A DNA stretch of 62,937 nucleotides, filler included, from Octopus bimaculoides (taxonomy: Eukaryota): NCBI RefSeq assembly GCF_001194135.2. It is 3 parts of 3 records of this genome, joined end to end, with 100 filler letters (N's around TTAATTAATTAA, not from the genome) between each part and the next. Parts side by side here need not be neighbours in the genome. Positions count along the whole stretch, not along the records: positions 28,937 to 58,132 come from NC_068988.1; 2 more parts are not named here. The stretch is one strand, 5' to 3'. Shown piece by piece: positions 1-62,937 of the stretch (position 1 is its first letter; each line of letters opens with the position of its first letter). The position numbers and the translations under genes are program-made. A model generated the notes under the pieces. The model ran no database searches. It worked only from the letters and a program-made list of their open reading frames with translations, and had not been told where the DNA came from.

Positions 1-14849: not shown

Positions 14850-14975
14850 TTTGTTCGAAATAGATGAAAGGCAAAGTCGACCTCGGCGGAATTTGAACTC
14901 AGAACGTTAAGACGGACAGAATGCCGCTAATCATTTTGCCCAACGTGCTTACAGTTCTGCCAGCTCACCGCCTTC
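14850..14975 (-). mobile_element. SINE family A, partial
   Basis: gatgaaaggcaaagtcgacctcggcggaatttgaactcagaacg matches the family motif. Confidence 0.75.
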
Positions 14976-15150
14976 ATAGTTGTAGATAATGAGAAAACTC
15001 TTTTGTATATGCACATGTATGTATGTACGTTTGTGTATATGCATACTTTAGTACCTTAGCTTATGTAAGTATTGAAATTCGGTTCCTGCTCAACTGAAAG
15101 TTTTACTTTACATAGAGACGCCGTCATAAAGATAGATTGTAGATATACCA

Positions 15151-15495
15151 TTATTACTTGCGCCATAGCGAAGGCGGAGGTATTTTTTCAGTTGTGTTTG
15201 TTTGTTTGCCTGTAGACAAGATATCTCAAGAACCGCAGAATAGATTCGGACGAATCTTTCAGGGATGCTTGGCCTCGTGACTGGCACGACCTGATTAGAT
15301 TTTGGGATCGATCTGGTACCGGACAAGCATTCTGGATAATTTTTCCGTTTTTTAACTTAATTTTTTAGAGCGATCGGGTTCATTTTAGTATTCTCGTTTG
15401 TGAGAGCAGTTCTCATTTTAAAAATAATCTCCGGCTAATCGTTAAGAAGACGTTGGCGTTGCCTTGGCGGAGATTTGCGCTCTCTGAGAGCTCTT
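15151..15495 (+). mobile_element. Helentron-associated HINE (DINE-1/pearl-like non-autonomous element)
   Basis: ttattac..cgcca..g...ggcggagg start, internal gtttgtttgttt microsatellite, gatatctcaagaacc, and a 3' cttggcggag.tttgcgctctctgag end with subterminal inverted repeat. Confidence 0.65.
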
Positions 15496-16168
15496 ATTAT
15501 AATTATCATCATGCCATAAAAGAATGATTCCTCTAATGCTATTATGGTAGTTGTTTGGCACAAAATCCACCTACATCGTGCAGATCAAATGTACCTCAGC
15601 CAAGGACATTCTATTGTTTCCTGTGTATAGGGGACCCACGTGTACATTATCTAAATTGTCATTTTTTATGAACGCAGGGTGTGATTTAAATGTAGTTTGG
15701 CCGCGATTTCTAGCACATCAAACAACCATGTAGAAGCTGCCTCATCAACTCTTTACCTTCTCGTTGTTTTCCTATTGTGACCCCATATGTTTAACAAAAC
15801 TAAAACCACTTCTGAAAAGCTAGGGTCCCCCTTTAGTGCCAGAAAATATTTCAACTCCCATTAGTCAATGAATACCTACAAGTGACTCAAGTAAAACTCT
15901 CGGTAAGCCATAGGTCACTGGATACGGGATGCTGCTGCTACTGCCACTGCCTCTGTCGCCACCGCCGTTGCTGCCTACACGTCCATTTTATACTGCAACC
16001 TAAACTAGATCATGCAACAGTTTGGCAATTAATCAATAACTATCAGCCTGCAATCACTGTTTAACTGGCTCACATTTTCACATATTTGTCCCTTTTATCA
16101 CTGCAACAATAGATCCTGCAGTCTCCAGCTCGCTGACGGCATGCATCCTTTACTCAAGTAAAGTACCA

Positions 16169-16170
<2 letters not shown>

Positions 16171-16250
<80 letters not shown>
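16171..16250. repeat. (TC)n microsatellite
   Basis: Seen directly. Confidence 0.95.
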
Positions 16251-16254
<4 letters not shown>

Positions 16255-16594
16255 CCACTTCCTTAAAATCATGAGTGTCATCTTTCATCCTGTGTTAAAC
16301 ACCTCACCCAACAAAGTCTTCCTAGGACTTCAGTCATCTACAAGCTCCAACCTTCTTTGGCTTTTCGAGCAAATATTGACATATGAAGCATCAAATTTAA
16401 CATTATTTCCATCGAAGTACCTCTTTTTCTCTGACAAATTTATGGAACAAACTAAATAAATAACAGGAGTAAGTACCAGCCTGCAGATGTCCCTTAGAAT
16501 CTGGGTAGATTTTATACTCTTATATTAAATTTTACTACAAATGTTTTGCGAATCTGACATTGAAATATCAAAACTGTTTCGTATATTGGAATAA

Positions 16595-16745
16595 TCCTTT
16601 CTACTATAAGCACAAGGCCTGAAATTTGGTGGTGGAGGTAAGTCGATTACATCAACCGCAATATTTGACTGGTACATATTTATTTGAAGCAGAAGGGATG
16701 GAAGGCTAAGACGAGTCCGGTGGAATTTGAACTCAGACGCGAAAC
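16595..16745 (-). mobile_element. SINE family A, partial
   Basis: gcacaaggcctgaaattt...gtcgattacatc...actggtac...ggaatttgaactcag. Confidence 0.7.
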
Positions 16746-18409
16746 GGAAGAAGTGTGCTTAGCAATTGTTAGACTTGGTAAAGATTCTGCCATGCAGAAC
16801 TTGGGTAAGAAGCTGGCACTTATTAGAATCATAGAAATAGTAGGGACAATTTTAGTGGAGAATAAACGATGAGTCAAAAATTACCGTCAAATCCTAATTG
16901 AAAGTTGATTTTGTTAAAGCAAATTTAGTTCACTATCAACATGTATGTCCGTAAGAAATTCACAAAATATCAATACTGTCCGTTTCATTTTCCTTTTATA
17001 TCTGATAAATGTGTAAAATACGTATGAACATTGACGAAAATACAACGTGATAAATATAAAAGCACCTGAACGTGAAAAAAAAAAGAGAGAATTCTTAAAA
17101 TAATAAGGAATAAAACACTACTGAATAATGAAGTTAATCTAACAGAAAAAATATTTTTAAACAGCCACCATTAGATAAAAAAGAAGCACTAATATAATAA
17201 TACTGGATAAGGAAGCTACAAAGACGTAGCAACGATAACAAACACACCACATGATGGTGAAAATACCCTCAGATGATAAAAAGTAAAGACGTCGCTGAAT
17301 AAAGGATGTAATCTAATATGATAAAGTGTAAAATATCATTTGATAAGGAAGATAGCCAAATGTGATAAGGAGTAAAACATCACTATATTAGAATGTTATC
17401 CTAACGTAATAGAAGGTTGAACAACACCACTGCACAAAGAAGATATACAAACACGATAAAGATAGAACACCTTTGGCTAATAAAGATATGCTAATGTGGT
17501 ACATACTGTAATAAAATAATTACGAAAGGTTTGAACCAACGAAATCTGCCGTGTATGAAAAAAAAATGCTTTCATATCGATCACTTCCGAATTGATTGGC
17601 ATAAGTAACAGTTTCGTGTTCATGTACGAAAGCGAAATGTTAATTCATGACATGTTTCCGTGAATAGCTGATTATAACAAATTACTGATGAATCTTTTAG
17701 TGGCCCAGGAGGGGAATAAACAACAGGATTTTAATTACGAATCACCAACAAACTTTGATGTTGCATATCATTTTACATTATGTTCTGAATTTTCTAAATT
17801 TCATTGTCTTCTCATTCATATACAGACCACACAAAGCACTGCTCCATTCTACACTATAATGCGTTTAATTATCTGAAAGGACCAGCGGGGGAGTTTCTAT
17901 ACGTTCTTAGATCTGTTAATAACAGCAAATAAATTCCCCTCAAAGATTACACTGTCGTCTTAGAAAGGAAGACAAGATGTTCAGACCTGAAATGCGTTTT
18001 ATTATGGTCATATTCGATCAGGGGTAATATAACATAAACAATTATAGCAACAATAAGAGAAAAAACTAAAAAAAATTAGGAATCAACAACGAGAGAAACG
18101 TGTAACTACGATGGTAGCAACGAGAATAACAAAAAGAACAAGTGAAATATTAAAAATGGCCGAAGCTTTATAGCTCTCCAAATAAATTATTTATGTCTAA
18201 TTAAAAAAAGAATCTGAAGCGAGTGGATTTCCAAAACACTAGCATCCCTGAGTATTTTACTTACATACATAATACCGATTTCCGATCGCTGCTTTCCTAT
18301 AAATCTCGTAAGGATGGTAAATGAGAGCTAGTTTCACGTGTTACAATTAGTTCATTTAAAGTAGTTTGTTGTTCTTTCACAAAGTTTCAACCTGGTGCCA
18401 TTGCTAATT

Positions 18410-18412
<3 letters not shown>

Positions 18413-18498
<86 letters not shown>

Positions 18499-18528
18499 TA
18501 TTATTATTATTATTATTATTACTATTAT
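18413..18528. repeat. (TCT)n-(TAT)n compound microsatellite
   Basis: Seen directly. Confidence 0.95.
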
Positions 18529-18529
18529 A

Positions 18530-19453
18530 GCTATTGCACAGTATACAATATCGTGAGGTTGTTGATTGAAGATATTGTGTCTACCGGGGGTTTGCACTGT
18601 TTGTCAAGTCACAACAAGGACCTCAGACAGACAGTACTTTACGCAATATGCGTGCAGTTACAAGTGACGCCCACTCTTGCAATACATCCAGATTGTAGGG
18701 TATTTCTAAGATTTTCAGATGTTTTTTTTTCAGATTGGGTGGTATTGAACCCAATACTCCGATGACAATATGTTCAACTCTCGTAGCTGCCACATCTTAG
18801 CGATCTCAATTCTCAGGTCTCCATATTTATCAACTTTTGCTCTTTCTTTCGTGATGATANNNNNNNNNNCCATATTTATCAACTTTTGCTCTTTCTTTCG
18901 TGATGATACGTTGATATCTTGGCACTGCTACGTCGATCAAACTCCTGTTTGTCCCTCCGAAAGGTTTTCATATCCGGCCATCGGTGCTCTAACACTTTGT
19001 CTGTTTGGAAATTAAAGTCCCAGAGGATTTTTGCCTTCCCCTTTTCGTCCATTACCTTTTCCGGTGTATGTTGGTACCAAACACCCGTCACCTCATAGCC
19101 ATACTTACAGCATAGTAGCCAGTAAAGGTTTTGGGCTACTTTGTCGTGTATACACTTGTACTCTTCCTGCACAAGACTTTCACAAGCACTAACAATGTGA
19201 GTCACGCTTTTAACTTTCTTCCTACGCATTCTGCAGAGGTTTGTTGCACTTGTGTGGTATATATTCTTTTTCACTGAGTCGGTATTCAATGCCTGATCCT
19301 GAGCAGCGTTGATTAGGCTTCCAGTATTCATTTTTAGGTCTTTTAATTTGTTGGTTTCACGGTAGAACTGACCATACGGAGTAGGGTTTCTTCTCTCTCA
19401 TTGGTTGTTCTTGTTTGAAATTCATGAGCACTCTCAAGTCCATTTTTGTTAAC

Positions 19454-19455
<2 letters not shown>
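18530..19455 (-). mobile_element. R4/Dong-clade non-LTR retrotransposon, 5'-truncated (CCHC plus restriction-like endonuclease region)
   Basis: AAQDQAL.T, CR..., HIVSAC, HDKVA, KILWDF.FQTDKVLEHR.PD, IVIGVLGSIP and LQ..A.L.TARILRKVL are canonical R4/Dong motifs. Confidence 0.88.
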
Positions 19456-19496
<41 letters not shown>

Positions 19497-19509
19497 CATT
19501 ATTATTATG

Positions 19510-19935
19510 GGAACGAGCTGGCAGAACTGTTAACACGCTGGGCAAAATGCTTAGCTGCATCTCATCTGCCGTTTCGTTCTGAGCTCATATTCCACCGAGG
19601 TCGACTTTACCTTTCATCCTTTAGGGGTCGAAAATTAAGTACCAGTTTAATACTGGGGTCAATGTAATAGACTTGCCAGCTCGCCACCCTCCTTGTGCCA
19701 CACATTGAAACCATTACCATTTTTATTAAAGTGGTGAGCTGGCAAAACCGTTAGCACATCGGGTAAAATAGTAGGCAGCATCTCATCCGTCTTTACGTTC
19801 TGGGTTCAAATTCCGTCGAAGTCGTTTTTGAATTTCATCTTTTAGAGGTCAATGAATGGAGTACCAGTTAAGCACTACGAAGTCATATGATCGACTACTC
19901 CTCCCACAAATTTCAAGCTTTTTGCCTATAGGAGA
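19510..19935 (+). mobile_element. Two tandem family A SINEs
   Basis: Two successive copies of gttagca..ctggg.aaaat...ttctg.g.tca.attcc..cga.gtcg..ttt...ttcatc.ttt.g.ggtc.a..aa. Confidence 0.75.
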
Positions 19936-20679
19936 ATGGATTATTATCATTATTATCATTATTATTATACCTGACACTATTTTTGTATGGTCAGCAACTA
20001 AATATCACGAACTAATCTGGATATGAACAATTTCTAATGACAAAGCCCTACTCATTTTGTCAAAGATTGTAAACATTCTTACGAAACCATAAGACATAGT
20101 TTTGAAAAATTAAGATGGAGTCAAACTTTCATAGTAAATGTCTCTAGTTTCTTACACATTACTCATGTAGGTACTTGCTTCACTTTAAACTTTATAATGC
20201 CATCAAGTGTCTCTTGTTACGAGGGTCTCACGAATTTCAGAATAGCTCGTGTAGGATATATTACGAGTAATATTCCTTCTGACTGGAGAGTCTCGATCGA
20301 TNNNNNNNNNNNNNNNNNNNNNNNNNNNNNNNNNNNNNNNNNNNNNNNNNNNNNNNNNNNNNNNNNNNNNNNNNNNNNNNNNNNNNNNNNNNNNNNNNNN
20401 NNNNNNNNNNNNNNNNNNNNNNNNNNNNNNNNNNNNNNNNNNNNNNNNNNNNNNNNNNNNNNNNNNNNNNNNNNNNNNNNNNNNNNNNNNNNNNNNNNNN
20501 NNNNNNNNNNNNNNNNNNNNNNNNNNNNNNNNNNNNNNNNNNNNNNNNNNNNNNNNNNNNNNNNNNNNNNNNNNNNNNNNNNNNNNNNNNNNNNNNNNNN
20601 NNNNNNNNNNNNNNNNNNNNNNNNNNNNNNNNNNNNNNNNNNNNNNNNNNNNNNNNNNNNNNNNNNNNNNNNNNNNNNN

Positions 20680-20711
<32 letters not shown>

Positions 20712-20762
20712 TGAGTGAGTGAGAGAGAGTGAGAGAGAGTGAGAGAGAGAGAGAGATTGATT

Positions 20763-20826
<64 letters not shown>

Positions 20827-21085
20827 TCGTACTTATGTATATATGCATGCATACATACACACGTATATGTGAATATGTGTTTGTTCAATAATTATATATA
20901 TATGCATATATAAAAAGAGAAAAAGAAAGAGAGAGAGAGAAGGAGGGAGAGTGTGTCACACATTCAAGGTAGGCACATTGTGGTAATTAAAATTATATAG
21001 CTTCCTCGAGCATGTTAAACATTCATGTTTTGCAATTAAGTATTAAGATTATATTTTTAGAAGGAATGTCATTAAAAGTGAAGAT

Positions 21086-21123
<38 letters not shown>

Positions 21124-21149
21124 NNNNNNNNNNTATATACATGCATATA

Positions 21150-21400
21150 TGGGTACAGGACATCAAAAAAACGTGGACAGAATGAGAAACGAGAACATAA
21201 AATACAAAAACATAGAAAACGAACATTTTTCGAACAACGAAACAACAAACAGAGAAACGAGATATCCAACATAAAGAACATTCCCTTCATCAGTTGTCCC
21301 TGTTTTATCTACTCTGCGTTTGGAATGTAAGGACAAAATGCGACTTTGTTAAAGCAGTCCTTCCCCCAAAGCAAATTAAATAAAATTTGGGATTTTTATG
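21150..21400. mobile_element. Interspersed repeat, possibly Penelope-derived
   Basis: gggtacaggac...acatagaaaacg...cccttcatcag.tgtc is shared with 58020-58132. Confidence 0.4.
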
Positions 21401-22847
21401 CGGAGGGTGAAAAGGGTATCAAGAACAGGACAGTGAGATCAAAACAGTAAAGACAAATGGTGAGGGCTGTTAAGCTAAGACGATGTGAAGTGGTGAACGC
21501 TGGGAAAACTAGCTTTCAGAAGAGACAGATAAAAGCACGTCTTGTCTTTAGGAAGGAAGTAGAGGAAAGAGAGAATGAACGCGTTGGTCACGTGTGGGCG
21601 ACGAGATAGTCAAGGAGGAAGCGTGAAAGAGAGAGAGAGGTAACGGTGAAGGGGAGAGGAGAGGAATAGCGAAAGGGTGGGAGAGAAATGTAGAAAGGAA
21701 GAAGAACAAATGAGGGAGATAGACAGAAAAGAGATAGAATAAGAATGCGTATATATATATATATATATNNNNNNNNNNNNNNNNNNNNNNNNNNNNNNNN
21801 NNNNNNNNNNNNNNNNNNNNNNNNNNNNNNNNNNNNNNNNNNNNNNNNNNNNNNNNNNNNNNNNNNNNNNNNNNNNNNNNNNNNNNNNNNNNNNNNNNNN
21901 NNNNNNNNNNNNNNNNNNNNNNNNNNNNNNNNNNNNNNNNNNNNNNNNNNNNNNNNNNNNNNNNNNNNNNNNNNNNNNNNNNNNNNNNNNNNNNNNNNNN
22001 NNNNNNNNNNNNNNNNNNNNNNNNNNNNNNNNNNNNNNNNNNNNNNNNNNNNNNNNNNNNNNNNNNNNNNNNNNNNNNNNNNNNNNNNNNNNNNNNNNNN
22101 NNNNNNNNNNNNNNNNNNNNNNNNNNNNNNNNNNNNNNNNNNNNNNNNNNNNNNNNNNNNNNNNNNNNNNNNNNNNNNNNNNNNNNNNNNNNNNNNNNNN
22201 TAACCATTTAAAGTTAATCATAGACGCGTTCCTGGATTATGAATGATAATACTCAATTTCCGTCATCGGTATGATATTCCAGTAGTACATTCGACTATGC
22301 TAGCAAATCGCGCAAGCATGAACGAGTGAACATCACGCCTCGACACAACCTGAAAGCATAACCGAACTTACCTCGGCCAGTCATTCCACTACCTCCTCCT
22401 CAAGAAATTACCATGTGCGTTACAAGTAATGCTATCTGTTGGAGTCTCAGCTTTTTTAGCTGCTATTTCTGAACTTCGGTATATGGTGAAGCAAATGCTT
22501 GCTGATCCCTTAATTATGTTTATAAATGTATAGGAACTTTTAAATAAGTTCTCCACCAAGAACTGAAGCATCAACAAATCCGGCAGTAAATACAGCTTCA
22601 AATCGGATAAAACCACTCCTCAATTGAAGAACCTTGTAAATCGCAAATGTGATACAATAAAGAACATTAAATGCTTACGATTACCGCAGCATACACATCC
22701 CATTTAAAACTCATTAAGATATCATTAGGCCTTCTTTAAGTCATATATCCTTGTACACATTCGAGCCAACAAAGCAATAAATACGGAGGGAAAATTCTCG
22801 AGAAATAATATTAATACAGACACACACATATGTACATATGTCATATA

Positions 22848-22903
<56 letters not shown>

Positions 22904-24689
22904 TTCTACTTTCGTTCTCATATTTCCCTCTATACAGTGCTCTGAATACAATGACTTGGTTGTCAAAAATGGTTTGTTGCTGCAACTTGCGGTTTCTATT
23001 TCTTGTATTATTTGTTAAGGAAAATTATTTATTTGAAACTAGTTTTTGTTTTGAACACATACTGAATGCTCGTATACGAACATAGAATGAATTGTCGATG
23101 ATAAGTTTGATACGAAATTACGTCTGCATAAAACTTCGCACGATGCATTTTTGTTTGATTATAACTAAATTTTTATGCACATTATGCCGTGCTGTGCTTC
23201 CTGTTGCTGCTATACTAACCCCTCACACATAATGTCACATTTTACTAAAATGTGAATAAGAATGCATTGTATATGTTCCCATAATAAATGCATTAGAAAG
23301 TGAATTGCGATTATTTACCGTGAAAAGAAACAAACTAGCAACATACTCGTTGTCTTCGGTCACGATTTATACAGTTTGCTCTTTTACATTAGCATAAAAC
23401 CATCCATAAATATGATAATATTATAATAGGTATTATAAGCGGTAACCAAAATAAAGCTGTTATTTAATGTTGCATATTGTGTACAAAGAAACCGGACAGG
23501 TGAAATATTTAATATCATAAATTGTTAGATTCTCAGACAAAGACTTCAAGATGGAAATTTCAATAATGTATTTCTCAATAAATATTTTCTTCAATTGGTG
23601 AAATATTTTCTTAAATAATCAGTTCGTGAGTAGAACCATGACAGTTACATGTTTATCATGCTGGCCTGAATTTCAGTAAATATAATAAGTTAGCATGAAT
23701 AGTACAAATAAAAAGAAAATATGGCCCATATATTTCAAACAAATTTTTATAGAAATTATTATTTTCCTATTCATTCTTTTGGTCTGTTGTTTAGTCCAAA
23801 TTCTTGGTTTGCTTAAAGTAGGAAGTCTGTTGAAACCAACTGTTTTCTTTCAATCATACGACATTAAGACGAATTTTATGCATTTTTGTAAACACACGGA
23901 GAGGGGGAAAGTCGTGATCATTTATTGCTTTTGCAATTTTGCTAGATGCAATTTTGGAGATGTACAACTTCGAAAAGTTTTTCGATAAATGGATGAATTG
24001 TGATTTTGTTTGCCTAATTTTTCTTTTTACAAATACTGTTGTATTTTAAGTGAATATAAAGAAAAAAATTACTTTAGTTAATGCAAAGAATATACGTAAC
24101 TACCTATTCAGTGTTGTTTATGTCATTGAACATTATTTTAAACAGTAAACAGTATCATGGGTGAAAATAAATTGAATTAGGTATTTTTCCAGTAAATATG
24201 TTTGTAAATAATGAATACTAAATGATGAATGTAATATTAGAGAGGGATTTCACTGAAATTATGTGACTAAAATGAAGTTTGACGACTACATATTGTGTAT
24301 CATAATATTACTATAATTGAAATTTCTGGAAATACGTTGTTTCGGTTGAGAAACGTGCATTTTTAGGAAATTTTATTTCTTGCTCCTTTCATTTTTCTTA
24401 TTTCGAATTCTAATAAACTAGATTTGTACACACACACATATATATATATACANNNNNNNNNNNNNNNNNNNNNNNNNNNNNNNNNNNNNNNNNNNNNNNN
24501 NNNNNNNNNNNNNNNNNNNNNNNNNNNNNNNNNNNNNNNNNNNNNNNNNNNNNNNNNNNNNNNNNNNNNNNNNNNNNNNNNNNNNNNNNNNNNNNNNNNN
24601 NNNNNNNNNNNNNNNNNNNNNNNNNNNNNNTATATATATATATACATATATATATATACATATATATATACACACACACACATACACAC

Positions 24690-25215
24690 ACAGAGAAGCT
24701 TTCTTATGAAACTGCATGACTTCTTCATAAACGTCTGGAATGGAGGCCGTTTACCACGGCACTTCAAGGATGCCTCAATTCGGCGTCTGTATACGAATAA
24801 AGGAAACAGAAGTGTCTGTGGTAATCATCGTGGACTATCGCTTCTGTCTATTGCTTGTAAGATTCATGCTCGATTCATTCTTGACAGGATCATCATCAAA
24901 CATCTATCCCAGAATCACAGTGTGGATTATCGTTCCTGTCGTGGCACTATCGACATGATTGTTTCCCTCCGACAGGTCATGGAGAAGTTACGTAAGTTTC
25001 TTTTGATATTCGTTGGCCTTACTACGGTCTTCGGCACTGTTAACCGGCAAGCACTGTGGAAAGTTCTGATAAAGTTTGGTATACCTGACAAGATGTTGAA
25101 TGATATCACTTCCTTCCATGAGGGTATCTAGGCTGCTCTCGTGTCCTGTGGGGAATCTTCGGCTTCCTTTGATGTTACAAACGCACAAAACCAGATTGTG
25201 TTCCAGCTCTTCTTT
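24690..25215 (+). mobile_element. RTE/BovB-like LINE, reverse transcriptase fragment
   Basis: FKDASI..LY.NKG.RS.CGNHRGLSLLSIACKI.AR...RGTIDMI.SLRQ.MEK...F.TVNRQALWKVL.KFGIPDK are RT domains 0-3 of RTE. Confidence 0.88.
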
Positions 25216-25640
25216 TACTCTTTTACTTGTTTCAGTCATTTGACTGCGGCCATGCTGGAGCACCATCTTTAGTCGAGAAAATCGACCCCAAGACTTATTC
25301 TTTGTAAGCCTAGTTCTTATTCTATTGGACACTTTTGCCGAACCGCTAGTTACGGGGACGTAAACACACCAGCATCGGTTGTCAAAGCGATGTTGGGGGA
25401 AAAACACAGACATACAAACACACAGACATACAAACACACAGACATACAAACACACAGACATACAAACACAGACATACAAACACACAGACATACACACACA
25501 TATATGAGAATGCATATATGTGTGCTTGTGTGTGTGGGGGGGCGATTAAAAGCTTGCTTCCCAACAACATGGTTCTGAGTTCAGTCCCACTACGTGGCAC
25601 CTTGGGCAGCTGTTTTCAACAATGGCTTCATGCTGACCAA
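25215..25640. mobile_element. SINE family C pieces (minus-strand body, plus-strand head)
   Basis: tttcagtcatttgactgcggccatgctggagcacc... is the reverse complement of the 27695-28100 tail. Head ttcagtcccactacgtggcaccttgggc at about 25580. Confidence 0.75.
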
Positions 25641-27694
25641 AACATTGACTATCTAAGAAAAAAAAAAACTTAATTCACCAAATTATTTTGTTATACGCAT
25701 GCGCTCTTTGATTTGGATTGTGTCATGTGCTACATCGACGTAATCTTTGAGTATTTGTTTTGGAGAGCTTCGAGAATTTCTCGTCCTAAATTTGAACAAG
25801 TCTAAACTAATACACAACTTCTTACTGTCTCAGTTAACATTCGATCTCTCTATCATTTTTGCTAACGAACAACGATTTAAGGATTCTTATATACTTCCTT
25901 TAAATTTGGAAACCCTAGAATTATCCGGAAGTCCCTTTTTCGCGATATTACAGTTTCCACTTGGACAGTGCTAAGTGAATCCATTGGCACTCACCCTCAG
26001 TATCAACATACCTGAGATTTTTAGTCGCAAAATACCCAGAGATACAATCGAAAGTAACTAGATATCATTTTTTTACCACTCAAAATAACTTAAAACTCGG
26101 AATTCATTATCCGCGAGAAAACATATCCAATCGCCATGTTTTCCTCACCTTCGAAATGCGGATTAAGATGAACGGTAACCTAATACGGGAAAGCTTTTTT
26201 TCTTCCTTATCCTTTGGCTTAATGTCATTTCCAGCCGACCGCAGTCATTCTTCATTGCAGGAAGTAATGAACTGCCTTGCACAATTTTCCTTTTTCTTAC
26301 ATTCAATTAATTTCTTTTTTAGCAGTTCGGCAACAGTCAGTTTTCCCTCTTTTTGTGGGGAATTATTTCTGTTCACTGCAACTTTTTCACTTCTACTAGT
26401 ATTTTTCTCGTTTACCACTCTGTAAGTAATCTGTACTTCTTTTCCCTTTCGGCAATTTGTTTTTATTTCTTGCATTCAATTTCTCCATTGTTTCACACAC
26501 GCATCTGCATACACATTTTCCCTGCTCTATCATCCAGTAACATGTAATTCTGTAGTATTTCCTTTTTCTCTAGATTTATGTATTTTACGTTGATTTATTT
26601 TGCACTCACAATTTAACGTTCTTTTTCACTCGACTTACTCTCTGGAGATTCATAGAACACGTTCTAACATAGACACATAAAAGGAATTCTCTAACTCACT
26701 CGATACGTTTGCCAGAGGCTGTAAAGAAATCTCCACACACGTACATGCAAGCTCACCACATTATGCATTTGCTTTACGCTACATGGTGCCTTCATATATC
26801 AGTTGTTATTTCTAAATCTGTCTTAACATTAAGTTCAGGTTCCTGGCGTAACTTGCATCACATACCGCTCATGGCTACATTTATAATAGCATTACTTCAC
26901 TTTCTATACAATCTCGGACATATCACAATCAGTAGAGAAAGTTTGCAGCTCATGCTATTCAACTCGCTGCATTGTTTATCTCAACCAAACTACTAACACA
27001 ACCCGCCATTTTTGCATATTAGTCATCTACAGTATATAGGCATATTTGGAAAAACTGTAGGGTTTTTTCGTGGTACATAGGTACTCAGGCACGTGGCATC
27101 ATACACAAATATAGTAATATAAGAATATTGAATTACGGATCAAGAATACCAGGCAGTTTATCAAGAATCAGTTTTATATTTTACTATACATGCTTACTGG
27201 ACTAATAACACTTTCTTTTCACAAATTGTTGTTCTTACCACTCAAACATAAACATACACATCTCATTGAATTTGCGTAGAAGGTTTTTCTCGTACCACGA
27301 CTCACTTATGACCATGAAACTAATTTCTGCATACAACAATACCACACATTTTATTTTGTAGTACATAAAAAGCCCACACTAGCCTTACAACATTTGGTCA
27401 CCTACTAACGACCTTGCTCATTCCTTCGGTTTTAGTTGTATATATATACGCTGTTTGTGAGTGATATAAGTGTTAGCAAAGTTTAAACACACGACTTGTA
27501 ATGTAACTAAGAAAATATAAGCAAAGCTAAGTATGTTCTTCACAAAGATTATCGTATGCATGCATCTCACAGATGAGAGAGAAACACATTAGTGGAAACT
27601 AGAGTGAAGATCTATGTCACCCGGCTTTGACAGGTCAGCCACAACAATGGATCGCCAGCAAGGAACAAATTATGTAAGAAAAATTATATAAATA

Positions 27695-28100
27695 GGCGTA
27701 GGAATAACTGTGCGGTAAGTAGCTTGCTTACCGACCACATGGTTCCGGGATCAGTCCCACTGCGTGGCACTTTGGGAAAGTGTCTTCTACTATAGCCTCG
27801 GGCAGACCAAAGCCTTGTGAGTGGATTTGGTAGACGGAAACTGAAAGAATCCCCTCGTATATATGTATATATATGTATGTATGTGTGTGTATATGTTTGT
27901 GTCTGTGTTTGTCTCTGCCAACATCGCTTGACAACCGATGGTGGTGTGTTTACGTCCCCGTAACTTAGCGGTTCGGCAAAAGAGACCGATAGAATAAGTA
28001 CTAGGCTTCCAAAGAATAAGTCCTGGGGTCGATTTGCTCGACTAAAGGCGGTGCTCCAGCATGGCCACAGTCAAATGACTGAAACAAGTAAAAGAGTAAA
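27695..28100 (+). mobile_element. Full-length tRNA-derived SINE, family C
   Basis: tRNA-like head (cagtcccactgcgtggcac), body gccttgtgagtggatttggtagacggaaactga, internal (TG)n, and tail ggcggtgctccagcatggcc..gactgaaacaagtaaaaga. Confidence 0.85.
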
Positions 28101-28463
28101 AGAGTACAACAACTAATGAAAGAAGAAAATAAAACTGAATTATTATTGGCAGCAGTGTTATACCTCTGAACTTTACTATCTGCAAACGATATCCATATTG
28201 ACCCAATCGTTTTCTTTACAAACAACTCCTAAATCATTTTCGTGTAGATCACATTGATTTGCTGTATGCACGAGCAGTTCGGCTTAGTTTTCCTTTCTGT
28301 GTTTTTCTCCCTGTATTATATTCTCCATAGTAAATCATTAAATATTTCTCCTTGAGTAGTTGCTATCCATCGGAAATATTAGAAGATAAAAACCTTATTT
28401 AAAACTATGTCTATGGTATAAATAAATATACGCTGGTATACATATCTACACATAATATACTGG

Positions 28464-28513
<50 letters not shown>

Positions 28514-28515
28514 CA

Positions 28516-28836
28516 TTTCTTTTATTAGCCACACAGGGCTCAACGAAGATGGGACAAATACAATGTAGAGCTTTTCTTTTTGGGAGGGGGAAGGAAGGAA
28601 AACAAAAAAAACAAAAAAAACAAAAAAAAATTGGTGGTGTCGATCAAAAGGGATCGTAGGAAGGGAAAAAGGGGCAGTTCGATCAAAAGGGATCGAAAAA
28701 AAAAGAAAAGGAAAGGCCGATCAATAGGGATCGTGTATCACACAGTAATGTTCTCGTGTAAAAGGGGGGAGGACAGTTTAGGTTTAGCCGTGGAAGGAAA
28801 AGCCCACGGAAAAGACCACGGTAACCTTGGTCAATA
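28516..28836 (-). mobile_element. LINE-like 3' UTR (probably L1/Tx1), cut by a scaffold join
   Basis: On the minus strand it ends in AATAAAgaaa directly followed by (TATC)n and contains three repeated hairpins. No coding part is visible. Confidence 0.45.
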
Positions 28837-28936
28837 NNNNNNNNNNNNNNNNNNNNNNNNNNNNNNNNNNNNNNNNNNNNTTAATTAATTAANNNNNNNN
28901 NNNNNNNNNNNNNNNNNNNNNNNNNNNNNNNNNNNN
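28837..28936. other. Artificial scaffold linker (44 N + TTAATTAATTAA + 44 N)
   Basis: Exactly 100 bp. The 12-mer puts stop codons in all six frames. Identical structure at 58133-58232. Confidence 0.92.
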
Positions 28937-29000
<64 letters not shown>

Positions 29001-29119
29001 ACACACCCACACACACATATCTTTCACTGGTTTTATTCAGTGAACTGCAGCGATGCTGGGGCACTGCCAAGAAAGGTTTAGTCGAACAATTGACCTTACT
29101 GCTTATTGTTTTTAAGCCT

Positions 29120-29225
29120 GGTGCCAATTCTCTGTTTTTCTATTTTATGATCCGCTAATTTACGGGGCCGTAAACAAACCAGCACCTATTGTCAAGCGCT
29201 GGCGGTAGATATATGTGTGTATATT

Positions 29226-29262
<37 letters not shown>

Positions 29263-29929
29263 ATACGACGTATTTCTTTATTTCTTATAGATTCCATCCA
29301 AATCCAGTCACAAGATTTTGGTCAGCCCGGTACTATAGTAGACAAAGGTGCCGTGCAAGGGAACTGAACCCGAGACTACGTGGTTAGGAAGCAAGTTTCT
29401 CAACTACATAGCCACGTCAGCTCTTGTATACAAATATATAGTATATGTTATATGATATTGTATTACATTATTCACTTTCTCAGTTCAAATTCCACCGAGG
29501 TCGACTTTGTCTTTCATCCTTTCAGGGTCGATAAAATAAGTACCCCGAAATTACTGGCCTTGTGCCAAAATTTGAAATCGAGTTTATTTTACACAATAAA
29601 CACTGTATTTTACTTTCAGCTTGCCGTTCCTTTATCAGTTGTTAGTTGGAGAAAGCAACGTTTTGGATGGTACTCTAACAGTTTTGTTTCCTCGAGCCAT
29701 GCATTCAAATGAAAAACGGATTAAAAATCTTTCATGAGCTCTCTGTGGCGAAAACAAAATAAACTTTATGCAATATAAAACTGTGGGGTAAGAAGTTTGC
29801 TTCCCTACCACATGATTGTGAGTTCAGTCCCATCGCATGACATCCTATGCAAGTGTCGCCTACTATAGCCCAGTGACGACCAAAGCCTTGTAAGTGGATT
29901 TGGTAGACGGGAAGGGAAAGAAACTCGTC

Positions 29930-29966
<37 letters not shown>

Positions 29967-30050
29967 AATAAGTCCTGAGGTCGATTTACTCGACTAAAGG
30001 CGGTGTTCCAGCATGGCCACAGTCAAATGAGTGAAACAAGTAAAAGAGTA
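29120..30050. mobile_element. Cluster of SINE pieces (family C minus 29120-29410, family A plus 29478-29580, family C plus 29770-30050)
   Basis: Family motifs as described for the other copies. Confidence 0.7.
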
Positions 30051-31190
30051 AAGAGTAAATATATATATATATAACGACGTGCGTGCGTGTATTTCTGTGT
30101 ATGTTTGTCCACTACATATGCGTAATAACCGCTGTTAGTTTCTTTACGTCCTCGTAACCAAGCGAATCGGCAAAAAGAAAGCACTGGAATAAGTGCCGTC
30201 GGGGAGAATACTTTAGAAGAATGAAAATTAAACAAGTTTCTATTTGGTACAATTCATGAAAGTAAATGAAAGCACTTTCCTTAGTGAGTTTTCTGTTTAT
30301 TGAACAACATCCAACAAATAAGAAAGGATACTGGAATCAGCATAAGTTTACTGACACTAGATTAAACTTATAATTTTGAAGAAATGTTTTTACTGATTGG
30401 TCTGATGACGAGCCCTTAAGGAGTTGCATCGAAATCTGAAGGGTTTGCACTTTGTCATTGTTACTTCGCTGCTCGGTAGCCATTATAAAGACATCCCTCA
30501 GGCATCTAGTACACAATAGATATGCCAGTAGCGGACAGTCGTTAATATATAGTGCTAATCTTAAATTCTCTGTATCCGTAAAGGGTAACTGGATATTATT
30601 CTTGTTTATTCTTCTGTAAAAAGCCAACTGAAGGTGAATTCTTAGCTTTGGCTTCTGTGACCAATTCAAAATTAGAGCCGAGAGTGTGCGCTCAAACTAT
30701 CGGAAACAGTATTAAACATTTTCAAGATATTCATATTTTTTTAAATTTCTAAGGAAGATTCAGATGAAGCTAAATTATTGCTAACAACAATACAGATATA
30801 CACAGCATAACAAATAATCAATATCCAAAGAACTTCACTTATATATTCATACTACCGATGAATGTTAATGATGCTTTTACAATTCACGTAAGTTAATCTT
30901 AAATATGCTTCTCTATTTACACAAGGAGTAATCCACAGAGTAACAAACAGATGTGTGCACTCAACACCGAAATAACACAAGCGGTATTTCCACAGACAAA
31001 CACACACACATACATACACACAGACAAACAGACAGGTAAGCAGACAGACAGACAGACAGACAGACAGACAGCGAGAGAGTGAGAGAGAGATTCAACAATT
31101 TCACATTCAAAAGGTTCTCTGTAATGTAGGTGCAAGTCTACAGAAATAATTCGATCATGTTTTAATCAGTTGGCTTTCTCTCTCCCCCCA

Positions 31191-31257
<67 letters not shown>

Positions 31258-32121
31258 NNNNNNNNNNNNNNNNNNNNNNNNNNNNNNNNNNNNNNNNNNN
31301 NNNNNNNNNNNNNNNNNNNNNNNNNNNNNNNNNNNNNNNNNNNNNNNNNNNNNNNNNNNNNNNNNNNNNNNNNNNNNNNNNNNNNNNNNNNNNNNNNNNN
31401 NNNNNNNNNNNNNNNNNNNNNNNNNNNNNNNNNNNNNNNNNNNNNNNNNNNNNNNNNNNNNNNNNNNNNNNNNNNNNNNNNNNNNNNNNNNNNNNNNNNN
31501 NNNNNNNNNNNNNNNNNNNNNNNNNNNNNNNNNNNNNNNNNNNNNNNNNNNNNNNNNNNNNNNNNNNNNNNNNNNNNNNNNNNNNNNNNNNNNNNNNNNN
31601 NNNNNNNNNNNNNNNNNNNNNNNNNNNNNNNNNNNNNNNNNNNNNNNNNNNNNNNNNNNNNNNNNNNNNNNNNNNNNNNNNNNNNNNNNNNNNNNNNNNN
31701 NNNNNNNNNNNNNNNNNNNNNNNNNNNNNNNNNNNNNNNNNNNNNNNNNNNNNNNNNNNNNNNNNNNNNNNNNNNNNNNNNNNNNNNNNNNNNNNNNNNN
31801 NNNNNNNNNNNNNNNNNATAATGCTAGATTATTATACATCGTAGTCTCTGATACAAAGAAAATGTAACGGTCACAGCAGGTATTCATTTTAACCATAGGT
31901 TTTTTTTGGGTGGGGGGGGGGCGGTGTCTGGAGAGAGTCATTCTATTTTAATGTCTTATTAATTAACACACTCAATGGTTCGATTTCCACACTTTTTTTT
32001 TTCTAAAATTTTCGTTGCTTCTTGCAACCTCTTTAATAGTTGTTGACTCAGTCCGTTCGTTATCAGAGCTGCGCTCATTTTGTTTGTTTGTTTGTGCGCA
32101 TGTATGTGCATGTGTTTACAC

Positions 32122-32152
<31 letters not shown>

Positions 32153-32869
32153 TGTATGTATGCGTGTGTGTATATTTGTGTGTATATATATGTGTGTGTG
32201 TATTTGTGTGTGTACTTCTGTCTCCTTATGTGTGCGTGTTTGAGTGTGTCTATGGGTTTGTGTGACTTTTGTTTGTTTCTATTAGAACTTACCTGGAGAT
32301 AAACAACTATATCAACATTATCATCATCAACAATAAGAAACCAATGAAAGAATACAAAATTAAAAGAATCTAAATTCAGAATTATCAACAAGCAACATCT
32401 ATTAAAAACTCTATTTCCCAACATAGAACATCTTCATATATAAATAAAAACACTAAGTGATGTGTACGCTTATGTCCTGAAGGGATTAAAAACGGTAGCC
32501 TTCTTTTTTTTTTGTTTGTATAAAAGCTTTTTTTATACAAAATGGAAGCCTTTTTTGTATAAAGTAATGCTGATCTACTTTTATTACACTTACCAACAAC
32601 ACGACCAGTCAGTCAGACAAAATCAGATATGTTCTTCATATTAAAGGTAAACTTGAAGTAAGTAAGTTAGACCTTTTCAATGATAGAAGAATACAATTTA
32701 CTATCAAAACTGAGCTCAATGATTGCACCTAAAAAAAATGCAGTTGATCAACTTATTGTTTTCTACTTTCTTGTGTAAGTATATACATGTGTGTATATGA
32801 ACCAGCTAGAGAGTCTGCCATGTATGAATAGTTAACTATCACCCAATCTTACTCACTTCCCATATCATT

Positions 32870-34215
32870 AAAGTGTTTGAAAGGGTAGTGAGACCAAGGA
32901 TAACTGGCTTCTTGAAGAGGCATAACATTTTAAATTCCAACCAGCATGGCTTTCGCTGCGGCAGTGACTGCCTAACACAGCTTTTACATCACATCAATGA
33001 TGTACCTAAAGATTTGGGATCAGGTTCGAACTCTGATGTCATATATCTTGACTTCAGCAAAGCGTTCGACAGAGTCCACCACAATATCCTCCTGTTAAAA
33101 TTGTCCAGTGCTGGAATCCGTAATAAACTGCTGTACTGGATTAAGTGTTTCCTGTTGAACAGAACACATGTTGCGATTGGTGGAATCCACTCAAAAGCCA
33201 CCAATGGCGTCCTTCGGGGGACTGTTTTGAGCTCGCTTCTCTTTATAATCTGTATAAATATCTCATGCGTCATCAAACACAGCAAAATAAAAAAATATTA
33301 GCAGATGACTTCAAACTTTAGAAAATAATCACCGGAGAATAAAATCGAATTAAACTCCAGCCTGATCAACATGCGGTTAGATGAGGGGAAATTTGTACAC
33401 ATGCCCTTTGGAAAAAAAAAGAATGCGCTCTAACAACCTTATTTTCTTCCTTCAGGTGAACTAACTCACAGCATCCAACAATATCAAGGACTTAGAAGTC
33501 ATTCATTGTTGACCACAATCTCGGTTGGACTACTCACATCAACCTTAAATTCGATATGGCTGGCAGGATGAGCTCCTGGATCCTCAGAACTTCTCGGTCC
33601 AGAGAGCAAGATGTCATCATTCCCCCTCTTTACAGCCACAGCTTGACTACTGCTGTCACCTGTGGTCTCCTTACACCAAACAAAATATTACGAGAATTGA
33701 GTCACCCCAGAGGGCAATCACTAAAAACCTAAAGGGCATGACTGATCTTAATTATTGGGACCTTTTATTTAAACATTGAAACTGTATTCTCTCCAGCGCT
33801 GCCGTGAGCGGTACATCATTTGCACAATGAGGAAAATATACAACCAAACGATCTTAATATCTAATTCAGGAATTCATCCAAGGCCATACACCCGCTACAC
33901 AATTCAGGCTCACGTAAATACACTACAACAATTTCTTTTCTTCAACACGCCCTACTCTATTTCACATTATCTCAATAGAAATCAAAGAAAAAGATCCCAT
34001 CAGCTTCAAACAATACCAGGACAAACTTCTTCAACGGTTACCAGATAAGCCACCCATACCTAGATACATCTCAGTCAACAACAAATCCCTACTTGAGTGG
34101 GCAATGATACCACAAAACTTGACTTAAAAATGACTTAACAGATCCTATCAGGTGACGCTATTAAGTTAGGCATGGCCTGGGCCAATCTTTGACCGAAACA
34201 TATCAAAGTTATCTA
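32870..34215 (+). mobile_element. CR1-like LINE, 5'-truncated RT and 3' end
   Basis: FERVV..RI..FL...NILNSNQHGFR.G..CLTQLL, DVIYLDFSKAFDRVHHNILL.KL and G...GTVL..LLFII.IN; later LDYC..LWSP-like and LYSLQR.RERY.I motifs. Confidence 0.88.
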
Positions 34216-34773
34216 AGTTATACATTATCTCAATTACTCCTTGCATTTTCAATATACTGTTCTCAAACAATATATCCTTTCTTGTGGACATTTCTTTGCA
34301 AACGATCGCTAAGATAACATCATCAACATCTACCATCACTGGGATTTTGCCTCGATTCCTTCATTTCATTACATGTATCACGTATTCGATAGTAGGTCTG
34401 ATTTCTGCAAAAATTCTATAGTTTGGTCATTGACTATTATTTTCGAATGACTTCTATATAAATTATGATTTAAAATAGCGGTATAATTTAGTCTTGTCAA
34501 AAGAGCGATACGGTATACTAACGAAGAAGCACCAGTTGTATGTGATTTGAGGGACATGTAACTGTTATTTCCAGAATACCCACATACCATCAATGGCCAT
34601 CCAATAACGTATACATCTCTACATTAAATGTGTCTGTATGATTGATTGGTGACGTGGATTTGTCTGTCGTTGGCTTATCCGAACAAATACACACACATAA
34701 GACAGTAGGCTGTGGCTATTGTTTTAGCCTGTCGAGCGACTGCAATGGGGTTCTCACGCAAAAAACAATTGCA

Positions 34774-34804
<31 letters not shown>

Positions 34805-37800
34805 TGTATGCATGTATTGTATGTATGTTTGCGGCCAGGTTGTTTGTGAGAAGTACAGGTAAAATGTACATCAGTATATTTTGTTGCATGGTTGGCTCGT
34901 CAGCGACTCAACAGGCACCCTAACCAAGTTTGCATGATGAGGTGGGTAACTTCGGACGCCAATTTCAACAACTATTTTTAACATGTCGAACTCGTAAGCG
35001 ATCTCTCGCAGAACAACACTAACATCATCAATGTTATGAATATTGTTGAATATCAGTATATATAATATGCGACGTCTTTGTGTATAAATGTTTTTTATGA
35101 GTAACACTTACGTATTTGAAGCTGTTGAATTTGTTCAACTTTATAATATTTGTTTTCTCAATCATTCGACACAAGCTGGAGTCATTAATTTTTCATTTTT
35201 TTTGTTTCTTTGTTTTATTTTTTGTATGTTTCATAATGCTTAATGAAACAGATTGAAGTTTTCTAAATTAACCAACAGCGTTTCTACATTATTGCTGCAA
35301 CAGCGCTCTATTTAGTTGTTCTGCTTGTCTTTTGTATCAGAAAGTTCATTCTCGTTTCCTAATGCTTGACTAATGTTTTAATGCTCATAAAGTTTGACGA
35401 TTTTTTGTGCATCGCAAAATTTATAAGAGATTTGTTCATCACTATTGTAGACCAAACAGAAAAATCCTTCCCTCTAAATTTTCAGACAAGATCTCCACTT
35501 ACTTGCTGGAGTTTATCTTTTGTATTCGGAAGTTGATTATGCTATCTTCATTGTCTCATAATTCTCCCGGCATCGCAACAGTCATAGTATGCTACTTTAG
35601 CGTGTGTTCTAGCGCACTATCTATATATCTATAGTCTACTCAGTGAAATTACCTAATCTGGGTTAGGGTTAGGATTAGGAACACTTTGAAATTACAGATT
35701 GAAAGTTCAAAAGGTCAAAGTATGTTAGTACTTTCTCATGTCTACACAAGAAATGTTATTCTTCTTGAACTTCTGCAGTGAATCATTCCTGTACAGAATT
35801 TTGAGAAAGATAAATATAATTTTCTTTTTTTCATATATTTTGGTATTTTCCTTTCCTTCTTCATCCTCTTTCATCCGTAACTTCTTCAATAACGTCGTCA
35901 TTATTGACGGATCGAGTACTCTAGTTGATAATAAAGGGCGTTCCAGTTGTGACCACCTCGCTGATTTGTAAATCAGTAACTGTTATTCAAAGTAGTATTT
36001 ACGACCGCAGGATGTGATCTGTGGGTGATTCAGGTACTGTTTCACAGAAGTTCAGTGACAATGTTTCGCCTCAAGATTGAGTCCTTAGAAGACAATTTGA
36101 GATGGGTGCAAAAAGTGATAAAATTTGAATGGTCTTCTGGGATCGATAAAACACTGAGGTCGATGTAATCGACTTACCTCATTCTCTGAACATAATGGCC
36201 TTCTGCCAAAATTTGAAACCAGTATTCCGGATGTTTTAATTTTGCATGTGTGAATGCCTGTTGAATCAGCAGACGAAATGAGGGAGACAACAATCTGATT
36301 GCCCGACATGCTAGAAATAACAGTCAAAGCGCTAAAAATTATTGTTCCACAATTCCACTTTTTCATAGTATCCTCTTCCCTAGCTTTTAGAATAACGCCC
36401 ACAGAAATATGGAATGCATCGGCCTAGTTTTTCCTATTCCCTAAACTAACTTATATGTTGTTGTTGTTGTCGTTTCTTGTATTTGTTTTTTGTTTTTGTT
36501 GTTTTCTGCCCCATCTTTTTTATTAATGAGAAACCGAAATAGAGTTTTCGTCCTATTTTCTTTACCTTAGTTTTAGACAAGTTTTACTTGTTTCAAATCG
36601 TCTCTAAAATCCAACACTGAAACACCGTTTAAGCCTTCAGACCGAAACAGTAAGTTGTGAATTTCTAAAAAATTTTCACTATATATTGTTTAACCATTGC
36701 GTCTTTAGATTCTTATAGACTTGCACCTAGCTCCTACTTCTGACTAAAAACGTGCCCTACCATTTGATTTGCTTCTTAGTCTTCAATTGTAATTCCATCC
36801 ACATCTAAGATATATTATAGCAGTATTTTTCATAGAGGATAAATAGCCTCCTGAGGTGTTGAGAAGATTAAAAAAGTGGGTGAACAAATCACCATATTTT
36901 ACAAAAAAAATAAGATTATTTAAAATAAAATCTCGCTTGTCCAACACCATGGCAACGAGAATACACGAGGTATTTCTTGAGAGTGTGAACCGGATCAGAC
37001 CTCTTTTGCCTCAAATTGGTTGATTCATATTTGCTGTACAGCTTTCTGACAGGCCCCATTTTTATTCATCTACTGCTATTTTATTGGCATTTTCTCTCCT
37101 TCATCTTGAGTTCCTTATTGGCATTTTATGTAATATACTTTTTGTCGATTTATAAATTTACTATAGTTTAAACATTTCATTTTTTTATCTTTTATGCAAA
37201 TGCATAAATGAGTTTTTATTTCCATAATAATTCTTTTATTTTTGCTGTAAAAGCGTTACATGTAAAAAGATTGGACCAGCAGGAAAATGCTGACTCAGGA
37301 GGGATGATAATGCAGCACAAGAAACGAAGAAGCTTAATGCAGCTGAAGTTTTGAATTGAAATTTTAAAACTGTCTTCAGTTTAATTCAAATATAAAGTAT
37401 ACTTCTCTCTTTAGATTTTTATTACCCCTATGAAGGAAATTCTATATGTAACTCCCTATATAATAAAATTTGGTGGCTAATGAGAGGAGTTGAAGTACTC
37501 GTATATGATAGAGATGCAGCCTTTTTTCATAACTGATCTTTCTCTCCTGTTTTCCCAACTTTGAGCTGACAGTTGGCATACAAAAATATGAGCTCATTTA
37601 GTGATGGGAAAGTGACAGAATGCAATTTAACTTACCTAGTGACAGTCAAACTAGGCTATAGAATCCTGTCAGATGAGAGATAAGTGATATGGTGGTTTTT
37701 GTGAGGTCTATGTTCTCCCACTAAAAAATGAAAAGGTATCCCTAATAAAGAAAAAGGATTCGATATTTACGCCCATGAAGCTATGAAAATTCAACACTCT

Positions 37801-38638
37801 TGGGCTCTCGATGCCCTAACCCAACTCTCATCCCAACACTTACGTCTTCTAAAAAGCTTGATCAATAAAACTTTTTTCTTCAAAATGCACCAAATTTAAT
37901 TTATCTTCTTCAAACAGCAAAAAACATTGGCTATGATCTCAATTAGTCATTTACAAGAAAGGATGCTATGAAAGAAAATACCCCTTTCAAATTTAACCAG
38001 ATTACAAAGATGCTACTGAAGTGCACCCTAATCTATTTTTAATCGTCTCCCTAATTTTTTAAAATCTGAAACTCAACCAAAAGATATATTATTTAAATTA
38101 AAATTTCAACTTCAGCTGCAATATTTTTAAGCTTCCTCTTCTTGCCCTGTACTTTTCCAGATTCAATAAAGAATTAACTGCGCCCGCATTTTCCTTGCGT
38201 ATAAATGGATATGCAATGCGTACACACACATACACACATATATATGTATATATAATTTACAGTGTGTGTGTGTGTGTGTGTATGTGTGTGTGTGGGTATA
38301 CATGTAAACATATATGTATATCTACGTACGCATACGTATTTATGTGAATGCATATTTGCGCGCACATGTATGAGAGAGAAAGAGTTTGTGCGTGTGTGTG
38401 AATGCTAAGTTAGAATTGAAAGCTTAATCTGGAAGCAAATTTTTTTTAATATGATAGAAGTTATACACATGTGTATGTATGTATGTATGTATGTATGTAT
38501 GTATGTATGTATGTATGTATGTATGTATGTATGCAGGGGTTGAAGGCAAGCAGCTCAAACAAAATAGAAATATATGGTAAATAATTTGAAAATAACATAA
38601 CTGAGCCATTCATTCGCATCAGAATTTTAATAATAATA

Positions 38639-39988
38639 TTAACATGAATGCTGCAAATATTCTGATGAAACACTTGCAAAAGGTTCGCGTTTAACTATTA
38701 AATCACAATAGTTTCCTGCGTAGTAATACACATGCATCGTCCGTGACGATCGATTCTGACCTGGTGGATCATAAGCTTTCCAGAAATATTCATCATTCGA
38801 TACACGAACAAGAGCTTCAACTTTTGTCATAAACATCACTGAAAATGCAAGAATTTGTTTATCTTCACGTGTTGTGTGGCCGAGTAATTTAGATCTACAA
38901 CTTGGATCCTTGTCATCACATTTGAAATTGTAATCTAAACGCATAGAAAAAATATCAATTATTTGTCGTAGTTTATCATGGAAGTTGATATTTCCGAAAA
39001 GAAAGATGCTGGCACACATGAAGAAGTCGGTGTTATCGCCACTATTAACACTGACATTGATTTCGGTACCTTGTTCCTGGACTTTTTTGTTTGCAGTTCG
39101 AGGTGACGCATTCTCATCGCTCTGGACAAATGCATCACAATTCATATTTTCCATCCGGTTAACTTCAACAAAGTCAATATTTTGAATGTAATACCGAAAC
39201 TTATGGTGAGTTTCTAACCTCATATTATGTTTGATCCAGTTTTCCACAGTTAACCTTTTATTTGATCCCAATATGTGTCTATTGGAAGTATTAGAAACAT
39301 TAGCATTTGTTCTGTCAGTTTTATCCAAATTCAGCAAAACATCTTGGCAATTCTTCATATTTGATATATGAGGTGAATCAATTCCAGAACTAGATTCCTC
39401 AGTTCGTTTTTCGTTTTCTGTCTTGTCATTTTCTAAACTCCCCTTTATAGGCTTCTCTTTTTCTTTTCCTGAATCGCATAATGTTAAATTTGAAATAGAG
39501 ATGTTGCCATTTTCTATGATTTCTTCTGTTTCCTCCTTTATACAAATACTTTCTTTTGCCAAAATATTTTTAACAGCTTCTTCACTTTCTATAACATTAT
39601 TGATGTCTGGTTCGTTTTCATTTTGATTTAGATTATCATCCTCTGATTTATCTTTCACGGGAAATACACTTTTCCCCCCTTTTATTTCAACAATTCTTTG
39701 CGAATTCGAAGCAAACGGAACGCAACGATACTTTCTACTGTCACTCTTAACATTTTCTTTTGGTAAGTTTTCTCTTCTTTTCCCTCCTTCAGTCTGCATT
39801 GAGTGACTTCCTGGTCTTTGAGTTCTTGTGGTTGAATAAAACGTTTCACAACCAACAAGCCATGATTTTCCTTTCCGATATTTTTTAGTAACAATTTCTG
39901 TAAAACGCTCCTCCATATACACTGAAGAACCACCATCGTCAGACCAATAATTTGAATTTTCGTCCATTTTTTCTTTATCATCAGCCAT
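38639..39988 (-). CDS. Single-exon ORF (449 aa from MADDKEK): long acidic/low-complexity N-terminus plus C-terminal degenerate OTU-like domain (predicted catalytically inactive)
   Basis: 1350 nt open frame in AT-rich, TE-dense DNA. The track start at 40009 is TTG; the first ATG is at 39988 (aatATGG context). The C-terminus has the OTU layout: GDNTDFFMCASIFLFGNINFHDKLR (cf. GDGNCxFRAxSxxLxGxxxxHxxLR), KQILAFSVMFMTKV (cf. EI.AxAxxF), and MHVYYYAGNYCDLIV (cf. GNHYDxx). Confidence 0.8.
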   Translation of the reverse strand: MADDKEKMDENSNYWSDDGGSSVYMEERFTEIVTKKYRKGKSWLVGCETFYSTTRTQRPGSHSMQTEGGKRRENLPKENVKSDSRKYRCVPFASNSQRIVEIKGGKSVFPVKDKSEDDNLNQNENEPDINNVIESEEAVKNILAKESICIKEETEEIIENGNISISNLTLCDSGKEKEKPIKGSLENDKTENEKRTEESSSGIDSPHISNMKNCQDVLLNLDKTDRTNANVSNTSNRHILGSNKRLTVENWIKHNMRLETHHKFRYYIQNIDFVEVNRMENMNCDAFVQSDENASPRTANKKVQEQGTEINVSVNSGDNTDFFMCASIFLFGNINFHDKLRQIIDIFSMRLDYNFKCDDKDPSCRSKLLGHTTREDKQILAFSVMFMTKVEALVRVSNDEYFWKAYDPPGQNRSSRTMHVYYYAGNYCDLIVKREPFASVSSEYLQHSC

Positions 39989-40479
39989 ATTTAAGAAGAA
40001 TATATACAAATATATATATTTACAGACGAAAAGCCAACCGAAATGAACGTCGTTTGGAAACGATGGAGTCCTCCCGTGTGCTGAGAGAGAAACCCTTACC
40101 TGTGTTGGGACAATGATAGTTCAATCCAAAATGTTTCACACTAGACACAGTAGACTAGTTTTAAAACAACGATTTCATAAACAACACAGGTCTTTAAGCA
40201 AAACTGAAGCTAAAAGTATTCAGTTAAAGGAATTTTCAACATTAATTTTATTGATTTATTGCAAGAGAATAAAGTCATATGATTAAAGACGTTTTCAAAA
40301 GTTGTTACGTTTTGCGTACGTCATAAACAAAATGCTTCAAAACATGAGTTAAAAACGTTGTAATAATAATCATAGCTACTATTCAAATTTTTGGAGTGTT
40401 TGCTGATTATATCAACTTCAGTACTTGACTAGTACTTTATTTTATCGACCCAAAAAGCAATCGTTCTTTGTCTACCGTA

Positions 40480-42110
40480 TTTCAGCGAAAGTACTTTGCG
40501 TTTTCTGCTGAGTCGCGACAGGTCGTCGAGCTGGGAACTAAAGTCAGCTAACTTTTCCTATCCGTCGCTTTCCCCGAACATCTGCTCGGAACCGAGTAGC
40601 ACGTGCCCGTCCCGATCCGTCAAAGACCTCTTTGTGGCTTTTCGTTGCCACATCATGCCTCCACCGCTCGGACCCATCGGAGGGCCTTTATCCCATCACA
40701 TTTAAATGTAAATACCCTGACAACAGACCCTTCGTATTCGTGTATGAAAACATGGTCAAGTGTTGCTTCCGCAGCTAGTACAGCGATCGCGATATCTTTA
40801 CTAGTTGCCTCCCTCAAAACTGTTCCGCTCTATTGAGAGCCCTTTACTAAACGCTATCGATTCTGATAGAATCACTTTCTTTAGGGCGACCCGGTTGTTG
40901 ACGATTGCTCATGTCAACCACCTTTAAACTAATACACTATTCTACTCTCTGTAGTCGTTGCATGCCGGTATGGACATGTTCAACTTCCAGACATTAGGTT
41001 CCTGTCTATGGCTACTAAGTCGGCTGAGCAGATCACACATTTGTGATCTGTGCAGCCGACCAGTTGAACTATGGGCATCTTACACTACTCATTAACCACT
41101 GGCCTAATAAATACTTTATCTAGATCCGATCTTGTTGTTTCGCTGTAGTTACTCCATGTCCATACTAGCATATCAGGGAAGTCCAGTCAAAACCTGTGAA
41201 ACTCTTGGAAACGTTTGAACAGGTATTCAAGGCCTTTGTCCTCTTTCTCCTATGCGTGAGCTTCATACAGTCCTTAATTGCGTCTAAAATACAATTCCAA
41301 TCCCTTACTAATAGTAATCGGAACGTCTCAAGGAAAGCTTCAAGACATCTGAAGAAATCATACTGCCCCGCCCCAACAGGGGTCGGACGGGTCACAAGTT
41401 TTGAGGCACTCGCATTGTTGCCATTTACGTCAATGACCACCAACATACCAACCGGGTCCAGGAAGATTACTCGTACTTTGATATGTGAGGATTTCCAGTA
41501 TAACACGGCCACCTTGCTGTCTGATCTGGATAGACCACGTGATATATGAAGGTTTCCTTAGCGGTTCGGGTGGTAGTTTGCGGGTGTTGTGGAGCTGAAA
41601 AAGAGTCTACCATTTGATAGGGATGCGAAATATATATTTTTTTTTTTTTTACCAAGTATGTTATGTTGTGTTCATTGTCTAAACTGCTTCAGGGAATATA
41701 CGAGTAAATCCCTTGTGGAACATGGTGTGACTGTTAATTAAGACGTGCCGTGAATGTGGTGGAACATACCTGAGAGTATGATATCAGCTGATTTAAAGAA
41801 CCTTTGGGTCCAGGATGAAAAGGCATCATTGTGCATTTGTGGAAGTTTAGTAGCTAGAACGCATGAAGCAATATACGAGTGATCCGATAGGTACAGAGAC
41901 AGTGATAATTTCATCGCGGTGAGTTTGAAAGTTAGAAAATGATAGTGTTCAGAGTGTCTATAATAGTGAAGGATGCGTATAGAAGAAACTAACTGATGTA
42001 AATAATTGAAGGCTGTGAAAGATTCGGTTTCTGCATCGGCGGTATCAGTGAAAGCCATGAAAAGATGTGAGCAATGAAGTCATAAGAAATGATGGCTTCA
42101 CAAAGAATTA
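40480..42110 (-). mobile_element. L1/Tx1-like LINE remnant (ORF1 end, APE endonuclease, start of RT)
   Basis: 41165-41512 translates to VAVL...G.LVVIDV...FF..LE.FL...LLLV.DWNCILD, an APE endonuclease. The downstream segment resembles the linker before RT. Many stops. Confidence 0.65.
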
Positions 42111-42346
42111 TGAAGGTGAATGGAATATATGAACTTAGTACAGATAACTTACATTATTTTTGAATTGTGCATGCAAAAACATATAAGATACAGGTATTCT
42201 TTTTTGTGGGGACAAATTCTTGACCAGTGTTATTCTTATCGTAGCTTACAAATCCAAACACGAAAACGTTACTCAACTTTGAAGTTTTGGAGACAGACGC
42301 CCCCTTTTCACACACACACACACACACATACACACACACACACACA

Positions 42347-42392
<46 letters not shown>

Positions 42393-42600
42393 NNNNNNNN
42401 NNNNNNNNNNNNNNNNNNNNNNNNNNNNNNNNNNNNTGCATAAAGTCTTCGATGATATAATGATACCAGAAATAAATCACTGCTTTAATCCCCTCTCAAA
42501 AAAACTACCATCCAATGAGTGGAACACCTCAAACAGCACGTTTTCACTCAAAACAACAACTCAAATGGAATAAAGAATACACGCATCACAACAATAACAC

Positions 42601-42638
<38 letters not shown>

Positions 42639-42714
42639 CTTACAATATATCCTATTGTTAAGAACATTTTACACAATCAGTCAATAAAACTCAAATGGGA
42701 TAATGAGTACACAC

Positions 42715-43084
42715 TTTATCCGCCTAAACAATGCAACGGGACCCGCTTGTTAATCAAGTCTCTGGCACCCCACTTTATTGAGTTTACTGGGTGCGGGAGG
42801 AGGGAAAATGTTTTCATTTCAAGGATGCACCTTTATCCCTCGGGGTCAGACATGCCGTTTAACTTCCGCAGATCGCAGTTCCCGGTGAAGCCATGCTTCG
42901 CCATGTCTATCAGCAAATCCTAAGGACAAAAACACTATCGGTGGCGGGCATTCATTTGGGGAAGCTGTGCTTTTCCCATGGGCAACTTTATGTGGCCTGC
43001 TCCCGTGTGGGTAGTAGAAACGCTCTTTTTGTGTATGCTCCTCAGGGCAGAAAACGCAATGTTGTCTATAGCGAAGTTTTATAG
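42715..43084 (+). mobile_element. Helitron PIF1-type helicase C-terminal fragment
   Basis: CNGTRL.IKSL, VFISR..L.PS.SDMPF.FRR.QFPVK.CFAMSISKS*GQTLSVAGI.L...CFSHGQLYVACSRVGS..L.VYAP.G...NVVY.EVL. Confidence 0.93.
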
Positions 43085-43365
43085 ACGTAGAAAGACGAAC
43101 AAGTCATCATTGCAGCCTATGTGGTTATAAACAGGTGATCCGGAAGTATTGGTCGGACATATTCTGAAACCATGGCAACATGACTCATAGGTTCTTCCTC
43201 TTCTTTATTGGACAATGCTGACTTCTCCAACAACAATGTTCACTCGGCCGATATCAGCTCTTGGCCAAGTTGCTCACAGAGTTAGGCTAGAAGGGCCAGG
43301 CCCCTTATTTTTTGTTAAGGCTGTTGGTAAGTTTTCCTTAGTTACTCCAATCTGGATCCCCAATA

Positions 43366-43585
43366 CAAACCTTCGAATCAACCTTCTCCAATGCAGATCT
43401 CTAATGCAACCTTACCCAATCCAAATCTTTGAGTCAACCTTTTTCACTGCAGATCTCCAATGCAAACCTTCGATGCATCCTTATCCAGTGCAAACCTTCG
43501 ATGCAACCTTCTCCAATGCAGATCTTCGAGGCAGATCTCCGAGGCAACCTTCTCCAATGCAGATCTTAGATGCGGCCTTTGCCGA
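43366..43585. repeat. Degenerate ~28-bp minisatellite built from 13-15 bp subunits
   Basis: Units such as caaaccttcgatgcaaccttctccaatg and cagatctccgaggcaaccttctccaatg, about 8 copies. Confidence 0.75.
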
Positions 43586-44212
43586 TAGTACCCCTAGGAG
43601 GAGTTAGGGCTAGATCGGAATTACTCCCGAGCCCCCTTTCGTGAGGTTAGCTTAGGCTTAGGTTAAGGCTTAGTTGTGATCTGAACATAACCTCTTCTGA
43701 TACAGAGGATTGGGAGCCCTTTTAGGCGTTCTATTTTCCTTGCCGGAAGAGCTCCCAACCCATAGGCCAAGGGGGGTTAGATGAGGGTGGGGATCGAAAG
43801 GGCCGGCATGTGCAACCTGATCACCTCTGCCGGTCAAACTCCCAACCCATGCGTTCCCGTCGTAACACTGATTCTGCAGAACTGGGTTGGATGTGAAAAC
43901 CAACTTTAAAGTATAAAAATAGATTTTTTTGAATCAGCAGTGTTGTGTTCGGTTAAGTCCTATTTGGGGTGAAAAATCAGATTCAATAAGATGTTTAATC
44001 TTTTCAGTTTTCCTTGTTTTTTCCGTTTTCGTGTTTATTAATTTTATCATTTTTTTTTCTTTGTTTTATTGATGGTTAACCAATTTCTTTAGTTGGGGGA
44101 GATAACCACAAGTACCGATATTTTTCATAAAACGGGGGAGGTAACCCAATTTTTTAATGGGGCTGAGATAACCAATAAGTACCAATAGCTCCTTTCCCCA
44201 GAAAAAGGAAAG

Positions 44213-44321
44213 TTTGGCTGCTATTTCTTGCACGCCCTGCTACCACGTAACAGATATTTCGGGTCCTTTATCGGAAATAGCTATTACGTGGTAGCAGGGC
44301 ATGCTAGAAGTAGCAGCCAAA
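44213..44321. mobile_element. Small foldback/MITE-like hairpin
   Basis: 38-bp arms tttggctgctatttcttgcacgccctgctaccacgtaa and ttacgtggtagcagggcatgctagaagtagcagccaaa with 3 mismatches, plus an inner stem. Confidence 0.8.
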
Positions 44322-45413
44322 TCTTTGGAGCTGAGATACGTTGAATGCACTCGAAAAACTTTTTGTAACAGTATTCCCTTGAGGCGATCATTCACTTATT
44401 TAGTTTTGTTTTAGAGTGAAAGAGGAGAAAGTGAAAGATGTATGAACATGTATATGAAATGGACGTGTGTGTGTGAGAGAGAGAGAGGGAGGAGAGTGCC
44501 ACTAACACATACATGAGAACGCACACGTTCATTCACTTACTCTTTCTCTCTCTCACACAGACACACACTCACACACATATGCACACGTACATACAAAAGT
44601 GATGTACACATATGTATTGATGTATGTACGTATACATGACCACACACCCCTTCACCCACTCTTTCTATCTATCTCTCTTTTTCTCTTTCTTTCTCTTTCT
44701 TCCTCTGTCTCTCTCTTTCTCACACTCTCTCTCTCTCTATTTCTCTCTCTCTTTTACACACACACGTCTATTTCATAAACACGCACATACATCTTTCGCT
44801 TTCTCGTCTCTTTCACTTTAAAACAAAAGTAAATAGAAATTTTTTACGGAAATTAACGAACTCGGGATGACAATTCTGAGAGTCAAAGCGAAAATCGCCA
44901 TTCATTTGAAAATAATTTTTAAAAAAACCATTAAAATATTGTCTGTTTAAAGAAAGCTAAAATATAAATACTTAGTTTACAGACAACTTACATTTTTGAA
45001 TTCACGTTCAGTTAAAAACATTTCTAAAAGATTGAAATATTGTGTACGTCAAATTGTCGACGTTTTTGTTTGTTTGTTTTTTCTTATATAGCGCGAAGAC
45101 TGTGCGTGTGTATATGTCACAGTCAGAGGACGTGTGTTTGTGTTGATTGACACGCCATGATATTCATTATATGTGTGTGTATTCTGTATGTGTGTTGACG
45201 TCACGGAAGCCATGTCCTTTTTTCGTCAAGAAATAACAAAGAAAAATTGTGTTTAATCGTTTTCATTAATAAATAGAGGTCCAAATACACAAAAATTTGT
45301 ATTGCACTGCCGAAGGTAAGTATGAAAATAAATATGCAATAAAAATTAAGATAAAATATACTATTTCTGAGATATTTTGGGTACACACAAACATCTCTAG
45401 AGTTCTAGTATTA

Positions 45414-45452
<39 letters not shown>

Positions 45453-46419
45453 GTATGTATGTATGTATGTATGTATGTATGTATGTATGTACGTACGTAT
45501 GTACTCAAGCGCGCACACATACGAACACAAACACGTGCACACTATATTTTACATAACGAGGCTCATATAACTGCTTCTAAATAATGCAATGCATTTGTTT
45601 TTGAATGAGTAATTTGATAAACATTTTCATACACATGATTTGGAGAGTGAGAGAAAAAAAAACAGAGTGCAAGCAAAAGGGAATAGAAAGGAAAATAGAC
45701 AGAAAGATATGTGCCTTCAACAGTATTTTAAGCTTGTCCTCTGTTTTCTGCATATTACTCGATGCAGCCAGCTTACATACGACAGGCTGGTTTCGTCGAA
45801 AGCTTTAATATTAGCGCTAGGATGAAAAAATATCGAATAGATTACATCAAACCATCATTTTTCAGGCATTTTCAGACTTAATTGCAAAACAATTTCTGGT
45901 AGACATTAGTTTTTGTGGCTTATCAAAAGTTTGTGGGAAACATTTTAAGCCAGAGGAATTAAGTGATAGCCACAAACGTATTCTGTGCAACAGTAATCAA
46001 TGAGTAATTCCTTGTTCTCTTCAGCATTTATTTTAACATCTAGCACAAAACTGTGGCAAGATTGAAAGTAACGATTAAATTACTTATGTCTCCGAAGACT
46101 ACTTGTTCTGGCAAACTGCGATCAGCTATCGGTTAATCATAAATTAGTTTACCAGGCAAGAATCATATCTAGATGTTTGGCACAACATTTTCTCGGCAAT
46201 AAGTTGACGTTCATAAGGAATGTTTGCACAGGTAAGATTAAATATGTTTTATTAGAAAATGATGTTTAATAAAAAGAATTTCGGTTTGTTTGTTGCTTTG
46301 TTGTTGTTGTTGTTTTGCTTCTTCTTTTTTCATTTACTTTAGTTCGATGCAGTTTTCAACATATGAAACTACACTTAACCTGTTAAATTTCAGAGTAATA
46401 ACTTCAGAACACAAACAGA

Positions 46420-46509
<90 letters not shown>

Positions 46510-46860
46510 TCTCTCAAACTTGAAACCTATTTAATGGATCCCAATATTCCTCTGAAAGTTCTTGATTGTTTCATACGATTTCCCTTAGCAAAGATTACTT
46601 TAATAATCTGAAATTTTTTGAAATTAAATTTATAATGAACTCTTAAGAAGAAAGTCGAATGCATTCTCATTTGCTGGTAAACATGTAATTGTCTGAACCA
46701 TGAGTTAAATTTTGTTTCTGAAATTAGGCACAAATATTTCTCTTCTACCCGTCTTCATTTATTTGTCACCTCTTTTGAGTTAACTCATATAGTTTCAGTA
46801 ACTTGACAGAGATTAGCTATTTCGTCTAATATCTAAATTCATTTAATATAAACATTTTGT

Positions 46861-46991
46861 GGCACTACTTAAATACAGAGGTCCCGTGGGGTTAGGGATA
46901 GTTTTTAGGGTTAGTTTTAGGGTTAGTTAGGATTAGGGTTAGGGTTAGTTTTGGGGTTAGTTTTTAGGGACCTCTGAATTTAAGTAGTACC
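46861..46991. mobile_element. Inverted-repeat element enclosing degenerate TTAGGG repeats
   Basis: 25-bp arms (46861-46885 and 46967-46991, 2 mismatches) around about 80 bp of ttaggg/ttagttt variants. Confidence 0.75.
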
Positions 46992-47324
46992 CATTTTGGT
47001 AGCTGTTAATTCTTGTCTATTCATGGAATCAAGATATCTTGTTAAATTCAACATTAATAAAAATTTCCTATTTCTACGTTTCAATAGTATTCGGCTGAAC
47101 TGTAACTGTCGATGTCTTACAGTAACACTCAACTAACGATATATTCAACACTTCAGTGTTAAGCAAATAATTTACAGTCATGTATGCTATCTAAGCGATG
47201 AGCAGCCAAATTATGTCTTCCTTCGAATAGTATTCCTCAAATTCAAATATTTCGAATTCTCCAATAGAAAAGAAAGTACCTGAGTGAGAATTTTAATTCT
47301 TAATTCCAGGGGTTATTTTAATTT

Positions 47325-50110
47325 TTTTTTATCTAGTTTCAGTCCAAGGATTGTGGCCAAGCTGGGGCAACGCCAACTGGTGTTGCTACACTTTCATTAA
47401 TCTCCTTTAATAGTTGGCATTTGGTGAGTGAGTGAGTTTGATGCTGCGCTCACTCCTGTTTTCTGCTGTGACTCTTGACAGTAAGAGATCCACTTTCGCT
47501 TTGAAGAGATCTACATCCGCACCATGTAGATCTTTTCTTCAGGAGGATATTGAAGAACTGTGGACCCTTAAATTTCAAGGTATTGCAGTATCTGGTCCTG
47601 TATTTTGACATCGGGGTGGGGGGGCACTATGTAATGGCGCCCTGTTCTGACGTTTGTATAACTTTCAACGCCAAAGTCTGGGACAAGCTCTTCCCGGAAC
47701 ATCTAAATGTATATTACAGCAAATCTTTCTTGCCTTCGTTCCAGGGAGTAAAGTTTTAACCTCTTGGGTCTTTCGCAGTAACTAATCTGCTTCTATGAGG
47801 CTCTTCCCCGTACAGCTTCGCTGAACCGCTTCGAGTTCTGCTATTAATTTCACGCTAGGCAGTGGCCACAGTAGGGAGCAATAGTCAAGACGGTTTTGGA
47901 GAAATGTCCTCCAGAGGACCATTAAGGTTTCCTGCTCTCTTGTTCTGAAAGTTCTAAGAATCCATCCAGTCAGCCGCCTACATTTCTTTGCCAACTTAGT
48001 AATATGTACATGGAAAATTGCATCACTACTCATGTCAATGCCCGATTCATGCTCTGACTGGGATCCTGGAACTGCGATTCCTCCAGATTTTGTTTGCATC
48101 GGATTTAACTTAATCTGCTGATAGCATCGAGCTTGTAACTTTCCAGCATTAAACTGCATATTATAATCGTCAGCCCACTTGTATATTGTATCTAACCTTT
48201 ATTGCAGGTGCATGCCATCTTAAGGGTTTCTGTTACCTGTGAAACTTTTGTATCATCTGCACAGCTCGTGAGGGTGGCTTTCTGTGCGGATGCTAGCATA
48301 TCTAAGAGGACCACTATGATCGGCAGTGGCCACAAAACAGTGCCCTATAGGACACCGCTCATTATTTGTTTCTTTGGAGTAACCTCGTTGCCTACTACCG
48401 CTTGATTTCTATCTTTCAGAAACTCATGCAACCACTCTCCTAGTTCCCCAACTATGCCGAGATTATGCAGCTTTTGAAATATCATTCCATGGACTTTATC
48501 GAAGGCCTTCGCAAAGTCGAGTTAAATCACATCCACATTTGAGTGGTAAAGCAGCTGTTTCAACACCCAGTTATAATATTGCAAGAGCTGGGTATCAGTC
48601 AGCAAGTCATTTTCTTCCAGGAACGTGATTAGTTTACTTCGGACTATCCGTTCTATAACTTTCCTGGTATGCGGGATTAGAGAAATAGGCCTATAGTTTT
48701 TGGCATCCGCTCTGTTATCTCTTTTATGAATAAGCATATTATTCCTTCCGTCAACCTACCTGGGAGCTTGCCACTTGCAAAGAAACTCTGTTAGACTGCA
48801 GTGGCTTTTCTAGGGCTCGTTTATACGATTTTAGAAAGATTGCTGGGAAGCCATCAGAGCCAGCAATTGAGTTTGGGCTTATTTCGCCTATGGACAGCAT
48901 TACACCCGTTATATCAATGTAATCAATTGTTACTGCCTCCTATTTTAAATCGACAGGTTTTCTGACTTGCATGTGCTACAAGGGTTGGGTGACAATACTT
49001 TTGAATTGTTCATTCAGCGTTTCACCTTTCCTGTCAAGGAGCCATCTTCTTGGAGCACTGAGGCAGTTTCTTTGACGAACTTAAAGAAGTTTTGGGGTTT
49101 GATTTTATATTTTATATAACCCAGGCTTCTTTGTCTGCTCTCTCTCTTTTTCATGGGAGCATTAAAGGTGTTTCTCAATCTCCAGCAGTGTTGTTTTTGG
49201 GCGGGACTTTTCACTGCCATTGAGTTCTCTGTTTATGCGGTTTGCAATCATTGTACGCCATCTTATATTCGTTTACTATATGTTGTTTTACACCTATTAC
49301 ACTTTTTTTTTTCATTTTTATGCTCGGGTCAAAAACTGGAAGTTAACCGAACTTTTCTTTCCCTGGGAATTTTGTTCTTATGTACAGTGGCCTTTCTCTC
49401 CTAGACAAATTTGTAACATACGGCTTGCATCAAGGACATGCGGTCTTTAAGTTTCATGTCAATGTCAGGTTTGTAGAGATGTTGAGGTCAGTCCTATTTT
49501 AAGATCTCTTTCTCAATGGATTTCCAATCTGCTTTATGAAAGTTCAGATTGGATAAATTTTGGATGCTTCTCATAGGCTGCATGTCTGCGGATTTCTTTG
49601 GTCCACACATGGTTAGCTCTATTATATTGTGATCTGAGACTAGCATCGGTGTCACTTTCACATTATATATATATCCATATTGTTTGTGAAACAGAGATCA
49701 AGTATATTGTTTGCCCTGGTTGGTTGGAGTACTACCTGCTCCATGTATAACGTGTTGATGAGGTTGAGAAGGGAATCCACCAGTCTTTATTCACACCGCA
49801 TTATTCCTTAAAGGAAATTGCCCCCAAGTCATCCTACATTGGGCAGTACTATGAGAAGTACACTGATGTGTTGCTCTAATTTAGTTAGGACTTCTATTTT
49901 TGCAGGATAGTCTTCAAATATGCCCGTCTGATTTGGCGCATCTGGTGGGCGATAAGTAGAACATTTAACCATATCGCGTAGTTTTATTTCTACAATTAGT
50001 GTTATACACACGGTTTAAATATGACAAAAGGACCTTGGGCATGAGATCTTCACGGATGTACATTGCAACTCCACTATGACTCCTGTCTTTTCTGACCTAT
50101 TGCTTTGCTA
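47325..50110 (-). mobile_element. CR1-like LINE (endonuclease, RT, 3' UTR), heavily decayed
   Basis: STYRPPDAP (endonuclease); AKNYRPISL...KVIERIVRSKL.TFLEENDLL.DTQ; LDFAKAFDKV; GVL.GTVLWPL; LDYCS.LW (RT region). Confidence 0.88.
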
Positions 50111-50430
50111 TGTTTAACCTTCAGCCAATTTTATCAAACAAATGAGCAATAAATGTATTTTACGATATGTTTGCAACAAACCATTTAAGTCCATAAAACT
50201 TTTAAAACCGAATATATCTTTAACTGACTTTTTATTCCACAGAAAAATTCTTTCAAAAATTATAACAAATGCTGACAGGTGCATAGAAATTGCATGTAGA
50301 ATAAAATTAAAATGTTTAATGTTACAGCAATAAAATTATTTTACAAATTTTCTAAAGTTTTTAATTAAATATTGGAATATATGTTCTCAAACACAGCTTA
50401 TTAGATCTTCTGGAACATTAGATAATTTGT

Positions 50431-51105
50431 TCAATTTTTCAAAATTAAGTCGAAATGATGTCTAGCTTCATTAAAAAGCTGTATAGAACAAATGGACACG
50501 TTGGGCCCGATACCATGCGGGGTAGTAGAGGACCAGAAATACGGAGTTTCATTTCCTCCTGTCAGAATATCTATTCTTCGGTGAAACAGATGTGCAGCAG
50601 CATATATTTCACACTCAGTAGCGCAAGTGTTAGTTTCTAACATTGATTTGATGTGTTCCAGTACAGGAACTTTCGGTTGTGGTGCTGGATGTTCATCGAT
50701 ATACAAACAGTACAAGTAATTCGCTACCAACACTCTGAATTGTCTGTGATATTTCGTACTACCAGTAAAATACTGAGACAAACATCGAAAGAAGGAGTTT
50801 CCGTCCTTAATTTGAAGAAGAATTTTCCATTGAGGGTTTTTGGTTTCTGGTGCTATTTGCTGTTCTGGACCATGTGGCATAAAATAAAACACTGGTTGAT
50901 TAAGCGAATCATTAGATTCTATTTCCCACAAATTGGCTGTCTGAGTTGACAATTCTTTCGATTCAGCATCTTTCTTTTGTAAGGCTTTTTGCTTCTGATA
51001 CTCATCATATACTTGGTGTTTTTCTGGATCACAGAGACATTCTTCTATATGTTGTTGACAAAGGGGTTTAGAACTATCATTTACCTGGCTAGAATCTCCC
51101 TCCAT
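50431..51105 (-). CDS. Single-exon ORF (224 aa) with C-terminal OTU-like domain, catalytic Cys replaced by Ser
   Basis: Motifs KDGNSFFRCLSQYFTGSTKYHRQFR, ATECEIYAAAHLFHRRIDIL and QLFNEARHHFDLIL match the OTU Cys-box, central helix and His-box. Real ATG at 51105. AATAAA on the minus strand at about 50231-50236, roughly 195 nt after the stop. Confidence 0.88.
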   Translation of the reverse strand: MEGDSSQVNDSSKPLCQQHIEECLCDPEKHQVYDEYQKQKALQKKDAESKELSTQTANLWEIESNDSLNQPVFYFMPHGPEQQIAPETKNPQWKILLQIKDGNSFFRCLSQYFTGSTKYHRQFRVLVANYLYCLYIDEHPAPQPKVPVLEHIKSMLETNTCATECEIYAAAHLFHRRIDILTGGNETPYFWSSTTPHGIGPNVSICSIQLFNEARHHFDLILKN

Positions 51106-52091
51106 TTGCTGATTCCAAAGATAGAACAGGGTAAAAAGAGTGTAATTTTTCTTATTTTTATGAAACTGAAATTTTCACATTATTTACTTATAACCAATAA
51201 CTTTACACATATGAGTAACTTATGACGTAGTTCTGTTGTTAGCAACAGTTACATGTAAACAGATTTTGCTATCCTTACAAGTAAGAATGCGTAATATTTC
51301 CTACTCGTAACAATACACGATAATCTTCGTTTCAGCTCAATACAATTTTAGAATATTATCAAATAGAGAAATATACGTGGACAGGTACATAGATTGATAG
51401 ACAGACTATATACATGCAGACATCCACAAACATGTGTGTCAATATCAGCCAGTCTATCTGTTTGTCTGTGCATTTGCTTGTGTGTATGTGTGTGTGTGTG
51501 TGTGTGCTTAAATGCATGTATCTAGTTAAGTCAATCGAAGGAGCGATGAGCTAGCTCTACCTACAGCTTTTTTCTACTCATGAGATAGAAAACTAGAATA
51601 ATCTCGATCTCAGAGCTTGCAAACGATTCAAATAAAACACGTATAGCTGTCATTTGTAAGTCGAGTGCTAAACAGTTTTGATTTTGGGGTGAAAGCTATT
51701 TCCTTCGGGGGATGGCACAGATTACTTTGTGAAAGGTATGAATAGCACAACACCTTATTTTCCTTCCATGTCAATATAAGAATGTGTGTGTATGCGCGTG
51801 CACACGTGTATGTATGTTTGTTATGAATTATAATATCCTATCTTTAATTCCTTTCTACAAGAGTAAATAATAGACAAAAAATATAGATATCTTATTTTGT
51901 ATTGAGTACGAAAATGCGACATACTGTCGAGTGACGTTGATAGATGGATACTGTCTTTACTTAATAAAAACAACGCGTCTCAATCATTGGACAGCAGTCA
52001 TGAACGGATTAGACGGCGAGCAGAAATAAAGCTTGAATAAAAGCCTTCTTTGAACTGGTTTATGACAAATTTTATTCAAACTTCATTCTAA

Positions 52092-52290
52092 ATGGATGCC
52101 AAAGTGTTCGAGATGAGCCTACCAGACGACCCAACTGAGGAAGATTATATTTACTGGAAACGGATGCTACATATCTACACAGCAGAAGCAAAGGTTCCAG
52201 ATGAATCTAAACTGGAGGTACTCTTAGTCCTCTGAAGAGAAAGGACCTACCCCATCGTCGAAGGCAGCAATAGAATGCCTGGACTCAAAA
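52092..52290 (+). mobile_element. Gypsy-type gag N-terminal fragment
   Basis: MDAKVFEMSLPDDPTEEDYIYWKRML..Y..EAKVPDESKLEVL.VL, followed by RTYPIVE..AAIECLD. Resembles Gypsy gag starts (recalled, not searched). Confidence 0.5.
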
Positions 52291-52850
52291 TTCAGGTAGA
52301 ATGGTTCTCACTGTCGATGATCTTGAAAATTGAAACTTTCTCTCATGAGAGGTTGTGTTGGTAGTTGTACAGGGGAATCCTCTCATGGTTGATAATGCCA
52401 CGGGGGGGAATGTTAACCATTGTCTTTTATCTAGTTGTAGTGAACTAAGTGCTAGATTTATGGTCTTCATGAGGGTACCGTGGGTCCTTTCACATTGGCC
52501 ATTGCCTTGAGGTCCATAGGGAGATATTTTAGTTTTTATTGTCCCGTTAGCGTGAAGGAAGCCCTGGAACTTCTTATTATCAAATTGGGTTCCTCTGTGA
52601 GAGTGGATACAACTTGGTGATCTAAACAATGAAAAGAGGTTGAGCAGGTGGGAAATTACTGTTTTGGTACTCATGTCTTTGCATGGGTATGCGAATGGGT
52701 ACCTTGAGTACTCATCGACTATTACCAATAAGTAGCAGCATTGTGTGGTTGATAGCAGGGGACCAACAAAGTCAATGGAGAGGCGCTCCTAAGGTCTCGA
52801 TGCCTATAGTAATTGACCCCTATGTAGTTTTTGGAAGCGGGGTTTAAGTT
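52290..52850 (-). mobile_element. Gypsy LTR-retrotransposon integrase core
   Basis: ERLSIDFVGPL...YLLVIVDEYSRYPFAYPC, IHS(H)RGTQF and SPY.PQGNGQCERTHGTL form a DDE integrase with the second Asp mutated. Confidence 0.92.
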
Positions 52851-53114
52851 GTATGTATGTAATTATTCAGTTTATTTCAAGATTTCTTGCCAATAGAGAA
52901 AGACCCGGTTTCTAACCTAGATCCAAGACTCCTTCATTGGAATTTCAACATCAACAACAGGGTATTTTTGTTTGTATGTATGTATGTATGCATGCATGCA
53001 TGCATGTATGCATTATGTATGTATGTATGTATGTATGTATGTATGTGCAGATTTGTATGTTTTATGTATGTATTCTCATGCATATAGTTGAATATATAGA
53101 TATGCTCATATATA

Positions 53115-56100
53115 TTTAAATGATAAACTTCTGGAAAGTTTTACAAATTTTTACAGTTCCAGTGATAAATTGGATCTGTGTTCTTTGAATTAGCTTTCTC
53201 CTTTCTAGTTTTGAGAAGCCTAATTTCTCAAGATTGGTATTTAGACAGTGTGCTACATATCCCAGGGCCCCAATAATTACAGGTATAAACCTGAACTTGT
53301 AATCTGGATAGAGTAAACTGCATATTTCTCAATAGTTCAACATAGGTGTTCTCTTTTTCACTTATCTTCAGCTTTATGTTAACATCCGCTGGGTAGCTAA
53401 TTTCCACAACTATACACAGTTTCTCTTCTCTATCCCAAATCATTTATATCAGGTCTGTTGTGCTTACATTTTATTGAGGTCTTCACTGGGACATTCCACC
53501 AGTATTCCTTTTTATTATGAGTGGCTATGGCTTCTACCATATTGTGGGTTCTTATTTCTTTGTACTCGGGATTATCCTTCCGACGGATTTCATTATAGAG
53601 TGTCCTAGCTACAACGTCATGTCTCATCGGTAGATAATACCGTAGTGACATTTTCGGGCAGTTGCTTATGATATGGGTGATATCTTCAGTGTAAACTCCA
53701 CAAAGTCAGCATCGGTTGTCACATCTTACAGCTTTTCGTGCATCTCTATCCCTTTTGTGCATCAGGTACTTGGTTGATATTTCCTGTTCCTGGATTGTAA
53801 ACGCATAGCCTTCAAAGTGGGAACGAGTAATCCGGCTATTGGTTCATGATAAACTACTTTGATGATCGATGTTACTATCATCACGGAGCTTTCTACTAAC
53901 ATATCCATGCATAGTCTTCAGCTCATATAGGCTCATCCTTTCATTTGATGATACATTACGGTAGAGTCGTACGACTTCTTTGGGCATGAATTCTAGGTTA
54001 TCAGACAAAGCATGTTGCTCAAAGAACTGCCTTCCAAGTCTTATGATGTTATCAGCCTCATGTATGCAAACTTAGTGGTTAGAAGATGTTGCCGAAGGGA
54101 TATGATGCAACATTCAAAGGTATTTTGGATCGATGTTAAGCTTCTGCCACCTTGTTTTCGTTTTAGGTAGTGATGGTCTACGTCACTGTTTGTGTGGAAA
54201 TTATGTGTGCTTGTTAGTATTTTGGGGGTTTTCACATCAACGGCTCGAATCTCATCAAGCGTCCAATCAAGCAGCCCAAATGTTGGTATGAGTACTGGCA
54301 CTGCAAATGCATTGTAGGCCACTGTTTTATTGAATGCAGAGAGTTCTGAGGTCCAAATTTTCTTTATTCGGCTAATAGTCTTTAGTGACATGCGTTTTGT
54401 TACAAGTGCCATTGTAAGATATATTTTCATCCACCCCTAGCTACCAGTAACATTCCTCGTCAGATACAGGGGAAACAGTCAAATCATTGTTGGAGATATT
54501 ACTAGTCTGGTTTATAGTCTTCCCCTTTTCACAATCATATAACATTTATCCTGACCAAACTCCAACCCTACATCCTTTGAGAATGTTGTAACTAGGTCAA
54601 GTCTCTTTTTCATCTCATGCATATTCTTTGCATAAAGTTTTAAATCATCCACAAAGAAATAGTGTGTAATTTTGGTATTTCTGTTTCCTTGTAAACCAGT
54701 GAGATATCCTTCAGACTTCCTTAACATGAATGACAAGGGGTTTACAGAAAGTATAAACAACATCACAGAGAGGTTGTCTCCTTGGAATATGCCTTTACGA
54801 TACTGTATTCTATCGGTGATGATACAATCATTCTTTGTGTTTAATATCAAGAAGGTGGCCCACCATGAAGTCAGGTCAGCTATGGCTTTGACTATTCTCA
54901 CTGGAACTTTAGCAAGTTGAAGGCTTTCTAGCATCCATGAGTAAAGGCTTTCTTGTGGTCTAGCCACATTGGAACTGGGTTCCTCCTATGCTCTCGCACC
55001 TCTAACATCACAGTTGTGTTGATTAACAATTGCTCGGCACATCTTCAAATTCCTCTCTTCCCAGCTGCTTGCTCTGCTGTGATAATGTTATTGGTTTCAC
55101 AATGGTCCTAGAGCAAGAGGTTTAAACGTGCTGTATGTATCTTATACATTAAGTTCTGACATACAATTGACTGGTAATTTTTTGCCATGTGGGTGGTTCT
55201 GCATTTGGGGATCAATTTTATCTCTGCCAGAGCTAACCAGTGTGATATACTACTGTTCCCAATGAAAGCTTGCTGGTACAGAGTGATAAAATATGGTTGG
55301 TAGAATACAGGAACAGTAACTTTTTCGGATTTCAGCCTCAGAGCATCTTGATTAAATTCCTTCTCTTCACTCCAAATTTTCCTCCAGAAGGAGTTTATGT
55401 CTTCTAGTGAAGGAACTTCCGTGATGTTTACTGCTCCTCCTCTCATGTCTCTGTATACTGCTGCCTGGTTGCGGTTAAACTTTTTTATTTCTGGTTCTTC
55501 TCTCGGTTATTTTCTTCTGCTGTCGGAGTTTTTCTCTGACAGGTTTTTTTGCTCCTGCTTGAGGGTTATCAGTTTGCAAGTGAGTGTCCACTTTTTGCTG
55601 TCTCCAGACATCATTTCTATCTCCTTTACTTTCTGTTGGTGGGACATATAGTGATTTGTTTGTTTGCACGCAATAAGCATCATTACATGACTGATAGTCT
55701 TCCGTAAACCAGTTATCTTTTTCACCGTCTTCAAAACCCATGATGGTACTTTCTTAGTTATTTCGGTTTTTACTTTTTGAGTAGCCAGAGAATATAGACA
55801 GGCGTTAATCTGCCAGTATGTGGGTTCATCACACAGTTGTAAATACTCATCACCAATTTCGTTAATAACTTTTAGTACCGTATCTGGTGGTTTTTTACTT
55901 ACTTTGGCAGAGAATACTCTTTCCTCGAGAGAGTATTTCACAGCCAAAGTTATTTTCTCTCGGAAAATTTACATAAGGGCACATTTCACCGGCATATAAT
56001 CCTGACTACCACTACTACCACTACTACTACAATAATAGTTGTGTGTTGTGCCTGCTATTTACCATAATCGTAGTAGAGAGACAGTGGTCAGTTACTTGAG

Positions 56101-56775
56101 TCAGTAATGTAGTTTAGCTGGCAGGTACTATGGAATCTGTTGGAATGTCACTAGCTGCAAAACCACGTGGTGGTCTTGTATCATTCACATTTTCGTACTT
56201 GTTTATAGAGTTGGGAAGAAGGTTAATTTTCGATTTCTTAATAAAGTTACAGTTACTAACCTTCTTTCTATGTTCTACAAATGTTGCTTGTTGGCGTAGT
56301 TGCTTCGCAGTAAAATGATTTGATTCTGGATGCAGATCGTCCCAATATGATTTCAATCGATTCATATAGCCAACAGCAGGGTTTTGTTCCGCTTTTTCGT
56401 AGCAGTTAAATAGATCATTATTCGATTCATAACTCTAAGAGAAATGAGTTTTGTAGTCACGGTTTCTTCTATAACTACAGTTAGAAAGAATTTGTTTACC
56501 TCTCGAGCTGTTGTTTTCGTTCTGCTCCTCGACTGTTTTGTTGATGTTGTGTCCAGCCATGTTGTTTGTGGTAACTCTCTGCATGTTAAAGTCAAGTTTC
56601 AGTCGAAAATCACTACGATCGTGAATAATAGGTTCCCTCAGTTAATTCATCTGAAGATCAACCAGTTATTTAACAAGGCTTATAATTGTGGCTCCTAAGT
56701 TGGAGATAGTATTGACCGCATTTTCGATAAATAGCCCCCCCCCCGCCAAATACGCGACTTGTCGCTTAGAGTATT
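53115..56775 (-). mobile_element. Near full-length, decayed R4/Dong-clade non-LTR retrotransposon
   Basis: N-terminal LKSYWD.LHP...FT.KQLRQQA; RT motifs KGIFQGD.LS..LF.LS.NPLS and ITH.FFVDDLKLYA; C..C...EDITHIISNC..MS..YYL..RHD.VA; HNRPDI..WD...K.C..VEI..P (RLE). Confidence 0.9.
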
Positions 56776-56794
56776 GTATGTATGTATGTATGTA

Positions 56795-57230
56795 TTAAAG
56801 CAGCGACCTGGTAGAATCGTTAGCACGCCGAGTCAAGTGCTTAACAGCATTTCGTCCATTTTTACGTTCTGACTTCAAATTCCGCAGAGGTCGACTTTGC
56901 TTTCATCCCTTTCCGGGTTGATAAAATTAGTACCAATTAAGCACAGGGTCGATATAAAAGGCTTACCTTCTCCCCGAAATTGGCCGGGTGTCAAAATTTG
57001 AAACAATCATTACAACAGTAATTAACGCTGTGAAGCCGGCAGAATTGTTGTTACTGCGCCGGACAATATGCTTAGCAGTATTTCTTCCTGTTGTTTACGC
57101 TCTGAGTTTGACTTTGCTTTCATCCTTTCAGGGTTGATAAAATCAGTATCAGTTGAGTAATAGGGACGGTGTAATCGACTAGCCACCCCACTCCCTCAAA
57201 ATTTCAAGTTTTGTGCTGAAAGTAGAACTC
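56795..57230 (+). mobile_element. Two tandem family A SINEs
   Basis: gcagaat.gtt...acgcc...atgcttag/aac.gcatttc...ttctga..tcaaattcc..gaggtcgactttgc.tttcatcc... Confidence 0.75.
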
Positions 57231-57906
57231 ATTTTTACAACAGTAATTTCGATGCCTGATTTAAATTATCTTCACTTAAACCACAAATGTATGAATGTTA
57301 TTACTCCACATTCTGAATCTGTAAACCAGATGTCTTCTTTTGGATTATTTTATTACAAATAAAGATTTTTAATTCATGCAGTGATTTAAGAGATGATACA
57401 TTCTACTTGTTTCTCAGACACATGGGTGAATTTCACCTCCTCTTTGCATAAACTTCACATTGCTACTCAGATTACACCTTTAAAAGCTAGGTGGACCAGG
57501 TCCTACAATGCTAGATAACATCTTCAAGTGACAAAGCGTAGTCACGATTATGATATGAAACCTGACAACTCTTTGGTTAGAAGGCTGACACCTTATCAAC
57601 TCATTCACCTGTTTCTGCCGTGTTTGTGTTAGAAATAATTTAGTTAGTGTAGTACTGTAGAGTTAGATACGTAATAAGCTGCGTTACATAATTTAGTTTC
57701 ATCCTTCTATTTTCTAATTTCAAAACTTTCAAATGGCACGTTTTGTCTTTCCTCGCCTTGTTTCTTTCCGTGTTCCTTTCTGTGGAAGAGCGTAGGCACG
57801 AAACGTTAAAGACTTTTTCACTTCCCGAGCGTTGTACTAATACATCCATTTGTTTTCTACACCACCTGTCTTCGTCTTTTTTTTGGGGGGGGTGAACTCT
57901 CCCTAG

Positions 57907-57941
<35 letters not shown>

Positions 57942-58132
57942 ATACAAAGAATATATATACATGTATACACACATATATGTACATACTTACATCTACATGT
58001 GTATATACATGCATATCAGGGTACAGGACGTTAGAACAATAAACTACAGACAACGGAACGAACACATAGGAAAACGGAAAGCCACTTGGAATATCCCTTC
58101 ATCAGCTGTCTCTATTCTATCTAGACGTTTCG

Positions 58133-58232
58133 NNNNNNNNNNNNNNNNNNNNNNNNNNNNNNNNNNNNNNNNNNNNTTAATTAATTAANNNNNNNNNNNN
58201 NNNNNNNNNNNNNNNNNNNNNNNNNNNNNNNN
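58133..58232. other. Artificial scaffold linker (44 N + TTAATTAATTAA + 44 N)
   Basis: Identical to 28837-28936. Confidence 0.92.
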
Positions 58233-58273
<41 letters not shown>

Positions 58274-59372
58274 GGATGTGATATTTTTTTTTTTTTCATT
58301 TTCATTCTTTCTTAATATAGATGAAGAAGTCTATTGTGATTTGAATGAAAGATATTCTGGAAGTTTTCGTCGGAATTCTTCGCAGTTCAATTTATCAGTG
58401 TTAAGTGATGTATGGAGCGTAAAAAGTGAAACATTCCGATTTATTTGCAACTTCTCTCTTCTTTCACGAAACTTTCTGGTGTTTCGAGTTCGCTTGTAAA
58501 GATTGTCATCATAAGTTTAGATCAAGGGAATTAAATGTCTCGATGAAAGATGGCTTCAGACCAGTCAATAATTAATCCGAAATGTGAGTGGTTGTTCTTA
58601 ATATTGCGCTTTATTGTATTAGAATTAATTTTCTCGTTCCACTACCTTCATTCATTATTACAACTGCAAATTGGACGTATGCTTTGAAAAATGTGCATAG
58701 GAACCGTCCCGGTTTTCTCCCCATCCAAGAACCAATCCGCTTGATTATTCAAGAAACATCATCTGCAGGGACTAACTGCATTGCAAACCGATAACTTGAT
58801 GGCTGATGAGAGAAGAAGAATTTCTGCCAAGTTAGGAAGAAAGTTGAGTTCGGATATCAACGATGGCTTGCTCGTAAATCTTGTGTTCTCCTTCTAAAGA
58901 GTCCAGCAGAACAGAAATATGTTGGTTTGGTTTCTACAGCGTTTTGTCGTCTCAATTAATCAGTAAGCTGTTCGTTTGCCGTCCTCTTCTCCTCTTCCCT
59001 TCTTTCTCTTCTGCTGCTGGCCGATCGGAGAAAACTATTCGAGTTTGTATAGTATTACTTCCACCAGAATTAACCCTTAGACGTTTGAATGCCATTATAT
59101 AAAACAGACAGCTCAGTCATTCACAGGTAGTCAGTCGGAGCTCTTAATGAAATATTCAAGACGAATGCGCGTACGATTTTATACATACATACATACATAC
59201 ATACATACATGTGTGCGTGTATGTCTTGTGTTGTACGAGTATATGTGTGGGATTGTGTGTGTGTATGTGTGTATGTGTGCGTGTGTGTGTGTATGACTAT
59301 AATTTTAGAAACCAACTGGCATAAACATCAATCCGACATGTATACACACATACACAAACACACACACACACA

Positions 59373-59421
<49 letters not shown>

Positions 59422-60119
59422 CACATACACACGCGCACACACACACACATATATATACACACACGTTTCTCTCCCTATCTCTCTCTGTCTCTCTGTCTTT
59501 CTCTCTTTCTCTGTACACACACACATACATATACACATACATATAAAAACACACACACGAACACTCACACACATACATCTACTTTCAACTGTACTTTTTG
59601 TCCCATACATATGCACGTAGATGCGTAAACTCTTTAAACACTTAAAGACACGTTCACTCGAAAGAACGAATGGCAAATCACAGAGGAAAAACCGTGTTAA
59701 TTAGAGGCCAACAGTACAATTGCTCTAAGTTGCCTGCTTTTGTAGTCGACCGTTGATCATGTAAATCAAGCCCATAGATCATAGATTTTCAAAAGATATT
59801 GTGACATTTAATCTTGCAATTCTTTTACTGTGACCGCCGGGAGATGGACTTAAATCAGTGCGACGGGCCGGTTTTCTCCGTTGAAATAGAAGAAAAGTAC
59901 CCAACTTCTCTAAAACGTTAAGCCTACATAAAGTCTCTTGGGTATATCGAACTATAAATGTTTCTTTTTCCTTTTCTTTTATTGAATTTTCAATGAAGAG
60001 AATTATATATATTTTTTACACTCCAACAGAGAGCAGCAATTAAATTATACAAAGAAAGAACTGACAAGAAAGAGAGACGTGGGAAGCGAGAGGGACGGGA
60101 AAGAGAAACACTAAGAAAT

Positions 60120-60137
60120 AAATAGAGAAATAGATAA

Positions 60138-60175
<38 letters not shown>

Positions 60176-60176
60176 T

Positions 60177-60221
<45 letters not shown>

Positions 60222-60229
60222 ATAAATAG

Positions 60230-60312
<83 letters not shown>

Positions 60313-60350
60313 GATAGATAATAGATAAAAAGATATATATAGATAGATAA
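60120..60350. repeat. (GATA)n microsatellite
   Basis: Seen directly. Shorter (GATA)n tracts at about 8460-8540, 20760-20825 and 28465-28513. Confidence 0.95.
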
Positions 60351-60366
60351 CCAGTAAGATGGATGA

Positions 60367-60399
<33 letters not shown>

Positions 60400-60962
60400 T
60401 ATATTAGAAGAGATAGAAAGGGAGGAGTGAGAGAAGGAATGAGTAAAGGAAAGAAAGATAGGTATGGGGGAAATTAGAGAGAGGAAATTGTTCATTGTCA
60501 GTAATTACGTTTTTAACAATTGGTTCGTAAGTAACATGGCGTAGGTTGTGGTTAGACAAACAGTGTGAGCGTCACAAACATAAATTTTACATGTAAAACC
60601 GCACACTTTTACACACACACATACACACACACACACACACACACATACACACGCATGTACGCTGAAAAAACAAACAAACAGAAAGCAGCGTACATACATA
60701 CACACACTCATGCACATTAACAGCGCAATGAAGCCTATATATCTGTTTTTGACGTATACATACATACGCAAATGCGTCAAGGTTGTATGCAAATTTCTAT
60801 TTCTATTTCCTAGATTATACAGGCTCACACACACATAAACACAGCCGTTACTTCTCTCTCTCTCTCTCTCTGCAGGTGTAGTTTTATTCATATATGTATG
60901 CTTTACAAAAATAAACACATAAGTACACACGAGGCTGCACATACACCTGAATACACACATAC

Positions 60963-61006
<44 letters not shown>

Positions 61007-62342
61007 NNNNNNNNNNNNNNNNNNNNNNNNNNNNNNNNNNNNNNNNNNNNNNNNNNNNNNNNNNNNNNNNNNNNNNNNNNNNNNNNNNNNNNNNNNNNNN
61101 NNNNNNNNNNNNNNNNNNNNNNNNNNNNNNNNNNNNNNNNNNNNNNNNNNNNNNNNNNNNNNNNNNNNNNNNNNNNNNNNNNNNNNNNNNNNNNNNNNNN
61201 NNNNNNNNNNNNNNNNNNNNNNNNNNNNNNNNNNNNNNNNNNNNNNNNNNNNNNNNNNNNNNNNNNNNNNNNNNNNNNNNNNNNNNNNNNNNNNNNNNNN
61301 NNNNNNNNNNNNNNNNNNNNNNNNNNNNNNNNNNNNNNNNNNNNNNNNNNNNNNNNNNNNNNNNNNNNNNNNNNNNNNNNNNNNNNNNNNNNNNNNNNNN
61401 NNNNNNNNNNNNNNNNNNNNNNNNNNNNNNNNNNNNNNNNNNNNNNNNNNNNNNNNNNNNNNNNNNNNNNNNNNNNNNNNNNNNNNNNNNNNNNNNNNNN
61501 NNNNNNNNNNNNNNNNNNNNNNNNNNNNNNNNNNNNNNNNNNNNNNNNNNNNNNNNNNNNNNNNNNNNNNNNNNNNNNNNNNNNNNNNNNNNNNNNNNNN
61601 NNNNNNNNNNNNNNNNNNNNNNNNNNNNNNNNNNNNNNNNNNNNNNNNNNNNNNNNNNNNNNNNNNNNNNNNNNNNNNNNNNNNNNNNNNNNNNNNNNNN
61701 NNNNNNNNNNNNNNNNNNNNNNNNNNNNNNNNNNNNNNNNNNNNNNNNNNNNNNNNNNNNNNNNNNNNNNNNNNNNNNNNNNNNNNNNNNNNNNNNNNNN
61801 NNNNNNNNNNNNNNNNNNNNNNNNNNNNNNNNNNNNNNNNNNNNNNNNNNNAGAGAGAGAGAGAGAAAGTGATACATACAAAGTCATAGATTAACTTGGT
61901 TTACCTTTTCACTCTTCATTTTTCTTCCTCTCTCTCATTTAATACCTTTCCTCTACCTCTAACATATTTTTCATAACATAGAAACGTAAAAACACACACA
62001 ACCACACATACGTGATCTGTAACAACAACATACACATAAACACATACACACATCAACATTATAAATATAAGATTTACTTCGTGTGTTTATTATGTAAACA
62101 CGCGCACGCATTGCTATCTTATAACTGTCTTCCGTTCTCCCTTCCTCTCTTTCTCTTCATTATTCCCGTTCTATATTCCTTTCTCCCCCCTCTCTCTCTT
62201 CCTGTCTCCCTCTTTTTTTACAAGTTTAGATGGTTCCACTCACACAAAGCACTAATAATAAATTGTTTTGTTTAAGTTAGGACATGATAGAAAGGAGAAA
62301 GATATTCATTGCAAATCAATGAACTTCATTAGAAATGTGGGC

Positions 62343-62539
62343 AATTTTTCAGATTAACACCCGCACGATTTTCACTACGGTGTTAGGGTTAGGGTTTTAG
62401 GGTCAGGGTTAGGGTTTTAGGGTTACGGTTAGGGTTAGAGTTTAGGATTAGGGTGAGTGTTACAGTTACGGTTTTACGGTCAGGGTTAGGGTTTTAGGGT
62501 TAGGGTTAGGTAATCGTGCGGGTGTTAATCTGAAAAATT
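62343..62539. mobile_element. Inverted-repeat element enclosing ~140 bp of TTAGGG-type repeats
   Basis: Perfect 28-bp inverted repeat aatttttcagattaacacccgcacgatt (62343-62370) / aatcgtgcgggtgttaatctgaaaaatt (62512-62539). Confidence 0.85.
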
Positions 62540-62600
62540 ACCGAAATGGGAAAACTATTGACCCTGCCTTTTGTTGTTCTGTTTAATATATACATAGACT

Positions 62601-62910
62601 ATGCCTCCAAAGAATAGAGTTTGCTGGGGAAAGACAGCAACCGGTTTAAAATGACAGCAACAGACTGCAGCAATTCATCACATTCCAGAAGCTACTTTGA
62701 ACATAATGCAAAATGCTGCATCAACATCTACTGCCCAATCTGATAGAATTCTGGCAGAACTGTGTAGCAACAGATCGCCAGCAATTGCTTCATCAGAAAT
62801 TGCCGTCCTAGCTCCTGCGAAAAGGGATTATCCTGCTATGTATAATCAGGGTAGCGCAAAAAGTTGTTTTGCACAAGCATTTGTATAGCCAATTAGATGG
62901 ATGGAATTTA
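62601..62910 (+). pseudogene. Decayed ORF start, possibly a Helitron Rep-helicase N-terminus
   Basis: MPPKNRVCWGKTATGLK*QQQTAAIHH...AELCSNRS...FV*PIRW, one frame with internal stops. MP.K.R..G.T starts are seen in animal Helitrons (recalled, weak). Confidence 0.3.
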
Positions 62911-62937
62911 TGTACGCTTAATAATGTTACGCAAAAC

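Follow-up and report, generated by a model that had tools for sequence, protein, structure and literature searches.

Two neighboring single-exon genes on the minus strand of the Octopus bimaculoides genome likely descend from one duplicated deubiquitinase (DUB) gene and form a tandem array in coleoid cephalopods. One gene (ORF2) bears Ser at the catalytic Cys position of an OTU domain, and the other (ORF1) has a pseudo-OTU domain. The window, i.e., the whole stretch of DNA that was analyzed, is 62,937 nucleotides long; both genes are in the part derived from NC_068988.1 (positions 28,937 to 58,132), and all coordinates are positions in the window unless a contig is named.

Two intact host genes in a conserved tandem arrangement

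The initial annotation described two long, intact ORFs on the same strand, and these were found at 38639-40009 and 50431-51105, 10,422 bases apart. The remaining ORFs of ≥120 aa in the piece were N runs, microsatellite or tandem-repeat products, reverse transcriptase (RT) or integrase fragments, and unannotatable ORFs amid retroelement fragments. An rve fragment lies 1.2 kb upstream of ORF2 (52285-52728), and two RVT_1 fragments are at 54512-54967 and 32873-33301. The main features of the locus are as follows.

38639-39988, minus strand: ORF1, a 449-aa CDS from the likely ATG, plus stop (ORF list)
50431-51105, minus strand: ORF2, a complete 224-aa CDS from ATG, plus stop (ORF list)
42309-42436, no strand: (CA)42 microsatellite, then an assembly gap (N, 42393-42436); intergenic (TRF)

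Taken mechanically, ORF1 has 456 aa from a TTG at 40009, but the true start is likely the ATG at 39988, which gives a protein beginning MADDKEK... that matches the ortholog P0003. Residue numbers for ORF1 (323-441, 328, and 434) follow the 456-aa numbering.

Both coding sequences are uninterrupted and colinear with genomic DNA or contigs from other species. Logan contigs match the genome colinearly, and both genes are intronless. There is one copy of each gene per locus. The paralog cluster that had been proposed holds as one of just two genes. The assembly gap is 2.4 kb upstream of ORF1 and, because it is intergenic, no frame of interest spans it. Its flanks match the O. vulgaris chromosome with order and orientation kept (41866-42392 to L002:7761-7232; 42789-43943 to L002:6028-4898). 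The 10.4-kb spacing of the ORFs is approximate, since the window is ∼800 bp shorter than O. vulgaris at the gap.

The tandem layout recurs in other cephalopods. The decapod contig L003 has the same order and strand (OTU gene at 1885-2541, ORF1 homolog at 10001-11554). The window is also colinear with the O. vulgaris chromosome, where the end of ORF2 is 9.9 kb upstream of ORF1 and the ORF2 ortholog is visible at its last 17 codons only. The ORF2 contig of another octopus, L001, runs parallel to the window in colinear fashion as far as 51794, where the contig ends. Thus, the tandem arrangement is old, being matched in order and strand in the decapod and in part in O. vulgaris.

The initial annotation held that the two frames had stayed open while nearby transposable elements decayed, and it proposed dN/dS as a check. 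Overall dN/dS was 0.22 to 0.29 for ORF1 and 0.20 for ORF2, well below 1 in both genes, and in the OTU domains it was 0.04 to 0.07 for ORF1 and 0.08 to 0.09 for ORF2. Two further conserved modules of ORF1, described below, gave values of 0 to 0.05 (N-terminal) and 0.2 (middle). Both genes are kept by purifying selection and are genuine host genes, not transposon remnants; we infer that both are expressed.

ORF2 as an OTU-fold protein

The features of ORF2 are as follows.

50434-50838, minus strand: OTU domain, residues about 90-224 (Pfam OTU, family profile versus PDB, AF2, and Foldseek)
50794-50796, minus strand: Ser104 codon (TCC) at the OTU catalytic Cys position, DGN-S-FFRC (alignments to OTUD1 and OTUD3)
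50449-50457, minus strand: His217-Phe-Asp219 (HFD), the retained triad His and acidic residue (alignment to OTUD1 GHYD)

As judged by sequence profiles and a structural model, ORF2 is an OTU-fold protein, as the initial annotation had it. The octopus protein scored 21.8 bits against Pfam OTU (E = 2.8e-4), which is below the 23.3 cutoff, and the decapod orthologs (P0006, P0007, and P0018-20) passed at 36 to 41 bits. A profile of the family matched OTUD3 (9.3e-10) and OTUD1 (5.5e-8) in PDB. The AF2 model has a pLDDT of 80 to 93 in the OTU domain, and its top Foldseek matches were human OTUD3 and OTUD1 (4bou and 4bop; E = 3e-8 and 1e-7; TM = 0.75 and 0.73). Although these are the best matches in both sequence and structure, identity is just 21 to 26%, and in octopus Ser replaces Cys. 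OTUD3 has a C-terminal UBA and OTUD1 a C-terminal UIM; proteins of the ORF2 family stop 3 to 7 residues past the His loop and have neither the UBA nor the UIM region. An ortholog from another octopus (P0001) is 89% identical to ORF2. The cuttlefish ortholog is annotated "OTUD3," which is probably a mere best-hit label and not a sign of orthology.

The nearest relatives of ORF2 outside the cephalopods are uncharacterized bivalve proteins, whose OTU domains are 36% identical to that of ORF2 (E = 4e-10). These proteins (e.g., Mercenaria mercenaria LOC123559526, P0010) have an intact active site and differ from ORF2 in length (320 to 355 aa), with an extended N-terminal region and a tail at the C terminus. 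The Mercenaria gene LOC123559526 encodes 352 aa in a span of 1.9 kb that cannot be translated straight through; the gene appears to hold an intron. The bivalve genes have an RPB7-like gene as neighbor, which is absent at the cephalopod loci.

An intronless pair amid retroelement debris such as the rve and RVT_1 fragments could be the remnants or cargo of OTU-bearing mobile elements or viruses, open by chance or because insertion was recent, and OTU domains are found in many viruses. This origin is highly improbable and close to refuted: the orthologs are syntenic in O. vulgaris and the decapod at one copy per locus, very few clusters turn up among 5.8 and 1.84 billion database proteins, domain dN/dS is 0.04 to 0.09, viral OTU structures match ORF2 less well than do OTUD3/OTUD1 (2e-6 versus 3e-8), and the related genes of bivalves belong to the host and have a conserved neighbor.

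Loss of the catalytic Cys of ORF2 in octopuses

The HFD motif does not vary among the seven sequences compared from the family and from bivalves, and the decapod orthologs have the full DGNC...H-x-D active site. The codon at position 104 is TCC in octopus L001, as in the window, and TGT in decapod L003. The second octopus species, with the identical TCC codon, is ∼0.24 dS away. P0011, an independent record identical to the ORF2 protein of the window, also has Ser. Judging from these codons, Cys loss is confined to the octopus lineage and has become fixed in two or more species of octopus. The initial annotation had treated ORF2 as a member of a pseudoenzyme family, which does not hold for the decapod proteins; it had also reasoned that orthologs with Cys would reduce the substitutions to individual polymorphisms or errors. 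Such orthologs exist, but the TCC codon in the second species and P0011 rule out sequencing error and polymorphism. A-to-I editing that restores Cys was also excluded, as the TCC codon of ORF2 has no A and the corresponding GAC of ORF1 would give GGC.

Octopus ORF2 might still be an enzyme, in which Ser104 would serve as nucleophile in a Ser-His-Asp triad, perhaps slower or with altered specificity (e.g., for ester-linked ubiquitin). The other active-site and fold positions are all intact. In addition, constraint on the domain matches that in the decapods with Cys (dN/dS = 0.08 in octopuses versus 0.06), and octopus ORF2 is no further from the bivalve outgroup than decapod ORF2 is (36% versus 33% identity). 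Some supposed pseudo-DUBs have, moreover, proved active (review, PMC10919355; USP53/54, PMC12037411). We nevertheless consider a Ser enzyme unlikely, given that the octopus protein falls under the Pfam OTU cutoff. Cys-to-Ser replacement is the standard inactivation of OTU and other papain-fold DUBs, in which the oxyanion hole and the geometry of the His are suited to a thiolate, and we know of no natural OTU with a Ser nucleophile. "Catalytically dead" Cys-to-Ser OTU mutants made in the laboratory, commonly used as inactive, substrate-binding controls, have the same lone nucleophile change as octopus ORF2 and an otherwise intact site. The difference is that they are engineered, whereas in octopus the change has been fixed in a natural lineage and is maintained under purifying selection. 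By analogy with these mutants, octopus ORF2 would be inactive or nearly so.

The C-terminal domain of ORF1

The features of ORF1 are as follows.

38687-39043, minus strand: degenerate OTU-like (pseudo-OTU) domain, residues 323-441 (hhalign versus the ORF2 family)
39026-39028, minus strand: Asp328 codon (GAC) at the catalytic Cys position, DNT-D-FFMC (invariant in 5/5 family members)
38708-38710, minus strand: Tyr434 codon (TAT) at the catalytic His position, N-Y-C-D-L-I (invariant in the ORF1 family)
39821-39928, minus strand: conserved N-terminal module, residues 28-63, SSVYMEERFTEIVTKKYRKGKSWLVGCETFYSTTRT (octopus versus decapod alignment)
39155-39259, minus strand: conserved middle module, residues 251-285, KRLTVENWIKHNMRLETHHKFRYYIQNIDFVEVNR (block in alignment A2)

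ORF1 has orthologs in O. vulgaris (P0002, 91%) and elsewhere (P0003, 88%; P0004/P0005, 44 to 45%), and its family makes up just two 50%-identity clusters among 1.84 billion representative proteins. The family is restricted to cephalopods. The description "lineage-specific" therefore stands for ORF1 and fails for ORF2, given its bivalve relatives (36% identity). The N-terminal module hardly differs between the octopus and decapod proteins; it has no match in Pfam or PDB and no known relatives.

We take the C-terminal 120 aa of ORF1 to be a remote, degenerate homolog of OTU. All four motifs previously reported as common to the two ORFs, FFxCxS (FFMCAS in ORF1, FFRCLS in ORF2), G-x4-H-x3-R (GNINFHDKLR, GSTKYHRQFR), YFW-x4-P-x-G, and DLI, are present and colinear. 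The third is not private to the pair, as had been claimed, because the bivalve OTU proteins also have Y-x-W-x4-P. BLASTP of ORF1 against ORF2 gave E = 1e-9, and the Smith-Waterman score of the domains was 100 versus 27 ± 4.4 for shuffled sequences (Gumbel P = 3e-10). All 15 pairs of domains compared beat the shuffles (P = 1e-2 to 3e-10). With hhalign, the two families matched at 66 to 80% probability, and the domains by themselves at 90.5% (E = 1.4e-6, 117 columns); the domain profile-profile score of 46.2 was reached by 0 of 300 column shuffles (maximum, 22.8; z about 13). The match spans 108 to 117 colinear columns, and the OTU landmarks all occur in the correct sequence, from the Cys loop through the G-x4-H-x3-R and E-x-x-I-x-A helices and Y-x-W to the His loop with Asp. 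Predicted helices are in register (ORF1 327-337, 344-360, and 381-403 versus ORF2 104-114, 120-136, and 164-174), the AF2 model of ORF1 being of low confidence (pLDDT 29).

On the other hand, HMMER searches of Pfam and PDB with the ORF1 family or domain gave no match even at E = 10, and a library-wide profile search with ORF1 found nothing beyond its own family. The assignment of ORF1 to OTU therefore rests on profile-profile comparison and on its likeness to ORF2. On this basis, the claim that both proteins end in OTU-related domains is upheld. The signal owes most to the octopus ORF2 proteins and less to the decapod orthologs with Cys.

The domain may instead be unrelated to OTU; a short helical domain could have come to resemble ORF2 by convergence or by chance, and ORF1 would be an orphan gene next to an OTU gene. 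This would agree with the empty Pfam and PDB searches, with HMMs from ORF2 or bivalve OTUs that score ORF1 no higher than shuffled decoys, with the marginal similarity of ORF1 to decapod ORF2 or to bivalve OTUs when each group is taken separately, and with the poor ORF1 model. We judge it distinctly improbable in view of the long colinear match with its landmarks in order (E = 1.4e-6, z about 13) and the 15 of 15 pairs above shuffles. Against Cys-keeping OTUs alone, the ORF1 domain still scored 33.7 (E = 1.9e-4), above 100 of 100 shuffles. ORF1 and ORF2 are also neighbors in both octopus and decapod, as tandem duplicates would be.

The two genes lost catalytic residues by different substitutions, as initially proposed: Cys to Ser in ORF2, and Cys to Asp plus His to Tyr in ORF1, where Asp436, which follows Tyr434 in the motif, is retained. 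With both Cys and His lost, ORF1 cannot be a cysteine protease.

Discussion

The nearest precedent is the OTULIN (FAM105B) and OTULINL (FAM105A) pair of vertebrates, whose human genes are chromosomal neighbors. Like the proposed cephalopod pair, it consists of an active OTU enzyme and a pseudo-DUB relative, and Asp139 of OTULINL has its counterpart in Asp328 of ORF1. The likeness is limited: ORF1 profiles run against all PDB chains found no sequence relation to OTULIN/OTULINL, ORF2 is nearest to a different OTU subfamily (OTUD3/OTUD1), OTULINL retains His where ORF1 has Tyr, and in octopus the "active" partner, ORF2, has also lost its Cys. OTULINL, the best-studied OTU-class pseudo-DUB, in which Asp139 replaces the catalytic Cys, has an extra N-terminal targeting/interaction sequence and does not bind ubiquitin (PMC7862380); it thus lends no support to a decoy role.

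The tandem pair most likely arose by duplication. In the explanation that we favor, a small intronless OTU deubiquitinase gene would have duplicated before the octopus-decapod split. The upstream gene, ORF2, encodes a disordered N terminus and little beyond an OTU domain, and the decapod ortholog is presumably an active deubiquitinase, given its full Cys-His-Asp site. In the octopus lineage, a TGY-to-TCC change would have turned the nucleophile into Ser, while the remaining site and the fold stayed under strong, unchanged constraint. Octopus ORF2 would then act by binding, as a natural trap for substrate or ubiquitin or as a partner subunit, although the unchanged constraint fits equally well with a Ser that retains some hydrolytic activity. 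The downstream gene, ORF1, would have gained long, rapidly evolving linkers along with two new conserved modules, and would have lost its Cys and His before the octopus-decapod split.

The notion of a paralogous pseudo-DUB pair thus survives in its paired OTU-related domains with an altered Cys, but not for the decapod orthologs of ORF2, which retain the active site. We infer that ORF1 is a pseudo-deubiquitinase acting as a scaffold or regulator, and its OTU-like domain and two extra modules would be protein-binding surfaces. Pseudo-deubiquitinases are already known, and ORF1 and ORF2 would add a modest new example.

The ORF pair and its surroundings

The piece at 28937-58132 (NC_068988.1) contains two long intact open reading frames (ORFs), both on the minus strand. 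This observation of the initial annotation was confirmed as a whole, and the four motifs that it had listed as shared by the two products were all found, in colinear order. The features of the piece are as follows.

31258-31817: another N gap, bordered by (GA)n, source of the bogus ORFs at 31162-31941
32873-33301, plus strand: decayed RVT_1 fragment (Pfam)
38639-40009, minus strand: ORF1, 456 aa from TTG
42393-42436: N run, intergenic, 2.4 kb upstream of ORF1, abutting a (CA)42 repeat
43355-43567: tandem repeats with nested units of 28, 56, and 69 nt, source of a spurious ORF at 43215-43607
46889-46969: interstitial telomere-like (TTAGGG)n array between ORF1 and ORF2
47893-50125: 2.2-kb stretch just downstream of ORF2, without counterpart in the aligned Octopus vulgaris chromosome
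50431-51105, minus strand: ORF2, 224 aa from ATG
52285-52728, minus strand: decayed integrase core fragment, 1.2 kb upstream of ORF2
54512-54967, minus strand: decayed RVT_1 fragment (Pfam)

ORF1 likely starts at the ATG at 39988, which matches the start of its orthologue in another octopus (P0003). The remaining ORFs of at least 120 aa consist of N runs, products of microsatellites or tandem repeats, reverse transcriptase (RT)/integrase fragments, or unannotatable ORFs among those fragments. Across the piece, no Rfam family scored at or above its gathering threshold.

Neither ORF frame runs through the N run at 42393-42436. Positions 37489 to 50485 are colinear, in the same order and orientation, with O. 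vulgaris chromosome OX597821.1 (locus L002) across this gap, at which the window is ∼800 bp shorter than O. vulgaris. The two ORFs thus belong to a single continuous stretch, in which they are approximately 10.4 kb apart. The stretch at 47893-50125 probably represents a lineage-specific insertion, located within the 3′ untranslated region (UTR) of ORF2 or close to it. The ORF at 47782-48159 (minus strand) has no Pfam match; to us it resembles the C terminus of a LINE reverse transcriptase. The 3′ flank of ORF2 (50126-50430) is 95.6% identical to O. vulgaris, versus 86 to 91% for most neighboring aligned blocks, and the block at 45430-46314, which holds no sizeable ORF, is 94.9% identical; both are candidates for conserved UTR or regulatory elements.

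ORF2 is an OTU protein

The Pfam OTU profile (PF02338; MEROPS C85) matched residues 101 to 218 of ORF2 with 21.8 bits (E = 2.8e-4), just below the 23.3-bit cutoff; the two decapod orthologues that were scanned, P0006 and P0007, passed it with 41.4 and 36.5 bits. With phmmer, ORF2 matched the OTUD1 structure at an E value of 1e-4, and the profile of the ORF2 family reached OTUD3 at 9.3e-10 and OTUD1 at 5.5e-8. An AlphaFold2 (AF2) model predicts the structure of residues 90 to 224 with pLDDT values of 80 to 93. When this model was compared with the PDB by Foldseek, the best 50 matches were all OTU domains, led by OTUD3 (4bou; E = 3e-8, TM score of 0.75) and OTUD1 (4bop; E = 1e-7, TM score of 0.73). 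Viral OTUs, searched in a viral fold library, were poorer structural matches than the cellular ones (best, 2.4e-6). By both sequence match and predicted fold, ORF2 is a genuine OTU protein.

Octopus ORF2 has serine at the catalytic cysteine position

In the alignments, Ser104 (DGN-S-FFRC, codon TCC) occupies the position of the OTU catalytic Cys. The Cys of the D-G-N-C loop is missing from the octopus ORF2 proteins compared, namely, that of the window and P0001, P0011, and P0012, all of which have Ser. P0011, a separate database record, is identical to residues 22 to 224 of the window protein, and a second octopus, ∼0.24 dS away (P0001 and P0012; contig L001), has the same Ser encoded by the same TCC codon. 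All the more distant orthologues (P0006 from contig L003, P0007, P0018, P0019, and P0020) have DGN-C-FFRC; the codon, which was read only in L003, is TGT. One of them, P0018, is a cuttlefish protein annotated as "OTUD3 [Acanthosepion pharaonis]." Hence, the active site was complete in the ancestral ORF2 gene. Judged by these orthologues, the Cys-to-Ser replacement is confined to the octopus lineage, where it is fixed. A-to-I RNA editing, considered as a means of restoring Cys, was ruled out by the codons at the nucleophile positions, TCC in ORF2 and GAC in ORF1.

The rest of the active site is retained: His217 and Asp219 (H-F-D) stand at the catalytic His and acidic positions and are invariant in alignment A3. 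Most likely, octopus ORF2 is inactive or very weak and acts by binding. That Ser104, His217, and Asp219 still hydrolyze is an unlikely alternative, although some "pseudo-DUBs" (pseudo-deubiquitinases) later turned out to be active, and reviews urge caution (PMC10919355; PMC12037411). Activity of the Ser form would make it the first natural OTU known to use a serine nucleophile.

A probable OTU-derived domain in ORF1

The octopus relatives of ORF1 are P0002, a "hypothetical predicted protein" of O. vulgaris (91% identity), and P0003 (88%); the decapod-type relatives P0004 and P0005 are 44 to 45% identical. When 1.84 billion representative proteins were searched with the ORF1 profile, only two clusters came back, both of them the family itself. 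Conservation is concentrated in three blocks, residues 28 to 63, residues 251 to 285, and the C-terminal residues 323 to 441, and the linkers between these are fast evolving.

Several searches gave no assignment. Neither the full protein nor the C-terminal domain alone matched Pfam (HMMER), and the ORF1 family profile, full length or domain, retrieved no PDB chain at E values of ≤10. Local HMMs built from ORF2 and from bivalve OTUs scored ORF1 indistinguishably from shuffled decoys. An AF2 model of ORF1 built from a five-sequence alignment had a mean pLDDT of 29, too low to be of use.

Direct comparisons of the two families did give a signal. BLASTP of ORF1 against ORF2 had an E value of 1e-9, and 15 of 15 domain pairs scored above shuffles (P values of 1e-2 to 3e-10). 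With hhalign, the full alignments of the two families matched at 66 to 80% probability; restricting the comparison to the domain gave 90.5% (E = 1.4e-6, 117 columns, score of 46.2), a score that none of 300 column shuffles reached (maximum, 22.8). Against only those OTUs that bear the catalytic Cys (decapod and bivalve), the domain still scored 33.7 (E = 1.9e-4, 115 columns), above 100 of 100 shuffles. The C-terminal block of ORF1 is thus very probably of OTU ancestry; we infer this homology from sequence and not from a demonstrated fold.

In these alignments, Asp328 of ORF1 falls on the catalytic Cys and Tyr434 on the catalytic His. Both are invariant in octopus and decapod members, and Asp436 is kept. 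ORF1 cannot be a cysteine protease. It would instead act as a scaffold or regulator, with the OTU-like domain and the two private modules as putative binding surfaces.

Putative transcripts, synteny, and selection

The coding sequences of both ORFs are uninterrupted and colinear with contigs of other species. Decapod contigs carrying the ORF1 orthologue (L005 to L008 and L023 to L026) are ∼2.8 kb long, come from many independent runs, and have nearly the same ends, which fall at homologous positions in two species that are 6% apart. Those carrying the ORF2 orthologue (L013 to L022) are ∼1.5 kb long and come from at least 10 runs. The recurrent ends look like those of discrete unspliced mRNAs, but the contigs are colinear with genomic DNA, which leaves expression of the two genes putative.

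A transposon or viral origin came into question, since the two intronless genes sit amid RT/integrase fragments. Decapod contig L003 carries both genes on one strand, first the OTU gene (1885-2541) and then, 7.5 kb farther downstream, the ORF1 homologue (10001-11554); in O. vulgaris, the final 17 codons of ORF2 are found 9.9 kb upstream of ORF1. The contig of the other octopus, L001, stops at 51794, before reaching the integrase fragment at 52285-52728. Each locus has one ORF1 and one ORF2.

In the locus of the cuttlefish Sepia pharaonis (L010; CAHIKZ030001671.1:217989-238702), the 10 kb that follow the OTU gene contain no ORF1 homologue, and protein searches returned no ORF1-type protein under that species name. 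The intergenic region of L010 is expanded relative to that of L003, as shown by a landmark that follows the OTU gene by 2.1 kb in L003 but by 8 kb in L010.

dN/dS of ORF1 and ORF2 (Nei-Gojobori method, own script)
Region; comparison; dN/dS
ORF1, whole; octopus species; 0.22-0.29
ORF1, pseudo-OTU domain; octopus species; 0.04-0.07
ORF1, N-terminal module; octopus species; 0-0.05
ORF2, whole; octopus species; 0.20
ORF2, OTU domain (Ser); octopus species; 0.08-0.09
ORF2, OTU domain (Cys); distant decapod pairs; 0.06

The ORF1 domain is 58 to 60% identical to decapod members, and dS between two decapod members is ∼1. The dN/dS values of the OTU domain of ORF2 are similar in octopuses (Ser) and decapods (Cys); thus, the thiol was lost without relaxed constraint on ORF2. 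Taken together, the dN/dS values, the synteny, and the single copies exclude pseudogenes and transposon debris. For the loci and protein databases searched, a transposon or viral origin was rejected on the same grounds: there is one copy per locus, orthologues are syntenic, and database clusters are very few. Both ORFs are host genes under purifying selection, and their tandem arrangement is old.

Likeness of ORF1 to octopus ORF2

Every ORF1-family domain, the decapod ones included, is far more similar to the Ser-bearing octopus ORF2 (Smith-Waterman scores of 69 to 100) than to the Cys-bearing decapod ORF2 (41 to 49). The initial annotation had called YFW-x4-P-x-G private to the two ORFs, but Y-x-W-x4-P also occurs in bivalve OTU proteins; what is common only to ORF1 proteins and octopus ORF2 is P-x-G after Y-x-W and, in the region of the His loop, DLI[LV]K. 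The likeness could stem from ancestral states that were kept, from convergence once catalysis had been lost, or from old gene conversion. A drift of octopus ORF2 to an ORF1-like surface (P-x-G, DLI[LV]K) could account for it. The fuller reading, in which ORF1 and ORF2 form a DUB/pseudo-DUB module that in the Octopus lineage became entirely non-catalytic or Ser-nucleophile as ORF2 drifted toward an ORF1-like surface, is in our estimate improbable.

Relation to known OTU proteins

The closest analogue in kind is the vertebrate pair OTULIN/OTULINL, in which OTULIN is an active OTU and OTULINL a pseudo-DUB relative with Asp replacing the catalytic Cys. OTULINL, which has an added N-terminal targeting motif, does not bind ubiquitin or LUBAC (PMC7862380). 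The ORF1 family profile showed no sequence relationship to either protein when searched against all PDB chains (E ≤ 10), which include structures of both.

The ORF2 family is nearest to OTUD3 and OTUD1 yet lacks their C-terminal regions, stopping 3 to 7 residues past the His loop. OTUD3 has a C-terminal UBA region after its OTU domain; ORF2-family proteins have no such region, and Pfam detected no further domain in those scanned. "OTUD3" is therefore a best-hit label. The nearest relatives outside cephalopods are uncharacterized bivalve OTU proteins with 36% identity and an intact active site. In two bivalve species (L011:7052-9897 and L012:1434-4287), this relative is head-to-head with a gene for a 172-aa RPB7-like protein (SHS2_Rpb7-N plus S1) that is 99% identical between the two. 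The RPB7-like neighbor is absent from the cephalopod loci examined, and microsynteny with the bivalve OTU genes was rejected on that ground. A literature search found no papers on cephalopod OTU genes.

The initial annotation had read the pair as OTU paralogs that lost catalysis by different substitutions. That interpretation is supported in part: the substitutions differ, with Ser in ORF2 and Asp in ORF1, but the loss in ORF2 is confined to the octopus lineage. The pair joins a known class, the OTU-class pseudo-deubiquitinases, and is not a new principle. Pseudo-deubiquitinases are a recognized class, small and poorly understood, with OTULINL as practically the only studied case of the OTU type. 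For ORF1, a cephalopod-only orphan now annotated "hypothetical," a likely fold and origin can be assigned. The locus is an independent natural example with a built-in comparison, an apparently active ORF2 in cuttlefish-type cephalopods versus the Cys-to-Ser form of octopuses, with selective constraint equal in the two, and this makes the role of an OTU fold after loss of its nucleophile directly testable.
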